Shown here piece by piece: positions 1-64,000 of a stretch of DNA of 64,000 nucleotides. Position 1 is the stretch's first letter. The number at the start of each line of letters is the position of its first letter. The stretch comes from Longimicrobiales bacterium (GTDB lineage: Bacteria; Gemmatimonadota; Gemmatimonadetes; Longimicrobiales; Gaopeijiaceae): positions 6,230 through 70,229 of the forward strand of contig CBDAON010000003.1 of assembly GCA_965198065.1 (NCBI GenBank). Reading direction: 5' to 3'. Both the position numbers and the translations under genes were made by a program. The notes beneath the pieces were generated by a model. It was not told the origin of the DNA. It worked only from the letters and a program-made list of their open reading frames with translations, and made no database searches.

Positions 1-549
1 CACGTCGCACGGCTCGAACAGGAGGGGGCCCGTGCCGTCACCCGACCTTCCGGGGGTGCCGAGGGTGAGGAGCAGCTGCCCCTCCGGGCTGAACTTGTAG
101 ACCGCGTGTCCCTTCCCGGCCGTGGCCGGGTCGTCCGGGCTCGGTCCCCGCGCGTCGGTCACCCAGACGTTCCCCTGCGCGTCGACGTGGATCCCGTGGG
201 GGAACAGAACCATACCGCCTCCGAACGAGGTTACCACGTTCCCCTGCGGATCGATCTTCAGGAGCGGGTCGAGGTCCGACCCCGCGCAGGAGTTGCCGCC
301 GCACCGGTCGATGGCCCAGAGGTGCACCCCGTCGGGGTCGATGTCCGCGCCCGCAGTAGAGCCCCAGGTCCGTCCGTCCGGGAGCTGGACCCAGTTGTCC
401 ACACTCGCGTAGGGATTCGGCAACTCGTTCAAGGGCTGGATGTTCGGGATTCGATCCAGCACCTGGGCCGCGGCCCGATCAGGAGCCAGGCCCATGAGAG
501 CGACGACCGCCGCCGCGAGAACTGCGAGTCCCCGTGTCCAGAGTGTCAT
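1..549 (-). CDS. NHL-repeat / PAL-like beta-propeller protein, N-terminal part (continues past window start)
   Basis: My reverse translation from ATG (rc of 547-549) gives MTLWTRGLAVLAAAVVALMG (signal peptide), then DIDPDGVHLWAIDRCGGNSC and FPHGIHVDAQGNVWVTD. It is open to position 1. Not in the ORF track because it has no stop in the window. Confidence 0.6.
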   Translation of the reverse strand, partial: MTLWTRGLAVLAAAVVALMGLAPDRAAAQVLDRIPNIQPLNELPNPYASVDNWVQLPDGRTWGSTAGADIDPDGVHLWAIDRCGGNSCAGSDLDPLLKIDPQGNVVTSFGGGMVLFPHGIHVDAQGNVWVTDARGPSPDDPATAGKGHAVYKFSPEGQLLLTLGTPGRSGDGTGPLLFEPCDV

Positions 550-624
550 GACAGCCTCCTCCGTCCTCGTCGGGGGGGTGAAAGGAAGACTCCCGCCCAT
601 GATATCACCCGTCCGCCTGTCCGC

Positions 625-891
625 CTACCCGAACCGCTGGAGGGCGCGCTCCCGTGCTTTCCGCGCCACCACTTCCCGGTTCCTGGGCCGGGCGGTGATC
701 GTGAGCGAGCGGATCAGCTTCGCGGCGACCGTCGTTACCTCGCCCACCGCGGTGTTAAAGACCTCTTCGTTCACATTCGAGGGGCGGTTCTGGCCGGAGA
801 GCTTCCGCACGAACTGGAGGGCCGAGGCCCGGATCTCGTCGTCGGTGGCCGGCGGCTCGAAGTTGGCGAGCGTCTTGATGTTCCTGCACAT
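625..891 (-). CDS. DUF2277-family small protein
   Basis: Internal ATG of ORF 625..1299 gives MCRNIKTLANFEPPATDDEIRASALQFVRKLSG, the characteristic DUF2277 N-terminus. Confidence 0.7.
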   Translation of the reverse strand: MCRNIKTLANFEPPATDDEIRASALQFVRKLSGQNRPSNVNEEVFNTAVGEVTTVAAKLIRSLTITARPRNREVVARKARERALQRFG

Positions 892-954
892 GGGTCTCCC
901 TCCCTCCTCAACGTCCTTCCCGCGCCTGTGGCGGCACGGGTACATTGCCGCTCC

Positions 955-1581
955 ATGCATCAGGGAAGGCGAAAGCTGATCGTCGTGGGCGCGGTGGTTC
1001 TCACCCTGGTTGTCGCGGGTTTGCTGCTTTTCCGCCAGATCCCAGACAACGTCTCCGCGCCCCTCTTCGTACTCGTCGTGGTCGTCGAGGTCGTGGTCGC
1101 CCCGATCCCGGGGGGTGCGATCGGATATATGGGCGCCGCCAGGTTCGGCTTCGAGCGGGCCTGGCCGCTCCTCTACATCGGGAACGTGATCGGCACGACC
1201 CTCGTGTTCTGGCTGGCCCGCCGCTTCGGCGCGCCGCTCTTCGAGGAGAACGTGACGGAGCTGACGCGTCAGCGCTACGACGCGATCCTCAGGGGGCACC
1301 CGCTCCTCCTCTGGATCTTCTACGCGATCCCGATAATCCCGGTGGACATGCTGAGCGTCCTCGCGGGCCTATCGCGCATGCGGGTGCGCCGTTTTCTCCT
1401 CATCGCCTACTCGGGCTACTTCTTTTACACGGGGATCGTGGCCTACGTGGGCGCCTTCGTCGCCGACAACATCGGCGTCACCGAAGCCATGTCCGTAATC
1501 GGCGCGGTCTTCCTGTTCATGGTCGCGTGGTGGCTCTGGCGCGAGCAGAAGGTTAGGAACAGCGGAGATGCGGGCCTGTGA
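955..1581 (+). CDS. TVP38/TMEM64 (SNARE-associated, DedA-related) membrane protein
   Basis: ATG at 955 inside ORF 106..1581. MHQGRRKLIVVGAVVLTLVV, multiple TM segments, and YAIPIIPVDMLSVLAGLSRM. The upstream part of that ORF is Arg/Pro-rich shadow sequence. Confidence 0.75.
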   Translation: MHQGRRKLIVVGAVVLTLVVAGLLLFRQIPDNVSAPLFVLVVVVEVVVAPIPGGAIGYMGAARFGFERAWPLLYIGNVIGTTLVFWLARRFGAPLFEENVTELTRQRYDAILRGHPLLLWIFYAIPIIPVDMLSVLAGLSRMRVRRFLLIAYSGYFFYTGIVAYVGAFVADNIGVTEAMSVIGAVFLFMVAWWLWREQKVRNSGDAGL

Positions 1582-1593
1582 CGGCGACCGCGA

Positions 1594-2597
1594 TCACCCC
1601 ACCTCGAGCGTCTCCCCATGTGCCGGGATCCACAGGCGCTCGGCGGGCAGGCCCTCGGCAGCCCAGGCCCGGGTCGCGCGCCTCGGCGGCTCGTCCATCG
1701 GCTCGTCCGTGAGCTTGAACGTGCCCCAATGGATCGCGCCCATGACTCCGCCCTCGGCGCCGCCCAGATCGAGGAAGGCCCGCACGGCCTCCTCGGGGTT
1801 GAGGTGGACCAAGCGCATGAACCACCTCGGCTCGTAGGCCCCGATGGGAAGCAGTACGACGTCGAACGGACCGGCGCGCGCTCCGATCCGGCCGAAGTCC
1901 GGATGGTAGCCGCTGTCCCCGGCGAACAGCACGCGGTGGCGGCCTGCGGATCGCGAAGCCGCACCAGAGCGAGCGGTTTCGATCGAGGGGACTGCGCGCG
2001 CTGAAGTGACGAGCGGGGGCAGACGTGACCGTGATGTCGCCGATGCGCACGGCCTCCCACCAGTCGAGCTCGTGCGCCTCCTCCACCCCCTCGCGCCGGA
2101 CCGCCGCGCCCAGCCCGAGCGGGACGATCCAGGGGCGCTTCGGGGAACCGGCCGGCCAGCGCACCGGCGGAACCCACATCGAAGTGGTCGTAGTGATTGT
2201 GCGTGAGGAGGACGGCGTCGATTGGTGGCAACGCCTCGAGCGCGACGCCCGGTGGCACCCACCGCCTCGGGCCGGCGAACCGCACGGGAGACGCACGCTC
2301 CCCGAACATCGGGTCCGTGAGGAAGTTGCACCCGCCCGTCTGGATCAGGGTGGTCGCGTGGCCGATCCACGTTACCGTCAGGACGCCGTCCGGAGCCCGG
2401 GGGGTTCGAAAAGTCGGCCCGACTCTTCGGAACACGGACGGGTCGGGGTCCGCCGGTACGCCGCGGACGGCACGCTTGAGCCACCAGCGGAAGACCCCCC
2501 CGACCTTCTGGGGTTCGCTGTCCGTCCAGGGGTTGCGGAAAGTCCCGTCGGGGTTCCGGTGTAGCCCCTGCGTCGGGCTGGAGTCCGAGATTACCAC
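1594..2597 (-). pseudogene. MBL-fold metallo-hydrolase (NAPE-PLD-like) split over three frames
   Basis: Frame 1: TWIGHATTLIQTGG..LLTHNHYDHFD. Frame 2: WIVPLGLGAAVRREGVEEAHELDWWE..HFSARSPLDRNRSLW. Frame 3: VLFAGDSGYHPDFG..HWGTFKLTDEPMDEP. Frame switches lie near 2130 and 1945. Confidence 0.75.
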
Positions 2598-2861
2598 CAG
2601 CTGGTCGCTTTCACGGGCTGGTCACCTCGGGGCCGGGTTGCGCATGACGAATACGCTAAGACTTCAGGTGCGCTCGAGGTCAAGGGTCTTCGTCGATGCG
2701 GGGGAGATCAAGGGGCACGCCGGGAGCACGGGATCCTCCAGCCCCGGGGCGCCCGTGCTGCGTGGCATGCGGAGGATCTCGGGCGATCGGTTGCGGTAGG
2801 AGCCACGCGGCTCCGATCTTGGAGGCAATCCGTCGGGGCCATAGACAGCGAGAGGAAGCCC

Positions 2862-4070
2862 ATGCGGCTGGAGGGCCCAACCCCATCCGATCGCACCCCG
2901 GGCGCCCCGGTTCCCCCCCGGGTCCTCATCGTCTCCCTGGGCGCCCTCGCGGTGGCCGTCGTGTGGGCGGCCCTTCCGCCGGACGTGCTGAGCGATTACC
3001 GGACGCTCACCTGGGCGCTCGCGCTGATTCCCGCGTTCTTGCTGGCCCACCATCGGAGATGGCATCGCATCTCGGTCGCGCTGGCTGCCGGCATGGCCCT
3101 CCTCGCGTTCTCCCCCATCCTCGCGCTGTCCCTCGACGTGCCGGTCCCCGATTGGCCGTTCACGGTCCTGGTCCTCTCGGTCTACATCGGTATCGCGCTC
3201 GGCGGCGGGTGGTTCTCGGAGCTGCGGAGCGCCCACGCCGAGCTCAAGCGCTCACATGAGGAGCTCCAGCAGACGCATCTGCGGATGATTCGCACGAACC
3301 AGCTGGACGTCACGGGCCAGCTGGCGGCCGGGGTCGCCCACGAGGTGAAGAATCCGCTCACGACTGTGCTGACCGGCGTCGAATACCTGCGAGCGTATGG
3401 AGAGGTCCAGGATCCGAAGGTGAGGGTCCTCTTGGACGACATGTGGGTGGCGGTGAAGCGCGCCGACTCCGTCGTACGCGGCCTCCTGGACCTTTCCCGC
3501 GAGCAAGAGCTCTTCTGGAAAGAGCACGACCTGAACGAGCTGGTGGAGCGGACCCTTCGGCTGGTGAAGCACGACGTGGATCGACGCCACATCCGCGTGG
3601 TGCGGGCGCTGGGCACGGGGCTCCCGAGGGTCACCCTCGACGGCTATCGGATTCAGCAGGTGCTGATTAACCTCATCACAAACGCCGCCGACGCCATGTC
3701 CGAGGGCGGAACGCTCACTCTACGGACGTCCGAATCCGCGGTCACCGTTGGATCGGGCCCGAGCGAGGCGGCGACGACCGGAAGGAACCGTCGCGGTCCT
3801 GTGCCTGGGATAGCCATCGTCGTCGAGGACGACGGGACCGGGATTCCCGACGAGGCCCTGGAACGGATCTTCGAGCCGTTCTTCACCACGAAGGGCCCCG
3901 GCGAGGGCACGGGCTTGGGCCTCACGGTCGCGCGAAGGCTGGTACGGATGCACGAAGGCACACTCACCCTGGAGAATCTCCCGATAGGGGCGCGAGCCAC
4001 CATCCGCCTGCCCCTCCAACCCCAAGGAGTACAGCGTGCCGGACGCGAAGCGGATACTACTGGTGGATGA
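2862..4070 (+). CDS. Membrane sensor histidine kinase
   Basis: N-terminal TM segments, H-box AAGVAHEVKNPL, N-box NLITNAADAM, and G-boxes DDGTGIP / GEGTGLGL. Confidence 0.85.
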   Translation: MRLEGPTPSDRTPGAPVPPRVLIVSLGALAVAVVWAALPPDVLSDYRTLTWALALIPAFLLAHHRRWHRISVALAAGMALLAFSPILALSLDVPVPDWPFTVLVLSVYIGIALGGGWFSELRSAHAELKRSHEELQQTHLRMIRTNQLDVTGQLAAGVAHEVKNPLTTVLTGVEYLRAYGEVQDPKVRVLLDDMWVAVKRADSVVRGLLDLSREQELFWKEHDLNELVERTLRLVKHDVDRRHIRVVRALGTGLPRVTLDGYRIQQVLINLITNAADAMSEGGTLTLRTSESAVTVGSGPSEAATTGRNRRGPVPGIAIVVEDDGTGIPDEALERIFEPFFTTKGPGEGTGLGLTVARRLVRMHEGTLTLENLPIGARATIRLPLQPQGVQRAGREADTTGG

Positions 4071-4432
4071 CGAGGAGACGGTGACGCGGACCCTTGCCCT
4101 CTTCCTCGAGGCCGAGGGCCGCTACCAGGTCCAGACCGTTAACGACCCGGCGGAAGGCGCGGGAGATCGCTCTCTCGTTTCGCCCGGACCTCATGATCCT
4201 GGACGTCATCATGCCGCACATGGACGGGGGAGATCTGGCCGCGCAGCTCACCGCCGTGCCCGCGCTGGAGGGTGTCCCGGTCATCTTCATGACCGCGCTG
4301 GTCAAGGAGGCGGAAATCGGGGCTCAGGGCGGAGCCATCGGGGGACGCCCATTCCTCGCCAAGCCCGTGGAGTCCGCTGACCTTCTCGCGGTGATCGAGT
4401 CCACCCTCGGCGGGGAAGAGACGCCGCACTGA
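4036..4432 (+). pseudogene. Single-domain response regulator (receiver) with one frameshift
   Basis: KRILLVDDEETVTR in frame 1 and PDLMILDVIMPHMDGGDL..PVIFMTAL..FLAKPV in frame 2. The switch lies at a GGG run near 4155. The start overlaps the kinase 3' end. Confidence 0.75.
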
Positions 4433-4514
4433 CGGCGCGGCGCACTCGAAGACCCGCCCCGCCTACGAGCCGCGAAGAAGACCCCCGCCCTGAGGGCGAA
4501 TCCCGCGCAGGGCC

Positions 4515-6731
4515 TCAGCGCGTCCGACGCTCCCGCCCCTCCTTCGCCAGGATCTCCGCGACCGCGTTCGGCGCCAGGGGCTGGGAGTAGTGGAACCCCT
4601 GCCCCTGGCCGCATTGGAGGCTCTGAAGCCTCTCCGACTGCTCGGCCGTCTCGATGCCCTCCGCTACGACGCCGATCCCGAGGTCTCTCGCGAGGGTGAT
4701 CACGGCCTGGATCAGGGCGGGCTGCTCGGCTGCCCCATCTATCTGTTGGATGAACGACCCGTCGATCTTCAACGTCGAAACGTGGAACCGCTTGAGGTAG
4801 GCGAGGGAGGACGTCCCGGTCCCGAAGTCGTAGATCTGAACGCGCACGCCGAGCTCCCGGAGGGTTCCGATCGTGACCGCGTTGGCGTCAGCCCGCTCCA
4901 TGAGGGCAGCCTCGCTGATCTCCAACTGCAGATTTCCGGGATCGAGCTCGGCCGCCTGGACGATCTGCGAGATTCGAGGCACGAGGTCCGGCTCCATGAG
5001 CTGGCGTCCCGACAGGTTCACACTAACCGTCGTGTCAGCCGCCCCGGGGAAGCTCCGGATCCAACCCGCCATCCGCTTGCTGGCTTCCTCGAGCACCCAC
5101 CAGCCCAGGGGCACGATGAGGCCCGTCCTGTCTGCCAGGGGGACGAACGCGTCGGGCTTGAGCTCCCCCCTCACGGGGTGATCCCACCGCACGAGCGCCT
5201 CGAGGCCCGTCACCCGCCCCGTGTCCAGCGCCACCACGGGCTGATAGACGAGGCGGAGCTGGCCCTTCTGCAGCGCGCTCTTCAGGTCGCCCTCCATCTG
5301 GAACAGGGCGACCGCCCGGGCATGCATGCTCCGGTCGTAGACCTCGAAGAGGCCGGCCCCCCGTGCCTTGGCCCGATACATGGCCGTATCCGCGAAGTGA
5401 ATCAACTCGTCGGGCGACGAAACCTCGTCGTCGCTGACCGCGATCCCGATGCTGGCGCTAGTCCGGACCGAGTGCCCCTCGATGTCGACCGGCCTCGCGA
5501 GCAGCTCCCGCACGCGCTCGGCCACCCGGGTCGTATCGGCCGAGTCCCGTAAGTCGTCGAGAAGGACGCAGAACTCGTCTCCCGCGACACGCGCCGCCAC
5601 GTCACCGGGACGGATCGCCTCCCGGAGCCGGCGGGCGACCTCGGCCAGGAGCTCGTCACCGGCCGCATGGCCCAGGGCGTCGTTTACCTCCTTGAAGCCG
5701 TCAAGGTCGAGGAACAGGAGGCCGAACCGGTACCCCTCGCGACGCTTGAGCTGCTGGAACGCCCGCTCGAGAAGATCCGCGAGGAACGCCCGGTTGGGTA
5801 ACCCCGTGAGCGAATCGTAGAGGGCCTCCTTGGCCAGGCGCTCCTCCACCGTCTTGCGCTCTGTGATGTCGGTGAGCGCGCCGGCGATGCGATAGGGGTG
5901 ACCTTCGGGGCTCCGCTCGGCGATTCCCCGAGCCTCGACCCATCGGTACTTCCCGGAGCCGTCAAGAACGCGATGCTCACACTGGAAGCGGGACGTCTCC
6001 CCGTCCCGGTGGGCTCGAAGCTCCGTCTTGAGGCGGGGCAGGTCCTCGGGGTGGACCCGGCTAAGCCAATGGTCCGGCGAGTTGCCGATCTGGTGCTCGC
6101 CGTACCCGAGCATCGACTTCCATCGAGCCGAGTAGAAAATCTCGCCGGCCTCGAGATTCCAGTCCCACAGCCCGTTGTCCGCACCGCGCATCGCGAGCGC
6201 GTAGCGCTCTTCGCTCGCCTGGAGCGCCCCCTCCGCTCTCCTGCGCTCTGTGATGTCCTCGCACGTGGTAACGATGCCGATCGGAGTTCCCGTCCGGTCG
6301 CGGAGCACGTCGGACATGAGGTGAACCGGGAACGAGCTCCCGCCCCGCCGCAGGTTCACGCTCTCCCGCCGCCACCGCTTCATCTTGGCGATCTCGTCCA
6401 GGGACATCGGCTTGGCTCGTGACGCGGACGCATAGACCCGAACGTCGGCGTTCAGGAGCTGCTCCTTCTGGTATCCGTGGTTGGCCGCGTCGGCCGGATT
6501 CACGTAGACGATGCGCCCCTCGAGGTCCGTGACGGTCACGCCGAGCTGCATCGTTTCGACGACCTGCTCGAGGTGGCGCAGCGACGGGGTCGCCTTGGAG
6601 TCGGGCTCCGTCAGCGGCAGCGCCGGAGACGGTTCCGTGGACGGCGGCGACCCGGACCTTCGGCCGAGGACGTAGCCGAGCGCAAGCGCGCTCGGGACCC
6701 CAACCAGAAGAAGAACTACGGGGAGAAGCAT
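4515..6731 (-). CDS. TM-PAS-PAS-GGDEF-EAL c-di-GMP signalling protein
   Basis: 738 aa. Two PAS-like blocks, GLPNRAFL..AGDEFCVLL (GGDEF domain), then EALVRW..YDFGTGTSSLAYLK..LKIDGSFI (EAL domain). Confidence 0.9.
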   Translation of the reverse strand: MLLPVVLLLVGVPSALALGYVLGRRSGSPPSTEPSPALPLTEPDSKATPSLRHLEQVVETMQLGVTVTDLEGRIVYVNPADAANHGYQKEQLLNADVRVYASASRAKPMSLDEIAKMKRWRRESVNLRRGGSSFPVHLMSDVLRDRTGTPIGIVTTCEDITERRRAEGALQASEERYALAMRGADNGLWDWNLEAGEIFYSARWKSMLGYGEHQIGNSPDHWLSRVHPEDLPRLKTELRAHRDGETSRFQCEHRVLDGSGKYRWVEARGIAERSPEGHPYRIAGALTDITERKTVEERLAKEALYDSLTGLPNRAFLADLLERAFQQLKRREGYRFGLLFLDLDGFKEVNDALGHAAGDELLAEVARRLREAIRPGDVAARVAGDEFCVLLDDLRDSADTTRVAERVRELLARPVDIEGHSVRTSASIGIAVSDDEVSSPDELIHFADTAMYRAKARGAGLFEVYDRSMHARAVALFQMEGDLKSALQKGQLRLVYQPVVALDTGRVTGLEALVRWDHPVRGELKPDAFVPLADRTGLIVPLGWWVLEEASKRMAGWIRSFPGAADTTVSVNLSGRQLMEPDLVPRISQIVQAAELDPGNLQLEISEAALMERADANAVTIGTLRELGVRVQIYDFGTGTSSLAYLKRFHVSTLKIDGSFIQQIDGAAEQPALIQAVITLARDLGIGVVAEGIETAEQSERLQSLQCGQGQGFHYSQPLAPNAVAEILAKEGRERRTR

Positions 6732-6894
6732 TTAGTCCCCTCACTACGGGTGTGCCGAAGCGCCTGACCGCCAGGCGGAATCGAGCGCTGCGGGGACACG
6801 GAATCCATGCCCGCCCGGACCATCATTTTTGGTCACAATACGGGGTCAATGTCAAGGCCCGAACCTGTTGAAGGGCCGGCGGGATCCCCGGGCA

Positions 6895-8043
6895 TCACCA
6901 GCTCACGCGCAGGCCCGCGATCCAGGAAACCCCGGAGTAGGTGCCGCCGTCGTCGAGATGGTCCCGCATATCCGCCCTCTGGACCCCGGTTTGCAACTTG
7001 AGGCTGTGTCCGAAAAAGTAGCGGTTCGCCCCGATGTAAACATCCTGGTAGCCATCCCCCCGCCCGGACACGACGCGGTTCTCGTAGCTCGGGACGCGCA
7101 CGCCGTTCGCGTCGTCGCTCCGGACGAGCGTGTAGCGGCCCACGAGCTGGAGCCTTGTCGTCAGGTCGAAGTACGGCATGACGACGACTCCCCAGAGATC
7201 ACTTTGGCCCAGATAGCCGAACCCCACGGATATGTCGCCTCGAGCTCCCCAACGCCCCGCTTCGAACCGGGCATTCAAAGATCCCACGTGCCGGAGGGCC
7301 CGCGTGAACGTGTTGTCCGAATCGGGAGACTGGTACAGGTAGCTGGCCCCCACGGAGGCCTCCTCCATCTCGAGGACCTCCGCCGCATCGTAGCCCAGAG
7401 AGGCAATCCCGAACACGCCGCCGCTGAAGTCTCCGAGCTCCCGGTTCCTCCGTCCCGACGAGAACGCGCCGACTTGATACGCCCAGCGAGAGCGCTCCAC
7501 CGAGAGGCTTACGCCTGGCATGTATTCCTGAGAGAACCACAGGTTATTGCTGAGATTGTTCCGCTCGGGCGTCAGAAGCTCGTTCGAGGATGTCGAGCCA
7601 TCTGTGGTGAACGACACACCCTGCTTCCCCAGCGTCACAGTCGTTCCCCCGGCCCGGCTCCATTCGATGTTCAGGTCGGTGAAACGCAGGTACAGGGGAT
7701 CCGCTTCCTGGGGGTTCAGGTCCACTTCCGCGTGAACGGTCAGCTGCCGAAGAACACCCGCACGGACGCCCAAGCGCAGGCGCCGAACGTTCCACTCGCG
7801 CTCCGACCCCTGATCAGCGTTCACCACCGCGTAATCCTGCTGGAAGCGGCCCTTGAAGAGGATGCTCTGAACGAACGGGTTCGTATCGTCGCGGTACCAC
7901 TCCCCAAGACGCCAGATTAGTTCGTAGATGGACTCCCCGGCCCCGGCCTGGGCCTGGGCCGGCTGACCGTGGAGCGTCCCCAGTCCCGTCAGGATCAACC
8001 CCTGGAGCATCCAGGTTCCCCGCCACGTGCCCGTCCCGCGCAT
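6895..8043 (-). CDS. Phosphate-selective porin O/P family outer-membrane protein
   Basis: Signal peptide with AQAQAGAG, alternating beta-strand pattern, aromatic C-terminus ..IAGLRVSW. Confidence 0.7.
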   Translation of the reverse strand: MRGTGTWRGTWMLQGLILTGLGTLHGQPAQAQAGAGESIYELIWRLGEWYRDDTNPFVQSILFKGRFQQDYAVVNADQGSEREWNVRRLRLGVRAGVLRQLTVHAEVDLNPQEADPLYLRFTDLNIEWSRAGGTTVTLGKQGVSFTTDGSTSSNELLTPERNNLSNNLWFSQEYMPGVSLSVERSRWAYQVGAFSSGRRNRELGDFSGGVFGIASLGYDAAEVLEMEEASVGASYLYQSPDSDNTFTRALRHVGSLNARFEAGRWGARGDISVGFGYLGQSDLWGVVVMPYFDLTTRLQLVGRYTLVRSDDANGVRVPSYENRVVSGRGDGYQDVYIGANRYFFGHSLKLQTGVQRADMRDHLDDGGTYSGVSWIAGLRVSW

Positions 8044-8097
8044 CGCACCTCCCTCTCTCAGACGATTGAGTCCGGGGCCCTGCCCTCACTTTATCCC

Positions 8098-8131
8098 GGA
8101 TGCGTAACGAACCGTTTCTCGGATACGTAAC
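8098..8131. promoter_or_regulatory. Direct repeat GGATGCGTAAC / GGATACGTAAC (starts 23 bp apart) in a divergent intergenic region
   Basis: Read directly at 8098-8108 and 8121-8131, between the porin O/P start (8043, minus) and the DUF3187-like start (8206, plus). Confidence 0.25.
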
Positions 8132-8205
8132 AAACGGGCGACGTACATCAAGAGTCCCTATCGGGATATCTTCCTCGCAGGGGGGAATAAACCTCGCGAA
8201 ACGAA

Positions 8206-9243
8206 TTGCTCGTTCCGGAGGGACCGTTGAGATCGAAGACGCGGCGCGACAGCCGCGGTCTCCGGGGAGCCTCGAGTGCCGTCCTGCTGCTCGGCTCCCT
8301 CTGGGCCGCCCCGCCCGGGGCCGCGCAGGCTCCGCTCGGGCCGCTTCGGACCGCGGAGCAGAACCCGTTCTATCGCCTCTTCTACGTGCCGGACGCGGAG
8401 GGGGCGGATGTCATCGGCGCGGGCAGGACCCGGATCGAGCTGTCCAGCTCGTACTCGAGCGTCTTCGAGCACAGCGCGAGCGCCAATCACCTGCAGCTCT
8501 TCGACATGGAGCAGCTGACGAACGCCGTCACTGTGCGCTGGGGGGTCGGGCCGACGCTCGAGCTGGGGGCGCGGGCCGACCTCTACACGGCCTGGGGCGG
8601 GTTCCTCGACTCGCTCATCTCCGGCCTCCACGACGCGCTCCAGGTCTCGGACGCGGGGCGACAGAACCAGCCCGAGGGCCAGTACCGCTTCTTGCTTTTC
8701 CATGGCGGTCAGAACGTGCTCCTCGACGTTCCCCAGCGAAGCCTCAAGCTCGAGGAGCTGAGGGCGTTCGCGAAATGGCAGTGGTACGGGTCGGGGGGCG
8801 GGCCGCTCTCGATGTCCCTAAAGGGCGTCCTCCGCCACTACGTTGGATCCGTCGACCCCGGCCGGACGGACGCCGCGCTGGCCATCCTCGCCCGCCTCTC
8901 TCGGGGGAAACCCACCTCCATGGGTATGTTGGGGCGACGAGCCTCAGCCCGCCACGCCGGTTCACGGAGCTGGTGCCGGACCTGGCCACCCCACCTGTCC
9001 GTGCTCGCGCAGCTCGTTGGAGGCAGCCGCTACGTCCAGGGATTTTCGGTCGCCGACCTGAACTCGATCCCGATGAACGTGGCCGTGGGCCTGGCCGGAG
9101 CGACCGAGACGGGGTGGGCGTGGCAGCTGAGCTTCGCCGAGGACATTCCTCCGCGGAGCCCCTCGGTGGACTTCATCGTGGACCTCGAGATCAGCCGAAC
9201 GCTCGGGGTCTCTGGCGAAGACGGGGACGCGCCGGCGCCCTGA
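8206..9243 (+). CDS. DUF3187-like outer-membrane protein (possible compensating frameshift pair)
   Basis: Signal-like LLLGSLWAAPPGAAQAP, then NPFYRLFYVPDAE. Residues ~235-265 are Arg-rich, whereas the alternative frame reads THLHGYVGATSLSPPRRFTELVPDLATPP. TTG start is uncertain. Confidence 0.5.
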   Translation: MLVPEGPLRSKTRRDSRGLRGASSAVLLLGSLWAAPPGAAQAPLGPLRTAEQNPFYRLFYVPDAEGADVIGAGRTRIELSSSYSSVFEHSASANHLQLFDMEQLTNAVTVRWGVGPTLELGARADLYTAWGGFLDSLISGLHDALQVSDAGRQNQPEGQYRFLLFHGGQNVLLDVPQRSLKLEELRAFAKWQWYGSGGGPLSMSLKGVLRHYVGSVDPGRTDAALAILARLSRGKPTSMGMLGRRASARHAGSRSWCRTWPPHLSVLAQLVGGSRYVQGFSVADLNSIPMNVAVGLAGATETGWAWQLSFAEDIPPRSPSVDFIVDLEISRTLGVSGEDGDAPAP

Positions 9244-9459
9244 TCTGGTCTAGCGAGGGAGCTCGAGTGGCCGATTCCGCTCTCCGCGGGACCCACGGAC
9301 ACCCCGACACCCCGACCAACAGGCAGCCCGAGCGACGGGCACGAATTTCTTGAAGTGGGGGCACGAGTGGGCGTAAGTTCCTGAACGAGGTGTTGGTCGC
9401 GGCATCCCGCCGGTCCCCGGTGACGGCCGCGGTGGCTCGGTGTACGGAGGATAGAGACC

Positions 9460-11892
9460 ATGGCCCAGTACCGGTTGATCGGAACCAGCCAGACCCCGAA
9501 GGACCTGCGCGCGAAGGTGACGGGGCGAGCGAAGTATGCAGAGGATTTCCGAGCGGACGGGATGGCGTTCGCGAAGCTCCTCCTGAGCCCGGTCCCCCGC
9601 GGGCGGGTGCGTCGCCTGGACGTGAGCCGTGCGCTCGCGATGCCGGGCGTCTTAGCGGTGCTCACGGCCGACGAGCTCAGTAGCGGGGGCGGGGGAGATG
9701 TGCCCGCCAGCGAATACCAGGGCGTGGAGCCGGTTCTGACCAACAACCCGCTTTACGTCGGACAGCCGATGGCGGCCGTGGCGGCCGAGAACGAGACCCT
9801 CGCCGCGGAGGCCGTAGCGGCCATCCAGCTGGATATGGAAAGGCTGCCGTTCGCACTGGATCCCCTGGACACGCTTCGGGAAGGTGGGCCGAACTCGCTA
9901 GAGGTCGGGAACGCGTACGCCAGCGGCGAGCTGGGCGAGGTGAAGTGGACGGCCGAGCAGATGGCCGCGCTCGAGGGTGAAACCTTCCCGGAGATCGACT
10001 TTCCGGGCCTTTCGGGCTGGGAGGTAGGGGACTGGCAAGCCGCCTTCGCGAACGCGGACTGGATCGTGGAGCAGCCCATCGTCCACCAATCGCAGACCCA
10101 TCACCCGATGGAGCCCAGGAGCGCGATGGCGTACTGGCAGAACGGGAGGTGCCACCTCCACTGCTCGGCGCAGAGCACGGCCAGGACCGCGGCCGGACAC
10201 GCCGCGCGCCTGGGGCTCGATCAGGAGGATCTGGTCCTCGTGGCCCAGTACTGCGGAGGCGGCTTCGGCAGCAAGGGAGCCGGATCGGTCACGGATGTGA
10301 TCCCCGCCCTCCTCGCCAGAAAGGCGGGACGGCCGGTGATGCTCCGCGTAACGCGCGACGAGGAAACGTATTTCGGCAGGGCGCGCGCAGGGATGGCCGG
10401 CTGGGTCAAGATGGGCTTCCGGACAGGCGGGCGACTGGTGGCGCTCGATCTCCTGCTGATCCAGGACGGCGGATCGTACGGACAGCGCGGGGACTTCCGG
10501 TCCGCCGCCTCCATCGCGTCCTTGGCCTATCAGCCCGAGACCATGCGGTTCCGGGGCATCTCTGTCGTCACCAACACGCCCCCTCGGGGCGCGCAGCGCG
10601 GTCCGGGAGGCGCCCAGAGCATCACGATGCTCGGTCCGGTGATGGACCGCGCGGCCCGGGAGATGGGCGTGGACCGGGCCGAGATCCTCTACCTGAATGC
10701 ACCTCCGGATCAGGCGACGTACCAGCCCGGGTCCAGCCGGGTCACGAGCGCCTACGTGAAGGAGGCGATCAAGCTGGGCCGGCAGCTGTTCCGCTGGGAG
10801 GAGAAGAAGGCCCTGAGCGGGCAGGTCAATGGCTCGAAGGTCACAGGGGTGGGGGTGGCCATCAGCCCCTACTCGGCGGGGAGCTCGGGGTACGACGGGC
10901 TCCTGATCATCCGCCCCGACGGGAGACTCACGATCCACACCGGGGTCGGGAACCTCGGCACGAGCTCTGTCTTCGACACGTCGATGGCCGCGGCCGAGGT
11001 ACTCGGGGTGCCGTGGGAGGAGGTGGAGGTCGTGTGGGGAGACTCGAGCCTCGGACTTCCCTGGAGCGCCATGCAGGTCGGGAGCCAGACGACCCACGCT
11101 CACACGCGGGCCAACTACGCCACCGGTCTCCGCGCCAAGCGTCTCCTCCAGGAAGTCGCGGCCCGGGATCTGGGCGGGCCACCCGAGAGCTACGAGCTGG
11201 GGGGCGGCCGCGTCTTCCGGAGTGGCGATGCTTCCGTCGGGATGACGTTCGCTCAGGCGGCGCGGCGGGCAATCGAGCTGGGCAGCCGCTACGACGGTCA
11301 CGAGCTTCCCGAGAGCCTGAACGAGATGACGGTGCGGGCCGTCGAGACGCATCTCGTGGGTCAGGGGCTCGTGGCGGCGGCGACCGACGAGTTCTCGCAC
11401 GAGGGCTCCAGCCGCTCGACCGTTGTGGCATTCGCGGTGGTGGACGTGGACCGGGAGACCGGTATGGTAGAGGTCCGGGAGCTCACGGCCGTGGCGGATT
11501 GCGGGACGGTCCTGAACCCGCGGAACCTCAAGGCTCAGGTGGGCGGTGGCGTGTTGCAGGGGATGAGCCAGGCCCGGTTCGAGACGTGGAGCTACGACCC
11601 TCGTTGGGGAGTCAACCAGAACCGGCGGCTCCATACGGCGAAGCCCATCACACTTCAGGACACGCCGCTCGAGTACGAGTTCGCCGCGGTGGACATCCCG
11701 GACCGCGAGAACCCGGTCGGATCCCGGGGGATCGGCGAGCCTCCGGTGGGCGCGGGCGCGGCGGTCGTGCTCTCGGCCATCTACGACGCGATCGGGGTCT
11801 ACCTCAATCGGACGCCGCTCACGCCAGACAAGATCCTGAACGCGCTGGAAGGCGGCTCACCCGGCTACACGTCGCTCCAGATGCACGTCTGA
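9460..11892 (+). CDS. Xanthine dehydrogenase/aldehyde oxidase family molybdopterin-binding large subunit
   Basis: 810 aa. LRAKVTGRAKYAEDF, QSQTHHPMEP, GGGFGSKG, and GIGEPPVGAGAAVV near the C-terminus. Confidence 0.9.
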   Translation: MAQYRLIGTSQTPKDLRAKVTGRAKYAEDFRADGMAFAKLLLSPVPRGRVRRLDVSRALAMPGVLAVLTADELSSGGGGDVPASEYQGVEPVLTNNPLYVGQPMAAVAAENETLAAEAVAAIQLDMERLPFALDPLDTLREGGPNSLEVGNAYASGELGEVKWTAEQMAALEGETFPEIDFPGLSGWEVGDWQAAFANADWIVEQPIVHQSQTHHPMEPRSAMAYWQNGRCHLHCSAQSTARTAAGHAARLGLDQEDLVLVAQYCGGGFGSKGAGSVTDVIPALLARKAGRPVMLRVTRDEETYFGRARAGMAGWVKMGFRTGGRLVALDLLLIQDGGSYGQRGDFRSAASIASLAYQPETMRFRGISVVTNTPPRGAQRGPGGAQSITMLGPVMDRAAREMGVDRAEILYLNAPPDQATYQPGSSRVTSAYVKEAIKLGRQLFRWEEKKALSGQVNGSKVTGVGVAISPYSAGSSGYDGLLIIRPDGRLTIHTGVGNLGTSSVFDTSMAAAEVLGVPWEEVEVVWGDSSLGLPWSAMQVGSQTTHAHTRANYATGLRAKRLLQEVAARDLGGPPESYELGGGRVFRSGDASVGMTFAQAARRAIELGSRYDGHELPESLNEMTVRAVETHLVGQGLVAAATDEFSHEGSSRSTVVAFAVVDVDRETGMVEVRELTAVADCGTVLNPRNLKAQVGGGVLQGMSQARFETWSYDPRWGVNQNRRLHTAKPITLQDTPLEYEFAAVDIPDRENPVGSRGIGEPPVGAGAAVVLSAIYDAIGVYLNRTPLTPDKILNALEGGSPGYTSLQMHV

Positions 11893-11996
11893 CGGGAGTC
11901 GCGCCTGCCGGGCATTGAGGCGGCCGCTTCATCGACGGACCCCGCGACGGCCCGCCACGGAGCCTGCCGCGACCCGACGACGACGGCCCCCCCAGC

Positions 11997-12776
11997 TTAC
12001 CGCGGGATCCGGTGCCAGCTGCGCGTGGGCGAGCGCGGCTGACGCCATCCATGGTACGGATGCTCCGCCAGGAGGCTCGGGTTCCGGAAGAGCCAGATGA
12101 GCAGCGCACCCGCTCCGAATCCCCCCACGTGGGCCCAGAACGCCACCCCACCGCCCTCCGCCCCCTGGGTGGCCAGGCCGCTCAGTAGCTGCACGACGAA
12201 CCAGTAGCCCAGCATCAGCACGGCCGGGACCGCAATCGTCCGGATGAAGAAGCCTAAGAAGATGAGCATGTGGACGTGCACGCGCGGGTACAGGAGCACG
12301 TAGGCACCCATGACCCCGCCGATCGCGCCCGAAGCGCCGACCATCGGAACCGGGGACGCCGGATTCGTCGCGACCTGCACCCCCCCGGCCGCGAGCCCGC
12401 AAAGCAGGTAGAAGACAACGAAGCGGGCGTGGCCCATCGAGTCCTCCACGTTGTTCCCGAAGATCCCGAGGAACCACATGTTCCCGATGAGGTGCATCCA
12501 GCTGCCGTGCATGAACATCGACGTCATCACGGTGTGCCACGCGAGTCCGCCGCCGAGAACGCACTCGGCGCCGGGTCCGAGCTGGAGCCGCGTGCCCGAC
12601 GGGACCGACTGGAGGAGCTCGCCCGGAATGAGCCCGAGCCGACAGATGGAGCTCGAGAGGAGCGGCTCTGAGCCAGCCCCCTGAAGCAAGACCCACGCCG
12701 CGACGTTGAGCGCGACGATACCCCAGGTCACGACCGGGGTGAGGATGGGGGGATTGTCGTCCCGGATCGGAATCAT
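11997..12776 (-). CDS. Rhomboid family intramembrane serine protease
   Basis: HGSWMHLIGNMWFL and GASGAIGGVMGAY motifs; 6-7 TM segments. Confidence 0.9.
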   Translation of the reverse strand: MIPIRDDNPPILTPVVTWGIVALNVAAWVLLQGAGSEPLLSSSICRLGLIPGELLQSVPSGTRLQLGPGAECVLGGGLAWHTVMTSMFMHGSWMHLIGNMWFLGIFGNNVEDSMGHARFVVFYLLCGLAAGGVQVATNPASPVPMVGASGAIGGVMGAYVLLYPRVHVHMLIFLGFFIRTIAVPAVLMLGYWFVVQLLSGLATQGAEGGGVAFWAHVGGFGAGALLIWLFRNPSLLAEHPYHGWRQPRSPTRSWHRIPR

Positions 12777-12807
12777 TCAGGAAGCCCCGGCCCAGCCCAC
12801 CCGCTCG

Positions 12808-13398
12808 TCAGGGCGTTCGCACGAAACGACCCGTGAAGATGCCTCGGGCCAACACCTTCCCTTCCATGGCCGCCGTGACCGCCGCACGGTCGGCATCCAT
12901 GGGCAGATCCAGCGGGGCGTTCAGCGCATAAAGGGTGAAGGTGTAGTGGTGCATCGGCGGCACGGGGGCACCGGGTCCCCGGTACGGCTGGACCTGCCAC
13001 GCACCCTGAGGAAGAGTGGTGGACTGGGCGGCTCCGGCGCCCTCTGAGAGCGAGGTGGCAGTCCCCGGAATCTTCACGACCATCCAGTGCAGGATGTCCC
13101 CGCTCACCGAGAGGGCGGGACGCACCGGCTCCGGGTCGTTCATCAGCAGCACGAACTCGGCGGTCCCCTCCGGAACGTTCGTCCACGAGAGAGCGGGGGA
13201 TAGTCCTTCGCCCCCGGCGTGCCGCGAGGGGATTACCCCGCCGTCCGGCCAGGCGGTGCTGGTCAGCGCGAGGCCCGGTGGCCTCACTCCCCCTCCCCGC
13301 CCACCCCCTCGTCCCTGGAACGCTTCGACCTCACCGGGGGCGGTGGTGAGCGCCAGCGCAGAGGCCACCATCAGCGCGGTCACGGTCCTGGACGTCAT
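12808..13398 (-). CDS. YbhB/YbcL (PEBP/RKIP) family periplasmic protein
   Basis: ATG at 13398 preceded by GAGGAGG. Signal peptide, then SPALSWTNVPEGTAEFVLLMNDPE..HHYTFTLYAL. Confidence 0.85.
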   Translation of the reverse strand: MTSRTVTALMVASALALTTAPGEVEAFQGRGGGRGGGVRPPGLALTSTAWPDGGVIPSRHAGGEGLSPALSWTNVPEGTAEFVLLMNDPEPVRPALSVSGDILHWMVVKIPGTATSLSEGAGAAQSTTLPQGAWQVQPYRGPGAPVPPMHHYTFTLYALNAPLDLPMDADRAAVTAAMEGKVLARGIFTGRFVRTP

Positions 13399-13532
13399 CT
13401 CGCAAACCTCCTCTGGTCGAACGCGTCGTTGTGAGCCCGGGCGTTTCTGAGCGCCTCCAATGTAATGCGAGCGCGCGCCCGTGCGGCACGTGATAGATTC
13501 CTGAGCGACTCCCAGGCAAACGATGGCACGCG

Positions 13533-14297
13533 ATGACACTCCTTACTTTAGTCCGTCAGAGCACCCGGTCGAGGACGCCGCGGCTCTTGATGTGGGGCGC
13601 CGTGCTCGCTCTCCTGGCTGCCCCCTCTTCCGGTAGGGCGCAGTCTGCCGGAACGGGGAGCGCCGAGGATGCCGCCGCTCTCCCGGAGGCGATTCCGCTG
13701 TTCCCACTTCCCGACGTCACGCTCTTCCCCGGCGTGGATCAGGAGTTCCACATATTCGAGCCGCGCTACCGTGCGATGGTGGCGGATGCCGTGGAGGGCG
13801 ACCAGGTGATCGGCGTGGTGATCCTTCGCCCCGGGTGGGAGGGCGACTACGAGGGGAACCCGCCGGTCTTCGAGATCGGGGGCGCCGGTACGATCGAGAG
13901 CTACGAGCGGTTGCCGGATGGGCGCTACGACATGGTGGTGAGGGGATTCGTGAAAGTCCGCATCCTGAGCGAGGACACCAGCGGGCCCTACCGCGTGGCA
14001 CGGGTGGAAGCGATTCCCGAGACGACGATTCCTGTCGAGGATCGCGCTCGGCTGAGCCAGGAGCGCGAGCGGCTCTTGGAGCTCGTTTACTCCATCTTCC
14101 CCAATGCGCAGCTACCGGCAGGCCTCACCGACGAGGTGTTCGTGAACCACCTGGCTCAGTTCGTCCCGATCGATCCAGGCGATCGGCAGGCCCTGCTGGA
14201 GCTGGATGGCGTGCTCGATCGCTCGGAGGCCCTGATCGACCTGCTCGAGGCGATGCGTCCGACCTCCCAGGCGCTCGCGGGCGCTGGCGCCCGGTAG
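13533..14297 (+). CDS. LON N-terminal (substrate-binding) domain protein
   Basis: IPLFPLPDVTLFPGVDQEFHIFEPRYRAMV, typical of stand-alone Lon N-domain proteins; an N-terminal signal-like segment is present. Confidence 0.8.
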   Translation: MTLLTLVRQSTRSRTPRLLMWGAVLALLAAPSSGRAQSAGTGSAEDAAALPEAIPLFPLPDVTLFPGVDQEFHIFEPRYRAMVADAVEGDQVIGVVILRPGWEGDYEGNPPVFEIGGAGTIESYERLPDGRYDMVVRGFVKVRILSEDTSGPYRVARVEAIPETTIPVEDRARLSQERERLLELVYSIFPNAQLPAGLTDEVFVNHLAQFVPIDPGDRQALLELDGVLDRSEALIDLLEAMRPTSQALAGAGAR

Positions 14298-14408
14298 CCC
14301 GAACCCAAGAGGTGGGGCGCAATCGTACTTGACGGACTCTCCACCCGCTCCCCACCGTACGACACAGCCCACATGAGCTGCTGCGCTCGCCACCGCGGAG
14401 GATCCGCC

Positions 14409-16613
14409 ATGAGACTTCTAGACCTTCATCCCCCACGCGCCCTGAGGGCGATCTGCGCCTGCGCGGCCGCGACCCTGGCCGCGTGCTCGACCGACGGAGG
14501 CGTGCCCGAAGCTCCGGATCTACGGATCGAGAGCCTCTCCACCCGCCCCTATCTGGTCACCGGAGGCGACGTGCTGCTGAGCGTCGAGCTCGGGCCCGGG
14601 GTGGCGGCGGAAGGCGTGGAGATCCTCGCCAACGGACGAGACGTGACGAGCCACTTCCGACCCGTCGAAGGCAGCGGACGGCTCGTGGGCCTCGTGTACG
14701 GGCTCCATGAGGGCCCCAACACGGTCGAAGCTCGGATTCCCGGCGGCGCCGGAGCCGAGCTCCAGGTTACCAACTATCCGATCTGGGGCCCCATCATCTC
14801 CGGTCCGCACGAGTCGCCCTTCCTCTGCCAGACCGAGGAGTTCACGCTCGCCACGGGATCGAATCTCGGCGCGGCGCTGGACGAGCACTGCTCCGTCGAG
14901 ACCCGCGTGGACTACGTGTACTTCTCGACGTCGGACGACGACTTCAAGCCTTACACGGCCGCCGCAATGGACGTGGCGCAAGTCACCACGCTCGATGGGG
15001 AGGCCGTTCCGTTTATCGTGCGCGTCGAGACGGGGACCCTGAACCGCGCCATCTACCAGAGCGCGCTGCTCCACGACCTGGCCGACCCAACCCCCGACCC
15101 GTGGACGCCCAGCCGGGGTTGGAACGGCAAGCTCGTCTACACGCACGGAGGCGGGTGCCGGAGAGGATGGTTCCGCCAGGGCAGCGGCACGGGCACGGTC
15201 CTCAACCAGGGGCTGCTCGAGATGGGGTACGCCGTCACGTCGGCTTCGTTGAATGTCTACGGCAGCAACTGCAACGACCTGCTCGCGTCAGAGACGCACA
15301 TCATGGTGAAGGAGCGGTTCGTCGAGGCGTACGGTGAGCTGGTCTACACCATCGGTACCGGGGGATCGGGGGGCTCGTACCAGAGCCATCAGACCGCTGA
15401 CAATTACCCGGGAGTGTTCGACGGCATCATGGTGTCCTCGAGCTTCCCGGACGTGACCTCGGCCACGATCTTCACGCTCGCCGACGCCCGGCTCCTGCAC
15501 CACTACTTTACGAACGTCGTGCCCGGCCTCTTCACCCGTGAGGAAGAGCAACTGATCTCCGGGTTCGGTTCCTGGGGGAGCATCGCGAACCTGAGCGCCG
15601 GAGCGGCGCGGATCGACCCGACGTACGAGGAAGGTGTGCCCGACGAGGCCCAGGGCGCCGAGGTGAGTCTCCCGGAGCTCGAGCCGATGCGCTACAGCGA
15701 AGCGAACCCCCATGGAATCCGCGCCACGGTTTACGACCACACGGTCAACGTCTACGGCGTCGACGCCGCCACCGGCTTCGCGGCCCGGCCCCTCGACAAC
15801 CACGGCGTACAGTACGGGCTGGCCGTGCTGAACCGCGGCGAGATCACCAAGGAGCAGTTCCTCGCGCTGAACGGGGACATCGGGGGGTTCGACGCCGACC
15901 TGAACCACGTGTCCGACCGGCACCGGGCCGATCCACAGGCGGCGAGGCGTGCTCTCGACACCGGGCGGATCCTGAACGGCGGCGCGGGGCTCGCCTCCAC
16001 CCCAGTCATCGATTACAGGAGCTATGGGGACGACCGTGAGGGTGGCGACATCCACATGATCGTGCACCAGTTCACGACGCGCGCGCGGCTCCAGAAGGCA
16101 AACGGCCACGCAGCCAACCACGTGATGGCAATCGGGGGGGAGTGGGGCTACACGGAGGACCGGCCGGACCTGGGCGTGCTCTTCCGACAGATGGACGAGT
16201 GGCTCATGAACCTCGTGGAGGGTGACGAGCTGGGGCCCCGGGCCGAGCGAGTCGTGGGAGCCAAGCCTGCCGGCCTCGTCGATCAGTGCTGGGACACGCG
16301 GGGAGCGGAGCGGGTCAACGTGCAGGAGCCCCTCTCCTTCGAAGGGAACGGAACCTGCGGCGATCTTTATCGGCCGTTCCCCACTGCACGCCACGTCGCG
16401 GGGGCCCCGCTGACCAACGACATCGTGAGCTGTCGCCTGAAGCCGCTCGACCCCTCGGACTACGAGGTCACGTTCACCCCCACCGAGTGGGCCGAGCTAG
16501 AGGCGATGTTCCCGGAGGGCGTCTGCGATTGGAACCAGCCCGACGCCCACAGCGAGGGCTATCAGGGAACGTGGCTCTCGCTCGGCCCGTCGGACGTCAA
16601 TCCGGCGCGCTGA
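14409..16613 (+). CDS. Secreted lipoprotein, DUF6351 / tannase-like alpha/beta hydrolase (tentative)
   Basis: ATG 14409 with GGAGGA 6 nt upstream. Lipobox AATLAAC. GTGGSGGSYQSHQ nucleophile-elbow-like block. Confidence 0.6.
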   Translation: MRLLDLHPPRALRAICACAAATLAACSTDGGVPEAPDLRIESLSTRPYLVTGGDVLLSVELGPGVAAEGVEILANGRDVTSHFRPVEGSGRLVGLVYGLHEGPNTVEARIPGGAGAELQVTNYPIWGPIISGPHESPFLCQTEEFTLATGSNLGAALDEHCSVETRVDYVYFSTSDDDFKPYTAAAMDVAQVTTLDGEAVPFIVRVETGTLNRAIYQSALLHDLADPTPDPWTPSRGWNGKLVYTHGGGCRRGWFRQGSGTGTVLNQGLLEMGYAVTSASLNVYGSNCNDLLASETHIMVKERFVEAYGELVYTIGTGGSGGSYQSHQTADNYPGVFDGIMVSSSFPDVTSATIFTLADARLLHHYFTNVVPGLFTREEEQLISGFGSWGSIANLSAGAARIDPTYEEGVPDEAQGAEVSLPELEPMRYSEANPHGIRATVYDHTVNVYGVDAATGFAARPLDNHGVQYGLAVLNRGEITKEQFLALNGDIGGFDADLNHVSDRHRADPQAARRALDTGRILNGGAGLASTPVIDYRSYGDDREGGDIHMIVHQFTTRARLQKANGHAANHVMAIGGEWGYTEDRPDLGVLFRQMDEWLMNLVEGDELGPRAERVVGAKPAGLVDQCWDTRGAERVNVQEPLSFEGNGTCGDLYRPFPTARHVAGAPLTNDIVSCRLKPLDPSDYEVTFTPTEWAELEAMFPEGVCDWNQPDAHSEGYQGTWLSLGPSDVNPAR

Positions 16614-16688
16614 GCGCGTTCCTGCGGGAACTGTCGCGGTCGGGAACGCACGGCGCTTCCAACGGGCCGGAGCGGGTAGCTCCTGAAG

Positions 16689-16718
16689 CCCGGCCCTCCC
16701 AGGTTCGGGAGGGCCGGG
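16689..16718 (+). terminator. 12-bp perfect GC hairpin downstream of 14409..16613
   Basis: CCCGGCCCTCCC-aggttc-GGGAGGGCCGGG read directly. It is followed by TGAGTTGTG, so there is no clean U-tract. Confidence 0.4.
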
Positions 16719-17004
16719 TGAGTTGTGCCGCTGGACCTCCTCAGTCGGTCACGTGGACGGCCTGTATCTCGAGGAAGTTTCTCACCTCGTTCCCCACGAA
16801 GACGCCGCCCGTCTCAGGCGCCTGAGCCCGCCGTCGCCGGCCGGCCGAGAGTCCGCCTCCGAGCCCCCGCCGGGAGCATACTCTCAGGCCACCTTTCCAT
16901 TCTGTCGCATAACCCCACATTCACGGTCGTCAGCGCGCCCGGTGCTCGGTGACGGGATGGTCGTCGGCGCGCGGTGCCGGACGACGGGATGGAGGCCCCA
17001 GGGC

Positions 17005-19239
17005 ATGAGCTCCAACGCTCGAGCGGAACAAGCCCCGACCCGGGGACACGGATTCGGCACCTGGCCGGTGTTCCTGGCCAGCGTGAGCACGATCCTCGGC
17101 GCCATCATGCTCCTCCGGTTCGGCTACGCGGTGGGGCACGTGGGGTTACTTGGGGCCCTCGCCATCATCGCCCTGGGACACCTCGTCACGGTCCCGACGG
17201 CGCTCGCAATCGCCGAGATCGCGACCAACCGGCGAGTCGAGGGGGGCGGCGAGTACTTCATCATCTCCCGATCGTTCGGAACCACAATCGGGGGGGCGAT
17301 TGGGATCAGCCTCTACCTGTCCCAGGCGATTTCGGTGGCGTTCTACATGATCGCGTTTGCGGAGGCCTTCTCGCCGCTCGCGGGCTGGTACCAGAACCTG
17401 ACCGGATCCCCGCTCGATCCGCGCATCGTGTCACTGCCCGCCACCCTTGGGCTCGTCGCGTTCGTTCTGACGAAGGGAGCGGACCTGGGCATCAAGGCGC
17501 TCTGGGCCGTGGTGGGGATCCTCGGGATCTCCCTCGTCACGTTCTTCCTCGGGAGCCCGCCTCCGGACATCGTGCCGGAAGGGCTCTCCCTGGTCTCTCA
17601 GCTGGAGGAGAGCGACCCCTTCATCCTCGTGTTCGCCATCGTCTTCCCCGCCTTCACGGGAATGACCGCGGGCGTCGGCCTCTCGGGCGACCTGGCCAAC
17701 CCCCGCCGTTCGATCCCACTCGGCATCATGGCGGCGACGTTCACGGGGATGCTCGTTTACGTGCTCCTCGTTATCAAGCTGTCCACGTCGGCCAGCTCCG
17801 AGGCCCTGGCGACCGACTATCTGATCATGGGCCGAATCGCGCTCTGGGGCCCGATCATCCCCATCGGGTTGGCCGCGGCCACCATCTCCTCGGCCATCGG
17901 CTCGATCCTGGTCGCGCCGCGCACGCTACAGGCCCTCGCCAAAGACCGCATCGTGCCCTTCGAGCGAGCGAACCGATTCCTCGCCGCGCGTGTGGGCGAG
18001 AAAGACGAGCCACGGAACGCAACGTTCGTGACGTCGGCACTCGCCCTCATCTTCGTCACTCTCGGCAACGTGGACGTCGTGGCGAGGATCGTATCGATGT
18101 TCTTCATGGTCACCTACGGAGCGCTCTGCGCGATCTCGTTCCTCGAGCACTTCGCGGCCCGGCCCTCCTACCGCCCCAGCTTCCGATCGAAGTGGTACCT
18201 GAGCCTCACAGGCGCGGTGATGTGCCTGATCCTCATGCTCCAGATGGACCTCGTGTTCGCGCTGGCGGCCATCGTGACCATGTGTGGGCTGTATGTGCTG
18301 ATCCGCCGCGGACGCGGTGGCGCGAACGATCTCGGAGCGATCTTCCAGGGGGTGATGACGCAAGCCACCCGCTACCTCCAGATCCGGCTCCAGAAGAGCC
18401 CGCCGAGCGACTGGCGGCCGAGCGTGATCACGATCTCCCCGCGAACGTTCGATCGCTCGTCTCCCGTCCAACTCCTCGAGTGGCTCTGTCACCGCTACGG
18501 GTTCGGTACTTACCTCCACCACATTCCGGGCATGCTGACCCCGGACACGTTCCGGGAGAGCCGTGTCGTGCAGGAGCATCTGGTGCGGGCCGAGCGCGAG
18601 CGGAGGGGCGCGATCTACATGGACACGATGGTCAGCCCGTCCATGGCCTCCGCGCTGGCGCAGAGCCTCCAGATGCCCGGCGTGTCCGGAATGGAGAACA
18701 ACACGATCCTCTTTGAGCTCGCGGACCACGACGGGGACGAGGTCGTCCAAGAGGTCCTGGCCGGGCTACGCCTCTCCGCGGCCTCCAGGATGAACCAACT
18801 CGTGCTCCGTCACGGGGACAACTTCTTCGGGTCGCACAAGAGCATTCACGTGTGGCTCACCTGGCACGACACCCGAAACGCCAACCTCATGATCCTCCTG
18901 TCGTACATCCTGCTCGGACATCCGGACTGGCGTGAAGCCGAGATCTCCATCTTCGCCGCGTATCCCCGCCAGGAGGCCCGGGAACGAACAGAGCAGCTGA
19001 ACGAGATGATCTCGGGCGGCCGTCTCCTCATCAGCGAGAAGAACGTGCTCGTGATCGGCACGGATGACCGCATCGACTTCGAGCAGCTCGTGGAAGCCCG
19101 CTCGGGGGAAGCGGACCTCGTGCTGGTCGGGTTCACCGACGAGCGACTTGAGCGGCGGGGCGCCGACCTTCTGAAGCGGTTCCCGGATCTCCGGGACGTC
19201 CTCTTCGTCTCGGCCGAGGAGAGGATCTTCATCGAATAG
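17005..19239 (+). CDS. SLC12-like cation-chloride cotransporter / APC-superfamily permease with large cytoplasmic C-domain
   Basis: ATG 17005. FGTWPVFLASVSTILGAIMLLRFGY, GGGEYFIISRSFG, 12 TM segments, ~300-aa soluble tail. Confidence 0.85.
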   Translation: MSSNARAEQAPTRGHGFGTWPVFLASVSTILGAIMLLRFGYAVGHVGLLGALAIIALGHLVTVPTALAIAEIATNRRVEGGGEYFIISRSFGTTIGGAIGISLYLSQAISVAFYMIAFAEAFSPLAGWYQNLTGSPLDPRIVSLPATLGLVAFVLTKGADLGIKALWAVVGILGISLVTFFLGSPPPDIVPEGLSLVSQLEESDPFILVFAIVFPAFTGMTAGVGLSGDLANPRRSIPLGIMAATFTGMLVYVLLVIKLSTSASSEALATDYLIMGRIALWGPIIPIGLAAATISSAIGSILVAPRTLQALAKDRIVPFERANRFLAARVGEKDEPRNATFVTSALALIFVTLGNVDVVARIVSMFFMVTYGALCAISFLEHFAARPSYRPSFRSKWYLSLTGAVMCLILMLQMDLVFALAAIVTMCGLYVLIRRGRGGANDLGAIFQGVMTQATRYLQIRLQKSPPSDWRPSVITISPRTFDRSSPVQLLEWLCHRYGFGTYLHHIPGMLTPDTFRESRVVQEHLVRAERERRGAIYMDTMVSPSMASALAQSLQMPGVSGMENNTILFELADHDGDEVVQEVLAGLRLSAASRMNQLVLRHGDNFFGSHKSIHVWLTWHDTRNANLMILLSYILLGHPDWREAEISIFAAYPRQEARERTEQLNEMISGGRLLISEKNVLVIGTDDRIDFEQLVEARSGEADLVLVGFTDERLERRGADLLKRFPDLRDVLFVSAEERIFIE

Positions 19240-19257
19240 CGGGGGCACGCTGAACGC

Positions 19258-19904
19258 TCAGGTTGACAACGGGAGGTCCGAGATGACCTGCTGTATCTGC
19301 TTGTCGTCCGGCGGACGTCGGTCGGGCGGCCAGGACCGGCTTCGGAGGGAGTAGCTGAAATAGCTGGAAGGGGGAACCCACTCCGGGTCCCTATCTTGCC
19401 CCTCACATCGACCCGGGCGAAGACGTCCAGGTCACCCGAGCCTGGAGTGTGCCCGATCGCCACTGTCCGGTGATCGGGCGGAATCTGGTAGTACGTCCTC
19501 TTCGTGGGACCGAACTCGACGATGGCACGAAGCAGCTCATCCATGGAGCTGGACGCTCCTGAGCTCTGGAGAGCGTCACTCATGTGCCGGCACACCCGCC
19601 CGATCGCGTCGGGCTGGAGCTCGGCTCGACGGCTCTCGAAGTCGGGGCAGTTACAGGTGAGGGCGCCCAGGTTTACCGAATAGCTCACCTCACTCTCCGG
19701 GCCGTCCGATACGGAGACGGTTGACGCGAACGCCACCGGGCGGGGAGGAAGCGAGGTGATCACCTTCACTCCCTTCCGCCCTCGCACCTTCACGCTCGTG
19801 CGGCCCGGCTCGCCGTCGCCGTCCCTGTCTCGGTACACGAACAGCCGAACCGTGAGCCAGAGCAGGAGAAGAGCGAGGATCGCCAGGACGGGATCGGTCG
19901 GCAT
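19258..19904 (-). pseudogene. TM-anchored SWIM-zinc-finger protein with one frameshift
   Basis: N-terminal TM helix. CNCPDF..(17 aa)..CRHM fits CxCxnCxH. The track ORF runs on antisense into the transporter. The +2 frame reads DPEWVPPSSYFSYSL..KQIQQVISDLPLST and stops at 19258-19260. Confidence 0.5.
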
Positions 19905-20087
19905 GGCTCACGGCCCTCTCGGGGCGCGGTCTCGAAGGCCCGGCACCGGTTGCGAACGCAAGGAGATAGCCCCCCGCGGAAGGCCATCCGCAACCAACTT
20001 ATGGGATCGGCCAGGCTGAAACTACCGACCCCCCGTCATGCTGACGCAAAACGAGTGGGGCCCGGGGGAGGAAGCGGGCTCACCCCC

Positions 20088-21104
20088 TCACCCCCCTGGC
20101 GTGAACACATCCACCAGGTCCAAGAGCTGATCGTTCTCGTCCCGCCCCCCAAACAGGTACAACCGCCCTCCCGCCGCCGCGCCCTTCAGCCCATGTCGGA
20201 AGGCGGGGGCGTCTGCCAGACGGGTCCAGCTATCTGTGGCGGGGTCATAGACCTCCGTCGCGTTGGGCGGGAATGCCTGGGAACCCCCTTCCGCGGCCGG
20301 CCCGGTCGCGTAAATCTTCCCGTCGATCACGCCAATCGCGACCATCCCCCTGATGAACCTCATGGGGGCGAGATCGACCCAGGTGTCGGTCTGCGGATCG
20401 TACCTCTCGACGTGCGTGACCCCTCCCTGTGGCTGGGGCTGTTCCCCTCCAATGGCGTAGAGAACCCCGGCCACAACTGCGACCTCGCCGTCCGTACGGG
20501 GACGGTTCAAGTCCGCCGCAGAGGTCCAGCTGTTGGTTCCCGGGTCGTAAACATCCACCCACGAGAGGCTGTTGTCCCCCGTCTGCCCTCCGACCACGTA
20601 GATCTTTCCCCCCAACAGGCCCGCCTGCGGGCCGTGACGCGCCCGGGGCATTGAGGCCCAGGTGGTCCAGGTATCGGTTGCGGGATCGTACCTCTCGTTC
20701 GTGTCCAGCGGCGGGCAACACCCACCGAGCAAGAAGATCTTCCCGTCCACAACGGCGGTCGCCATTTCGTTCCTGGCGGTCGGCATCGTAGCTCCTGTGC
20801 TCCAGGAGTCGGTCAAGGGATCGTAGATCTCGACAACCGAGATCTCGTTGGCTTCGGCTCCCTGCCCCCCGAAGACGTAGATTCGCTGGTTCACCTCCGC
20901 CGTTCCGACAACCGACCTGGGCGTGGGCATGGGCGTCCCCGTCGCCCAACTCCCGCAGCCCACCTCACAGGCGTTCGGGTCCTCAAGCTGCTCGCCTTCG
21001 CCGACCTCTTCCCCTCCCGTCGGCCCGCTGCTGTCGCACCCGCCGAGGGCGACGAGGGTGAGCAGAAGCAGGAAACTCCGGGCCATCCTTTCCGGGGGGC
21101 TCAC
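20088..21104 (-). CDS. Kelch-repeat lipoprotein
   Basis: Lipobox LVALGGC. Six repeats of the type G.IYV.GG......VE.YDP.TD.W. Confidence 0.8.
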   Translation of the reverse strand: MSPPERMARSFLLLLTLVALGGCDSSGPTGGEEVGEGEQLEDPNACEVGCGSWATGTPMPTPRSVVGTAEVNQRIYVFGGQGAEANEISVVEIYDPLTDSWSTGATMPTARNEMATAVVDGKIFLLGGCCPPLDTNERYDPATDTWTTWASMPRARHGPQAGLLGGKIYVVGGQTGDNSLSWVDVYDPGTNSWTSAADLNRPRTDGEVAVVAGVLYAIGGEQPQPQGGVTHVERYDPQTDTWVDLAPMRFIRGMVAIGVIDGKIYATGPAAEGGSQAFPPNATEVYDPATDSWTRLADAPAFRHGLKGAAAGGRLYLFGGRDENDQLLDLVDVFTPGG

Positions 21105-21147
21105 TGTGCCATCCTCCCTGCCCCAACTCTTCGAAGAACGTTCTGCG

Positions 21148-21699
21148 CTAGAGAGCTGAGAGCCACGGTGAGTTAAGGACGTGCAGGATTAGAACGGTGC
21201 CCACGATCGCGAGCGGCCTGCCGCCGAACGACTGATCAGCCTTCGACCGCCGCCAGTAATACCCGAGAAGTGCGGCCACAAGGCCCAACTCCAGGAACCA
21301 CCACCCGACCGGTAGCGACCTCCAAAGCCCCATTCCCAAGTGCACCTCGGAACGGGGCCATAGGGCCAGGTCAGCAGGGTGCATAGGGAGGTCCAGGATG
21401 AAGTGGGAGAAGACAGCGGCACACATCACGATCATGACCCTGCCACCAAATCGAAGAAACAGGAGACCGAACATGACCGACAGGACCACAGAGCTCAGTA
21501 AAGAATGGGACCAGTCGATGTAGTCCAAAGAAAATCCAGGAGACTGGCCAGGGGTTAGCGAAACCCGTTCGATACCTATCAGCACGAGTGGGCCGAAGAG
21601 GATATCAAGCACCCCAACCCCCAGGAGGATGCCCCAGGTCGGAGCCTCGGGGACCTTACCTTTCAGGGCCAACCCAGCCGCAAAGTGCCCGGCGTACAC
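21148..21699 (-). CDS. Polytopic membrane protein, family not recognised
   Basis: 183 aa, 5-6 hydrophobic segments, His-rich loops (FSHFILDLPMH). Confidence 0.5.
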   Translation of the reverse strand: MYAGHFAAGLALKGKVPEAPTWGILLGVGVLDILFGPLVLIGIERVSLTPGQSPGFSLDYIDWSHSLLSSVVLSVMFGLLFLRFGGRVMIVMCAAVFSHFILDLPMHPADLALWPRSEVHLGMGLWRSLPVGWWFLELGLVAALLGYYWRRSKADQSFGGRPLAIVGTVLILHVLNSPWLSAL

Positions 21700-22097
21700 C
21701 TCAGTGGTCCTTAATGTTTTGTGCGAGGCCGGTCTAACCAGGCCAGGATCGGTACCGGTACCAAGAACGAAATCAGGACGAACAAAGCAAGGCCAACGGG
21801 CGTCATTATCGCTCCCAGCGGATCTCGCGCACGAGGCGCTTCAGAGGATTTTCGGAGGATCGCTCTTGATCCCGCACTGCTAGAGGAGACGGGAACTGCG
21901 CCCGCCGTGAAGCTAAGCCACAAAGTGCTCGACGATTCGGCGTGCTGCAAGAAAATGAGGAGACCACTACGCGTCCAGAGACAGGGGCAGCGGAGAACCG
22001 GCCCCCCTCCTTGGGTCCCATCCTAGAGACCACGTATTATTACGTTTGAGTCTCTCGTAGGGGTGCAAGTCTTGTCTCGGAGAGGAGACCAAGCACG

Positions 22098-23045
22098 ATG
22101 GCGAAGATTATCGCGGTGATGGGTGCGACAGGTGCCCAAGGTGGGGGGCTTGCGAGGGCCATCCTAGGAGACCGAAACGGTGAATTCTCAGTTCGCGCGG
22201 TGACCCGCGATCCTCAGTCTGACAAGGCCAAGGCATTGGCTGCCCAGGGGGCCGAAGTGGCGAGGGCGGATCTCGACGACCCCGCAAGCCTCCGGGCCGC
22301 GTTCATGGGAGCATACGGAGCGTTCTGCGTGACCAACTTCTGGGAGCATTTCTCCGGAAAGAAGGAAACCCAGCAGGCTAAGGCGATGGCGGAAGCGGCT
22401 CACGCCACGGGTATCCAGCACACGATCTGGTCCACATTCGAGGATACGCGGGAGTCTGTGCCGCTCGACGACGACCGCATGCCGACGATCCAAGACGAAT
22501 ATAAAGTCGCCCACTTCGACGCTAAGGCGGCGGCGAACCACTTCTTCACCGATCTAGGCGTCCCGACAACGTTCCTCCTGTCCTCGGGTTACTTTGAGAA
22601 CCTGATCTCGTTCGGGTGGGGACCACAGCGGGGACCGGACGGTCAACTCATCGTGGTGTTCCCGCTCTACGAAGTAAAGATGCCGATGATCGCGGCCGAA
22701 GATATCGGAAAGTGTGCTTTAGGAATTCTCAAGAGACCGGGCGAGTACATCGGCAAAACCGTCGGCATTTCCGGCGAGCACGTGAGCGGTGTTGAGATGG
22801 CCAGTGCGTTGTCAGAAGCCCTCGGAAAGACCGTCACCTATCAAGCCGTCCCACCGGACGTCTACCGCGGGTTCGAGTTCCCGGGCGCCGAGGACGTGGG
22901 GAACATGTTCCAGTTCAAGCATGACTTCGCGGATCTCTACCAGGGCAATCGGAGCGTGGAGGAGAGTCGCAGGCTCAATCCTGAGCTTCTCGGCTTCAAG
23001 GAATGGCTGCGTCATAACGCGGACCGGATTCCCGTGCCGGAATAG
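22098..23045 (+). CDS. NmrA-family NAD(P)-binding protein
   Basis: MAKIIAVMGATGAQGGGLARAIL Rossmann start; overall NmrA-like length and layout. Confidence 0.85.
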   Translation: MAKIIAVMGATGAQGGGLARAILGDRNGEFSVRAVTRDPQSDKAKALAAQGAEVARADLDDPASLRAAFMGAYGAFCVTNFWEHFSGKKETQQAKAMAEAAHATGIQHTIWSTFEDTRESVPLDDDRMPTIQDEYKVAHFDAKAAANHFFTDLGVPTTFLLSSGYFENLISFGWGPQRGPDGQLIVVFPLYEVKMPMIAAEDIGKCALGILKRPGEYIGKTVGISGEHVSGVEMASALSEALGKTVTYQAVPPDVYRGFEFPGAEDVGNMFQFKHDFADLYQGNRSVEESRRLNPELLGFKEWLRHNADRIPVPE

Positions 23046-23094
23046 GGTGCGGCCAAGGCTGGAGGGATGGGGCCAGATCCTCGGGGGAGGCCAC

Positions 23095-23511
23095 ATGACT
23101 GGAAGACCGCTGGTTCGTGCGATCGCGGTGCTGTGAGTGTCGCTCGCCATCGTCGGATGCGGAGACGACGGTGTTGGCCCTGAGAACTCCTTCACGGGAC
23201 GGTACGATCTGATCTCGGTCAATGGTGAGAGCGTGCCATATGTGATGGCCCAGGTGGGTAACCACGCGCTGGAGATGACGGCCGGATTCCTTCAGCTAAA
23301 CAACGACGAGACGTTCAGCACTGCGGGCACTTTCCGTGAAACTGTCGGTGGGAGCGTCTCGACGTACCATCAGCCGGCCTCAGGGTCTTGGACACGAACC
23401 GGCGATCAGGTGAGCCTAACCTACTCGAATGGCAGCGTGGACACGGCGGTGGTCAGCGGGAACCAGCTCACGGTCACATCGGACGGGGTGTCCTTCGTCT
23501 TCCGTAAGTAG
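23095..23511 (+). pseudogene. Small lipoprotein with in-frame TGA inside the signal peptide
   Basis: GGGGGAGG then ATG at 23095. Translation is MTGRPLVRAIAVL-TGA(23134-23136)-VSLAIVGCGDD. The GTG 23137 start would leave no n-region before the lipobox. Confidence 0.6.
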
Positions 23512-23649
23512 CGTGAGATATGGTCCCCCGCGCCCGCGGCCTCCGTATTTGCCGGTCGATCGGCTTGTGGCACGTTAGACTGCTGAGAAGCAGCAGAATA
23601 GGTAGCTAGGCCGCTCCTCAAGAGTGACTCCATCCGAAAGGGGACCTGC

Positions 23650-24285
23650 ATGAGCGCAGCTGAGAGACCCAGCATCAAGCCGACACCCGACGGCCCCTAC
23701 CTGGTGAAGGGCCTGCAGCGCCTCTCCAACCAGAGGGGACCCATCGAGGCCCGTGATACGATGGCGCTCTGTTGCTGCGGGGGGTCGGCCAACAAGCCGT
23801 TCTGCGATGGAACACATGCGAAGATTGGATTCTCCTCGGCGAAGCTCCAAGACCGCGTACCGGACAAGCGAGAAGACTACACTGCTGGGAAGATCACCAT
23901 CCACGACAACCGGGGGATTTGCGCTCATGCCGGGCGTTGCACCGATGGACTTGCCTCCGTGTTCCGCTTGAAGCAGGAGCCGTGGATCGAGCCCCAGGGG
24001 GCGACCGCAGATCAGATTGTCGAGACTATCCGGAAATGCCCGTCCGGAGCGCTGAGCTACACGGTCGATGGCGAGGAGCACCGGGACCGCGAGGGCCCTC
24101 CGGCGATCCTCGTGTCACCGAACGGCCCTCACGTCGTTACGGGTGGACCGGACCTTCTCGACACGCCGCGCGGACAGGGTGCTTCGCTGGAGCATTTCAC
24201 ACTCTGTCGGTGCGGCGGATCGAAGAACAAGCCGTTCTGCGATGGTTCGCACTGGTACAACAACTTCTGTGACGACGAAAACTGA
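23650..24285 (+). CDS. Two-CDGSH iron-sulfur domain protein with a central Cys-rich (Fe-S-like) domain
   Basis: CCCGGSANKPFCDGTH and CRCGGSKNKPFCDGSH flank ICAHAGRCTD..CPSGAL. Confidence 0.85.
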   Translation: MSAAERPSIKPTPDGPYLVKGLQRLSNQRGPIEARDTMALCCCGGSANKPFCDGTHAKIGFSSAKLQDRVPDKREDYTAGKITIHDNRGICAHAGRCTDGLASVFRLKQEPWIEPQGATADQIVETIRKCPSGALSYTVDGEEHRDREGPPAILVSPNGPHVVTGGPDLLDTPRGQGASLEHFTLCRCGGSKNKPFCDGSHWYNNFCDDEN

Positions 24286-24566
24286 GCTAAGTGATTCGAA
24301 AGGAGCGGCATAACAGGCGATTGCTGCAGTCTAGGCGGTCGTACCGTAGCCTCGACGCCAATCTGTGCTCCGCGTATTCTGTGAGCGAGGCTCTCGGCGC
24401 TGGGTCGGCGTTCGGTGCCGATGACCAACTCAAAAATCGGCCCGGCGACTCACGGAGGCGTCTGTCATGCGTGCCACAGTGTTGCTAGCCGGCGGTGAAC
24501 TGCGCGATACGATCTGCCCACCCAGGCGTGTAGCGCCCGACTCATCATCCAACACAAGCGCAACAC

Positions 24567-25109
24567 ATGCGAAGACTCCTGATCGCAACATCCTTTGCGG
24601 TGACCGCAGGGCTGTCCGTGCCCGTATCTCACCTTCAAGCACAGGCGGACGAGCCCTTCGAGTTTGCCCTGTTCAGCCCGATTCAGATGCGCGGCCCGGA
24701 CACGGCCATCAACGTGTTCCGGTTGTCCCTGCTCTATGGAGAGAACGCATCGGTCAAAGGCCTCGACGTAGGCGTTGTGTCTCGGAACACGGGCGGAGAG
24801 TCGAAGGGGCTCCAGTATTCTGTCGTAGCCTACGTGCAGGGAGACTTTGTCGGGTGGCAAAACGCGTGGCTCGTTGGGGTGGTTGATGGGACTTTCACGG
24901 GTCTTCAAGGGCCGGCGGGTTATAATCACGCCGCTGCTGGAGAGGTCTTTCAGGTGGGGCTGGTAAACACTGCGGACGACGTGTCAGGCTTTCAGCTCGG
25001 GGTCGTGAACATCGCGGAAAACCTGAACGGCCTTCAGATCGGTCTCGTGAATATAATTGAGAGCAAGACGACCTTCTCGTTCCTGCCCATCGTGAACTGG
25101 TCCTTCTAG
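24567..25109 (+). CDS. Secreted G-x-Q-x-G-x-x-N repeat protein, paralog A
   Basis: Signal peptide ..HLQAQA. Repeats GLQYSV, GLQGPAGYN, GFQLGVVN, GLQIGLVN. C-terminal FLPIVNWSF. Confidence 0.7.
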   Translation: MRRLLIATSFAVTAGLSVPVSHLQAQADEPFEFALFSPIQMRGPDTAINVFRLSLLYGENASVKGLDVGVVSRNTGGESKGLQYSVVAYVQGDFVGWQNAWLVGVVDGTFTGLQGPAGYNHAAAGEVFQVGLVNTADDVSGFQLGVVNIAENLNGLQIGLVNIIESKTTFSFLPIVNWSF

Positions 25110-25174
25110 CTGCTCAGTCGAAGGAGGAGTCCCGAGCTCGTGTAGCGCGCGACTCATCATCTAACACAGGCGCA

Positions 25175-25720
25175 ATGATGAGAAGACTCCTGATCTCAGC
25201 ATCCCTAGCGGTGACTGCCGGGTTGTCCGCACCCGCATCCCACCTTCAGGCCCAGACGATCGAGCCCTTCGAGTTTGCCTTGTTCAGTCCACTTCAGATA
25301 CGCGGCCCGGACACAAACATCAATTTCATCCGGTTGTCGTTGCTCTATGGAGAGAACGTGTCGGTCAGAGGCCTCGACGTGGGCCTCCTATCTTGGAACA
25401 CGGGCGGAGAGTCGGAGGGGCTCCAGTATTCGCTCATAGGCTACGTGCAGGGAGACTTCGTCGGGTGGCAAAGCGCCTGGCTCGCCGGAATAGTTGACGG
25501 GACTTTCACGGGTCTTCAAGGACCGGCAGGCTACAATCACGCCGCCACCGGAAGAGTCTTTCAGATAGGGTTCGGAAACACCGCTGACGACGTCTCAGGC
25601 GTTCAGTTCGGGCTCGTTAACGTCGCTGAAAACTTGCGCGGCGTTCAGATCGGTCTCATGAACATCATCGAAAGCAAGACCACGTTCTCGTTCCTGCCGA
25701 TCGTGAACTGGTCCTTCTAG
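25175..25720 (+). CDS. Secreted G-x-Q-x-G-x-x-N repeat protein, paralog B
   Basis: By eye ~80% identical to paralog A over its full length; same C-terminus FLPIVNWSF. Confidence 0.7.
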   Translation: MMRRLLISASLAVTAGLSAPASHLQAQTIEPFEFALFSPLQIRGPDTNINFIRLSLLYGENVSVRGLDVGLLSWNTGGESEGLQYSLIGYVQGDFVGWQSAWLAGIVDGTFTGLQGPAGYNHAATGRVFQIGFGNTADDVSGVQFGLVNVAENLRGVQIGLMNIIESKTTFSFLPIVNWSF

Positions 25721-25773
25721 CTGCTCTGTCGAAGGAGGAATCCCAGCGCCTGCTTTGCAGAGAGGAACGCAAG

Positions 25774-26812
25774 ATGAGAGTCAGAGGATACGCTGCCCAC
25801 GGTCCGGATCAGGTGCTCGAGCCCTTCGAGTTCGATCGACGGTCGCCGGGCGCGAAGGACGTCGAGATCCGGATCGAGTACTGCGGCATCTGCCACTCGG
25901 ACATCCACTTCGCCCGGAACGAGTGGGGCATGAGCACGTACCCCTGTGTGCCCGGACACGAGATAGTTGGGCGCGTGACAACGGTCGGCAGCCGCGTGAT
26001 AGACTACGAGGCCGGCGACTTGGTGGGCGTCGGATGTCTCGTGAACTCGTGTCGGATCTGCGGAAGCTGCAAGGAAGGCCTCGAAAACTTCTGCGAGAGG
26101 GGCTTCACCTTGACCTACGGCAGCGTGGGCGGCGACGGCGTGCCTACGTATGGGGGATATTCGACCCATATCGTGGTGGACGAAGACTTCGTGGTGAGAG
26201 TGCCGGACGGCCTCGACGCGGCGGCCACGGCGCCGCTCCTTTGCGCCGGCATCACAACGTACTCGCCCCTTCGGCACGTTGGCCTTTCGAAAGGTGACCG
26301 CATCGCGGTACTCGGGCTCGGCGGCTTGGGGCACATGGCGGTCAAGCTTGCTCACTCGATGGAAGCTGAGGTGGCGGTGTTCAGCCGATCGCCTTCGAAG
26401 GAGGCAGGCGCGAAGAGCCTCGGCGCCGACCACTTCATCCTGACCGCCGCGCCCGATGCCTTCAATTCATATCAGGGGCATTTCGACTTCATTCTCAACA
26501 CGGTCGGAGCGGAGCACGACCTAATGGGACCGCTCAATACCCTCCGCCGAGACGGGACCATGATCATGGTCGGCGCGCCCCCCAACGCCCTTCCCCTGCC
26601 GACAACGCCGCTCCGCATGGGACGTCGGACGATCATGGGATCCTTGATTGGGGGGCTTCAAGAGACGCAGGAGATGCTGGACTACTGTGCGGATCATGGG
26701 ATCGTCAGCGAGATCGAGAGGATCGGCCCGACCCAAATCAACGAGGCCTACCAAACGCACTCTGGCCTCGGACGTGAAGTTCCGGTTCGTCATCGACTGC
26801 AAGCAGATGTGA
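25774..26812 (+). CDS. Zn-dependent NAD(P) alcohol dehydrogenase (cinnamyl-ADH/YahK-like) with 3'-terminal frameshift
   Basis: GICHSDIH, GHEIVG, GLGGLGHMAVK. After EAYQ the track frame is junk, while the alternative frame reads RTLASDVKFRFVIDCKQM-stop (26810-26812). The switch is at the AAA run 26753-26755. Confidence 0.85.
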
Positions 26813-26920
26813 CAGAGTTAGGCGTCTCTTGATCTTGGACGGTCAATTGAAGTACGGAGAAACGATCGCAGCGTCGTAGCAGAGCTCCTGGAAAGCTCGC
26901 GGCGCGCTCGCGAACCAGAC

Positions 26921-27070
26921 TCCGTTCTCGAAAATGGGCCGCCTATTCAGCTAACCGTCCTTTCGATCAGCGAGCTGTTGAGACAGGAGGGCGACCTGCA
27001 ACTCGACTCGCTTGATGTCCCCTGCTAGGGCTAGGCGTGCCATCTCGAGCCAGTACCAGACCTTAACGGC
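26921..27070. repeat. ~150-bp direct repeat, copy 1
   Basis: Nearly identical by eye to 27601..27750 (CCGTTCTCG.AAATGGGCCGCCTAT.CAGCTAACCGTCC...CAGTACCAGACCTT). Confidence 0.8.
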
Positions 27071-27075
27071 CGTGC
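26951..27075 (-). pseudogene. Duplicated 3' fragment of the DUF6768-like gene
   Basis: Encodes ..VKVWYWLEMARLALAGDIKRVELQVALLSQQLADRKDG, matching the C-terminus of 27631..28029. Confidence 0.6.
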
Positions 27076-27146
27076 CTTCGCAAGCTCGTGCCCCGCACGA
27101 GCGAGAATAGACCGAAGTCAGCTTCTGGTCCAGCTCGGTCAGCTCT

Positions 27147-27500
27147 CTAGGCGGCCACACCCTTGGGGTTCGCACCGTATTGATTCTCACCCGGCTGGCT
27201 GTCAAACAGCATGAGCACAGAGAGCCAGATCGCCCCAATGATCGGGATGAGACTCAAGAGGAACCACCAGCCGCTTCGGTCGGTGTCATGCAATCGCCGC
27301 ACCCCGACAGCCACGCTCGGCGTTGCGACGAAAAGCCCAAAGAACAAGGCCGCCACTGAGCCAACCTCCGCCGGCAAGCCGAGGGTTAGGAGGATCTGCA
27401 CGGTGGTGTTGACCAGCACAAACGTCCAGTACTCCCTACGGCGAGCCCGTCCAGAAAACACGAGGTACTTCGTCAGAGCTTCGAGGTACCAGTGCATCAT
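27147..27500 (-). CDS. DUF805 (YhaH/YhaI-like) inner-membrane protein
   Basis: FSGRARRREYWTF, VGVRRLHDTDRSGWW and NQYGANP are hallmark DUF805 motifs. Confidence 0.85.
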   Translation of the reverse strand: MMHWYLEALTKYLVFSGRARRREYWTFVLVNTTVQILLTLGLPAEVGSVAALFFGLFVATPSVAVGVRRLHDTDRSGWWFLLSLIPIIGAIWLSVLMLFDSQPGENQYGANPKGVAA

Positions 27501-27600
27501 CCGCCTCCTCTAACTTCGCCTTGGTTCGCCTCCCCGCCGCGGCACTGCGGCTGCAGATGCAACGTCGTGCCTTTGATCGCGGCGAACTCACGAGCCGGAC

Positions 27601-27750
27601 CCCGTTCTCGGAAATGGGCCGCCTATCCAGCTAACCGTCCTTTCGATCAGCGAGCTGTTGAGACAGGAGGGCGACCTGTAACTCGACTCGCTTGATGTCC
27701 CGTGCTAGGGCTAGGCGTGCCATCTCGAGCCAGTACCAGACCTTGATCGC
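27601..27750. repeat. ~150-bp direct repeat, copy 2
   Basis: See 26921..27070. This copy is the 3' end and downstream flank of the intact gene 27631..28029. Confidence 0.8.
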
Positions 27751-28029
27751 CGTCACTGTTCCCAGGCACAAAGCAGCCGCGCCACCCCAGATCAACATGG
27801 AGAGCTGGTCGCTCGCTTGGAGAAACCGCAACACTGAGAGTATCGCCGCGCCGAAGAACAGAACGTTCGCGGCTACGCCGCCGATGGCCACGAGACGTCG
27901 ACGACCACGGAAGGTCTCGGAGAGAAGCTCTGCAGTCGATTGTTCCCCGAAGTGATCAAGCAGCTCCACATCGTCCTTACCCAGTGCTTCTTGGATGAGG
28001 CGGTCCAGTTCTTTCGTGGGCTCCGTCAT
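27631..28029 (-). CDS. Two-TM protein coupled to an ECF sigma factor (DUF6768-like, putative anti-sigma; tentative)
   Basis: Its ATG overlaps the sigma stop as ATGA (28026-28029). It has a soluble N-terminus, two TM helices and a C-terminal coiled segment. Confidence 0.6.
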   Translation of the reverse strand: MTEPTKELDRLIQEALGKDDVELLDHFGEQSTAELLSETFRGRRRLVAIGGVAANVLFFGAAILSVLRFLQASDQLSMLIWGGAAALCLGTVTAIKVWYWLEMARLALARDIKRVELQVALLSQQLADRKDG

Positions 28030-28543
28030 ATTTCCTCCGTGAGGATGGTGCGAAGGGCGGCTCGTGCGTGGAAGAGTCGAGACTTGACGGTCCCAACCGG
28101 GATCGAGAGAGCCTCAGCGATGTCTCGAAGGGACATGTCTTCCAAGTATAACCAGGTCAGGATGAGGCGTTGGTCGGGCTCGAGCTGCGCGATGCTGTCG
28201 CGGATCTGCGCAACTGTTCCCTTCGCCGTGACCGCTTCATTGGCCGTTTCAGGCGGTGGTGCGGCGACTGAAGCTCGGCGCGAACTTGCTCGCGACGCAC
28301 CCAGTCTCTCGCCTTATTGGCTACTATCCGATACGCCCAGGGGCGGAATCGTGTGGGATCGTCCAGCGTCGAGATTCCCTTGATTATCGCCATCCAGCTT
28401 TCTTGGGTAATGTCACGAGCCGCGTCGGCATTCTTGGTGTACCGAAGGCCATGGCTAAGCAGACGAGGCTGCCATCGTTCGACCAGACGCCGGAATGCGT
28501 CGGGCTCGCCAGCCTGGCATTGTTTGGAGCACCAGGTATTCAT
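28026..28543 (-). pseudogene. ECF (sigma-70 family) sigma factor with one frameshift
   Basis: Region 2 is in the track ORF (DAARDITQESWMAI..FRPWAYRIVANKARDW). Region 4 is in another frame by my translation (LEPDQRLILTWLYLEDMSLRDIAEALSIPVGTVKSRLFHARAAL). The switch is near 28260. Confidence 0.8.
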
Positions 28544-28721
28544 CGATGACCTCAGAGGGCCTTCGGTTCTTCATCTAAGCTTAGAGTCGTAGCAGCCCGG
28601 CATTTAGTTCAAAGCACGCGGCGCAGGGATGATCACAGAGCGTTCGACCTGACCGTTCCTGGGTGGAGAGCTGGCGAGTACCAGTTGTTCCCCGTACCCG
28701 GTCATCAGGAGTAATCCACTC

Positions 28722-28913
28722 ATGAGAGTCGTATCGAACGTCGTCGGCGTGTTCTTGATCCTGATCGGGGCGATCTGGTTCCTTCAGGGGATCAATATCC
28801 TGCTCGGCAGTCCGATGAGCGGCCAGCTGCAGTGGTCGGTCTGGGGAATCCTCGCTGCCGTCGTTGGCGTGGGTCTGCTCATCTACGCCAACAGGAGGCG
28901 GGACCCTGTTTAA
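28722..28913 (+). CDS. Small two-TM membrane protein
   Basis: 63 aa, two clear hydrophobic helices, AGGAG 8 nt upstream of the ATG. Confidence 0.5.
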   Translation: MRVVSNVVGVFLILIGAIWFLQGINILLGSPMSGQLQWSVWGILAAVVGVGLLIYANRRRDPV

Positions 28914-28955
28914 CCCAGACGAACGCTCCCTTTCGCAGCAAGACTCCAAGCCAGA

Positions 28956-29339
28956 TTGCAGAGACCCTCAGGGGGGGACGAGCTCGTGAGCCAAGCAGAA
29001 CAAGACCGTCGTGTGGACTACATCGAGTTCCGGACCAAGAACATTGAAGAGACCAAGAGGTTTTACTCACAGGTTTTCGCCTGGGAGTTCACTGATTACG
29101 GTCCCGATTACACGAGCTTCACGGACGGTCGGCTAGGTGGTGGTTTCAGTGTAGCACCGGAAGTTCAGGCAGGCGGTCCATTAGTCGTGCTTTATTCCAC
29201 GAACCTGGCAGAGATCGAAGCCCGAATCACCGAGAGCGGGGGCCAGATCGTCCAGGAAACATTCGAGTTTCCAGGCGGACGCCGATTTCACTTCACCGAT
29301 CCTAGCGGAAACGAGTTGGCAGTCTGGTCAGATCAATAG
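28956..29339 (+). CDS. VOC (glyoxalase/bleomycin-resistance fold) family protein
   Basis: VDYIEFRTKNIEETKRFYSQVFAWEF..FEFPGGRRFHFTDPSGNELAVWS. The exact start is uncertain. Confidence 0.8.
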   Translation: MQRPSGGDELVSQAEQDRRVDYIEFRTKNIEETKRFYSQVFAWEFTDYGPDYTSFTDGRLGGGFSVAPEVQAGGPLVVLYSTNLAEIEARITESGGQIVQETFEFPGGRRFHFTDPSGNELAVWSDQ

Positions 29340-29543
29340 AATTCGGCCAAGCTGACTCACGCGTTGGGGACGGTGGCGGAAGGTAAGATTGCTGACCTGG
29401 TGCTGCTTGGTGCCAACCCCTTGGAGGACATCCGCAACACAACAGAGATCCGAGCGGTCGTTCGCGACGGCCGCCTCTATGACCGAGCCGCTCTCGACCG
29501 CATGCTGAGCGAGATTGCCCAAAAAGCTGAAGGCTCTCGGTGA
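29340..29543 (+). pseudogene. C-terminal relic of an amidohydrolase
   Basis: No start codon. My translation is GTVAEGKIADLVLLGANPLEDIRNTTEIRAVVRDGRLYDRAALD, the typical amidohydrolase tail. It follows the VOC TAG stop in the same frame. Confidence 0.6.
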
Positions 29544-29712
29544 AGAAGCAGCCAACGCAGCATACTGGCCCCGGTGAGCGGTAACGCCTGATGGGTACTG
29601 AAACCCGCGACATGGTTTACAGAAGGGGAGGAGGTACTCCCCAGAGACGCGGGGGTCCTCGGTCCTCCGCGGGGCGGTCGGGACCCTCGCCGGCGGAGCC
29701 ACCGCGGCTCTA

Positions 29713-30930
29713 CTAGTAATACCAGCTCAGGCCAAGCTGCGCGTAGCTATCCTTGCGGAAGAAGTAGAACGGGTCCTCCAGGTCGGCGTTCGTCACCGCC
29801 CTGATCTCGAAGTCGGCGGTGAAGCTCTCACCTACTCTCCGGCTCGCCTCCACCAGCCAAGACACCGTGGCCAGATCGACGTCGAGGACCGCGCCAGCGA
29901 GAATCGCCGTGCTCTGCACGTCGTTCAGGGCGAAGCGCCCGCCCATGAAGAGATCGTTGTCGAACACGGATACCGCAACGAGCGGCTGGCTGAAGTCCGA
30001 CGTCCTCGTGTCGTGGCTGTATTCGGCGAGGAGGCCGATGTCGAGCCCCGAGTTGCCGACGTTGCCCAGCGTGAATTCGAACCCGCCGGTAAACGCTTGG
30101 AAGCGATCTCCCTGGCCGCTTCGCGTGATCGCTTCGACCTTCCAAGCCCACGCCCCTTGGATGAGTTGAGCGTCGACGCTCAGCTGGTGGACTTCTTCGT
30201 ACACAGGAGCGAAGCCGGTCGGGTTCTCGGCGGTCCCGACGACCTGGAAGCGTGGATCCCGCGCCGTTCCGTAGAAGCTCGAGACCCCCAGATCCAGCGG
30301 ACCGAAGTAGTGGGACCAACGGGCTGCAACGCCCAAAGTCCTCTCGATTTCCGCAGCGTCCTCGTCAATGAGGAGTGGGAACCGGAATCTCCCCTCCGCA
30401 CCGGGGAACGTCCGCTCGCGGAAACGCGGCATCAGATAGACGTCGATCGTCCCCCAGTCGGCTAGCCACGTCCCATGCACCGCGGGCTGACCTAACTTGT
30501 CTTCGCCGTCGCTGTTCTCGACCTGGTCCGTCTGATTCACGACGTCGACCAGGTGCTGAGACTCGGTTACACCCCAAAACGTGCGGACGAGTCCTGCCTC
30601 GAGCTCCCACTTCTCGCCGTAGGTGCGCCAGTACGCCTCCCGCAGGTCTACATGCGTCCGCTCGGAGTCGCCCCCGTCGAGACGCATGAAGGGCGCCAGC
30701 GTAAAGGCGTGCTGCCCGTCCGATGTGGACCAAAAGAGCTCGGGCTCGAGCGTCACGCTTCCGAACGCGTCGTGCTAGCCCGGATACAGCCCGCCCGACG
30801 GGAAGGCGCGTCCCTCCACGGTCGCCGCGCCCGAGAAAAGGTCCTAGCCGCTTACCTCCGGCGCTCCTGCTCCGAGCGCGAGCGCGATCAGCGCCGCGCT
30901 GCGGAGCGGACGTCTCGGCCAGGTTCGCAT
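29713..30930 (-). pseudogene. Outer-membrane beta-barrel (porin-like) protein, last gene of the MMPL operon, with two in-frame TAG codons
   Basis: ATG at 30930 gives MRTWPRRPLRSAALIALALGAGAPEVSG-TAG-DLFSGAATVEGRAFPSGGLYPG-TAG-HDAFGSVTLEPELFW. The TAGs are at 30844-30846 and 30775-30777. C-terminus ..LGLSWYY. Confidence 0.65.
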
Positions 30931-30940
30931 GTCGGCAGAC

Positions 30941-31753
30941 CTACCGGGCCCGGCGCAACGCGCTTTGGTCGAAGTCACGATCCGTCAGGCCCGTGCGGAA
31001 CTGGTAGTTCGTGAACGAGAGGGTCGTGCTCTTGCCGGTCTGGTGGTTCACCATCTCCATCCGGTCGGCCCGCCAGTACTGGTCGAAGTACTGCTGGTAC
31101 TCGTGATAGGTGAGGGTCTTGAGGAGATCGTTCTTCCGGTCGTAGAAGTCGACCTTCTGGAGGCGGTACTCGGCCTGGTCGTACCAGACGACCTGCCGCG
31201 TATAGCCGGAGTCCTCGTCCGTCGGGACGCGCTCGATCACGTACAGCGGGACCCCGTCCACGGTCTCGGCGGACATGAAGTCGTAGGTGTACTTCTCGAC
31301 CTCCTGCGACGAGATGTCCTCGTACGCGAACTCACTACCCATGAAGGGCCCGGACCGGTTGTTCGACGTGATCCGCTTCACCCGGCGGAGCGCGGGTAGG
31401 TAGAGCCACTGGTCATCGGGGCCCTGCCGATGCGTGTAGTTCAGAAACGCGGTCCCGGCGACGTCCCTGGGCTCGTCGAAGATCACCAGCGTCTGGTCTC
31501 CGTCGCCGTCGACCTCGAGCGTCAGGTTCCGCATCCGGCGGGAGCTTTCGTCGCCGTTCCGATTCCGGAGCAGCATCGTCAGCTCGGACGTCACGTCGTT
31601 GAAGCCCGCGTCACGCTGATCGGCCTCCTGCGCAACTTCGATGCCGGTAGGTACGCTCCTGTCCTGTGCGACCACCGGTCCAGCACCCAGCGCGATCGCT
31701 ACTGCGAGCCCGGCCAGCAGCGCCTGTGTCCTCATCTTCATCATGTCAGTCAC
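30941..31753 (-). CDS. LolA-like outer-membrane lipoprotein-sorting family protein
   Basis: Signal peptide; QWLYLPALRRVKRI and GSEFAYEDI blocks typical of the LolA-like family found next to MMPL transporters. Confidence 0.8.
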   Translation of the reverse strand: MTDMMKMRTQALLAGLAVAIALGAGPVVAQDRSVPTGIEVAQEADQRDAGFNDVTSELTMLLRNRNGDESSRRMRNLTLEVDGDGDQTLVIFDEPRDVAGTAFLNYTHRQGPDDQWLYLPALRRVKRITSNNRSGPFMGSEFAYEDISSQEVEKYTYDFMSAETVDGVPLYVIERVPTDEDSGYTRQVVWYDQAEYRLQKVDFYDRKNDLLKTLTYHEYQQYFDQYWRADRMEMVNHQTGKSTTLSFTNYQFRTGLTDRDFDQSALRRAR

Positions 31754-31803
31754 CTCGAAGTTTCAGTTGAGTCGTAGGGTCAGTTCGTGTGTCGGTGGCC
31801 CGC

Positions 31804-34153
31804 TCAAAGAGCGGGGGTGGGCTCGGTCTCAGGAGCCGGTGCCGGGCTGTACGACGCCACCCTGTCGATAGCCATCAAGAGCGGCGGCAAGAACAGGAAG
31901 TCGACCGCGAGCGCCAACGCGATCGTGATCGCGGTCATCTTCCCCATGTCTGCGTTCATACCGAACGCCGAGGTCGCCAGAATCGAGAAGCCGATCACCA
32001 GGATCACCGACGTCACGGCGAGCGCCCGGCCCACCGTCGTAAACGCGTAGCGGACGGCGTCCTGCGGGTCAAGGTACCGTTCCCGGCGTGCCCTCAGGTA
32101 CTTCGTCATGAAGTGAATCGAGTCGTCGACGACGATTCCAAGCGTCATCCCGATGACGATCGAGAGGCTGAGGTTCACAGTTCCGGATGCGATGCCCCAA
32201 ATACCGATCTCCTGGAAGGAGGTTCGGGATGAAGCTCAAGAGGCCGAGGCGCACGGACCTGAGCGCGAGTACCATCAGCGCCGAGATCAACACCAGCGCT
32301 AGCGTCGAGCCGATGAGCATGCTGCGAATGTTGATGCCCGAGATGTATGCAAACATCACCAACGGCCCGGAGCCTACCGAGTGCATCGACGTGGGCACGT
32401 TGGCGGCCAGCCACTCTTCGCCCGATTCCACGAGGCCGCGAACCTCGCGCGCGCTCACGTTCTCGAGCGTCACGATGAAGCGCGTGGCGGACTTGTCCAC
32501 GTTGATCTGGTTGTTCAGATCGAGCCCGTACGGAAGTGACATCTCGTAGAGGAGCAGATACTGGGCGGCAAGCTCACGACTTTCCGGGAGCGCGTAGTAT
32601 GACTCGTCGTCGCCGTGCATGTTCTTGTTCAGCCGCTTCATGACGTCCGTGAACGTGCTCACGTGCATTACGCCCGGCTGCTCCCGATACCACTGCGCGA
32701 AGTCCTCCACGGTCGCGAGGTAGGCGGGGTCGCTGATCGAGCCGCTCTCCGCGCCCGCGAGCGAGAACTCGATGTTGTAGATCCCGGTCAGGTTATCGGC
32801 GATGAAGTCGGTGTCCGTTCGGAAGGCGATGCTTTGGTCGAAGTACTCGACGAAGCGGTCGTCCAACTCGTTCTGAGGAATCATGCCTACGAGCAGGACT
32901 GTAAGCGCAGCGGACCCCCAGAGCAGGGGGCGCCGCTTCGCGATCACCATCTCCGCGATGCGCTCGTACAATGTAGACGTCGCTTTCTGCGGCTTGGGCG
33001 TGCGAACCGGTAGAACCGCCACGAGCGCCGGCAGGAAAGTCACCGACAGAACGAACGCCGCTGCGATGCCGGCCGCGGTCATATTGCCGAGGTGATTGAA
33101 CGGCGGGACGTCGCTGAAGTTGAGGCTCAAGAAGCCGATCACCGTGGAGAGCGAAGTGAGGAAGACCGGAGTCATGTTCACGCGCACGGCCTCCACGATC
33201 GCGTCGTATTTGGACAGACCCGACTGCATCCCCTTCAACATCGTCACGAGGATGTGTATCGAGTCGGCGACCGCGAGAGTCATGATGATCGTCGGCGCCT
33301 GCGCAGAGGGTGGCGTCAAGCCGATCCCGAAGAAGCCCGCGAAGCCCATCGCCACGACGACGGAGAGCATCACGAGAAGCATCGTCGCAATCGAGGTGCT
33401 GACCGATCGCATTGTGAAGATCATCACGAGGAACATCGCGCCGAACATCAGCGGCATGAGGATCGACAGCTCGTCGACACTCACCTCTTGGAAGGCGCTG
33501 TTCAGCATTGCGAAGCCCGTGAGGTAAATCGTCACGTCGGGGTGCCGCGCGCTGACCTCGTCGACCACCTGACGGGCGGCTTCCGCCACCTGGATGGGTT
33601 CGGTCGGATCCTCGCCGGGCAGCTGGAGGGTCACGTTCACGCCCGTGACCGTTGCCGCCTCGTTGACGAGGCGACGGGCCAGGAAGGGCTCAGCAACCGC
33701 CACTGCTTCCGCGGCCGCCCGTTCCTCTGCCGTGCTCGCCGCGACGTCCTCGACGAGGTCCTCGACGAGCAGATCGTCTTCGATCGCGCTCGTATGCTGG
33801 AAGTTCGTGACCGCGTCGACCCGGATCGCGTAAGGGAGCTGCCAGCCCGCCTCGGTCAGCTCCTCTACAGCGAGCAGGCTTTCCTCAGAGAAGGCCTCAC
33901 CGTTGGCCGGCTCGACGACCCAGAGGACGTTGTCGTTCTTCGTGTAAACGTTCTGAAGCTCTTCATACGCGCTGAGCTGCGGGTTCTCTTCGCCGAAGAA
34001 CGCAGAGTAGTCAGTGTCGAAGAAGAGCCCGGTCGCGCCGCTCCCGACGCCACCCGTCACGACCAGCGTGAGGAGGATGATCGGCCAGCGAAAGCGAATC
34101 ATCTGGCGGGCGAAGGCTTCGACACGCAGATCCCACGGTGTTCTCGGGGCCAT
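31804..34153 (-). pseudogene. MMPL/RND-superfamily transporter with one frameshift
   Basis: ORF 32069..34153 carries the 12-TM body up to FIPNLLP. ORF 31804..32178 carries the true end (LSIVIGMTLGIVVDDSIHF..). A third frame bridges them (IGIWGIASGTVNLS). The switch is near 32195. Confidence 0.85.
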
Positions 34154-34267
34154 CGAGAGGGTCCTTTTCTAGGTGGCTCGCGCCGGGGGCGGGCTGCGCC
34201 TGGCGCGGCTCGTGGCTATTCGTGAATTACGTGCAAAACGATGAGTGGAAGGCCAGGAACCGGACGG

Positions 34268-34891
34268 TCATCCGATCTTCCCGGCTGCGGTCGGTCTCAG
34301 GGTCTCGAGGTAGCCCCCGAGGACGCGCATGGTGCTTCGTGCGACATCGACGTCGCGCGCGGACTTGGCGAGTCCTGCCGAGCCCGCCATCGCGGCGACG
34401 AGGAACGTTCCGATCTCGGACGCGTCGACGTCCGTACGGACCGTGCCCGCGGCCTGGCCCCGCTGGAACGCCTCGGCGAACACCCCTCTCCACCGGGCGT
34501 AGAGGGCCTCGATCTGTTCGCGGAAGTCGGCGTCCGTGCTCGAGAGCTCCTGAGCCAGGTTGTTCAGCGGACACCCGCACGCGACGGCTTCCGGCGTGAG
34601 CTCGTCGAGCTTCGAGTCGACACACGACATGATCGCGCCGATCGGATCGTCTGTGCTTGCAAGCGGTCCCACGAACGACTCGACGACCAGCTGCCGAATC
34701 ATCGAGTCGATCATGGCCTGGGCGAGCCCCTTCTTACTGCCGAAATGGTGATAGAGCGCGCCGCGCGTCACGCCAGACCGCTCGACAACCCGATCCATGT
34801 TCGCGGCCCTGTAGCCATGCTCGTGGATCTCGACGAATGCAGCCTCGAGCAATCGCTCCCGGGTGCCCTCGGGGTCTCTTGTCCTGACCAT
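34268..34891 (-). CDS. TetR/AcrR family transcriptional regulator
   Basis: ATG 34891 after GAGGAG. RERLLEAAFVEIHEHGYRAANMDRVVERSGVTRGALYHHFGSKKGL. Confidence 0.9.
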   Translation of the reverse strand: MVRTRDPEGTRERLLEAAFVEIHEHGYRAANMDRVVERSGVTRGALYHHFGSKKGLAQAMIDSMIRQLVVESFVGPLASTDDPIGAIMSCVDSKLDELTPEAVACGCPLNNLAQELSSTDADFREQIEALYARWRGVFAEAFQRGQAAGTVRTDVDASEIGTFLVAAMAGSAGLAKSARDVDVARSTMRVLGGYLETLRPTAAGKIG

Positions 34892-34922
34892 GCCGTACTC
34901 CTCAACAACTGCCATCCTGAGC

Positions 34923-34950
34923 GTTACATACATATCCGTGTGTATGTAAC
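34923..34950. promoter_or_regulatory. Perfect 10-bp inverted repeat (candidate TetR operator)
   Basis: GTTACATACA-tatccgtg-TGTATGTAAC read directly, 32-59 nt upstream of the TetR start. Confidence 0.6.
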
Positions 34951-35410
34951 TGACGCCCGTGTCAAGGGGGGGTAGGTCTTCGAATTCAATGCTCGGGAGA
35001 ACGGGCAACGATTGAGTAGGTCTACTCGCCCCCCGAAAGCTGCTCAGTTGTGCTCAACGTGTTCATATGTGTTACGTGATTTCTCTATGTGTGGCCAGCG
35101 GGGTCAGTTTGAATCGTGACGGTCCTGGGGTCAGGCTGATGGGCGCCCTGAATCCCCCAACCCCTACTTCGCGTAGGTACGTCTAAGTCGGCGGGCAGAC
35201 CCGGGGACGAGCTCCGGGCCGCAAAATCCTCGGCTTCGGCCGATGAACACGGGGGGGCATCATGAAACGCGCACCAGGCGAATCTGATCGAAGCGGGGAT
35301 GGTGGACGTTCCAGTGGGTCGGCGTGATCGCGGCCTACGTAGGTATCGTGAGCTTCCTCGTCTACACCGTCAGCGAGGCGGTGAAGCAGATCACGTGATC
35401 GTAACTTCAA

Positions 35411-35452
35411 TGGGCGCTGGAGGATTCGAACCTCTGACCTCCTGCTTGTAAG
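35411..35452 (-). pseudogene. tRNA-Val(UAC) 3' half (positions ~32-73) without a 5' half
   Basis: The rc reads CTTACAA-GCAGG-AGGTC-AGAGG-TTCGAAT-CCTCC-AGCGCCC-A. The 5 nt 5' of the loop cannot pair with GCAGG, and no D-arm or acceptor 5' strand is present. Confidence 0.7.
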
Positions 35453-35594
35453 GCCCATCGCAGAGGGGCCGAACTACGGTAGGGTCAGGAGGTGGCGCGG
35501 TGCCCTTAGGGGTACGGTGTATATTTTGTCCGCCTTGCTTTCGCGGCGGTGCCAAGTCCGACTCCCATAGGTCCGTTTCCACCCCCTGCCCGTC

Positions 35595-35627
<33 letters not shown>

Positions 35628-35637
35628 TCAGTCGGGA

Positions 35638-37041
35638 TCACGCCTTCGCCCACGGAAGGTACCTGGTCGTCCGCGCAAGACACGTGAGGCCGCACTGCTC
35701 CCACAGCCACGTGTAGGGAAAGCGCACGTATTTCCCCGATCGCCCCTTGTGCTTCCGGCAGTACCACTGTCGTAGCCGCCAGGCGGCGTGCTGGTCCACA
35801 GCCCTGTATGCCGGATTGACTTGCCCGAGATTGAAGTAGTTTGCCCACCCCAACATCATCCGGTTCAGGCTCCCTACGACTTCCTCGGCATCCAGCCATT
35901 CACGCCTGCAGTCCGTCTGCTCGCTGATCCGGTGGCAGATGCTCTGAACGCTCGCCTTGCTCGGTCGAGTGCCGATGTACCGGCTTCCGTTCCCGGAACG
36001 ATAGTTCCAGCCGATGCGATACCCGAGAAACTCAAGCGGCTCCTCGGGGCACCGGAGGCATCGGGTCTTCTCTGCGTTGACCGGTAGCTTCAGCCTGTCC
36101 ATGAGCCGGTTGACCGCCGCCAGCATCTCCGCCGCCGAGGCCTTCCCGAGCACACAAAAATCGTCCGCATAATTCACGATCTCCGCACCGAAGCGCCGGG
36201 CGTAGCCCAGCACCTTCCAGCCAAGGATAAACCGCCGCATGTAAATGCTGCTCAGCAGCGGTGAGATCGGAGCTCCTTGCGGAGTCCCCTTTCTCTCCTT
36301 TCGCGCCCGGTTCGTGCGGCGAGTGCCGCCCTTGCCGTCCTCCTCTATCACCGGCATTTCCAGCCATGCCTTGATGAGTCCAAGCATCCGCCCGTCGCTC
36401 ACGCACCGAGCAATACTCTTCATCAACTCGGCATGCGGTATCTCACCGAAGTAGTTGGAGAGGTCCGCATCGACCACTTCGTTGTGGCCCCGGTACAGCA
36501 ACCCACGGATCCGCTGCACCGCGTCCTTCGCGCTTCGTCCCGGCCGGTATGCATACTGCTCCGGCTGCAGGTCCGCCTCGAATATCGGCACCAGCACCAG
36601 CAACGCCGACGTCTGCGCAACCCGATCCCTTAGGCACGGTATGCCCAGGGGACGGAACTTCCCCGGCTGCTTCTTCGGGATGAGCACCTGACGCACCGGA
36701 CTCGGCTCGTAGGCGCCATCCCTCAGGTCCCGCGACAGTTCCCCTACCCAACGCTCCACCCCGTATGCCTCGACGCCCGCGACCGTCACACCATCCACTC
36801 CTGCCGCTCCGCCGTTGCGCCGGACCATCCCCCACGCCTCCAGGAGGAGATCCTGCCTCCATACCTTGTCGACGAGGGCGTGAAAGCGCCGGTCAGGTTC
36901 TTCCTTCGCTTTCGCGTGTAGCACGTTCTGGAGTAGTTTCCGAACACTTCCTGCCGACCCTCTTAGACTCCCGTCAGTGGTCAAGTCCCTGCCTCCTTTC
37001 CGCACCGCTCCCAACTCAGGGCCCCTTCCCTCGACGGGCAT
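35638..37041 (-). CDS. Group II intron reverse transcriptase/maturase
   Basis: 467 aa. RT blocks (RRVLIPKKQPGKFRPLGIP, YADDFCVL) and maturase X tail (LNRMMLGWANYFNLG). No HNH/En domain is evident. Confidence 0.92.
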   Translation of the reverse strand: MPVEGRGPELGAVRKGGRDLTTDGSLRGSAGSVRKLLQNVLHAKAKEEPDRRFHALVDKVWRQDLLLEAWGMVRRNGGAAGVDGVTVAGVEAYGVERWVGELSRDLRDGAYEPSPVRQVLIPKKQPGKFRPLGIPCLRDRVAQTSALLVLVPIFEADLQPEQYAYRPGRSAKDAVQRIRGLLYRGHNEVVDADLSNYFGEIPHAELMKSIARCVSDGRMLGLIKAWLEMPVIEEDGKGGTRRTNRARKERKGTPQGAPISPLLSSIYMRRFILGWKVLGYARRFGAEIVNYADDFCVLGKASAAEMLAAVNRLMDRLKLPVNAEKTRCLRCPEEPLEFLGYRIGWNYRSGNGSRYIGTRPSKASVQSICHRISEQTDCRREWLDAEEVVGSLNRMMLGWANYFNLGQVNPAYRAVDQHAAWRLRQWYCRKHKGRSGKYVRFPYTWLWEQCGLTCLARTTRYLPWAKA

Positions 37042-37600
37042 TACCCCGCGTCCTCAGTAATACGGGCCCATCCGCCACCCTGTCGGCCCAGCCTGCCCCT
37101 CGCGGGGTCCCGGTTGCCGTGTGCACCGCACCGACAGGGCTTCCCGTGTTGCCACGCCTTCCATCTTCCGCATGTGCCGACGCCACTACCCCGGCGAAAA
37201 CCAGCCAGTGCTCGTGTCGCTCACTTCCCGGCCAGTCAGCGGCCTTCCCCTTTCTTGCGCAGGGTCGGCTTCCGCGTTGACGGTTTCGGGGCCTGCTCGG
37301 CGTTCACTGCACGTTTCGGCCCACGTGGTCGCTGAACCGCCTTCCGACTTAGCTCCTCCCTTGGCCGGATTGGCCGTTTCCAGTCGCGTGCCCGTTTAGG
37401 GAATCGCATATCGTGCGCGGCCCGTACCAGAGTGCTTCAGCTCATGTCGTTACCTTCATGCACCGCTCTGGCTACTACCGGCTGGAGCGACAGCTGCCGG
37501 GCGGGATTCGCACCCGCAAGGAAAGCGCGCCTTTCCACGGCGCACGCAAGTAATCGCATAAATCCAACTCGGGCCGTACGACATCCTGCCGCGTTTGAAC

Positions 37601-37645
37601 AGCGGGAATCAGGCCCTCAACAGCGGGGATGAAGAGCGGGAATCC
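37601..37645. repeat. GCGGGAATC motif cluster (3 copies, one degenerate)
   Basis: AGCGGGAATC 37601-37610, AGCGGGGAT 37622-37630, AGCGGGAATCC 37635-37645. Confidence 0.5.
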
Positions 37646-37807
37646 TCTCGCCGACACCCCCCATAGACTGCCCCTTCTGGGTCCATGCTAGAGACCCAGG
37701 CGCGTGGGTTCCCGTGGCCGAACGTGACCGCAAGCGGGGCACGCGAGCCTCAAAGTCTACCGCGACAGCAGGAGCGCTCTGGCCGGATTACTCCGCTGAG
37801 CCGCGCC

Positions 37808-39130
37808 CTACGCGATCCCCTCCAAAACCGCGCGACTCACCGCGTCGTACTCGTTAGGCAGCGGCACGGGCCGGTTCGCATCACGGCTCTCGACGCCCCG
37901 GAGCTCGTTATCGTGATATCGGACCTTGAAGTCCGTGAACTTGAGGCCGCTCGCCGTCGAGATCACGACCGTGCGGTCCGTCTTCGAGATCTCCCCTCGG
38001 TGGACCAGCTTCTTCAGGGCCGCAAGAGCCACGCCCGTGTGCGGACAGGCGAAGGTGCCGGTGCGGTCCGCGGCGGCCGCGGCCTCGGCCAGCTCGCTTT
38101 CGGTGGCCTGCTCCACGACGCCGTCGAAGGCCTCCAGGGTTCGGATGGCGCGGTGGATGCTCACCGGGTTGCCGATCCGGATCGCGCTGGCTTCGGTGCG
38201 CTGGGCGGTGATGGGCTCGTAGCTGTCCCAGCCGGCCTTGTACGCCTGGTACAGGGGGTTCGCGGCCGCGGCCTGGGCGACGCAGATCCGGGGGCGCTTC
38301 GTGATGATGCCCAGCGACTCCATCATCGAGAATCCGGCTCCGAGCGCGGACACGTTCCCCAGGTTACCGCCGGGGATGACGATCCAGTCCGGCACCTCCC
38401 AGTCGAACTGCTGGGTGATCTCGATGCCCACGGTCTTCTGGCCTTCCAGGCGGAGCGAGTTCATCGAGTTGGCCAGGTAGATCCCCGGATCCTCGGCCAG
38501 CTTCTGGACCATTGCCATGCACCCGTCGAAGTCGGTGTCGATCGCGCATACGAGCGCCCCGTTGGCCAGCGGCTGGACAAGCTGCGCTGTGGTCACTTTC
38601 CCGGCCGGGAGCAGCACGACCGCCCGAATCCCGGCGGCCGCACAGTAGGCGGCTAGTGCTGCCGAGGTGTCCCCCGTGGAAGCGCAGACAATCGCGCGGA
38701 TCGGCTTCCCGTCGCGGATCATCTGGCGCACGACGCTCACCAGGACGGTCATCCCGAGGTCCTTGAACGACCCCGTGTGACTGTTCCCACACAGCTTGAG
38801 CCAGAGATCGGAGAGCCCGAGGCCCTCGCCATACCGCTCGGCCCAGAAGAGGTTCGTGTTCCCCTCGTGGAGCGAGGCGATGCAGTCGTCGCGAAGGTAC
38901 GGCATCACCCATTCCTTCTTGCCCCATACGCCGCTCCCGTAGGGCCACTCGGTGGTGTTCGTGCGATTGTCGATGAGCCGCATCCAGGCGGCCGGGCTGC
39001 GGTCGCGCAGGGCCTCGATGTCGTGCTCGACCTCGAGGAGCTCTCCGGTGGTGGGCGAGCGGTAGATCACCTGGTCGACCGGAAACGTCTCTCCGGTGGA
39101 CGGGGCGCGGTATCGGCAATTGTAGGTCAT
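37808..39130 (-). CDS. thrC: Threonine synthase
   Basis: ATG 39130. [25 protein letters not shown] (PLP lysine motif), and full-length ThrC-like layout. Confidence 0.92.
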
Positions 39131-39563
39131 GGGCAGGGTGGGTGTGATCGGACGGTCGCGGGAACGTGATCCGCGCGGGGGCACTGGACCGTCCAAGATA
39201 TTTCGCTTGCTCCCGACGCAATACTCCCAAGGGACGCCGACCATCCAGACGGGTGGGGCTCATCGCGCGGAAGGCCGTTATCGGTAAGGCTCCGGGCTCT
39301 GACAGCACCGGAGGAGCCACGGCCCTCTTCGACGCACAGTCGAACCATCCGGACCTCCTCCGCGACGACCCCCGATACCAGGCGTTACTCGAAGAGGCGG
39401 GGATTACGTGGTGAGGTGTCCATCCCGCGACCTAGCGCAGCGGCGAGGCAGGCTGCGAGAACGAGCTTCGGGAGGGGAGTAACCGACACCCCTAACCGAC
39501 ACCCCTCTAGAGGCAGGTCGTGCGGGAAGCCCGAGAGGCCATGTGCGAGAAGGGTTTTGAGAG

Positions 39564-39610
39564 TGGGCCTTGGAAGACTCGAACTTCCGACCTCACGCTT
39601 ATCAGGCGCA
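39564..39610 (-). pseudogene. tRNA-Ile(GAU) 3' portion (anticodon arm to discriminator) without a 5' half
   Basis: The rc reads TGCGC-CTGATAA-GCGTG-AGGTC-GGAAG-TTCGAGT-CTTCC-AAGGCCC-A. The upstream sequence has no D-arm or GGGCCTT acceptor strand. Confidence 0.65.
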
Positions 39611-39714
39611 TCCCGCGTCGGGGGAATCCGGCAAGAAATAGTCCAAGTTAAACTAGGACTGCACGATCTGCCGCACTTGCCGTTGGCCGATGGCTGATTG
39701 CAGCGTACCGAAAT

Positions 39715-39748
39715 AGCGGGAAAACGGCATTTGAATGGCGGGAATCCC
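39715..39748. repeat. GCGGGAA(TC) motif pair
   Basis: AGCGGGAAAAC 39715-39725 and GGCGGGAATCCC 39737-39748. A further GGGGAATCC lies at 39621-39629. Confidence 0.5.
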
Positions 39749-39771
39749 AGTCGTATCAGATCCCGTGTCCC

Positions 39772-40264
39772 TCAGACGCCGAATTGGCGAGGATGATAGT
39801 CAAGGTGTCTCCAGCAGAGCAGACCCCATTCCTCAACCCGAGACTTGCCCGAAGACCGGATGTGTACCCCACTTTTCCGAAGAATCTTTCTGGCTCACAC
39901 GGTCCACCAAGGCATGGAGTGCCGCGACGTCGTCACGCCATTCAGCTGAAGACGTCATCAACATCTCTGGGGGCGCGCCGATCCATGCTCTCGGCCACGG
40001 CAGCCAGTGGACCAAGACTCGTCGTAAGCATCTGAACCTGAGGAGTCCCGGTGTCACCTTCACTTCCCGAGTGCCGAATCTGAGCCGGAGCGGTCCTGCA
40101 TGCACCTTGAGATCGCCGAGTGCGACCCGTAACTGATCGGCGGCGTGGCAGACCATCTCTCTCGCAGTCATAGTACCCCATCGCCGGATGCTCTCTGGCG
40201 AAAATCGGGCGATTCGTGCGTGGATCGCCGCTCGCGCCGATTGTCCGAACAGGGTAGTGCTCAT
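39772..40264 (-). pseudogene. DUF1569 (DinB-like) protein with one frameshift
   Basis: The track ORF ends ..THPVFGQVSG-stop. The next frame continues SRVEEWGLLCWRHLDYHPRQFGV-stop (39772-39774), the conserved DUF1569 C-terminus. Confidence 0.75.
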
Positions 40265-40336
40265 GAGCCTTCAGCGCCTCCAGTGAGCGCCAGGTGGTGT
40301 TTGTATTAAGTTGTGGCGTTGCTTCCGGGGTCGGTT

Positions 40337-40379
40337 AGGGGACTAACATAGGATGTGGTACCGCTCTTGGGGGCAGGTC
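40337..40379 (+). mobile_element. Solo right-end remnant of the IS3-family element
   Basis: GGGGACTAACATAGGATGTGGTACC matches the last bases of the window (GGGACTAACATAGGTTGTGGTACC in IS3 copy 2). It runs on to ..GGGGGCAGGTCA, which approximates the rc of the IS left end TGACCCCCTG. Confidence 0.55.
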
Positions 40380-40610
40380 ACTTGACGATGACGGATACGA
40401 TTCCGTACAAATTCATTATCGCTTCGTCGGGCGTTGATTCTTACTTGTTCTTTTTCCTCCGTTAGGTTCGTCTCTCCATCGATCACATATCTCCATTGCT
40501 CAAAGGTCTATCACCAGAAAGGCCTGTGCCTGCCGAACTGGCCAAGTGTGGCCTGAATCGCCGGGGATCCGTTCGCCGCGCGCACCCACTTTTGTGGATC
40601 CGTCCTCCGG

Positions 40611-41189
40611 CTAGGTCTGCGAAGGCGACCGAAGCCACTGCTGTCCGGGCAGGTGCAGGGGCTCCGACAGGCGGTCGAGAAGCGCTGCTGGATCCGCGTC
40701 CGTCATGACGATGGCGCGATTGTCGTGCCGGATGAAGCCTTCGTCGACGGCGCGATCGAACAGCGCAAGGAGCGGATCGTAAAAGCCGCCGACATTGAGG
40801 AGGTCGCAGCGCTTGTGATGAAGGCCGAGCTGCGTCCAGGTGACCGCCTCGCAGAACCCTTCGAATGTGCCGAATCCGCCCGGCAGAGCGATGAATGTGT
40901 CCGCCAGCTCCGCCATTACGGCCTTGCGTTCATGCATGGAGCTCACGACTCGCAGGTCTGGAAGGCCGCGATGGGCAAGTTCGCGTGCGACGAAGGCGTC
41001 GGGAATGACCCCGATGGCATGCCCGCCGGCGGCCAGTACCGCATCGGCCAGAATGCCTATCAGCCCCACGCTGCCGCCGCCGAATACGAGGCCGATACGG
41101 CGTGCGGCCAGCTCGCGAGCGACGCTAAGCTCGAACTGACCGAACACTGCTGTGTTCTGGGACGTTTCCTCAGACACCTGATGCCACAC
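40611..41189 (-). CDS. LOG family (TIGR00730) nucleotide phosphoribohydrolase
   Basis: GGGSVGLIG, SMHERK, PGGFGTFEG motifs. Confidence 0.85.
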   Translation of the reverse strand: MWHQVSEETSQNTAVFGQFELSVARELAARRIGLVFGGGSVGLIGILADAVLAAGGHAIGVIPDAFVARELAHRGLPDLRVVSSMHERKAVMAELADTFIALPGGFGTFEGFCEAVTWTQLGLHHKRCDLLNVGGFYDPLLALFDRAVDEGFIRHDNRAIVMTDADPAALLDRLSEPLHLPGQQWLRSPSQT

Positions 41190-41289
41190 TATTTATGGTG
41201 TCACTAGCCGGTCGTTCCCCTCGTTACATCCCTCGTTCTGAAACAGATTCCAGAGAACCTCACACGCCGACCGCGGACTGATCCGGACC

Positions 41290-41779
41290 GATTCGCGTCG
41301 CGCCGACCGCCTCCCGGGTGCATCTGCCACACCGACCGTGGATCCCAGGGTGCTCGATTGCTTCAGCCGCTACGCCTGGGGCCGGCTCTACACAAGCAAG
41401 CTCCCGCTCACGGCCGTGCAGGTGATGCACAACGACGTGCTGCCCTTCTTCGACGAGCACCGGGTCCGGGTGAAGACCGTACTCAGTGACAACGGCCGCG
41501 AGTTCTGTGGCCGTCCGGACCGTCACCCCTACGAGCTGTTCCTTCAGCTCGAGGACATCGAGCACTTGAGGGTGAAGGGCCGCACCACCTGGTACGAGAC
41601 CCTCGAGGAGATGCAGACCGACCTGGAGGCATACCTCGAAACCTACAACCGCAAGCGTCCGCACCGCGGCCGAGCCATGGAGGGGTCGTACGCCGTATCA
41701 GGTCTTCAAGGCCGGTCTGCCGGCCGCCGGAAAGGCCGCAAAGGCCAGGAAGGAGGAGCCGAAGACGAAGGCAGCCTAG
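41290..41779 (+). pseudogene. IS481-family transposase C-terminal fragment (internal deletion plus frameshift)
   Basis: DCFSRYAWGRLYTSK..LSDNGREFCG..YNRKRPHRG. After MEG the frame shifts at GGGG 41682-41685 to GRTPYQVFKAGLPAAGKAAKARKEEPKTKAA-stop. The N-terminal half is absent. Confidence 0.7.
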
Positions 41780-41926
41780 ACACAGCTCCGGCGAGGGCCA
41801 ACTGTCAGGTCATTACCATCTCTGTACACACAATCGTTGGAAACTTACCTGTATTCGGATCTCAGATCGTTCCTGCTTGTTTATGAATTTGACCTTTGAT
41901 GTTACAGTCAGGACGATTCGTCCCGC

Positions 41927-42388
41927 TCACTTCCTTGAGGATTCCCGGAATTCTTCTTCACCCCAGTCGGCTTCTGCGAGTACCCTTATCCGGTTCCACT
42001 CGTACCGATATACCTCGGACTTTTCGCTACCCTTTCCCTCTCCCTCTAGCCATACCTTGTACTCGGGAAATCTCCCTTCGTAACACCTTCGGCCTTCCTC
42101 CTCCTCTTTACCTCTCGTGAGCCGTACTCGACCCCACATTTGTATTCCATCTTTCCAATCGTCCCATTCCTGCCGCGAGTCGTACACTGCCATTGCAGCT
42201 TCTCTCTCTCCTCTTAGCAGGTCACCATGTCCACTTCCCCTCACTGAGATAAAATACACGTTTAACCCCTCGTCGGCCGCGATATATGCCGTAAACACAT
42301 GAGGTGTTCCGTCTTTATGGGTAAGCCCAATCGTCGCTAATTTTACTCTTCCTAGAATTTCCTCGGCTTTCTTCTCTATTTCTGTCAT
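41927..42388 (-). CDS. Pyridoxamine 5'-phosphate oxidase-like (FMN-binding split barrel) protein
   Basis: LATIGLTHKDGTPHVFTAYIAADEGLNVYFIS. Visibly lower GC. Its ATG overlaps the upstream stop (ATGA). Confidence 0.65.
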   Translation of the reverse strand: MTEIEKKAEEILGRVKLATIGLTHKDGTPHVFTAYIAADEGLNVYFISVRGSGHGDLLRGEREAAMAVYDSRQEWDDWKDGIQMWGRVRLTRGKEEEEGRRCYEGRFPEYKVWLEGEGKGSEKSEVYRYEWNRIRVLAEADWGEEEFRESSRK

Positions 42389-43272
42389 ACTGTCATTCCC
42401 CCGTCCACCGGCAGCGAGATTCCGTTAATTCCGCTGCTTTCTTCTGCCGCCAAGAAAGCTGCCGCCCATGCTACTTCTTCGGCCCTGATCAACCGCTTGA
42501 TCGGCAAGTCTTCGATCACTTCTGTCAGGTACTGCTCCAATCCCTCCGTGCCAGCTTGCTCTGCTTCCCGCGTATCGAGCACCTGAAATAACTGTGCCAG
42601 CCACGGTCCAAGATCGGCGCCGTCCTTGCCGGTGCGTGTCTCGAGAAAATCGAAGAAGATGTCGCGCGGCTCGAAGATGCCCGTGTCGTCGGCGAACAGG
42701 CAGAACACGATCCGCACCAGGAACCGTTCCAGGTCGTGGCCTCGGTAGCCCGCGGTGCCGAGCGCATCGTGAAGGCGCCCGACGAGCTCAGCAGCCTTGA
42801 TGTTGACGGGGTCTTGGTCACGGAAGCTCCGGCGCTGCACTCCCAGGATGAAGCCGAACGCCTCGACATGGCTGGGCAGGTCAGCGAGAGCGAAGGCAAC
42901 CGTCTCCCGCTCATCAAGATCGTGGAGCTCGAACGTCTGGAAGTCGCTCACCAAGATGTAGCGGGGGCGATCGGCCTCAGCGAGCGCATCAAAATACTCT
43001 CCGGCCTGTCCGTAAGCTTTATCAAGATCGCGCCCGGCGCTCTTCTGTTCGACGATCAGGACGCCCGGCCAGAACAGGTCGATGAAGCCGGAGCTATTGT
43101 CCAGCTTGGCGACATGCTCCTCGTACCGCGCGACGTTTCGCCGCCGGACGTCGAATACCTCGAAGAAATCGTTGTAGAAGCTCTGCGTCTCACCTTTCTC
43201 GTATGCCGCATCTCGCCACTCATCGGCGAAGGATGCGGCGCGCACACGCACTTCGTTCCAGGACAGACGCAT
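42385..43272 (-). pseudogene. Chimeric ORF: MmeI/PglX-type DNA methyltransferase N-terminal domain fused to a short-chain dehydrogenase C-terminal tail
   Basis: N-terminal part: ETQSFYNDFFEVFDV..IDLFWPGVLIVEQKSAGRDLDKAYGQAGEYF..YILVSDFQTFEL. Last ~40 aa: PIKRLIRAEEVAWAAAFLAAEESSGINGISLPVDGG (SDR tail). Confidence 0.7.
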
Positions 43273-43364
43273 CAGCCACGCCGCCTCTTGCACCCATCAT
43301 GGGTCGTGGCCCGACCTTGGGCGGACCAACGGTGAGCGTCGGCATGGCCTCCTGGGCTGCGGTA

Positions 43365-43685
43365 CTAGCGGGATATTGGATCACGGGACCTCATATCATC
43401 CAGCCATCCGCTTTCCCGCCGCGCTTGCGCGAGCTCATAGCTCGCCTGCATCCGCATCCAGTGATCGGCGGCACCCCAGCCAATAGCCTCTAAAGCCAGC
43501 GCCATGTTCGCGGACACCCCTGCCTTACCGTTCAGTAGACGCGATAGCGTCCCCCGCTCGCACCCCAGACGCACGGCCGTCTCGGTCACATTCCATCCGA
43601 CCTCTTCCATGCTCTCACGGATCAGTTCGCCCAGGTGCGGGGGGTTCAGCATCGGACCTACACGCTCGCTGTCGGTGTCGTTCAT
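43365..43685 (-). CDS. higA: HigA-family antitoxin (XRE HTH)
   Basis: ATG 43685 after AGGAGG. PPHLGELIRESMEEVGWNVTETAVRLGCERGTLSRLLNGKAGVSANMALAL. Confidence 0.85.
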   Translation of the reverse strand: MNDTDSERVGPMLNPPHLGELIRESMEEVGWNVTETAVRLGCERGTLSRLLNGKAGVSANMALALEAIGWGAADHWMRMQASYELAQARRESGWLDDMRSRDPISR

Positions 43686-43704
43686 GCTCTGTCCTCCTTT
43701 CCGG

Positions 43705-43977
43705 TCAGTGATAGTCGACCAAGTCCACATCCACGGCTTCGCCGTCCTCGAAGCGGAACACCACGCGCCAGTTGCCCGATACGCGCACACTCCATTGGCC
43801 CGCTCGGCTACCCTTCAACGGATGCAGCCGAAAGCCAGGCGCGTCAGCGCTACCGGGATGCGTCGCTTCCTGCAGCCGGAATAGAATGCGTCGAAGTCGT
43901 GGCACCAGATCCGCCGGCAGCCGAGCCCGCTTGTCCTGCTCGTGCAGCGCCCGCAGTCCCTTGTGCCTGATCTTCAT
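43705..43977 (-). CDS. higB: HigB-family (RelE/ParE superfamily) toxin
   Basis: MKIRHKGLRALHE..FRLHPLKGSRAGQWSVRVSGNWRVVFRFEDGEAVDVDLVDYH; toxin-first order. Confidence 0.85.
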   Translation of the reverse strand: MKIRHKGLRALHEQDKRARLPADLVPRLRRILFRLQEATHPGSADAPGFRLHPLKGSRAGQWSVRVSGNWRVVFRFEDGEAVDVDLVDYH

Positions 43978-44089
43978 AGATCTACTGTAGCGCGTCGCGT
44001 TACGCGCCGCCAGCGTTCCCCAAGTTTTTCGAAAGCCTGAATTGCCGAAGGCTTTGCGGCGCGATCTGGTCGGCTCCCGGTTCCTCCCC

Positions 44090-44400
44090 GGTCCTGAGCC
44101 AGTCCAATGTAGTCGGCCCATGCCTGCGTCATTTGTCGCCCCTCGGGCAGAAACGCGGTTCGGTTGTAGGCCCTTCCGCGTTGGGATCCCTCACCGCGTG
44201 GGTCAGCTGGTGCTCGATGAAATCCGGCCCGGTTGCGGTGCGGATAGCCCGCGTTCGGGAAGACGTAGCGGCCATGCCCAGGCAGAGGGCGAACTCGAGA
44301 GATGGTCGTTCGGCTACCTGTCCACACACGTCTCACGCAGTCGCATGGATTCCCGGTCGTGAAGAGGGGTATAATGAGGGGATCAAGGCGACGATCTGGC
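44090..44400 (-). pseudogene. P4-like tyrosine integrase, C-terminal relic with frameshifts
   Basis: Pieces lie in different frames: PLPGHGRYVFPN, DFIEHQLTHAVRDPN and GRAYNRTAFLPEGRQMTQAWADY. Confidence 0.6.
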
Positions 44401-44953
44401 CGGGGCGGTCGAGCATCCGGATCTCTGCGACGCGGCACTCTCCTACCTGCTCGAGCGGATGCGCTTGGAGGTGGAGGACCCGTCCGAGGCGGCGCGGCTG
44501 AAGCTGATGGTCGTGGACGAAGCCTGGCGCTACCTGCAGGACCCCGCCGTGCTGAATTACTTGGCCGAGGCGGCGAAGACGTGGCGGAAGAAGAACGCCG
44601 CGCTGGTCCTGGCCACGCAGTCCGCGGTGGACGTCACGGCCACGCCCGGCGCTGTGGCGCTCCTCGAGTCGATCCCGACCAAGCTCTTCCTCGCGAACCC
44701 CGAGCTCCCCGACGAGATCGGGGCGCTGTTCCGGCTGAACGAGTCTGAGCTGGCCCAGGTCCGGGGCCTGATCCCGAAGCGCGAGCTCTACCTCCGCCGC
44801 CCGGACGGGGCGGCGGTGCTCCGGCTCGAGGTCGATCCGGAGAGCTACTGGCTCTACACCTCCTCGGCGCTCGATGCCGAGGAGCGCGCCCGGGCCATCG
44901 TGGTTCTCGCGAGCCGAGACGATCCCACCCCCACCCCCAACGCAAGGAGCTGA
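44400..44953 (+). pseudogene. VirB4/TrbE-type conjugation ATPase, C-terminal fragment
   Basis: LMVVDEAWRYLQDP (Walker B region), AALVLATQSAVDV, RELYLRRPDG..LEVDPESYWLYTSS. The N-terminal ~600 aa are absent. Confidence 0.7.
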
Positions 44954-44959
44954 TACGCC

Positions 44960-45673
44960 ATGCGACCACCAATAACACCCCTCGTTCTAATCGCGCTTCT
45001 CCTGGCTGCCCTCCCTGTTGCGGCCACCGCGCAGCAGGAGAACGACGACGCGTTCCTGCGGGTGACGGTCCCCGAGGAGGGCGAGGACCGGATCCACCGG
45101 CTGCGCACCCGGGTCCGCCACACGACGGTCATCGTGCTGCCGCCCGGCGAGAACATCCTGGACTTCGTGGCCGGCGACTCGGAGTACTGGCATCTGACGG
45201 GCGCGGCGAATGTCGCGTTCCTGAAGCCCCTCGCTTCGGACGCGGCGACCGACGACGCCCGTGCTGTGTTCGTCTACGCCGAGCCCGGCCACGAGACCGC
45301 CACCGCGCTCCGCTCGTGGGGCGATGCGCACCGGCGGCTCTGGGATGCGCTCAGGGAGCGGGGCCGATCCGTCGAGGTCGTGGCCGTCGTCCGCACCCCC
45401 AGGGAACTCGGACGGGCACGGACGATCCTCGGGAACTGGGCCGAGGCGCCCGCCGCCTCTGGCGCCGTCGATCCGGCCCGCCGCGAGATCGCCCGGATCG
45501 AGCAGGCGATCCGCGGCATGGACGACGCGGTGATCGACAAGCATGGCGGGCTGCAGGGCTGCCTCGAGCGGATCGTCGAGCTGGAGGACCGGCTCCGTTC
45601 CGCGCGCCCCGGAACGACGATCGACGGGTTCGCGGCATGGCGTTCGAGCCGGCTTCCCGGAGGCACATCTTGA
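44960..45673 (+). CDS. VirB9/TrbG-like N-terminal domain joined to an unrelated C-terminal part (likely chimeric)
   Basis: Signal peptide, then RVRHTTVIVLPPGENILDFVAGDSEYWHLTGAANVAFLKP. After ~residue 95 the sequence no longer looks VirB9-like. Confidence 0.5.
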   Translation: MRPPITPLVLIALLLAALPVAATAQQENDDAFLRVTVPEEGEDRIHRLRTRVRHTTVIVLPPGENILDFVAGDSEYWHLTGAANVAFLKPLASDAATDDARAVFVYAEPGHETATALRSWGDAHRRLWDALRERGRSVEVVAVVRTPRELGRARTILGNWAEAPAASGAVDPARREIARIEQAIRGMDDAVIDKHGGLQGCLERIVELEDRLRSARPGTTIDGFAAWRSSRLPGGTS

Positions 45674-45735
45674 CCGCCGGTCGCCAGGGGCCGACGCCGA
45701 TCCGGAGCTTGCGGCCGTGGACGGGAGCGACCCCC

Positions 45736-47092
45736 ATAAGCGCTAACTTGTTTGCATTGCCATGGTGTTGTATAGTGAGGGCATGAGCAGAACCGTGACA
45801 GAGGCGCCGACAAGTGAGGACTGGGACCTGCTAGTATCGTTCTTCCCGAGCAACTGGCAGGAGCTGGCAGCGGAGACGGGAGCGCTGCGAGGGTTGCGCA
45901 AGGACAAGTCGCCGGAGAAGCTGCTGCGGACGCTGCTGATCCATCTCGGATGCGGGCATTCGCTGAGAGAAACGGTCGTGCGGGCTCGGCAGGCGAGCTT
46001 GGCGGATCTGTCGGACGTGGCGCTGCTGAAGCGGCTCCGGAAATCGCGGGACTGGCTGTATGCGTTGTGCGTGGAACTGTTCCGGGAGCACGGCATCGCG
46101 GTCTCGTCGGACGGGGGCTTCCAAGTGCGGGTCTTGGACGCCACGACCGTGCAGGAGCCGGGCCGGACCGGATCGTTGTGGAGGCTGCATTACAGCGTCA
46201 ACCTGCCTTCGTTGGGCTGCGACTTCTTCAAGCTGACCGGGACGGAAGGGTCCGGGGCGGGCGAGTCGTTCAAACAGTTTCCGATCCGTCCGGGTGACTA
46301 CGTGCTGGCCGACCGGGCCTACTCGAACGCGGCCGGGATCCAGCATGTGGCGATGGCCGGCGGTCACGTAACGGTGCGGGTGAACACCGGGACGCTGCCG
46401 CTGGAGACCGCGGACGGTCAGCCGTTCGAGTTGCTGACAGCCGTGGAATCCCTCGAGCGGCCTGGACCGGTCGGCGCATGGGCGGTGCGCACGGCGGCCA
46501 AGGCCGGCCCCCCGGTCGCAGGCCGAATCTGCGCCGTGCGCAAGACCGACGAAGCGATCGCGGCCGCGCACGCCAAGATCCGCAAGACAGCCCAGCGCAA
46601 GCAAAGCCAGGTCCGGCCGCAAACCCTGCATTTTGCCCGCTACGTCATCGTCTTCACGACCTACCCCCCGGAGGAGTTCTCGCCAGCCGACGTTCTGGAA
46701 TGGTACCGCCTACGCTGGCAGGTCGAGCTGGTCTTCAAGCGCTTCAAGTCCCTGGCCCGCCTCGGACATCTGCCGAAGTATGATGACGAAAGCGCGCAGG
46801 CCTGGCTGTACGGCAAACTGCTCGTGGCACTGCTGGTCGAGAAAGTCGTGCGCCACGCCGTGGCTATTTCCCCCTGGGGATACGACGTCGCGACAACGTC
46901 AGCCCCGCAGCCCTTGGCGTGACTTCAAGTTCGCACTCCACCAAGTCGCACGGGCCATCGAACCGGAGTTCTCTCTCGAAAAGATGATCCGCGAGTGGAG
47001 CAAGATCTCGGCTTCCCTGGCCGAACCTCCAAGGCAGAGACTCAACCAGGTGGACCGCCACTTCCCGATAAACTACACAAGTTAGCGCTTAT
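45736..47092 (+). mobile_element. IS4-family insertion sequence, apparently intact
   Basis: Perfect 16-bp terminal inverted repeats ATAAGCGCTAACTTGT (45736-45751) / ACAAGTTAGCGCTTAT (47077-47092). Flanked by the 13-bp direct repeat GGGAGCGACCCCC (45723-45735 and 47093-47105). Confidence 0.85.
45762..46922 (+). CDS. IS4-family DDE transposase
   Basis: 386 aa. VLDATTV, LADRAYSNA, YRLRWQVELVFKRFKS (the YREK-type block). Confidence 0.85.
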   Translation: MVLYSEGMSRTVTEAPTSEDWDLLVSFFPSNWQELAAETGALRGLRKDKSPEKLLRTLLIHLGCGHSLRETVVRARQASLADLSDVALLKRLRKSRDWLYALCVELFREHGIAVSSDGGFQVRVLDATTVQEPGRTGSLWRLHYSVNLPSLGCDFFKLTGTEGSGAGESFKQFPIRPGDYVLADRAYSNAAGIQHVAMAGGHVTVRVNTGTLPLETADGQPFELLTAVESLERPGPVGAWAVRTAAKAGPPVAGRICAVRKTDEAIAAAHAKIRKTAQRKQSQVRPQTLHFARYVIVFTTYPPEEFSPADVLEWYRLRWQVELVFKRFKSLARLGHLPKYDDESAQAWLYGKLLVALLVEKVVRHAVAISPWGYDVATTSAPQPLA

Positions 47093-47399
47093 GGGAGCGA
47101 CCCCCCGTCTCGGCATGCCTCGATCGGCATCGGGGAGGATCGGCATGGGCACGCCCATGCCACCCTCCCCGGCGGGGTCGCTCCCGAATCAGGTATCCGT
47201 GCCGGAAGGCCGTTCAGCGCCGCTGCGGGGCGGCGGATCGCCAGTTCGCCAGCTGTCCAGCCGGTGTGTCCGCGCTACCGCAGAGGACCGGGCGCGGACC
47301 CGCGGAGAACGCCAGACCGTGGGCTGCCGGGAACGTCGAGCCATGAGTCGGCGTTTCGGATCCCCGGAGACGTTGGGATGAGGTAAAGCCCCGGTTCGA

Positions 47400-47499
47400 G
47401 AGTTCCGGGCTCGATCTCCTCCCCGGCCTTGAGCCGGTCCAGATAGTCGGCCCAAGCCTGCATCATGTGTCTACGCTCGGGCAGCGGCGGGTCGCGCAT
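47400..47499 (-). pseudogene. Integrase C-terminal tail relic
   Basis: ..PERRHMMQAWADYLDRLKAG. The integrase body upstream is missing; the xis-like gene starts at 47511. Confidence 0.5.
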
Positions 47500-47510
47500 C
47501 CGTCGAAACC

Positions 47511-47879
47511 TTGCCCGCGACTTGGCGGAGACAGGCCAAGGCGCTCCGCCGGTACGGGGGCGAGACTCCGGCCGTGGCGCTCGAGAGTTGCGCGGCCGAG
47601 CTCGAGACCACGCTCCGGGAGCGGGACGAAACCACCCTCTCCCTGACGGAGGCCGCCAGGGAGAGCGGCTACTCCGCGGACCACCTCGGCCGTCTCGTCC
47701 GCGACGGTAAGATCCCTAACGTCGGAAGGCCCGGCGCGCCCAGGATCACCCGCAGGCACCTCCCCCGGAAGCGAATGGCCCAAGTGCCCGCCAATCCGCC
47801 GCTGGTCAAGAAGCCTTCCCCACGCCAGGTTTCAAACGCGCAGATCGTGCAGTCCATCATCGAGAGAGGAATCGAATGA
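47511..47879 (+). CDS. Excisionase-like HTH DNA-binding protein
   Basis: LSLTEAARESGYSADHLGRLVRDGKIPNVGRPGAPRI. Its stop overlaps the integrase start (ATGA). TTG start is uncertain. Confidence 0.55.
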   Translation: MPATWRRQAKALRRYGGETPAVALESCAAELETTLRERDETTLSLTEAARESGYSADHLGRLVRDGKIPNVGRPGAPRITRRHLPRKRMAQVPANPPLVKKPSPRQVSNAQIVQSIIERGIE

Positions 47880-49039
47880 TGGCACGCACGAAACGAAGCC
47901 GGCGCAGCTATGGCACCGGCGAATGGGGCCGGAACCGGGTACGGGTCTTCCCGGATCCCAAGACCGGCCTGTTCCAGATCGAGTGGCGCGAGCGTGGGCG
48001 CAGGCTGAGCCGGTCGCTCAAGCACCGCGACTGGGCTCGGGCGAAGAAGCAGGCGGACGAGCTTGCCGCAGGCTTCGCCGGGCCGGTGATGGAAGGCAAA
48101 GCGGAAGCCGAGCCCGAGCCGCTCACTCTGGAGACGCTTTTTGACATCTACGGTGAAGAGGTGACGCCCACCAAGCGTGGGCAGTCGCGGCTGCACGACA
48201 GGGCCGCGACGGGGATGTTCCTCGGTTGCTTCGGCAGGGACCGGAAGCCCGCAACGCTCTCCCAGCGCGACTGGGACCGGTTCATCCGAGAGCGTAGGGC
48301 GGGCAGGGTTGGCCCGAGCGGCAAGCTGGTATCCGACCGGATGATCGAACGGGACCTCAAGTTCCTGATCGCGGTCCTCAACTGGGCCGCAAAGTCCAGG
48401 GACGAGCAGGGCCGCCTGCTTTTGGAAGCGAATCCCCTGAGAGGACTGAAGACGCCCAAACAGAAGAACCCGGCCCGAATCGTCCTGGCCGAGGAGGAGT
48501 ACCAGGCGCTTCTACGGGTGTCCCGGCAGGTCGACTGGCGGTTCCGCGTCGCGCTCGTCCTCGCCCACGAGACGGGACACCGCATCGGCGCAATCCGCAA
48601 GCTCTGCTGGTCGGACATCGACATGGAGGGCAGAACCATCCGCTGGCGCGCCGAACACGAAAAGTCGGGCTATGAGCACCGGACACCGGTGACCGCCGAG
48701 GCGCTTGCCGCCCTGGAGGAGGTGCGAAAGAGGAATCCCGGTATCGGGCACGCGCCCGTGCTGCCCTCGCCGCAGGATCGCTCGAAGTGCGTGGGCTCCT
48801 GTCAGGCGTACGGGTGGTGGCACAAGGCGGAGGGGCTCGCGGGGCTTGAACCCAAGCGTGGGAGAGGCTGGCACTCCCTGAGACGAAAGTTCGCCTCCGA
48901 CCTCATGGACCAGCCGCTCAAGGTGCTCTGCGAACTCGGCGGCTGGAAGGAGGCCAAGACGGTGCTGCAGTGCTACCAGCGGGCCGACGAAGGGCAACTC
49001 CGGAAGGCCCTAGATCACCGCCGCAGAGTTCGCGCCTGA
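47876..49039 (+). CDS. Tyrosine recombinase/integrase, apparently intact
   Basis: 387 aa. AHETGHRIGAIRKLCWSDID, GWHSLRRKFASDL, LGGWKEAKTVLQCYQ (R..HxxR..Y layout). Confidence 0.85.
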   Translation: MMARTKRSRRSYGTGEWGRNRVRVFPDPKTGLFQIEWRERGRRLSRSLKHRDWARAKKQADELAAGFAGPVMEGKAEAEPEPLTLETLFDIYGEEVTPTKRGQSRLHDRAATGMFLGCFGRDRKPATLSQRDWDRFIRERRAGRVGPSGKLVSDRMIERDLKFLIAVLNWAAKSRDEQGRLLLEANPLRGLKTPKQKNPARIVLAEEEYQALLRVSRQVDWRFRVALVLAHETGHRIGAIRKLCWSDIDMEGRTIRWRAEHEKSGYEHRTPVTAEALAALEEVRKRNPGIGHAPVLPSPQDRSKCVGSCQAYGWWHKAEGLAGLEPKRGRGWHSLRRKFASDLMDQPLKVLCELGGWKEAKTVLQCYQRADEGQLRKALDHRRRVRA

Positions 49040-49047
49040 GCCCAATC

Positions 49048-49072
49048 AGCGGGAATCAAACGGCGGGAATCC
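49048..49072. repeat. GCGGGAATC motif pair
   Basis: AGCGGGAATCA 49048-49058 and GGCGGGAATCC 49062-49072, between the two convergent integrase genes. Confidence 0.5.
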
Positions 49073-49092
49073 AGTCCGAAATGCCCGTAAGT

Positions 49093-50259
49093 TTAATTAC
49101 CCCAAGCAGATGCAAACCTGTCGACTTCTGCCGCCTCGACCCTGTTCTGTACCACATGTGCGAGGGCCGCTTCGATGACCTCGCGGGGATGATCCGTTTC
49201 CTCGGCCGCCCAGTCCCGGAAACTGGACCTGAAACCGTGTGGAACGGCCGCGATCCCATGCTTCCGGAACATCCGGCGCAGTTGCTTCTCCTCGAGCTGC
49301 TTACCGACTCGATTGGGAAACAGATACGGACTGGTTCCCTTCACCAGCGTCCGTGCCCCGTCCAGAATCTCCAGTGCACGACCACACAGCGGGACCCGGT
49401 GCTCGCGGTTCGCCTTCGTCCGCCTGGCCGGGACAGTCCACACACCCTCGTCCCGATCAATCTCGGTCCACTCCGCCCACCGCACCTCACCCCATCGTGC
49501 CGCCGTCAGCACCAGGAACTCGAACGCCAGCCGGACGGCCAGCGGCACCGTTGATGCCCGCGCGGTCTGGATGGCCGCGGCCACCTCTCGATGCGGCAGC
49601 GCCCGCATGTGCTGCACGACGTCACGCTGGGGACCCAGGACCGGGTCGATCCGGTTACAGGGGTTGTCGATCCGGAACTCCATCGCCACCGCCCACTCCA
49701 ACACCGCGCGGATGCGCTGCCGCAACCGCCGGGCGGTGTCCGCCTTCGTGTGCCAGATGGGAGCGAGGATCTCCAGCACGTCGGCGCTAGTGACCTCCGA
49801 GACCGGCATCTTCCCGATGCGCGGGAAGGCGTACCGCTCGAAGGTCAAGATCCACTCGCGGCCGTGCACCCGACTTCGCCAGCCGGCTTGCTTCTGTTCT
49901 ACTACACGCGCGGTGGCTTCGGCGAAGCTCGGTACGCCCTGCCTACGACGCTTCTCGGCAAGCGGGTCGCCGCCCTAGCGGGCCAGCTTACGGTTGGCCA
50001 GCGCCTTTTCCCGGGCCTCGGCGAGGGAGACCAGCGCGACGCTGCCGAGCCCGAGCTCGCGGCGCCGACCCCGGATGACCAGGCGCTGAATCCAGCTTCG
50101 GGTTCCGCTTGGCTGGACGAAGAGGTACAAACCGTTGCCGTCCGCGTGTCTTCCAGGCGGGGCAGTGCGCACGAAGGCGGCCGACAGGGCCTTGTCTGGA
50201 TGGCGGCCCTTGGGCTTGGTTTTCCGCGGCGGAGTGGCCTTGTTCGTTACAGTAACCAT
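49093..50259 (-). pseudogene. P4-like integrase (DUF4102 arm-binding N-terminus) with in-frame TAG and altered 3' end
   Basis: ORFs 49975..50259 and 49093..49869 share one frame, separated by TAG (49975-49977): ..NRKLAR-TAG-GGDPLAEKRR. The body is intact (HGFRSSFRDWAAE) but the end reads VEAA-EVDRFASAWGN instead of the AY.R..WA.YL tail. Confidence 0.8.
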
Positions 50260-50407
50260 CCCCGCATAATATAGGGGATGGAGGCGGATATCAATGGATG
50301 TTGTGAGCGGAGTGCGTTGCTAGTCTATGCTCGTAACTTACTGTTATAAAAGTCAGTTATGGACTTAACTGCGAACTGTGTACTTGACGCAAATACGGAT
50401 ACCTTGA

Positions 50408-50827
50408 ATGGGTGACAGACCGGCGCATCCACAGGTTTGGGCAAGAGTGAACGCCCATGTAGATGAAGGTGTGGCGGATCTCATATCCGCCCTCTCAAGA
50501 TTCAAGGGCCTACGTACCCTCGAAAGCTGTCAGGGTGAGCCAGACGGTGCGGCCTGGGCATGCTTCGTGGTGGGAGCAAACGTGGGGTGGAGGCCGCTAG
50601 CGGATCTCGTGTTGGGTTACCTGGGACCGGCTTTGGCCTCAGACCTTGGAGACATGGTGGACCTTTCGATTCACGCTACGGAAGCGGGCGGGGCGCAGGG
50701 AGAACTCACGGTGCGCTCGGAAGCGATGAGCGACACCGTGAGCCTCCTGCTCACACTATCGGCTGATTGGCAGCCTAGAGCGGCTTACCAAACGTGCGAG
50801 TGTTCTTGTGACACGTCTTACACATAG
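50408..50827 (+). CDS. Hypothetical protein (transposon passenger)
   Basis: 139-aa ORF with no recognisable motifs. Its 3' end overlaps the convergent HNH gene by ~50 nt, so the true extent is uncertain. Confidence 0.35.
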   Translation: MGDRPAHPQVWARVNAHVDEGVADLISALSRFKGLRTLESCQGEPDGAAWACFVVGANVGWRPLADLVLGYLGPALASDLGDMVDLSIHATEAGGAQGELTVRSEAMSDTVSLLLTLSADWQPRAAYQTCECSCDTSYT

Positions 50828-51005
50828 CCAACAGGTTTCCGAGGCCGTCACCGCCACCGCGGGTGCGGTGGTGGGCATGCCAGTCGGAACCGTGCAACCC
50901 GTGCTTGCAACGACCAGTGTGGTGCGAGCACACCGACATGGTGCACTCGCAACGTCCGCCTGCACGAATAAAGAGAAGGCGTCGAGTATCATTGGAAACA
51001 GCCAT
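50775..51005 (-). CDS. Small HNH endonuclease-domain protein
   Basis: GGRCECTMSVCSHHTGRCKHGLHGSDWHAHHRTRGGGDGLGNLLAMCKTCHKN: Cys pairs plus an H..N..H pattern. Confidence 0.7.
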   Translation of the reverse strand: MAVSNDTRRLLFIRAGGRCECTMSVCSHHTGRCKHGLHGSDWHAHHRTRGGGDGLGNLLAMCKTCHKNTRTFGKPL

Positions 51006-51176
51006 TGTAATGCGTCCTCGATTTGGAAAATGAATGTGAATGAAAGCACGTTTCAAAACGCCTTCTTAAACGACGTTTTAAACGACGCATTAAATGGCGT
51101 TTTAAGAGCACTTTCTTTTCGTGATTCTTTTCCTCGACGCAATTACACGATATACTTTATCTGTAAATGCGTGAGG

Positions 51177-51279
51177 TGCGGACGGCCGGAGTCGAACCGA
51201 CACGGGGCGTCAAGGGTCCGAGAGAACCCGCCCCACCAGCTTCCAAAGCCAGCGTGTTTACCAGTTTCGCCACGTCCGC
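51177..51279 (-). tRNA. Atypical class II (Leu-like) tRNA, apparent anticodon UGG, 34-nt variable arm
   Basis: Hand fold: GCGGACG/CGTCCGC acceptor, UGGCGAAACUGGUAAACAC D-arm, CUGGC-UUUGGAA-GCUGG anticodon arm, long V-arm (GGGGCG/CGCCCC plus GGUUC/GGACC), GUCGG-UUCGACU-CCGGC T-arm, A73. CCA is not encoded. Confidence 0.6.
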
Positions 51280-51433
51280 CAAACGCCTGGGGGCAGCCTT
51301 ACGGCCACCCCCAGGAAGACCCCGGTTACGGGGTTAGGATTTTATGGCGGCATGGTGATCTCCTTTCTGGCGTGTCAGCGCCGGTTAGGGTGAGTGGTGC
51401 GCCCCCATCGTCGGAAACGGCGGTGGGGGTCTG

Positions 51434-51898
51434 CTATTCTAGTCCACCGATCTCCTCTTGCTGTGCACCTCCCGGCCTCGTCCATTCTCGGAGACCGTAT
51501 TCGCCGGTATCAACCCGAATGAACTGGCCACCCTCCTTGTGTGATCGTCGGAGCATAGCGCCGAGGCTGTTGGCTAACTTCCTTCGGCCTTTCGCATACG
51601 GAAGTCCACGCTTCAGTAATGCGTCGGCGATATCTCGTGGTTGCATCGGTTGGCGGACCTCAAGCAAGCAGGACTCAGCAACCCCCTGTAGGGTAAGGCG
51701 GGGATTACTGTACCGACCGCCGTTAATAGACGGGGGTGCCTCGGACGCCTCCTCGGTTATGGTAGCCGGTGCTTGCGCTTCGGGTTCGCTCAGGTACTCG
51801 AACAGTATCTCTCGCGTGTTGCGGAGCTTGCGGGCGCGAGCTTCGTGGAATTGGATATCGCGATCAAGTCGCTGGATTAGGTCCATGTCGCTGGGCAT
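51434..51898 (-). CDS. Winged-helix (HARE-HTH-like, tentative) DNA-binding protein with N-terminal coiled coil
   Basis: 154 aa. The C-terminal part PRDIADALLKRGLPYAKGRRKLANSLGAMLRRS..FIRVDTGEYGLREW resembles HARE-HTH/wHTH modules. Confidence 0.45.
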   Translation of the reverse strand: MPSDMDLIQRLDRDIQFHEARARKLRNTREILFEYLSEPEAQAPATITEEASEAPPSINGGRYSNPRLTLQGVAESCLLEVRQPMQPRDIADALLKRGLPYAKGRRKLANSLGAMLRRSHKEGGQFIRVDTGEYGLREWTRPGGAQQEEIGGLE

Positions 51899-52040
51899 GT
51901 TCGCATCCTACCCTAAAGGGGTTAATGTGACCGAAGTTAACGGCAGCGTGCGATCTTTGCTAGGGTGTAGTGAGGACAACGCGACGACAGGCCGATCTTG
52001 CTTGTGGAATCAGTGTTAATCGTATTATAGGAGGACCCAT

Positions 52041-52232
52041 ATGGAGGCCGAAGAAAAGCCGACACCGGACAATAAGAAAACCGGTCCTGACGCAGATCGC
52101 GTGAAGCTCGAAGGAGACTGGGAGGATGCGGTGAAGAAGGCCCTGAAAAAGAAAAAGCCCCCCGAGGGCTGGCCGCAGGAGGACGAGCAGAGCGGGGAGT
52201 CTGTCAGTGATTCAGGATCGGACAGAGACTGA
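52041..52232 (+). CDS. Small highly charged protein
   Basis: 63 aa, Lys/Glu/Asp-rich, strong AGGAGG 6 nt upstream of the ATG. It overlaps the DUF3800 3' end convergently. Confidence 0.4.
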   Translation: MEAEEKPTPDNKKTGPDADRVKLEGDWEDAVKKALKKKKPPEGWPQEDEQSGESVSDSGSDRD

Positions 52233-52964
52233 GTGCCAGCCACCTATCGAATGCGTGTGTGCCCTTACCACTGGCCCGAGTTGCTGGTCGAAGCGCTTAA
52301 ACCGGGGGTTGTTCATGCGCCTGTACCAGTAGATCGCTGCGATGGTTCTGCCGATACCGTCTGCCGCTTGAACCCCATGATACCACTCCGACGGTACGAG
52401 GAGGGGGATCTCTGTAACGCGAGCGTCGGCTGTCCGAAAAACAGGGTCCGAGTAAATAAGACTCTGAGCGGACGCAAGAACGCGCGTATTCTGAGTCTCG
52501 GTGCGGCGGTCCATTATCACCACCCCCCGGCCCACACGCGATCCTGCTTTGTCGTTAAGATATTTTTCAAACCTACGCAGTGTACTTTGCATGAGGCTGG
52601 TATAAAGCCCGGAGTAGGAGTGGTTCGCACGAGTAGAGTCTTTCTTGACTCCGTTTGCAAAAACGGCGCCACCGCACGAACCAACCAACCCGAGCACCTG
52701 AGATATAAAGCGGATGTCGCGTCGCGTTCTGAGCGTCTTCGCTTCAAAGCGTTCCGGGCGGATACCGTGCAAGGTCTTGGCGCGAGATATTTCCCTGCTA
52801 TAGAAACGACACTTCAAGCGGAAATAGGACCGGTCGAAGTCACGCCACCGTTCGCCAGGAATGACAAATCCCGCAAAACCGAAAAGCGGGTGGTGCTGGT
52901 GTCGCGGATCGGTGGGATCATAGGGGCCTGGATGACCGAATTCATCGAGGTAGAGAAGGTACAT
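52212..52964 (-). CDS. DUF3800 domain protein
   Basis: ATG 52964 gives MYLLYLDEFGH.., the DUF3800-type N-terminal acidic motif; ~250 aa, typical family length. Confidence 0.7.
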   Translation of the reverse strand: MYLLYLDEFGHPGPYDPTDPRHQHHPLFGFAGFVIPGERWRDFDRSYFRLKCRFYSREISRAKTLHGIRPERFEAKTLRTRRDIRFISQVLGLVGSCGGAVFANGVKKDSTRANHSYSGLYTSLMQSTLRRFEKYLNDKAGSRVGRGVVIMDRRTETQNTRVLASAQSLIYSDPVFRTADARVTEIPLLVPSEWYHGVQAADGIGRTIAAIYWYRRMNNPRFKRFDQQLGPVVRAHTHSIGGWHSVSVRS

Positions 52965-53155
52965 GGAGGCATGCCCCGGTACAAAATACACAGAGCCCGC
53001 GCCGAAGCGCGAGCCCTGGGGAACTGCTTGACCCAAGCATCCGGAGACACAAGGGCTGGCAGTATTACAACAGATTGCTATACACAGTATAGCCTGTCAA
53101 GGATCCCCTTTGAAGGACTCCTGGGTACTCCTGGGTACTCTGGGGGGAACTTGGT

Positions 53156-54136
53156 TCATGGATGACGATACATGAGCCGCTTCCCCTCGGAGCCCCGGAT
53201 AGCGGTCTTGATCCTTTCTCCGTCGTCAATCTTGCGAGTATTCCACCGAAACTCGAACTCGGACACGTAACGGTGCAGATGCTCTTTGCTGACGTGGTGG
53301 AAGGTCCCCATGACGCCCCTCTTGAGAAGGGCAAAGAACCCCTCAACGGTGTTCGTTGTGGCGAGCACGTCCCCGTCCATGCGTGCATACTCGTTCTGCG
53401 AGTGACGAACCGTGTGATGCCCGTTGGCAAACTCGCGTCCCACTGGTATGTAATGCCTGGCTTCGTCAGTATGGAGCCGAGCCGCTTCTGGGTCCACGTT
53501 CTCCCGAAGGTTGCTAGCGAGGTTCGCAGAGGTCACGTTCGTTACGACCTTGGCGCGCGCCTCTCCGTCCCGCTCGACGATGGCAATGACGGGCGTCTTG
53601 TTGTCCATACGGCGAAACCCACGCGGACGACGCTTCCCGCGCACCGAGCGGGGGCGGATTTTTCCACCGACGAAAGCTTCATCCGCCTCGACATCGCCAG
53701 TAAGTGGACCGCCCGTGTTGGCTGCACCATTCATCGCGTATCGGACCCGGTGCATGAGGAACAAGGCGCTCTTGTACGTGAGGCCGGTTTGCCGTTTGAT
53801 CTGCAAAGCGGACACGCCCTTCTTGCTGGAGCACGCCGCCCAAAACGCAAAGCACCAATGCCGCATGGGAATCCGGCTGTCCTCCATGATGGTTCCGATG
53901 CGGACCGTGAACTGACGGGCGCACCCACGGCACCGCCAGAGGTACCGGGCGTTCCGCTCACCGGTATTCCGATCCTTCATCATGTAGACATCGACATCGC
54001 CACAACGGGGGCACGACGGCTCCCCCTCCCAGCGCATGTCTTCGAGGAATTCGACCGCTGTGTCTTCGTCGGCACAGGCCATTGGGATGGCCCCGACGAT
54101 GTCCGATTTATCGCCCGCGATCTTCGACATTTTCAC
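53156..54136 (-). CDS. IS1595-family transposase (zinc ribbon plus DDE)
   Basis: CPRCG..WRCRGCARQFTVRIGTIMEDSRIPMRHW, SALQIKRQTGLTYKSALFLMHRVR, then the DDE region ..NTVEGFFALLKRG. Confidence 0.88.
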   Translation of the reverse strand: MKMSKIAGDKSDIVGAIPMACADEDTAVEFLEDMRWEGEPSCPRCGDVDVYMMKDRNTGERNARYLWRCRGCARQFTVRIGTIMEDSRIPMRHWCFAFWAACSSKKGVSALQIKRQTGLTYKSALFLMHRVRYAMNGAANTGGPLTGDVEADEAFVGGKIRPRSVRGKRRPRGFRRMDNKTPVIAIVERDGEARAKVVTNVTSANLASNLRENVDPEAARLHTDEARHYIPVGREFANGHHTVRHSQNEYARMDGDVLATTNTVEGFFALLKRGVMGTFHHVSKEHLHRYVSEFEFRWNTRKIDDGERIKTAIRGSEGKRLMYRHP

Positions 54137-54254
54137 TCACCTTTGGAGGCTTGAATTCACACTCTAAAGATAAGGGATGTACGTGTTTGCGTCAAGTATC
54201 TAGTTCCGACTTAACTGGACGATACTGTACACCGGTCCAGATAGTCTGCCCATT

Positions 54255-54708
54255 CCTGGGTCGTGCGTGGCTGCCCGAGCACCCGGCACGCTCTCCTCTC
54301 CGACGCCCCGAGCTGCTGACGTACACGCACCACACAACGTCGTCGGCCCTCGGGGCTCAGAAGTTTCCCTTGGCCGCTTCCTCCACGATCAGCTTGTCCA
54401 GTGTCAAGTCCGCCACTGCTCGCTTCAGGCGCCCGTTCTCGCGCTCGAGCTCCTTCAGGCGCCGTGCCTGGCTCACCTTCATCCCGCCGTACTCCCGCCT
54501 CCACCGGTAGTACGTCTGCTCGGTGATGCCGAGCTCCCCCCTGATCAGCTTCACGGATTTGCCGCCGGCCAGACCGACCTCTGCCTCCCGCACTGCAGTG
54601 ATGATCTGCTCCGGAGTGTGTCGCTTCCTTCCCATCCTGACCTCCTCGCTGAAAAGCTTCGGACCAGGTCGATCCTAACATTGCACCTGGTCTCGTTTCA
54701 GCGGGTCA
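54255..54708 (-). mobile_element. IS3-family element, copy 1, truncated within orfB
   Basis: The left end TGACCCGCTGAAACGAGACCAGG (rc of 54686-54708) matches copy 2 at 62757. Homology to copy 2 stops near 54255 after ..ACRVLGQPRTTQ. Confidence 0.8.
54357..54635 (-). CDS. IS3-family transposase OrfA (HTH)
   Basis: MGRKRHTPEQIITAVREAE..EQTYYRWRREYGGMKVSQARRLKELERENGRLKRAVADLTLDK. Confidence 0.85.
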   Translation of the reverse strand: MGRKRHTPEQIITAVREAEVGLAGGKSVKLIRGELGITEQTYYRWRREYGGMKVSQARRLKELERENGRLKRAVADLTLDKLIVEEAAKGNF

Positions 54709-54974
54709 GGTCAGGTTCGTTAATTGATACGGTCACCTTGCCCGTCCGGCCGTGATACGTAAGCAGCCGGTTTGGCTCACGAATGCCGGCGACACTAAGC
54801 ATGAAGTCGGTGACGGCTAGGGAAGCGACGACGCCGTTGGCATGCATCGGCACGCAAGATTGGAGGGATTCGCCGAGTCACGGCCCGCGCGTGCGACACG
54901 TCGACTCCGCCGCGCACGGAGGCTGAACCCGAAGCCGATATACGGGGGACATCAAGATTCCCGTAGACCGGGGC

Positions 54975-55688
54975 TCAGATCTTGCGTCCTACCAGGAGAG
55001 TGTGTGGGCGATCCTGCCAGATACAGTCAGCCTGGAATTTGGCTTCGCGCATGGCCGCGAGTTCGTCGTCGACTGAAAAGTAGGTGTCCTCCGCCGACCA
55101 CGCGGCGAAGTGCTCATAGGCGCGCTGTTCGTCAATGCCGCACGACACCAGGTGGGCGGCCCATCGACGGTACGACTGCTCGCGCGCCCCCGCCGGGTGT
55201 GCGCTGATGGCCACGTCGGTGTTCACGAAGACGCCACCGGGGCGGAGCACCCGGTAAATGCGTGTATAAAGCGTGAGTTTGCGTGCCATGGTGGGAACGT
55301 GGTGCAGAGCCAGGGCCGTAGCCACGGCGTCACACGTGGAGAGTGGCGCCTCGAACGACCGCCGGCGGACACGAGCGCGGGTCCCAAATCGCTTGAGCCG
55401 AAGGCGCGCCTGGGCCAGCATCTCAGGATCGATGTCGATGGCTTCAACGGCACCGACGCGTTCATGGTCCAGCATCGCTTCAGCCAAGGCGCCCGTTCCC
55501 GCGCCGAGGTCAAGCACCAGGGTTGGGCGAACACCAGCGATTTCGTTGGCAGCCCTCGCCAAGCCTTCTTCGTAGCCTGGGATGAACGTGCGGATGGTCT
55601 CGTCGTAGGCATCAATCTCAAGGCGAAGATGATGGCGGACAGAGTGGCTCATCAGCTGATCGTAGGTCAATGGTTCATAGACGCTCAC
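54975..55688 (-). CDS. Class I SAM-dependent methyltransferase
   Basis: Motif I VLDLGAGTGALAE; post-I and motif II spacing typical of small-molecule methyltransferases. Confidence 0.85.
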   Translation of the reverse strand: MSVYEPLTYDQLMSHSVRHHLRLEIDAYDETIRTFIPGYEEGLARAANEIAGVRPTLVLDLGAGTGALAEAMLDHERVGAVEAIDIDPEMLAQARLRLKRFGTRARVRRRSFEAPLSTCDAVATALALHHVPTMARKLTLYTRIYRVLRPGGVFVNTDVAISAHPAGAREQSYRRWAAHLVSCGIDEQRAYEHFAAWSAEDTYFSVDDELAAMREAKFQADCIWQDRPHTLLVGRKI

Positions 55689-56235
55689 GTGCGGAGCTTC
55701 GACAGCGGTTACGTTACGCAGTCACCACAGCATCATGAAAAACGCACTAGACGTGGCCATGCGAAAGGCCTGAGCGCCTCTCCCCCAGAATCGTCGATTC
55801 TTGGCCCCGGCGGGGGGCCGACGTTGCACTCCGGCCATCCCGCCTTTGGGGTCGCTCAGGATCAATGGTTCCCTCCGTGAAGGGGTAAAACCTTAGTCGG
55901 AAAAATGATCGATAAGTCCCGTTTATCGCGCAGGATACGTCCCCCACCTCCTCACCCCACCGTCCAGCCATGAGGCCACGCGGGCGTCTCTAGGAGCCCC
56001 CGAAGAGTTCTGAGGACACGCGAAGCGGTCCGCCGAACCCAGCGGTTTCTGGCCCCCCACGATCCATCCGTCGCCTCGCGTCCTCAAGCAATGCTCGCCT
56101 ACAATCCAAAGAATATGACCGAAGACGAACGAGAACACCTGCTCAGCACAGCTTGGACCCGCTGGTGGAGTTGCCGCTCGGACGGACATCTCCTAACTCT
56201 TTGTATATCAGGTGTTCTTGGGCTTTTATGGAGCG

Positions 56236-56592
56236 CTACAGAACGTCAATAGATGCGTCGATCTCACCGAACACGCCGTGCGCAATGAGTTCTCTCGTGT
56301 TGGCGACCGCAGCTTCAGGTTCGTAGCCGTCGTCGCGCACCAGAAGCCGGAGGGAGCGACCGTGCACGCCACCCTGCTGGTTGGCTTCCTCGAAGGCCGC
56401 GCGGATGCCCAGGTTCATGTCCCGGCCCAGTTGGCCCGCGGGACCGTTCAGCGCAGCCGACTGGCCGAAGACGATGGAATCCGGGAATACGCCCTCCCCG
56501 CCGGATCCCCCTTCCTGGGCGCGGCCGCCACCCGCCGGCAGGATGCCGCCGGCCACGGCCAATGCGCCAAGGGCGAAGCGGTAGCGGCCCAT
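56236..56592 (-). pseudogene. LivK-type ABC substrate-binding protein, N-terminal fragment
   Basis: Signal peptide, then IVFGQSAALNGPAGQLGRDMNLGIRAAFEEANQQGGVHGRSLRLLVRDDGYEP. It stops after ~119 aa, against the ~380-400 aa I recall for this family. Confidence 0.6.
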
Positions 56593-56642
56593 CACGGCGA
56601 ATTTCCCAGGTACCGGATGGTCAGGCAGGTGATATCGTCGGA

Positions 56643-57703
56643 CTAGGGTGCTTCGCCCGCGTGTTCCTGCACCGCCTTGACCACATGGTGGTTGATCGCC
56701 TCCGCGCTCGACCCCGCGCACTCCGCCAGGACCCCGTCCAACTTTTCCTCTCCGAATTCGACGCTGTTTTCGTCCATTGCTTCCGTGACGCCGTCCGTGT
56801 AGAGGAAGATGGCGTCACCCGGATCCAAGTGTACGGATCCGCTCGGGAAGTCGAACGACGGCACGACCCCCAGAACCAGTCCCGAATCGCAAACGAGCTG
56901 CTGAACCTCGCCGGAAGCCTTGACCACGAAGGGAAGATTGTGCCCGGCGTTCGCATAGATGGCTTGCCCGGTTGCGGGGTCGAACTTGGCGTAGAACACC
57001 GTGACGAACATCGCCTCCTTGTTCTCCTCTCCGAGGAGCCGATTGACCTCCTCGAGGCACTTCGCGGGGTCGCTCTCCCCAATGGCGGTCCCCTTCAAGA
57101 GTGTCCGGCTTACCAGCATGAAGAAGGCGGCCGGCACACCTTTACCGGATACGTCCGCCACCACGACCCCCTTCCGTCCGTCCTCAAGTTGGAAGAAATC
57201 GTAGAAGTCACCGCCGACATATCGAGGGCCGGAGTCATCCGGTCCTGCATCCGGGCTGCCACCCCGAGCTCCTTGCGTAGGGCCACGAGTTCGTCTCTCG
57301 ACCGAAGCGCATCCCTCATCACCCGCAGGTGTTCGAGGGTCTTCGCGATCGTGGTGTCCAGATCGTCGAAATCGATCGGCTTGGTCACAAAGTCGAACGC
57401 GCCACGGTTCATGGCGGTCCGAATGTTCTTCATGTCCCCGTACGCCGTGACGATGACCGCACGCAAATCGTAGTTCAGCTGGTTCAACTGCCCGAGGAGG
57501 GTCAGTCCGTCCATCTCGGGCATGTTGATGTCCGAGAGCACCATGTCCACGTCAGAGTGGGTCCCGAGCTGCTCCAGGGCCTGAACTCCATTCTGGGCGA
57601 AGACCAGATCGAACTCGCCGGAGCGGACCCGGCGGCGGAATTTCTGTCGGAGTAGCAGCTCCAGATCAGGCTCGTCGTCTACTACGATAATCTTCGGCAT
57701 CAT
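56643..57703 (-). pseudogene. Response regulator with PP2C/SpoIIE phosphatase output (RsbU-like), one frameshift
   Basis: REC: KIIVVDDEPDL..MVLSDINMPEMDG..TAYGD..KP. PP2C in another frame: VGGDFYDFFQLEDGRKGVVVADVSGKGVPAAFFM..ANAGHN..LYTDGVTEA. The switch is near 57215. Confidence 0.8.
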
Positions 57704-57969
57704 GGACCCGGCTGAGGTGAATCGTGTCATCGAGAGAGTACGTCGGGCAAAACGGAATCTGGGGAAGAACCCTGCCTCCGTCTCTGGGGTGGTGGTGCAT
57801 GCCCCCCTGTCTTCCAGTCAGTCGATTCGTCACCCGTGGTTTTGATTCTCGTCGCGAGGCGGTCGGGAGCGCTAAGTTGCGCGAAATCTTCACAAACCAG
57901 GCCTGGCCGCGCAATGTTGTTTGAAGCTTCGGGTGTCCCTGGTTTTCGGCCTGGAAAAAGAGCGAAAAA

Positions 57970-58210
57970 GTGGTGGTCAGACTACGGATAGCCGTGAAGT
58001 TGGACCTGGGCGAACCCCGCCGGGTGACCCAGGAACTCGAACGCTTTGGCGTCGAGCACGGATTTGCTCAGGATCTCAGCTTCCGTCTCCAATTGTGCAT
58101 GGACGAATTGCTGATCAACATCATCTCCTATGGATACGAGGGCATCGCCGCCGATCCGATCATCACGGTGAACCTCCAGCTCGACGATTCTAAAATCAGA
58201 ATCCTAATTC
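57970..58210 (+). pseudogene. RsbW/SpoIIAB-like anti-sigma serine kinase, N-terminal fragment
   Basis: FRLQLCMDELLINIISYGYEG..ITVNLQLDDSKIRILIRDNAG, then homology is lost where the parA relic starts. Confidence 0.5.
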
Positions 58211-58214
58211 GGGA

Positions 58215-58781
58215 CAATGCGGGCGGTGGTCGAGGCGGATCACCTGCCGGGCTACTCCATAAGCTCAGGACCTTCTTCCGGTTTAGGAAGAGACCAGCAT
58301 ATCCGTGCGGCCTTCCTCAAAAGCAGGAAGCTACCGCGAGCTCCGGAAGTATCTCACGGCCTTCGACTGGATCGTGGTCGATTGCCCGCCTTCGGCCGAC
58401 TCCCCCATCTCGCGGAGTGCGTTGCTCGTCTCTGACCTGGCGCTCGTCCCCATGATCCCCTCCCCCCCCGACCTGTGGGCAGGCGTAGCGATCCGGCAAG
58501 TCCTGGATGACGTCATGGCAGTCAACGAAACCCTGGTGGCGCGGATCGTTGTGAACCAGCGTAAGCCACACACCCGCCTGGCTGCGCGTGGCGGAAAGCT
58601 TCCCGGTCGCCGATCTGCGTCGCCAGGACCGGAATGCCGTAGCGGGGGAGGAGGTCCCGGGTCCGCGCCGGCCGCGGGGCTCACTGTCGCTGACCTTCCT
58701 CGAGCTCGGCCAGCAGCGGCCGAGATTGAGGCGTTCACCGACAAGGTTGTCGCGATCATGAACGGAGATCGCGGAGCATGA
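58215..58781 (+). pseudogene. ParA-family partition ATPase relic (no Walker A, several frameshifts)
   Basis: FDWIVVDCPPS..SDLALVPMIPSPPDLWA..ARIVVNQRKPHTRLA..AGLTVADL..AAAEIEAFTDKV, with parts in alternative frames. Confidence 0.65.
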
Positions 58782-59170
58782 GCGCGGCCAAGGATCCGCT
58801 CGATGGGCTGGCCGACTCGCTGGACGCGGAGGAGGAGGCCGTGGGGCGGCGCTTCCGCGAGGCCGAGCGCTTCACCCAGGGGCTGCCCCCTGCGGGCGCG
58901 TCGGAGGAGACGGAGGCTCCGAGCCCGGCGCCGGTGGCGCGATCTGTGCAGAGCTCGGGCGTCGTCCGTACTCAGTTCAGCTTCCCGGTCGAGGATCACA
59001 AGCTCATCGAAACGCTCCAGACACGGGGTCTGCGTCAGGGCTTGAGGCTCACCCGAAGCCAGATCGTTCGGGCAGGCCTCCGAGCCCTCGACGCCATGAC
59101 TCCAGGGGAGTTCGGCGAGACCGTGGAGCAGAGCGAGCCCTTGAAGCCAGGGCGGAAACCGAGCTCGTGA
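58778..59170 (+). CDS. Putative centromere-binding partition protein (RHH/ParG-like C-terminus)
   Basis: ATGA overlap with the parA relic stop. VRTQFSFPVEDHKLIETLQTRGLRQGLRLTRSQIVRAGLRAL. Confidence 0.45.
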   Translation: MSAAKDPLDGLADSLDAEEEAVGRRFREAERFTQGLPPAGASEETEAPSPAPVARSVQSSGVVRTQFSFPVEDHKLIETLQTRGLRQGLRLTRSQIVRAGLRALDAMTPGEFGETVEQSEPLKPGRKPSS

Positions 59171-59441
59171 AGAGCTTCTCAGACGCCAGGTGCCGACGTG
59201 GCCAGACTAACCTCTTTCACTCGCGCGTCCCTTGGGGTCCCGCGTGATCTTTCGGGCCGCCATCGCTTGCCCCTTTCCGTTTCCGGTAACACTTCCATTT
59301 CCGCCCTGAACCTCCCGGAACGACCCAGAGAGAGTATGGCAGGAGGGAGACGGCCGTGGATGCCGCGACGCTAGCGATGCCGAGAAAACCAGCCCCACCA
59401 AGCAAGGTGATCCTTCCATCAGCCCTCCAACACTCGCCGGT

Positions 59442-60155
59442 ATGGTAGCCATGCGCCTCCTGCTCGCTCTTCTGGTATCTCTCGCTGCTGTTGTGCCCGA
59501 GTCGGCACGGGCTCAGGATCCAGAGACGGCCCCCCCCTTCGTCGCTGGCGGTCACCTGCTCTTTGCAACTCCCACTGGGCCGTTTGCCGAGAATGTGGAC
59601 TTCGGTTTCGGGCTGGGTGGACACGGACGCTACGTGGTGGATGACGGCGGGATCCTGAGCCTCCGGCTCGATCTAGGCTTCATCAACTACGGGAACGAGA
59701 CGATCCGTATCTGTGTCATCCTACCCTGCCGGGTCACCGGGGACCTGACGACCGATAACAACATCTTCCTTCTCGGAATCGGACCGGAGATCGGGGGAGG
59801 CTCAGATTCCATCCGGCTGTATGCCAACGCCTCCATCGGATTCGCCCATTTTTCCACGACTTCTTCCGTAAATGGGTCGAATGATGTCGGGAATCCCTTT
59901 GCATCGTCTACCAACTTCCAGGATGCCACATTCGCCTGGACGGCAGGGCCCGGCCTGCAGCTCCGGGTGTGGACAGACGAGCAGGCGTCGGTCTCACTCG
60001 ATGTGTTCGCCCGATATAACGGGAACGGTGAAGCACGCTACCTCAGGAAGGGAGACATCCAGGACCAGCCCGACGGGAGCGTCCTCCTGAATCCGCGGCA
60101 AAGCGAGACGAACTTCTGGACGATCGGGCTTGGAGTGTCCGCGAGATGGCGGTGA
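59442..60155 (+). CDS. Outer-membrane beta-barrel protein
   Basis: Signal peptide ..ARAQD, alternating strand pattern, C-terminal GLGVSARWR. Confidence 0.65.
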   Translation: MVAMRLLLALLVSLAAVVPESARAQDPETAPPFVAGGHLLFATPTGPFAENVDFGFGLGGHGRYVVDDGGILSLRLDLGFINYGNETIRICVILPCRVTGDLTTDNNIFLLGIGPEIGGGSDSIRLYANASIGFAHFSTTSSVNGSNDVGNPFASSTNFQDATFAWTAGPGLQLRVWTDEQASVSLDVFARYNGNGEARYLRKGDIQDQPDGSVLLNPRQSETNFWTIGLGVSARWR

Positions 60156-60367
60156 GGCATGGAACGAGAAACGACGCTTCGGTGTCCCAGCGTTTGCCGT
60201 CGAAGCGCCGATCCTGAGGAATAGCTAGGACACGTCAACTGGGATCGGGTAGATACAAGGGAGGTTCACCTGATCCCCCGTGCGGAGTGCAAGGCACCCG
60301 CCGAGGAGAGCGATCTGTGGAAAAGAACGTTCGGCCCACCTCTGGCCTGGGCTCTGCAAGGCATCAA

Positions 60368-61126
60368 ATGTTTTTTGTATTATCGACCTTTCTCATGCTA
60401 GGCAGTGGCGGTCCCGCGAGCGCGTCACAGCAACGGCCCCGGAGCGCCCTTTTCGATCGGGCGGGGACTCACGCGAGCGTCTTCGTAGGCTACGCTCGGA
60501 CAGGCAACCGGATCATTGATATCGACGGTTTTGCGAACTGGGGCAATTCCGGTTCGATTCTCGACTATGCGGATGCTGGACTTGTGGTAGGCACGCTGGT
60601 AGGGAAGAAGTTTGATTTTGGCGACGTACCTCTCAGGCTCGAGGTAGACGCTACGTTCGGCAACTTGTCGGCCAATACGGACCGGCTCGATCCAGAGGGT
60701 CTGGACGAGACGGCAGAATCGGAGTTTCGAGGGATCACCACGGCCCGTGCAGGTGTCGAGCAAGCCATCGGTCCTGCAACGGCATTCGCAACCGTCGGTA
60801 TTGCGGTCGCCGGGATCGCAAATTCTGTAACCGACATTGATTTCAGACAGGGCGAAATGCCGCGAGTCGACCCCGATGATAGCTTTCGTGACAGCGCTTT
60901 GAGCATCGGTGGGGTGATCGGGGTTGGTGTCGAAACCCCACTGGCCGATACCTGGACGTTGCGACTCGAAGGCTTATATCTGGATTTCGACGGGAAGACC
61001 CATTTCGTAAACAGATCCGGCGACAACAGATGTGGACCAAGGAGAAATCGAAGGCCTTGCTCCTACAATCTTGATAACACTCTCAGTACCGTGCGCTTGG
61101 CGATAATTCGTAGATTCGGCGGGTAG
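60368..61126 (+). CDS. Outer-membrane beta-barrel protein (OmpW/opacity-like)
   Basis: ATG 60368 gives a signal peptide MFFVLSTFLMLGSGGPASA; C-terminal VRLAIIRRFGG. Confidence 0.65.
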   Translation: MFFVLSTFLMLGSGGPASASQQRPRSALFDRAGTHASVFVGYARTGNRIIDIDGFANWGNSGSILDYADAGLVVGTLVGKKFDFGDVPLRLEVDATFGNLSANTDRLDPEGLDETAESEFRGITTARAGVEQAIGPATAFATVGIAVAGIANSVTDIDFRQGEMPRVDPDDSFRDSALSIGGVIGVGVETPLADTWTLRLEGLYLDFDGKTHFVNRSGDNRCGPRRNRRPCSYNLDNTLSTVRLAIIRRFGG

Positions 61127-61553
61127 CGGATATCGTCCTGCTCAAGGAATTACGCCGTCGCAGTGAGAGACTTTCGGCGGGTGATTTCGTTAGTTAGGGG
61201 TTCCACATCTACTCCCCGATATTGTGCTCCTGCCCCCAGGACAACGGCTCAGGACCGCGCCGTTCCCGAGACGCCGGAAGGCTCCTACGGTTCGGGTCTA
61301 GTCTAGAAATCAAGCTGGCTGATCATGCCCTGATGGGCCTTGCCCGAATGCCTACAGGCGGTCCTCAGCGCCGCGAGGACCTGATGGAGCCTCCTAGCGG
61401 CCGTAGTAGCGAGCGACGGCGCCGCGGCCCGTGAGGCGTCCCCGATCCATCGGGCCGGAGCTCCACGTCTCCCCACGTGAGGGCGGCGGCTTCGATTCTC
61501 GCTATAGCATTCGCCAGTGGCGGCGCATACCCCGCGGTCAGGTCTGGCTGTAG

Positions 61554-62486
61554 CTAGAAATGATGCTTCATTCCAAGACTGACTCCCACAAAGGAAAAAC
61601 CGTCGGTCGACATCGTACCGTCCACGGGCTCACTGCCATCGCGCCGCAGATTCGGCACATGGCTGCGCAACGGATCCCAGACCACGGTACCTGCAAATTC
61701 ACCCAAGCTCATCCAGCGAGCCCTGAGTCCTACCGACACCGTTTCCGACACCGGGTAATCGAATCCAGCGAGAATCTGGTAACTGGTCTGTGTATCCCCC
61801 ATGGTGGCCTGCGCCGAGCTGGACGTGCCGGCTAGATTGCGCGCGATTTGATCGGCGTTGGGCTGGTCTCGACCCGTGTCTATGGCCACCGGATCCGTGT
61901 TTCTGGACCACACGCTCGCGTAGTCTGCATTCGTTCTCCCAATCCCCATACCCAACCCCACGAACGGCGTGAAGCCCCCGGCCACGCCAGGCAGGTCCAG
62001 GTACACGTTGCCCATCAGGCTCTTCGATTCGACGAGACCCAACCACTCCTGCGCCAAGAACAGTTCGTCGCTCAGCTTGTCGGCATTGACCCCCTGGGCG
62101 GCGAGCACCCCGGACCGCTGGGAGTAGTTGGAGCTCCTCATCACGTACTCTACCTCTGCCCGCACCATGCCGTGCAACCGGTATCCCATCACAGCGCTCA
62201 TCGCAACGCCACCGGCTCTATCGAACGGCACACTCCAACTGTCTCCCACGCCACGTGCCGCGTCGGTGCAGCCAGGTACGGACGCATATAGCGGGTTGAT
62301 GAACTCATCGCAGATGCTGGCGCGATCATTGCTGTCACCCGTCATGGTCACCGCAGACGATAAGAGAGTTCCTAGTTCTGCGCCCACATAGAACCGTCGC
62401 TCGCCTTGTGCCAGAGCGGGCGTGGCCATGGGAAAGAGCACGGTACAAGTCACGATGAGAGAATACAGACAGCGGCTTCGTATCAT
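61554..62486 (-). CDS. Outer-membrane beta-barrel protein
   Basis: Signal peptide ..ATPALAQG, YVGAELG first strand, terminal ..GVSLGMKHHF. Confidence 0.7.
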   Translation of the reverse strand: MIRSRCLYSLIVTCTVLFPMATPALAQGERRFYVGAELGTLLSSAVTMTGDSNDRASICDEFINPLYASVPGCTDAARGVGDSWSVPFDRAGGVAMSAVMGYRLHGMVRAEVEYVMRSSNYSQRSGVLAAQGVNADKLSDELFLAQEWLGLVESKSLMGNVYLDLPGVAGGFTPFVGLGMGIGRTNADYASVWSRNTDPVAIDTGRDQPNADQIARNLAGTSSSAQATMGDTQTSYQILAGFDYPVSETVSVGLRARWMSLGEFAGTVVWDPLRSHVPNLRRDGSEPVDGTMSTDGFSFVGVSLGMKHHF

Positions 62487-62756
62487 GATGTTTTAGTCCC
62501 CTGACAAGGTTGTGCTGAAAAACGAAAGTGTTGCAGTCCGTCCCTTCTCTCAGACCCCCAACAACACGAGCCATTTGTCCAGATCGCAATTAGTTGGCGG
62601 CGAATTCAGTCCTCAGAATGTCGATATACTGTTGGCCGATCAAGTCCCGGAGCTCCTGTAAACACGACACGGAACAGGACGACTCATGCGACCTTCGTGT
62701 TCTTCGAGGACGCGCGTCTCGGTTTCGACGCGTTCCTGGGCCAGCTCTGGTGACGT

Positions 62757-64000
62757 GACCCCCTGAAACGAGACCAGGGCGGATGTTAGGATCCGGGCAC
62801 TTGGTCCCAGCTAGAGGGAGGTCAGCATGGGCAGGAGGAGGCATACCCCGGAGCAGATCATCACGGCACTTCGGGAGGCGGAAGTTGCACTAGCGAACGG
62901 GAAGACGGTGGGCGAGGTGGGGCGCCAGCTGGGGTCAGCGAGCAGACGTACTACCGGTGGCGGAAGGAGTTCGGGGGGATGAAGGTGGACCAGGCACGCC
63001 ACGTGAAAGAGCTCGAGCAGGAGAACGGGCGCCTGAAGCGAGCGGTGGCGAACCTGACGCTGGACAAGCTGATCCTGGAGGAAGCGGCGAAGGGAAACTT
63101 CTGAGCCCCGAGCGAAGACGCAGGGCGGTGGTGCATGTACGTCAGCAGCTCGGGGCGTCGGAGAGGAGAGCGTGCCGGGTGCTCGGGCAGCCACGCACGA
63201 CCCAGCGCCGGGCGAGGAGAGTGGCGAGTGACGAGGGGGCGCTCCGAGGTGATATCGTGCGACTCGCGAGTCGATTCGGCCGCTACGGCTAGCGACGCGT
63301 CACGGACACGCTCCGCATCGAGGGCTGGGGGGTGAAGCACAAGCGGGTGGAGCGGATCTGGAGGCAGGAGGGGCTGAAGGTCCCGGAGCGGCAGCCGAAG
63401 CGAGGTCGGCTGTGGCTCAACGACGGATCGTGCATCCGGCTGAGGCCGCTGTATCGGGGCCACGTCTGGTCGTACGACTTCGTGGCCTCGAGGACGCACG
63501 ACGGGCGTGCGCTGAAGCTGCTGACAGTGCTGGACGAGCACACGAGGGAGTGCCTGGCGATCGTGGTGGCTCGCAAGATCCGCTCGCACGACGTGCTCGA
63601 GGTGCTGGACGATCTGTTCGTCCGACACGGGCCCTCCCGAGTATCTGAGGTCGGACAACGGACCGGAGTTCACCGCGAAGCCCGTGCGGCGGTGGTTGGG
63701 GCGCGTGGGCGTCGAGACGCTCTTTATCGAGCCGGGCAGCCCGTGGGAGAACGGCTACAACGAGAGCTTCAACGGCAAGCTCAGGGACGAGCTGTTGAAC
63801 GGGGAGATCTTCTGCTCGTTGGCGGAGGCGGCCGTGCTGGTCGAGCAATGGAGGCGCGAGTACGATACCGTCCGACCCCACAGCGCCTGCGGCGGCTTTC
63901 CCCCGGCCCCTGAGGCGATTAAGCCGTCGCCCTGGTTCCTGAGGATGCCCGTCCTTCACCGCCCTCCACAGGTGCTGGGACTAACATAGGTTGTGGTACC
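62757..64000 (+). mobile_element. IS3-family element, copy 2, degenerate (continues past the window end)
   Basis: Left end TGACCCCCTGAAACGAGACCAGG. orfA ATG 62826 is frameshifted at GGGG 62931-62934. orfB carries RYG-TAG-RRVTD and a frameshift near 63620 (VRHGP/PEYLRSDNGPEFTA). The DDE core is otherwise recognisable. Confidence 0.85.

What the first reader, a model, noticed from the sequence alone, without database searches (positions are those of the whole stretch)
50363..54216. IS1595-family cargo transposon with a perfect 8-bp target duplication and about six passenger features
The IS1595-type transposase (53156..54136) has no nearby second end. Instead, a 23-bp imperfect inverted repeat pairs 54186-54208 with 50371-50393 (18/23 match, core TACTTGACGCAAA identical). 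Both ends are immediately flanked by the same octamer, ACTTAACT. As I recall it, 8 bp is the target duplication length reported for IS1595-family elements. The enclosed 3.8 kb is visibly lower in GC than its surroundings. It carries a hypothetical gene, an HNH gene, an atypical tRNA, an HTH gene, a small charged ORF and a DUF3800 gene. An IS1595-type element carrying a tRNA gene as cargo is not something I can recall being described.
Basis: partly seen in the sequence, partly recalled or inferred. Interest (0 to 1): 0.75.

Follow-up and report, generated by a model that had tools for sequence, protein, structure and literature searches.

The report
Transposon carrying its own decoder tRNA
This is a complete 3.8-kb IS1595-family jumping gene, and its odd tRNA is a conserved core part of a widespread, apparently undescribed transposon clade in which the tRNA's anticodon matches two specially conserved codons in the element's own transposase gene.

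Summary
A 3,838-bp element (50371..54208) is bounded by 23-nt imperfect inverted repeats (18/23) and a perfect 8-bp duplication, ACTTAACT. No other end exists in the window. A 99.4%-identical copy sits at another site in a different metagenome, and close relatives have four further target duplications.

The "cargo" reading is only partly right. In 160 related loci from many phyla, three parts recur inside the repeats:
- the IS1595 transposase;
- a ~50-aa basic protein (window 52041..52232);
- a long-variable-arm tRNA with a leucine-tRNA body (A73 in 104/104) and the proline anticodon UGG (window 51177..51279).

HNH, HARE-HTH, DUF3800 and the 139-aa ORF are lineage-specific passengers.

Transposase codon 18 is CCA in 96/101 elements that carry the tRNA, and the near-C-terminal Pro codon shows the same preference. 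Structural prolines avoid CCA. Two lineages whose anticodon changed (AGG, GGG) use CCT at both sites. Elements without the tRNA drift to CCG/CCC.

So the tRNA most likely decodes sentinel codons in its own transposase mRNA. The amino acid inserted (Leu or Pro) and the purpose are unresolved. I found no published description.

The parts
50363..50370 (.). Left copy of the 8-bp target-site duplication ACTTAACT
   Evidence: The octamer occurs exactly twice in the window. It directly abuts the distal IR.
50371..50393 (+). Distal terminal inverted repeat, GCGAACTGTGTACTTGACGCAAA
   Evidence: Matches the other end at 18/23. The clade consensus is CGGAAGTATGTACTTnACGCAA.
50408..50827 (+). 139-aa ORF of unknown function; lineage-specific passenger
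   Evidence: No hit in Pfam, NCBIfam or PADLOC. Homologues occur only in L001 and L083.
50775..51056 (-). 93-aa HNH-type nuclease-like ORF; lineage-specific passenger
   Evidence: Weak hits to the IscB HNH region (E=0.0015) and to PADLOC endonuclease effectors (E=0.0012). Found in 3 of 57 complete elements.
51056..51103 (.). 12-nt periodic repeat AAACGnCGTTTT (about 4 units) between the HNH gene and the tRNA
   Evidence: the repeat finder families D1 and I3. Function unknown.
51177..51279 (-). Core tRNA gene. Type II, with a 31-33-nt variable arm, a tRNA-Leu-like body, discriminator A73, anticodon loop UUUGGAA and anticodon UGG. This copy has a C11-A24 mismatch in the D stem.
   Evidence: Rfam tRNA 41.4 bits and clade model R1 77 bits. 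Family alignment: 22 of 24 pairs show compensatory changes. A single G-to-A difference from the L083 copy falls in the D stem.
51434..51898 (-). 154-aa HARE-HTH (winged-helix) protein; passenger shared with the closest relatives only
   Evidence: Pfam PF05066, 29.4 bits against a cut-off of 25.9. Present in L001, L083 and L168.
52041..52232 (+). Core small protein of 63 aa with the motif GPxxDRxKxEGDWxDAVKKALKKKKPPEGWP
   Evidence: Homologues in 53 of 57 complete elements, usually directly downstream of the transposase gene. No family match and no source name.
52212..53036 (-). DUF3800 protein (probable ATG start at 52964); recently acquired passenger
   Evidence: Pfam PF12686, 36 bits against a cut-off of 21. 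Present in the window and L083, absent from L001.
53156..54136 (-). IS1595-family transposase (probable ATG start at 54130, 324 aa, identical to P0133)
   Evidence: PF12760 plus PF12762. NCBIfam NF033547, 182 bits. 100% identical to P0133.
54083..54085 (-). Sentinel codon CCA, Pro18 of the transposase
   Evidence: CCA in 96 of 101 distinct tRNA(UGG)-bearing relatives. CCT in the two lineages with anticodon AGG or GGG. Reading of the window codons.
53159..53161 (-). Second sentinel codon CCA, Pro326, the last codon in this copy
   Evidence: CCA in 26 of 30 and in 35 of 37 Pro codons at this column. Top-ranked column for codon-specific conservation.
54167..54195 (-). Promoter-like site whose -35 hexamer TTGACG is the conserved IR core; it points into the transposase gene
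   Evidence: Consensus scan. This is a pattern match only.
54186..54208 (-). Transposase-proximal terminal inverted repeat, CGGAACTAGATACTTGACGCAAA as read on the minus strand
54209..54216 (.). Right copy of the target-site duplication ACTTAACT

Best explanation
The region 50371..54208 is one intact, recently mobile IS1595-family transposon. It belongs to a large clade found in Planctomycetota, Gemmatimonadota, Acidobacteriota, Myxococcota, Proteobacteria and other phyla.

The conserved core of that clade has three parts:
- the transposase;
- a ~50-aa basic protein;
- a type-II tRNA with a leucine-tRNA body and the proline anticodon UGG.

Shown: the element's boundaries and mobility, the conservation and structural covariation of the tRNA, and the codon statistics.

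Strongly inferred: the element's tRNA reads particular "sentinel" CCA codons in its own transposase mRNA. These are codon 18, a codon near the C-terminus, and several linker codons. Structurally essential prolines are encoded by CCG or CCC, which host tRNAs read.

Hypothesis (about 50%): because the tRNA keeps the full LeuRS identity set, it is charged with leucine, or at least not only with proline. The sentinel codons would then be recoded or ambiguously decoded, which ties the form or amount of active transposase to expression of the element's own tRNA. This could serve as a private switch or as copy-number feedback.

The HNH, HARE-HTH, DUF3800 and 139-aa genes are lineage-specific passengers picked up by this sub-lineage.
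For: Boundaries and mobility:
- IR plus perfect 8-bp duplication and no alternative end in the window.
- L083 is a 99.4%-identical copy with different flanks and a 7/8 duplication.
- Relatives have the duplications CGTTTCTG, CACAATAT and ACATTTTT.
- IR plus an exact 8-bp duplication is found in 56 fetched loci; element lengths are 1.7-4.6 kb.

Core composition:
- The small protein is present in 53 of 57 complete elements.
- The Leu-like tRNA(UGG) lies inside the IRs of 41 of 57 complete elements.
- It lies within 3 kb of 105 of 160 distinct transposase genes.

The tRNA is real and under selection:
- 22 of 24 cloverleaf pairs show compensatory changes.
- Among 104 unique sequences: A73 in 104, U8 in 101, A14 in 101, GG in the D loop in 98.
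- These match the LeuRS determinants given in PMC2377443 and PMC9976931.
- Host tRNA-Leu genes score the same on the clade model.

Codon coupling:
- CCA is 32% of Pro codons in the transposase genes against 13% in the host flanks. Most other NNA codons rise only 1.2-1.6-fold; CTA rises 2.5-fold and CGA falls.
- P18 is CCA in 44/55 and P326 in 26/30. Conserved prolines P40, P43, P90, P160 and P182 use CCA in 1-4 of 40-50 Pro codons each.
- Independent metagenome set: P18 46/49, P326 35/37, structural prolines 13 of about 170.
- P326 and P18 rank 1st and 3rd of all alignment columns for codon-specific conservation.
- With the tRNA, P18 is CCA in 38/41. Without it, 6/14; the rest are CCG, CCC or CCT. 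Fisher p = 2.8e-4. The tRNA-less cases are spread over many separate lineages.
- Codon-anticodon covariation: L160/L162 (anticodon AGG) and L073 (anticodon GGG) use CCT at both sentinel sites, while their nearest relatives have UGG and CCA.
- Bases next to codon 18 are not conserved, so the signal is the codon itself.

Hints that the inserted residue is not proline:
- Structural prolines avoid CCA.
- P18 lies inside a confidently predicted helix.
- Leu codons at the P326 column occur only in elements where no tRNA was detected: L010, L097 and L105.
- L044 carries a type-I tRNA(UGG) with U73, which is incompatible with ProRS (PMC9976931).
Against: - No expression, aminoacylation or proteomic data exist. 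The amino acid carried by the tRNA is unknown.
- The tRNA also has G35, G36 and A73, and 19 of 104 have C1-G72. These are ProRS determinants, so prolylation is possible.
- When the tRNA is absent, codon 18 stays a proline codon (CCG/CCC/CCT) and never becomes a Leu codon. That argues Pro is acceptable, or required, at position 18.
- Host tRNA-Pro(UGG) would compete for CCA, so any recoding would be partial.
- The statistics are not phylogenetically corrected, and the codon-anticodon covariation rests on two events.
- 31 of 50 elements with no tRNA detected still have CCA at codon 18. Many of these are short contigs where the tRNA may lie off the end.
- The window's own tRNA copy has a D-stem mismatch and may be weakened.
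- The small core protein shows no comparable codon specificity.
Confidence: 0.7

Rival explanations
1. Private tRNA-Pro supply, or translational gate. The tRNA is charged with proline by ProRS through G35, G36 and A73. It serves to decode rare CCA codons placed at a few gate positions of the transposase ORF. Transposase output would then follow the level of the element's tRNA, with no change in protein sequence.
For: - The anticodon always stays within the Pro box: UGG, AGG or GGG.
- tRNA-less elements keep Pro codons at position 18.
- CCA is a minority Pro codon in the hosts, at 13%.
- G35, G36 and A73 are ProRS determinants (PMC9976931), and 19 of 104 tRNAs have C1-G72.
- Avoidance of CCA elsewhere could reflect avoidance of extra slow codons.
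Against: - A captured ordinary tRNA-Pro would do this job. Instead, a leucine-type body with all the LeuRS determinants is conserved across phyla.
- C72 is present in 79 of 104 tRNAs. G72 is listed as a strong ProRS determinant, and this position lacks it.
- Hosts normally have their own tRNA-Pro(UGG), so a gate would leak.
- The L044 variant has U73.
- Leu codons appear at the P326 column only in elements where no tRNA was detected.
Confidence: 0.3
2. Ordinary passenger. The tRNA gene was captured by chance, like the HNH or DUF3800 genes, and has no functional link to transposition.
For: - IS1595-family elements are known to carry unrelated passenger genes (PMC3129680).
- The tRNA's position and orientation within the element vary.
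Against: - The same unusual tRNA type and anticodon recur in more than 100 elements whose transposases are only 52-60% identical, across many phyla.
- Its structure is maintained by compensatory changes.
- Its anticodon covaries with transposase codons.
Confidence: 0.03
3. Non-translational RNA role. The tRNA-shaped RNA serves as an RNase P/Z processing signal, a transcription punctuation mark, an integration target for islands, or a protein-binding scaffold. It does not act as a decoder.
For: - In 25 loci the tRNA lies just upstream of the transposase gene on the same strand. In 59 loci it lies convergent, a median of 48 nt after the transposase stop codon. Both layouts suit processing or antisense effects.
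- Some allo-tRNA-like genes near mobile elements were inactive in translation (PMC5389517).
Against: - A processing signal would not need an invariant anticodon, A73 or the LeuRS core.
- It would not explain third-base codon conservation in the ORF or the anticodon-codon switches.
- There is no extended complementarity around codon 18.
Confidence: 0.05
4. Not one transposon. The transposase belongs to a ~1.1-kb IS, and the other genes are simply neighbouring island DNA.
For: The element sits in an island rich in integrase and IS remnants.
Against: - No second IR lies near 53100.
- The whole 3.8-kb unit recurs at 99.4% identity with new flanks.
- Every relative has ends that enclose more than the transposase gene.
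Confidence: 0.01

Closest known systems
IS1595-family insertion sequences with passenger genes ("transporter IS"; Siguier, Gagnevin & Chandler 2009, as cited in PMC3129680)
   Same: Zn-ribbon plus DDE transposase of the IS1595 type, terminal IRs, an 8-bp target duplication, and extra genes carried between the IRs.
   Different: Described passengers are unrelated to transposition. Here a tRNA and a small protein are conserved across the clade, and the tRNA is codon-coupled to the transposase. Subgroup assignment (for example ISNha5 or ISNwi1) could not be tested because ISfinder was not available.
allo-tRNAs and irregular tRNAs of soil bacteria (Mukai et al. 2017, PMC5389517)
   Same: Long-variable-arm tRNAs whose anticodon does not match their identity. 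They occur in soil and sediment metagenomes (Acidobacteria and others), sometimes near transposon-related genes or toxin-antitoxin systems, and have been proposed as missense or nonsense suppressors.
   Different: Allo-tRNAs are defined by 8/4 or 9/3 acceptor/T-stem geometry and mostly have Ser identity. These tRNAs are canonical 7/5 with a tRNA-Leu body and A73. That paper reports no IS1595 link, no UGG class and no target codons.
Canonical bacterial tRNA-Leu
   Same: Type-II architecture, a 3-bp D stem, U8-A14, G18G19, A73, and equal covariance-model scores.
   Different: The anticodon is UGG (Pro box) instead of NAG or NAA. This is one transition away from UAG. The variable arm is often extended to 29-44 nt.
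Natural mistranslating tRNAs: Streptomyces tRNA-ProX/ProRSx (reviewed in PMC11415595); nematode nev-tRNAs and Candida tRNA-Ser(CAG) (both from my own knowledge)
   Same: A tRNA whose body identity and anticodon disagree, giving deliberate or ambiguous decoding of sense codons.
   Different: Those tRNAs are chromosomal and act proteome-wide. Here the tRNA is part of a transposon, and specific target codons sit in the element's own transposase gene.
Phage-encoded tRNAs
   Same: A mobile element supplies its own tRNA, matched to codons of its own genes.
   Different: Phage tRNAs are canonical isoacceptors that compensate for codon usage or evade tRNA nucleases. They are not hybrid-identity tRNAs matched to one or two sentinel codons.

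Membership tests
IS1595 family (insertion sequences) | Transposase with an N-terminal zinc ribbon and an ISXO2-like DDE domain | tested here: met
   PF12760 (E=2e-11) and PF12762 (E=1.6e-35). NCBIfam NF033547 scores 182 bits against a cut-off of 75.
IS1595 family (insertion sequences) | Terminal inverted repeats at both ends | tested here: met
   18/23 in the window. The same IR consensus is found in 56 fetched loci.
IS1595 family (insertion sequences) | 8-bp direct target duplication | tested here: met
   ACTTAACT on both sides. Exact 8-bp duplications, each with a different sequence, in 56 fetched loci.
IS1595 family (insertion sequences) | Assignment to a named ISfinder subgroup (ISPna2, ISNwi1, ISNha5, and so on) | not testable with these tools
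   ISfinder was not available. The best annotated plasmid relatives are at most 42% identical and are named only "IS1595 family transposase".
Transporter IS / unit transposon with passenger genes | Non-transposition genes lie between the IRs and move together with them | tested here: met
   L083 is 99.4% identical over the whole unit, including DUF3800, and has new flanks.
Composite transposon | Two IS copies flank the cargo | tested here: not met
   One transposase gene and only one IR pair are present. There is no second copy in the window.
allo-tRNA (Mukai 2017) | 12-bp acceptor branch in an 8/4 or 9/3 configuration | tested here: not met
   The consensus structure has a 7-bp acceptor stem and a 5-bp T stem. 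In the window tRNA, U8 cannot extend the acceptor helix.
Canonical tRNA-Leu | Type-II body with A73, U8-A14 and G18G19-T-loop contacts (the LeuRS identity set) | tested here: met
   Among 104 sequences: A73 in 104, U8 in 101, A14 in 101, GG in the D loop in 98. Determinants are taken from PMC2377443 and PMC9976931.
Canonical tRNA-Leu | A leucine anticodon (NAG or NAA) | tested here: not met
   The anticodon is UGG in 104 unique sequences, with AGG and GGG variants.
Canonical bacterial tRNA-Pro | Type-I (short variable loop) tRNA with C1-G72, A73 and an NGG anticodon | tested here: not met
   The variable arm is 13-44 nt. The 1:72 pair is G:C in 79 of 104 and C:G in 19 of 104. Only the anticodon and A73 fit.
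Functional (aminoacylated, decoding) tRNA | Expressed, processed, charged and used on the ribosome | not testable with these tools
   Only indirect support is available: structural covariation and codon-anticodon covariation.

The most novel reading that the evidence does not exclude
A widespread clade of IS1595 transposons encodes a private missense-decoding tRNA: a leucine-tRNA body with a proline anticodon. This tRNA recodes, or ambiguously decodes, sentinel CCA codons in the element's own transposase. Synthesis of the functional or regulatory form of the transposase would then depend on the element's tRNA. This would be a transposon-borne genetic-code alteration used for self-regulation. 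As a side effect, host proteomes would be exposed to Pro-to-Leu mistranslation at CCA codons.
Probability: 0.4. Interest if true: 0.92.

Novelty: new variant of a known kind. Interest (0 to 1): 0.8.

Why it matters
If the coupling is real, it would be, as far as I know, the first insertion-sequence family with an integral tRNA. It would also be the first case of a mobile element keeping a dedicated tRNA-codon pair for its own transposase.

- It offers a natural, testable system of sense-codon recoding or tRNA-gated expression.
- It identifies more than 100 natural hybrid-identity tRNAs (a Leu body with a Pro anticodon). Standard tools either miss them or label them tRNA-Pro, which affects genome annotation and estimates of translational fidelity in soil and sediment bacteria.
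- It supplies candidate parts for genetic-code engineering.
- It suggests a new way for transposons to sense their own copy number or activity.

Tried and rejected
- ARAGORN on the window found no tRNA. Its limit on variable-arm length explains the miss. Rfam and a custom covariance model recovered the gene.
- An exact-sequence look-up of the window transposase found no recorded gene position, although the protein is in the collection as P0133.
- I tested whether conceptual prolines replace conserved leucines in the transposase, which would indicate wholesale recoding. There are none: 0 Pro in 8 conserved Leu columns. That led to the codon-level analysis.
- I tested whether CCA enrichment is only compositional. 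Ala, Thr, Gly, Val and Ser NNA codons rise 1.2-1.6-fold against 2.4-fold for CCA; CTA also rises 2.5-fold and CGA falls.
- I looked for extended mRNA-anticodon-loop complementarity around codon 18. The neighbouring bases vary freely.
- I checked the small core protein for the same codon specificity. There is none.
- I used an outgroup, a Mesorhizobium plasmid IS1595 at 42% identity, to infer the ancestral residue at position 18. Its N-terminus is not alignable there and it has no tRNA.
- hmmalign misplaced the C-terminal column, so the P326 counts rest on the MAFFT alignments.
- I looked for in-frame TAA codons or read-through extensions in elements that carry UUA-anticodon tRNAs. Nothing obvious was found.
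- Pfam, NCBIfam and PADLOC gave nothing for the small protein or the 139-aa ORF. A homologue search for the small protein returned 6 unnamed proteins.
- Literature searches for IS1595 with tRNA, transposon-encoded or mistranslating tRNAs, and Pro-to-Leu decoding found no description.

Full report
OBSERVATION

- The octamer ACTTAACT occurs exactly twice in the 64-kb window, at 50363-50370 and 54209-54216. About 0.31 occurrences are expected by chance.
- The 13-nt core TACTTGACGCAAA also occurs exactly twice, in inverted orientation, just inside the two octamers.
- Read from the outside in, the two ends are GCGAACTGTGTACTTGACGCAAA (50371-50393) and CGGAACTAGATACTTGACGCAAA (54208-54186). They match at 18/23.
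- No other position in the window matches either arm better than 15/23, and nothing lies near 53100. The refuting case of a nearer second end does not apply.
- The literal direct repeat is 10 bp (GACTTAACTG), because a G happens to flank each octamer on both sides. Register with relatives fixes the duplication at 8 bp.
- GC is 0.573 inside the element, 0.662 to the left and 0.624 to the right.

- an IS1595 transposase (Zn_ribbon_IS1595 plus DDE_Tnp_IS1595; NCBIfam 182 bits against a cut-off of 75);
- DUF3800;
- a HARE-HTH protein;
- a weakly supported HNH-type ORF;
- two ORFs with no family match.

ARAGORN reports no tRNA. Rfam's tRNA model matches 51177-51279(-) at 41.4 bits, above its gathering score of 29, with a 31-nt insertion at the variable arm.

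IT IS ONE MOBILE UNIT

The exact small ORF led to contig L083 from a different metagenome. L083 carries the whole element at 99.4% identity, including DUF3800. It has unrelated flanks and a 7/8 duplication, GAGGAACA/GAGAAACA. Its transposase gene is interrupted by a 1.6-kb IS.

Close relatives sit at further sites:
- L001, whose transposase is 89% identical at the protein level (about 85% at the DNA level), has the duplication CGTTTCTG and the same gene order but no DUF3800.
- L002, whose transposase is 78% identical, has CACAATAT.
- L168/L169 have ACATTTTT.

In 80 genome loci found with a transposase profile, a script searched for an IR pair flanked by an identical octamer. Together with the two close relatives, it found ends with the consensus CGGAAGTATGTACTTnACGCAA and an exact 8-bp duplication in 56 loci. 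Each duplication has a different sequence. Element lengths are 1.7-4.6 kb, always more than a transposase gene alone.

WHAT IS CORE AND WHAT IS CARGO

I clustered all ORFs from the 57 complete elements.
- Besides the transposase, only one protein family is general. It is a 45-60-aa basic protein with the motif GPxPxRLKIEGDWxxAVKKALxKKKPxxGWP, which is the window's "small charged ORF". It occurs in 53 of 57 elements, usually directly after the transposase gene.
- The HNH, HARE-HTH, 139-aa and DUF3800 genes are confined to the window's sub-lineage. These are true passengers.

The tRNA is general.
- ARAGORN called an 84-99-nt "tRNA-Pro(TGG)" beside the transposase gene in 43 genome loci.
- An alignment of 44 of these tRNAs gives a cloverleaf with a long variable arm. 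In it, 22 of 24 pairs show compensatory changes.
- A covariance model built from the alignment also recovers forms with 29-44-nt variable arms that ARAGORN misses, including the window's own tRNA.
- The same was found in 80 independent metagenome loci.
- After removing duplicates, 105 of 160 distinct transposase genes have such a tRNA with a UGG anticodon within 3 kb. Two of these have 8-nt anticodon loops. Two further transposase genes have a tRNA with anticodon AGG or GGG. Many of the rest lie on short contigs.
- In 41 of 57 complete elements the tRNA lies inside the IRs. It is therefore part of the element, not a neighbouring host gene.

The body of the tRNA is a leucine tRNA.
- Host tRNA-Leu(CAG/UAG) genes in the same loci score as high on the clade model as the element tRNAs do.
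- Among 104 unique element tRNAs: A73 in 104, U8 in 101, A14 in 101, GG in the D loop in 98.
- These are the LeuRS determinants: A73, U8-A14, G18/G19-T-loop contacts and variable-arm orientation (PMC2377443; PMC9976931).
- The loop CUUGGGA seen in several members is one transition away from the host tRNA-Leu(UAG) loop CUUAGGA.
- The geometry is 7/5, so these are not allo-tRNAs, which are 8/4 or 9/3 (PMC5389517).

The window's copy differs from the L083 copy by one G-to-A change, which creates a C11-A24 mismatch in the 3-bp D stem.

THE tRNA IS COUPLED TO CODONS OF THE TRANSPOSASE

A first test for wholesale recoding was negative. No conceptual Pro appears at conserved Leu columns. Codon usage told a different story.
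- CCA makes up 32% of Pro codons in 56 transposase genes, against 13% in flanking host ORFs. Most other NNA codons rise only 1.2-1.6-fold; CTA rises 2.5-fold and CGA falls.
- The excess is position-specific. Pro18 (window numbering, motif [IL]-P-x-A-C) is CCA in 44 of 55. The proline of the near-C-terminal motif Y-[RK]-[ED]-P-[VI] (P326) is CCA in 26 of 30. Several linker positions are CCA-rich.
- The conserved prolines P40, P43, P90, P160 and P182 use CCA in only 1-4 of 40-50 Pro codons each. That is below the host background.
- Synonymous sites of the neighbouring codons vary freely.
- In a scan of every alignment column, P326 and P18 rank first and third for codon-specific conservation.
- The independent metagenome set reproduces the pattern: P18 is CCA in 46/49, P326 in 35/37, and the structural prolines in 13 of about 170.
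- The window follows the same rule. CCA is used at 18, 144, 216, 231 and 326. Other Pro codons are used at 40, 43, 90, 162, 171 and 182.

The codon tracks the tRNA.
- Among complete elements with tRNA(UGG), P18 is CCA in 38/41 and CCT in 3. Among those without, it is CCA in 6/14 and otherwise CCG, CCC or CCT. Fisher p = 2.8e-4, not corrected for phylogeny.
- Pooled and with duplicates removed, the figures are 96/101 with the tRNA and 31/50 without.
- The tRNA-less, non-CCA cases are scattered among many lineages whose nearest relatives have the tRNA and CCA.
- Two lineages changed the anticodon. L160/L162 have AGG and L073 has GGG. Both use CCT at both sentinel positions. Their nearest relatives have UGG and CCA.

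This is codon-anticodon covariation. It is hard to explain unless the tRNA reads those codons on the ribosome.

WHICH AMINO ACID, AND WHY

This part is inference.

For leucine, or at least for something other than proline:
- the conserved LeuRS identity set;
- C72 in 79 of 104, where G72 is listed as a strong ProRS determinant (PMC9976931);
- avoidance of CCA at essential prolines;
- Pro18 lying inside a confidently predicted helix, residues 12-22;
- Leu codons at the P326 column only in elements where no tRNA was detected (L010, L097, L105);
- a type-I tRNA(UGG) with U73 in the usual position in L044, with codon 18 still CCA.

For proline:
- the anticodon never leaves the Pro box;
- tRNA-less elements keep Pro codons at position 18;
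- the tRNA has G35, G36 and A73.

My preferred model is that the element's tRNA inserts Leu, in competition with the host tRNA-Pro(UGG), at the sentinel codons. The ratio or amount of functional transposase would then depend on the element's own tRNA. This could be a private switch or a copy-number feedback. The main rival is a proline-charged "gate" tRNA for rare CCA codons. The tools available here cannot separate the two.

LAYOUT

- The tRNA most often lies convergent, a median of 48 nt after the transposase stop codon (59 loci).
- In 25 loci it lies just upstream on the same strand.
- The window's arrangement, downstream on the same strand and separated by passengers, is the rarest (8 loci).
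- The conserved IR core contains TTGACG. In the window, this hexamer and a TATCTT 17 nt further in form a promoter-like site facing the transposase gene. This is a pattern match only.

COMPARISON WITH WHAT IS KNOWN

- IS1595-family elements with passenger genes ("transporter IS") are established (PMC3129680, citing Siguier et al. 2009). The window element meets every testable family criterion.
- Hybrid-identity tRNAs are known: allo-tRNAs and irregular tRNAs in Acidobacteria-like metagenomes (PMC5389517; PMC7609411), and tRNA-ProX in Streptomyces (PMC11415595). None is described as an integral IS component or as having target codons in a transposase.
- Full-text searches found no report that links IS1595 with a tRNA. 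ISfinder and subscription literature could not be checked.

VERDICT

- The interpretation as a transposon with an 8-bp duplication is right.
- The "six passengers" reading is partly wrong. The tRNA and the small ORF are core parts.
- The tRNA-codon coupling is, to my knowledge, new.

I rate the finding as a new variant of a known kind. It has a substantial chance of representing a new regulatory principle.

Noticed in passing
window 35479-37519 (-): Group II intron RNA domains. Rfam group-II-D1D4-4 scores 51 bits and Intron_gpII scores 46 bits. This points to another mobile element in the window.
   Followed up: no
window 54217-54681 (-): IS3-family orfA (54357-54635) followed by only about 45 codons of orfB. 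The remnant ends exactly at the right target duplication. Because the duplication is intact, the IS3 remnant must already have been truncated there before the IS1595 element inserted.
   Followed up: partly
window 47876-50259: A tyrosine integrase gene (47876-49039, +; 86% nucleotide identity to L001 11214-12523). Next to it is a split P4-type integrase on the minus strand (49093-49869 and 49975-50259), whose 5' end is about 110 bp from the left duplication. The element lies in an integrase-rich island that is shared with L001 but rearranged.
   Followed up: partly
window 51056-51103: Four units of a 12-nt repeat, AAACGnCGTTTT, which is partly palindromic. They lie between the HNH gene and the tRNA and could be a protein-binding array.
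   Followed up: no
L002 8259-8350; L009 8168-8257; L012 9203-9295; L085 1325-1416: Several relatives carry a second type-II tRNA with anticodon UUA (ochre-suppressor-like). Its discriminator is G73 in L002 and L009 and A73 in L012. No in-frame TAA or obvious read-through target was found in the transposase genes.
   Followed up: partly
L081 8021-8105: A tRNA with the same Leu-like body (84 bits on the clade model) but anticodon UGA (a Ser codon). It lies next to the UGG tRNA.
   Followed up: no
L044 7961-8036; L110 5861-5935: In two lineages the tRNA(UGG) in the usual position is type I, with a short variable loop. L044 has discriminator U73. Codon 18 is still CCA in both. The anticodon, rather than the body, is the invariant.
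   Followed up: partly
alignments A3 and A4 (element tRNAs): 16 of 104 element tRNAs have C33 instead of the near-universal U33. Two (L013, L058) have 8-nt anticodon loops like frameshift-suppressor tRNAs. Position 37 is A in 64 and G in 39.
   Followed up: no
L083 4740-6357: The near-identical second copy of the window element has an rve-type (IS3-like) IS inserted in its transposase gene, with a short ATGCC duplication. That copy is dead, but its tRNA has an intact D stem.
   Followed up: partly
L001 5129-5902 and about 9810-10583: The DNA flanking the L001 element on both sides is related in inverted orientation: both stretches match L083 758-1529, on opposite strands. The distal flank is also homologous to the L083 flank. 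The L001 and L083 copies may therefore occupy the same ancestral site within a larger repeated structure.
   Followed up: no
L023 and L072 (one MAG, CAWAWB01): Two different members of the clade coexist in one genome. One has the tRNA and CCA at codon 18. The other has no tRNA and CCG.
   Followed up: no
transposase alignment column for R320 (window about 53177-53179): The Arg codon of the G-K-R-L motif is CGG in 34 of 55 sequences. This is the second strongest codon-specific conservation in the gene and is unexplained.
   Followed up: no

Follow-up and report, generated by a model that had tools for sequence, protein, structure and literature searches.

The window analysed here, a stretch of 64,000 nt of DNA from a Longimicrobiales bacterium, contains a 103-nt tRNA gene that combines a leucine-type class II body with the proline anticodon UGG. 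Such a combination raises the question of whether the gene is a damaged or misread tRNA-Leu or a genuine tRNA and, in the latter case, which amino acid it carries and what it decodes.

Structure and conservation of the tRNA gene

51177..51279, minus strand: class II (Leu-bodied) tRNA, 103 nt (Rfam RF00005, 41.4 bits; family covariance model R1, 54.3 bits; cloverleaf parse; family covariation)

In a cmscan search, the whole of the RF00005 model matched the minus strand at 51279..51177 (E = 2.3e-05), with a score of 41.4 bits against a gathering score of 29. Infernal, one of the programs named as a check in the preliminary description, thus supported the gene. ARAGORN, which had been named for the same purpose, missed the tRNA in the window, apparently because of the long variable arm, and is therefore unfit to judge this tRNA.

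The acceptor stem (GCGGACG/CGUCCGC, 7 bp) is followed by U8 and by the D-arm GCGAAACUGGUAAACAC, in which a 3-bp D-stem with a C11-A24 mismatch encloses the D-loop GAAACUGGUAAAC. The anticodon stem CUGGC/GCUGG (5 bp, including two G-U pairs) carries the loop UUUGGAA, which places the anticodon UGG at 51245-51243 and an A at position 37. The variable arm of 34 nt (approximately 51235-51202) folds in two tiers, GGGGC/GCCCC and GGGUUC-UCUC-GGACCC, with a 5-nt bulge on the 3' side. The T-arm is GUCGG-UUCGACU-CCGGC, the discriminator is A73, and the CCA end is not encoded. Direct reading of the sequence and cmscan agree with the preliminary description on each of these elements (acceptor, D-arm and its mismatch, anticodon stem and loop, variable arm, T-arm and A73). 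The thermodynamic fold of the tRNA alone is unremarkable (z = -1.5), and support for the gene therefore comes from the covariance model and from comparison.

Conserved homologues, on which the preliminary description had made the standing of the gene depend, were found in number. A genome scan recovered 88 intact Leu-bodied UGG tRNAs from many phyla, nearly all of them with intact stems of 7, 5 and 5 bp and with A73, and UGG was also present in at least 15 loci sampled via the transposase, in which the stems are divergent yet compensated. The family model R1, built from 46 relatives, matches the window tRNA at 54.3 bits (E = 3e-11). In the R1 alignment, 98.8% of cells are paired and 15 of the 20 pairs show double changes; none of 500 shuffles reached the observed covariation values, and slid controls were about 40% paired. 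The window tRNA has A73, as have 83 of 89 relatives. U48, the last base of the variable region, does not vary and was left free in the search pattern, while A14 and A15 were imposed in the genome-scan pattern and are also found in the transposase-sampled copies.

The C11-A24 mismatch was seen in the window alone among the 89 genome-scan copies, the rest of which have C11-G24. Some relatives reached via the transposase have U11-A24, so C11-A24 may be read as a one-step intermediate of a covarying pair, as a slight defect of this copy or as a read error. With such a mismatch in a 3-bp D-stem, the window tRNA may be impaired.

The gene in the window is real and conserved, and is not a mutated or mis-sequenced tRNA-Leu. 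A tRNA-Leu(UAG) altered in this way had been the main alternative in the preliminary description, and it was abandoned because UGG is kept in more than 100 homologues across phyla.

The transposon, its cargo and its relatives

The preliminary description had tied the tRNA to a transposon, and the gene does lie inside inverted repeats of the IS1595 type flanked by a target duplication. Its status as cargo within these boundaries had been missed, as had the codon-anticodon match with the transposase and the polyproline leader ORF. The features of the element are as follows.

50364..50371, no strand: left copy of the 8-bp target-site duplication CTTAACTG
50372..54209, no strand: IS1595-family transposon carrying the tRNA, 3,838 bp, with a 33-nt inverted repeat; sole copy in the window
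50372..50397, plus strand: left terminal inverted repeat CGAACTGTGTACTTGACGCAAATACG
50408..50827, plus strand: cargo ORF, 139 aa, without family match
51286..51334, minus strand: two stable hairpins between leader ORF and tRNA (hairpin 1, 51334-51319; hairpin 2, 51315-51286)
51342..51364, minus strand: Shine-Dalgarno sequence AGGAG (51364-51360) and mini-ORF AUG CCG CCA UAA (51353-51342; Met-Pro-Pro), from sequence reading
51434..51898, minus strand: cargo ORF with a C-terminal HARE-HTH domain, 154 aa, directly upstream of leader and tRNA (Pfam)
52212..53036, minus strand: cargo ORF with a DUF3800 domain, 274 aa (Pfam)
53156..54136, minus strand: IS1595-family DDE transposase, 326 aa, with a Zn ribbon and an ISXO2-like DDE domain (Pfam)
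54182..54209, minus strand: right terminal inverted repeat TCGGAACTAGATACTTGACGCAAACACG, containing a -35-like TTGACG upstream of the transposase gene
54210..54217, no strand: right copy of the 8-bp target-site duplication CTTAACTG

Members of the IS1595 family (ISfinder) have a transposase with a Zn ribbon and an ISXO2-like DDE domain, terminal inverted repeats and variable passenger genes, and an 8-bp target duplication is typical of them. The window transposase matches PF12762 at 1.6e-35 and PF12760 at 2e-11, and its plasmid relatives carry the NCBI annotation 'IS1595 family transposase'. The core of the inverted repeat, TACTTGACGCAAA, is restricted to the two transposon ends. In the window, the transposase, two cargo genes, the leader and the tRNA lie on one strand inside a single unit bounded by the inverted repeats and the target duplication, with the tRNA at the 3' end of the transposase operon; in other elements it is convergent with the transposase gene, 12-120 nt from its stop codon. 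The cargo other than tRNA and transposase varies among loci (Fic, NYN, HTH-M78, DUF5343 and SecB-like), and no synthetase or tRNA-modifying enzyme was found among the cargo of the elements. BLAST detected no similarity between the HARE-HTH protein of the window and the 'cluster 4' protein found at this position in other loci.

The search for homologous UGG tRNA genes on related transposons, which the preliminary description had proposed, was successful. Of the 89 loci, 51 have an IS1595 transposase no more than about 2 kb away from the tRNA, and in about 25 related loci homologous inverted repeats and 8-bp duplications enclose both genes. A cultured carrier is Sphingomonas sp. JC676 (contig NZ_JACTGR010000004.1, locus L064). 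No transposase was present within 5 kb in 38 of the 89 loci; the family inverted-repeat motif was not detected in these 38, in a search that succeeds in only 16 of the 51 transposase-bearing loci. Sampling by transposase, which is independent of the tRNA, covered 80 of more than 580 metagenome relatives and 80 of more than 560 in the viral/MGE set. Among the matches listed, about 11 of the 14 closest metagenome relatives of the transposase have a class II tRNA (seven UGG, a single UGC, a single GUC and one truncated copy), and a more distant relative, L122, carries an AGG tRNA. The viral/MGE set yielded at least eight UGG and at least two AGG tRNAs within about 2 kb of the transposase. At the transposase-sampled loci the tRNAs are again oversized, mostly UGG and sometimes AGG. 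Distant plasmid relatives of the transposase (at most 42% identical) had no tRNA, and a blastn search of plasmids with the entire element had no hits. The UGG-bearing elements fall largely into one transposase clade, which implies few independent gains of the tRNA. The tRNA is a conserved cargo of an IS1595-family transposon.

Proline codons in the transposase and the leader

Five of the 11 proline codons of the window transposase are CCA (45%, against 7% and 4%, the 7% being that of the host genes).

54085-54083, minus strand: CCA codon of P18
53707-53705, minus strand: CCA codon of P144
53491-53489, minus strand: CCA codon of P216
53446-53444, minus strand: CCA codon of P231
53161-53159, minus strand: CCA codon of P326, the last codon, followed by UGA

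The share of CCA among proline codons is 26-27% where the transposase is paired with a UGG tRNA and 11-12% in relatives that lack a tRNA; the other NNA codons are equal between the two groups. The enrichment is specific to the transposase, at 29.6% against 10.8% in the host flanks of 17 bounded elements. Of the 133 synonymous-site columns, whose median value is 0.095, the four that stand out most (0.81-0.89) are without exception columns of Pro-CCA. After de-replication to 40 lineages with a median identity of 43%, CCA remains conserved at specific positions in 18 of 19, 23 of 26 and 15 of 19 sequences over a background of about 10%, the p-values ignoring phylogeny, and the conservation of CCA columns was replicated in new loci. 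The conserved sites tolerate substitution; they are found close to the N-terminus, in the hinge that precedes the catalytic domain, and at the C-terminal end. CCA is kept at few positions only, the invariant prolines of the transposase being encoded by CCG or CCC.

Close relatives differ in how tRNA and codons go together. The tRNA-less L092 and L096 have CCG or CCC at the conserved CCA sites, and L180, which carries an AGG tRNA and is nested in the UGG clade, has CCA at none of nine proline codons and CCT at four of the nine. CCA is kept in L179 and L181, which have no tRNA within 5 kb. An apparent covariation of AGG with CCT at column 717 was downgraded, since about 20 tRNA-less relatives also have a conserved CCT or NCT there; conservation of a rare codon at this column thus predates the tRNA, which does not explain it. 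Relatives without CCA at the conserved columns have Pro (CCG, CCC or CCT) or A, N, D, Q, S, E, K or T, and almost never Leu. Leucine is therefore not 'needed' at these sites, and a proline-inserting tRNA fits them at least as well. A recoding test of conserved Leu columns found one Pro codon only, a CCC, and obligatory decoding as Leu is unsupported. The window also has an antisense ORF of 330 aa at 53162-54154. An origin of CCA in the Trp (TGG) codons of an overlapping antisense gene was considered and rejected, as antisense stop codons occur in 44 of 51 elements.

Proline codons are also found upstream of the tRNA. A Shine-Dalgarno sequence with a mini-ORF for M(K)PP(P) precedes the tRNA in 12 of the 89 loci (about 13%, against 0.02 expected), and the mini-ORF is also present in L094 and L188. 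Its proline codons vary synonymously and the peptide is conserved. The leader occurs in a subfamily of loci that includes the window, and similarities of leader and T-arm point towards Alphaproteobacteria. The 62-nt spacer between leader and tRNA in the window has a folding energy of -39 kcal/mol (RNAfold), and its hairpins stop 6 nt short of the tRNA 5' end. Equivalent hairpins, two or three in number and with the first about 7 nt past the stop codon, are predicted in all leader-bearing loci. These hairpins resemble attenuators, with no U-tract and no convincing alternative pairing found after the leader.

Charging, role and relation to known systems

Applied to the reference tRNAs of L193 and L182, model R1 gives 54-75 bits for Leu isoacceptors, about 41 for Pro and 27-29 for Ser, in keeping with the earlier claim of a Leu-type class II body under a Pro anticodon. 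Every Leu identity element of E. coli is present in the window tRNA (A73, A15-U48, G18G19, A20a, U8-A14 and the D/T-loop tertiary nucleotides). It lacks a Leu anticodon (NAG or YAA), having UGG, and position 37 is A, against the G37 of CUN-reading tRNA-Leu; it is therefore not filed as a tRNA-Leu isoacceptor. The only Pro identity elements that it has are G35, G36 and A73, while G1-C72, A15-U48, A37 and the 34-nt variable arm stand in place of C1-G72, G15-C48, (m1)G37 and a short class I variable loop. According to the E. coli identity sets for Leu and Pro, LeuRS ignores the anticodon (PMC9976931), and loss of m1G37 lowers charging by E. coli ProRS 17-fold (PMC8643618). With the full Leu set present and the Pro set without G72, G15-C48 and, mostly, G37, leucylation of the window tRNA appears the more likely outcome, and the identity rules, which favour LeuRS, would have a UGG tRNA insert Leu at CCN codons. 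The bodies of UGG tRNAs beside related transposases vary from Leu-like to Ser-like (L097) and odd class I (L091 and L131), and this variety under a shared UGG suggests that selection acts on the anticodon and not on the amino acid.

The explanation that we favour, with about even confidence, is a functional tRNA that is conserved as transposon cargo, codon-coupled to the transposase, regulated by the leader and most likely leucylated. As the genes lie on one strand within one bounded unit, the tRNA would probably be made from the transposon's own transcript. Its anticodon would read CCA, a rare codon for proline, and through wobble probably also CCG or CCU. The codons of the transposase match this anticodon, and translation of the transposase may thus depend on how much of its own tRNA the element supplies. 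The polyproline leader may, in analogy to mgtP, sense the decoding of proline codons and feed back on tRNA output. Leucylation, the least secure step, would most likely place Leu at CCA codons, which are rare in GC-rich hosts.

A more elaborate form of this explanation, offered tentatively, is a private decoding circuit with a leucylated UGG tRNA, an autoregulating leader and CCA 'gate' codons in the transposase. In such a circuit, the tRNA would compete with host tRNA-Pro at rare CCA codons, the polyproline leader would hold the level of a potentially toxic tRNA in check, and the 'gate' codons would make transposase synthesis, or the ratio of Pro and Leu isoforms, a report of tRNA dose, for instance in copy-number control. 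If this is true, the element would, as a by-product, spread low-level mistranslation of Pro(CCA) as Leu across at least 10 bacterial phyla by horizontal transfer.

It is possible, if doubtful, that the tRNA is instead charged by ProRS, which reads G35, G36 and A73, and serves as a private tRNA-Pro(UGG) that adds decoding capacity for the rare CCA codons of the transposase gene where the host is GC-rich, and causes no mistranslation. Such charging agrees with the retention of Pro by relatives at CCA columns, where the synonymous codon alone changes, with the UGG common to different tRNA bodies and with the fact that AGG, the second recurrent anticodon, is also a proline one. A leader ORF of proline codons would likewise suit it, mgtP being a sensor of Pro-tRNAPro, and recognition of the anticodon by ProRS is evolutionarily conserved (PMC9976931). 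However, no canonical tRNA-Pro is among the tRNAs carried. Another base stands in place of G72, with G1-C72 in 70 of the 89 copies as in the window, the Levitt pair is the Leu-type A15-U48 and not G15-C48, and A37 is found in 65 of the 89 copies (G37 being absent from 73%), although E. coli ProRS strongly prefers m1G37. All elements for LeuRS are retained, and to this enzyme the anticodon is of no account. Codon supply alone also leaves unexplained why CCA is kept at few positions while invariant prolines are encoded by CCG or CCC.

A role outside decoding, as an RNase P/Z signal, a 3'-end stabiliser, a roadblock or terminator between convergent genes or a cofactor of the transposase, is improbable. 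The position of the tRNA at the operon 3' end, or convergent with the transposase stop at 12-120 nt, would suit such a role, as would the non-canonical T-loops of several relatives (UGCAAAU or UUGGACC), but it would need no conserved anticodon, no 7-nt loop with U33, no conserved D/T-loop tertiary nucleotides and no A73, and it predicts neither the matching conserved codons of the transposase nor the proline-codon leader. Least credible by far is that the gene is an ordinary tRNA-Leu(UAG) of the chromosome in which A35G arose by mutation or by a sequencing error, or that it is the att site of the neighbouring P4-type integrase island: UAG and UGG are one substitution apart, the 3' end of the tRNA is 918 nt from a gene for a tyrosine integrase (49093-50259) and the window copy has one D-stem mismatch, but UGG recurs with divergent, compensated stems in the 88 genome loci and the transposase-sampled ones, and the inverted repeats and target duplication of the transposon part the tRNA from the integrase. 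As an att site the tRNA was also rejected because it lies inside the insertion sequence and no repeat of its 3' 22 nt (at most three mismatches) was found within the window. The far end of the integrase island possibly lies beyond the window.

A close parallel to a conserved, probably leucylated tRNA with a foreign anticodon is that of the nematode-specific V-arm tRNAs (nev-tRNAs), whose genes lie on eukaryotic chromosomes, whose anticodons are those of Gly or Ile and whose leucylation was shown in vitro (PMC3333845). Like the window family, nev-tRNAs have class II Leu-type bodies, anticodons of other amino acids and cross-species conservation, and both have their basis in a LeuRS that does not read the anticodon. 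Unlike nev-tRNAs, the window family is bacterial, has UGG or AGG and is borne on a DNA transposon with matched transposase codons and a polyproline leader, and its leucylation is predicted. Allo-tRNAs have 8/4 or 9/3 acceptor/T geometry, Ser identity and long variable arms (PMC5389517), and the tRNAProX of Streptomyces, with ProRSx, has Pro identity, non-Pro anticodons and a dedicated synthetase (PMC10404621, PMC11415595). Both share with the window family a natural disagreement of body and anticodon in bacteria and a patchy, HGT-like distribution, whereas the window family has canonical 7/5 geometry, combines Leu identity with a Pro anticodon, has no synthetase and is carried by an insertion sequence.

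IS1595 insertion sequences with passenger genes have the same transposase domains, inverted repeats, 8-bp duplication and variable passengers as the window element. In the literature, we found no IS1595 member or other bacterial insertion sequence described with a tRNA as conserved passenger or with matched transposase codons, and no description of a bacterial Leu-bodied UGG tRNA. Phage and plasmid tRNA genes encode canonical tRNAs that fit the gene-wide codon bias of their carrier. The anticodon of the window tRNA similarly fits codons over-represented in the element's own genes, but its body is non-cognate, its carrier is a transposon of 2-4 kb and the match concerns a few codon positions of one gene.

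The leaders mgtP and mgtL of Salmonella contain proline codons and act as a sensor of Pro-tRNAPro or of EF-P-dependent elongation; mgtP has 17 codons, belongs to Mg2+ transporter and virulence genes, and has alternative structures that were demonstrated (PMC3641672). In common with them, the window leader is a short ORF with a Shine-Dalgarno sequence, consecutive proline codons, subsequent stem-loops and a conserved peptide. Leaders of the window type differ from mgtP in having 3-6 codons, a stop right after the prolines, predicted structures and, downstream, a tRNA gene with a Pro anticodon.

The locus points to a previously undescribed link between mobile elements and the way in which the genetic code is read. 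Should the tRNA be active, bacterial insertion sequences of a common class carry a decoder of a rare codon together with a transposase gene tuned to that decoder. If true, the element would be the first among DDE transposons to have a tRNA as conserved passenger, its tRNA gene the first with a leader-peptide sensor, and the tRNA a natural bacterial counterpart of the Leu-bodied 'wrong-anticodon' tRNAs of nematodes. With an active tRNA, it would become testable whether bacteria tolerate and regulate mistranslating tRNAs that occur naturally, and whether mobile elements use the pairing of codons and tRNA for self-control or for a wider host range.

Annotation pipelines call genes of this kind 'tRNA-Pro', as ARAGORN does in relatives, or miss them, as in the window. 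As tRNA scaffolds, members of the family are compact, have very long variable arms and are possibly orthogonal. The long two-tier arm recurs in about 22 relatives and is thus no oddity of the window copy.

A leucine-type tRNA family with a proline anticodon

The Rfam tRNA model finds exactly one tRNA-like gene in the window, at 51279..51177 (minus strand), a full-length match whose 41.4 bits exceed the gathering score of 29; ARAGORN called no tRNA in the window. Reading of the sequence confirmed all structural details of the preliminary description, namely a 7-bp acceptor stem, a Leu-like D-arm with a single C11-A24 mismatch, a 5-bp anticodon stem with two G-U pairs, an anticodon loop UUUGGAA (giving UGG and A37), a 34-nt variable region folded as a two-tier helix, a canonical T-arm and A73. 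The CCA end is not encoded. Folding energy is undistinctive (z = -1.5), and support for the gene thus comes from covariance models and comparison with relatives. The C11-A24 mismatch, which lies in a 3-bp D-stem and is shared by none of the 88 genome-scan relatives described below, may be transitional between the C-G and U-A variants of the family, a slight defect or a read error.

A scan of 185,579 species, one genome each, for a pattern combining a Leu-type D-arm, a YUUGGR anticodon loop, a long variable region and a T-loop returned 88 loci. Their hosts belong to the Acidobacteriota, Planctomycetota, Verrucomicrobiota, Gemmatimonadota, Chloroflexota, Actinomycetota, Bacteroidota, Alpha-, Beta-, Gamma- and Deltaproteobacteria and candidate phyla. 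The three stems left out of the scan pattern (acceptor, anticodon and T) are whole in nearly all 88 copies, with compensatory differences between copies. In an alignment of 46 UGG tRNAs, 98.8% of the cells are paired and double changes occur at 15 of 20 pairs; none of 500 shuffles and no slid register came near these values. The very long variable arm of the window tRNA recurs in about 22 copies with one architecture throughout: a covarying G/C base helix of 4-6 bp, an inner hairpin and a 3'-side bulge of 3-6 nt. The longest arm seen (about 46 nt) belongs to a 115-nt family member (L176:5964-6078) located 37 nt from a transposase stop codon. A mutated or mis-sequenced tRNA-Leu, the main alternative of the preliminary description, is rejected in view of the 88 UGG loci in many phyla, the compensated stems and the family covariation.

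R1, a covariance model of the UGG family, was calibrated on a reference array of 26 tRNAs of most isotypes in the viral/MGE contig L193 (IMGVR_UViG_3300037840_000216), which also holds an IS1595-family transposase gene inserted mid-array (5001-5864). R1 gives canonical tRNA-Leu isoacceptors 54-75 bits, against about 41 for tRNA-Pro and 27-29 for tRNA-Ser, an objective ranking by which the body of the UGG tRNA is classed as Leu-type. The window tRNA is an anticodon-mismatched class II tRNA, a known kind.

Carriage by an IS1595-family transposon

Clustering covered every ORF lying up to 5 kb from any of the 89 tRNAs (the 88 scan loci and the window copy). The recurrent neighbour, present at 51 of the 89 loci, is a transposase with a Zn-ribbon and an ISXO2-like DDE domain, which matches Pfam PF12762 and PF12760 and whose plasmid relatives are annotated by NCBI as 'IS1595 family transposase'. 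Conserved terminal inverted repeats (consensus ~CGGAAGTATGTACTTGACGCAAA) and 8-bp direct duplications bracket tRNA and transposase in about 25 loci. In the window, the element comprises:

50372-54209, no strand assigned: IS1595-family transposon, delimited by inverted repeats and target duplication
53156-54136, minus strand: IS1595-family transposase (Pfam PF12762, PF12760)

In this copy the transposase ORF is intact, the target duplication (CTTAACTG) is perfect, and the inverted repeats are imperfect but recognisable, with a core absent elsewhere in the window. The UGG tRNA is thus cargo of an IS1595-family transposon. The window element also carries HARE-HTH and DUF3800 passenger genes, while those of other elements vary (Fic, NYN, HTH-M78, DUF5343, SecB-like); no synthetase gene was found among the passengers of the window and related elements.

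A tRNA-independent sample was drawn via the transposase alignment (80 of more than 560 viral/MGE loci and 80 of more than 580 metagenome loci) and searched for tRNAs with ARAGORN and R1. Among the loci sampled, most transposase relatives of at least 50% identity have an oversized tRNA within about 2 kb. The dominant anticodon is UGG (L089, L090, L093, L094, L097, L098, L101, L172, L174, L176, L177, L178, L188, L195 and L244). AGG, also a proline anticodon and with A at the wobble position, recurs in L122:5994-6080, L194:6062-6145 and L180:4152-4252. To our knowledge, bacterial tRNAs other than tRNA-Arg(ACG) hardly ever have A34. Single Leu-like class II cases have UGC (L102:300-393) or GUC (L099:146-232), and possible UUA (which would read the UAA stop) and GGA anticodons occur in L247:6666-6747 and L207:6264-6347, respectively. 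The UGC tRNA has C73 and lacks G3-U70, and 8 of 24 Ala codons in its transposase are GCA. These cases suggest that the element family tries out several 'wrong' anticodons. Further, L091 has an odd class I UGG tRNA enclosed by family-type inverted repeats, and in L131 an odd UGG tRNA is separated from the transposase stop codon by 23 nt. In L097 (4397-4803), a close transposase relative is preceded, about 200-600 nt upstream, by three class II tRNAs in tandem. One combines a Ser-type D-arm with G73 and UGG; the other two are Leu(GAG) according to ARAGORN, at least one with a non-U33 loop. Element boundaries were looked for in L097 and not found. Transposases at greater distance, among them every plasmid relative tested, lack a tRNA; carriage is thus a trait of one transposase subclade, in which the constant feature is a proline anticodon.

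The window has further features on either side of the transposon:

49975-50259, minus strand: P4-type integrase, Arm-DNA-binding domain ORF (split ORF)
49093-49869, minus strand: P4-type integrase, core and catalytic domains ORF (split ORF)
47876-49039, plus strand: second integrase
47511-47879: HTH_17 excisionase-like ORF, preceding the second integrase
44459-45673: TraG and CagX T4SS fragments, adjoining a DDE_Tnp_1 IS (45762-46922)
42385-43293: ORF with an MmeI N-terminal part and a short-chain dehydrogenase C-terminal end
35479-37519, minus strand: group II intron (Rfam D1-D4 and D5/D6 matches)
35638-37041: ORF of 467 aa inside the intron
54357-54635: IS3-type OrfA (HTH_Tnp_1)

The two tyrosine-recombinase genes adjoin the transposon (47511-50259); the P4-type integrase is probably split by a frameshift, and the ORF at 42385-43293 resembles a chimera or pseudogene. 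The window shows neither a tRNA target nor an att repeat for either integrase. The P4-type integrase (49093-50259) lies outside the unit bounded by inverted repeats and target duplication, and the tRNA is therefore rejected as its attachment site. Around the transposon, a low-GC stretch (about 21000-50300 and 54300-63000; 56-65%, compared with 67-70% over 1-21 kb) holds the debris of mobile elements, which places the transposon in a larger genomic island or ICE remnant.

Codon-anticodon match in the transposase

CCA accounts for 26-27% of the Pro codons of UGG-paired transposases and for 11-12% of those of tRNA-less relatives; other A-ending four-fold codons do not differ between the two groups. 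The excess is gathered at few alignment columns, at which the codon itself is conserved. Across 133 testable columns, the four highest third-position A fractions are all Pro-CCA (0.81-0.89), against a median of 0.095 and a next value of 0.33. After reduction to 40 lineages (<70% identity; median pairwise 43%), CCA remained in 18/19, 23/26 and 15/19, and newly sampled UGG loci have the same column pattern. In 17 elements with firm boundaries, the shares of CCA and of other NNA codons are 29.6% and 9.1% in the transposase, 21.7% and 16.7% in cargo genes, and 10.8% and 9.4% in host flanks. CCA enrichment is a specific property of the transposase gene. The window transposase has CCA for 5 of its 11 Pro codons (P18, P144, P216, P231 and P326, the last followed directly by UGA), compared with 7% in host genes and 4% elsewhere in the island.

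L180, nested among UGG elements with an AGG tRNA, has no CCA, and four of its nine transposase Pro codons are CCT. The transposases of L122 and L194 (78% identical) have their sole two CCT codons at alignment columns 429 and 717, two of the positions with a conserved codon. In the tRNA-less close relatives L092 and L096, Pro at such columns is mostly CCG or CCC. At specific sites the transposase conserves a rare codon to which UGG is exactly complementary. CCA persists in some close relatives that have no tRNA within 5 kb, and UGG elements are largely a single clade, so the association represents few independent events.

About 20 tRNA-less relatives keep CCT, or more generally NCT, at the C-terminal column 717 (P326 in the window), and rare-codon conservation at this column thus predates the tRNA. 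Their C-terminal motif is L-x-Y-R/Q-Q/R-X, in which the X codon is CCT, ACT, GCT or TCT; its last two bases stay the same although the encoded residue differs (for example L119, L123, L127, L139, L141, L204, L226). The constraint looks to be of nucleotide-level or rare-codon type. Conserved Trp codons of an overlapping antisense gene were rejected as the cause of CCA, the frame being broken by stops in 44 of 51 elements. For the same reason, a 330-aa ORF at 53162-54154 (plus strand), antisense to the window transposase in exactly complementary codon register and with no Pfam match, is a GC-rich 'shadow' ORF rather than a gene.

Polyproline leader, charging and a possible circuit

In the window, a strong Shine-Dalgarno sequence (SD) and the mini-ORF AUG CCG CCA UAA lie 74 nt upstream of the tRNA, followed by two stable hairpins ending 6 nt before it. 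The arrangement occurs in 12 of 89 genome loci, against 0.02 expected from its single occurrence in the remaining 1.13 Mb of these loci; it is also present in L094 and L188. Its general plan runs from an SD and AUG, through an optional Lys/Arg codon and two to three Pro codons, of which the last is as a rule rare CCA or CCU, to a stop and two or three strong hairpins. Dropping the SD requirement from the search added no loci, and the arrangement is thus a trait of one SD-using, mainly alphaproteobacterial element subfamily that includes the window element. The Pro codons differ synonymously between loci, the signature of a translated leader. The hairpins are not followed by a U-tract, and alternative pairings were sought with none established. 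The nearest known parallel, mgtP of Salmonella, is a short ORF that follows an SD and has three Pro codons in a row; it acts as a transcription attenuator sensing the level of Pro-charged tRNA-Pro (PMC3641672). Unlike the window-type leader, mgtP-type leaders as known do not precede a tRNA gene.

Escherichia coli LeuRS requires A73, the A15-U48 Levitt pair, G18G19, A20a and D/T-loop tertiary pairs, with the anticodon and variable arm dispensable, while ProRS uses G35, G36, A73, G72 and G15-C48 (PMC9976931). The LeuRS elements are all present and conserved in the UGG family, which has only the anticodon and A73 of the ProRS set (G1-C72 in 70/89; A15-U48). These identity rules favour leucylation. 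In addition, tRNA-Pro without m1G37 is charged about 17-fold more poorly by E. coli ProRS (PMC8643618), and position 37 is A in 65/89. Charging with proline is somewhat less likely than charging with leucine, although several different tRNA bodies share the one anticodon, the conserved CCA columns hold Pro or small/polar residues, not Leu, in relatives, and Pro codons were not found at conserved Leu columns. The CCA columns look substitution-tolerant and thus do not discriminate between the two amino acids. Leucine is the somewhat likelier charge.

A conserved, structurally intact tRNA with a proline anticodon moves within IS1595-type transposons, and in one subfamily a polyproline mini-ORF and hairpins stand ahead of it. 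We propose that the tRNA is expressed, in the window probably off the transposase operon transcript, is leucylated and decodes CCA. Transposase synthesis would thereby be tied to the element's own tRNA, and the leader may feed back on tRNA output.

Among the nearest known relatives are phage-borne tRNAs fitted to phage codon usage. Nematode nev-tRNAs also join Leu-type bodies to non-Leu anticodons, there Gly or Ile and here Pro (PMC3333845), and bacterial allo-tRNAs and tRNAProX are further near relatives (PMC5389517, PMC10404621, PMC11415595). None of these systems, nor mgtP, joins all four traits found here: a Leu body with a Pro anticodon, IS carriage, a position-specific transposase codon match and a leader ORF before the tRNA gene. 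Full-text literature searches turned up no earlier account of a tRNA carried by an IS, nor of a bacterial UGG tRNA with a Leu body, and there is a substantial chance that the whole tRNA-transposase-leader circuit is something new.

Also within the transposon, about 75-120 nt downstream of the tRNA 3' end, is an AT-rich near-palindrome (51055-51103; AAAACGCC..AAACGACGTTT / AAACGACGCATTAAATGGCGTTTT), which could be a terminator or a protein-binding site.
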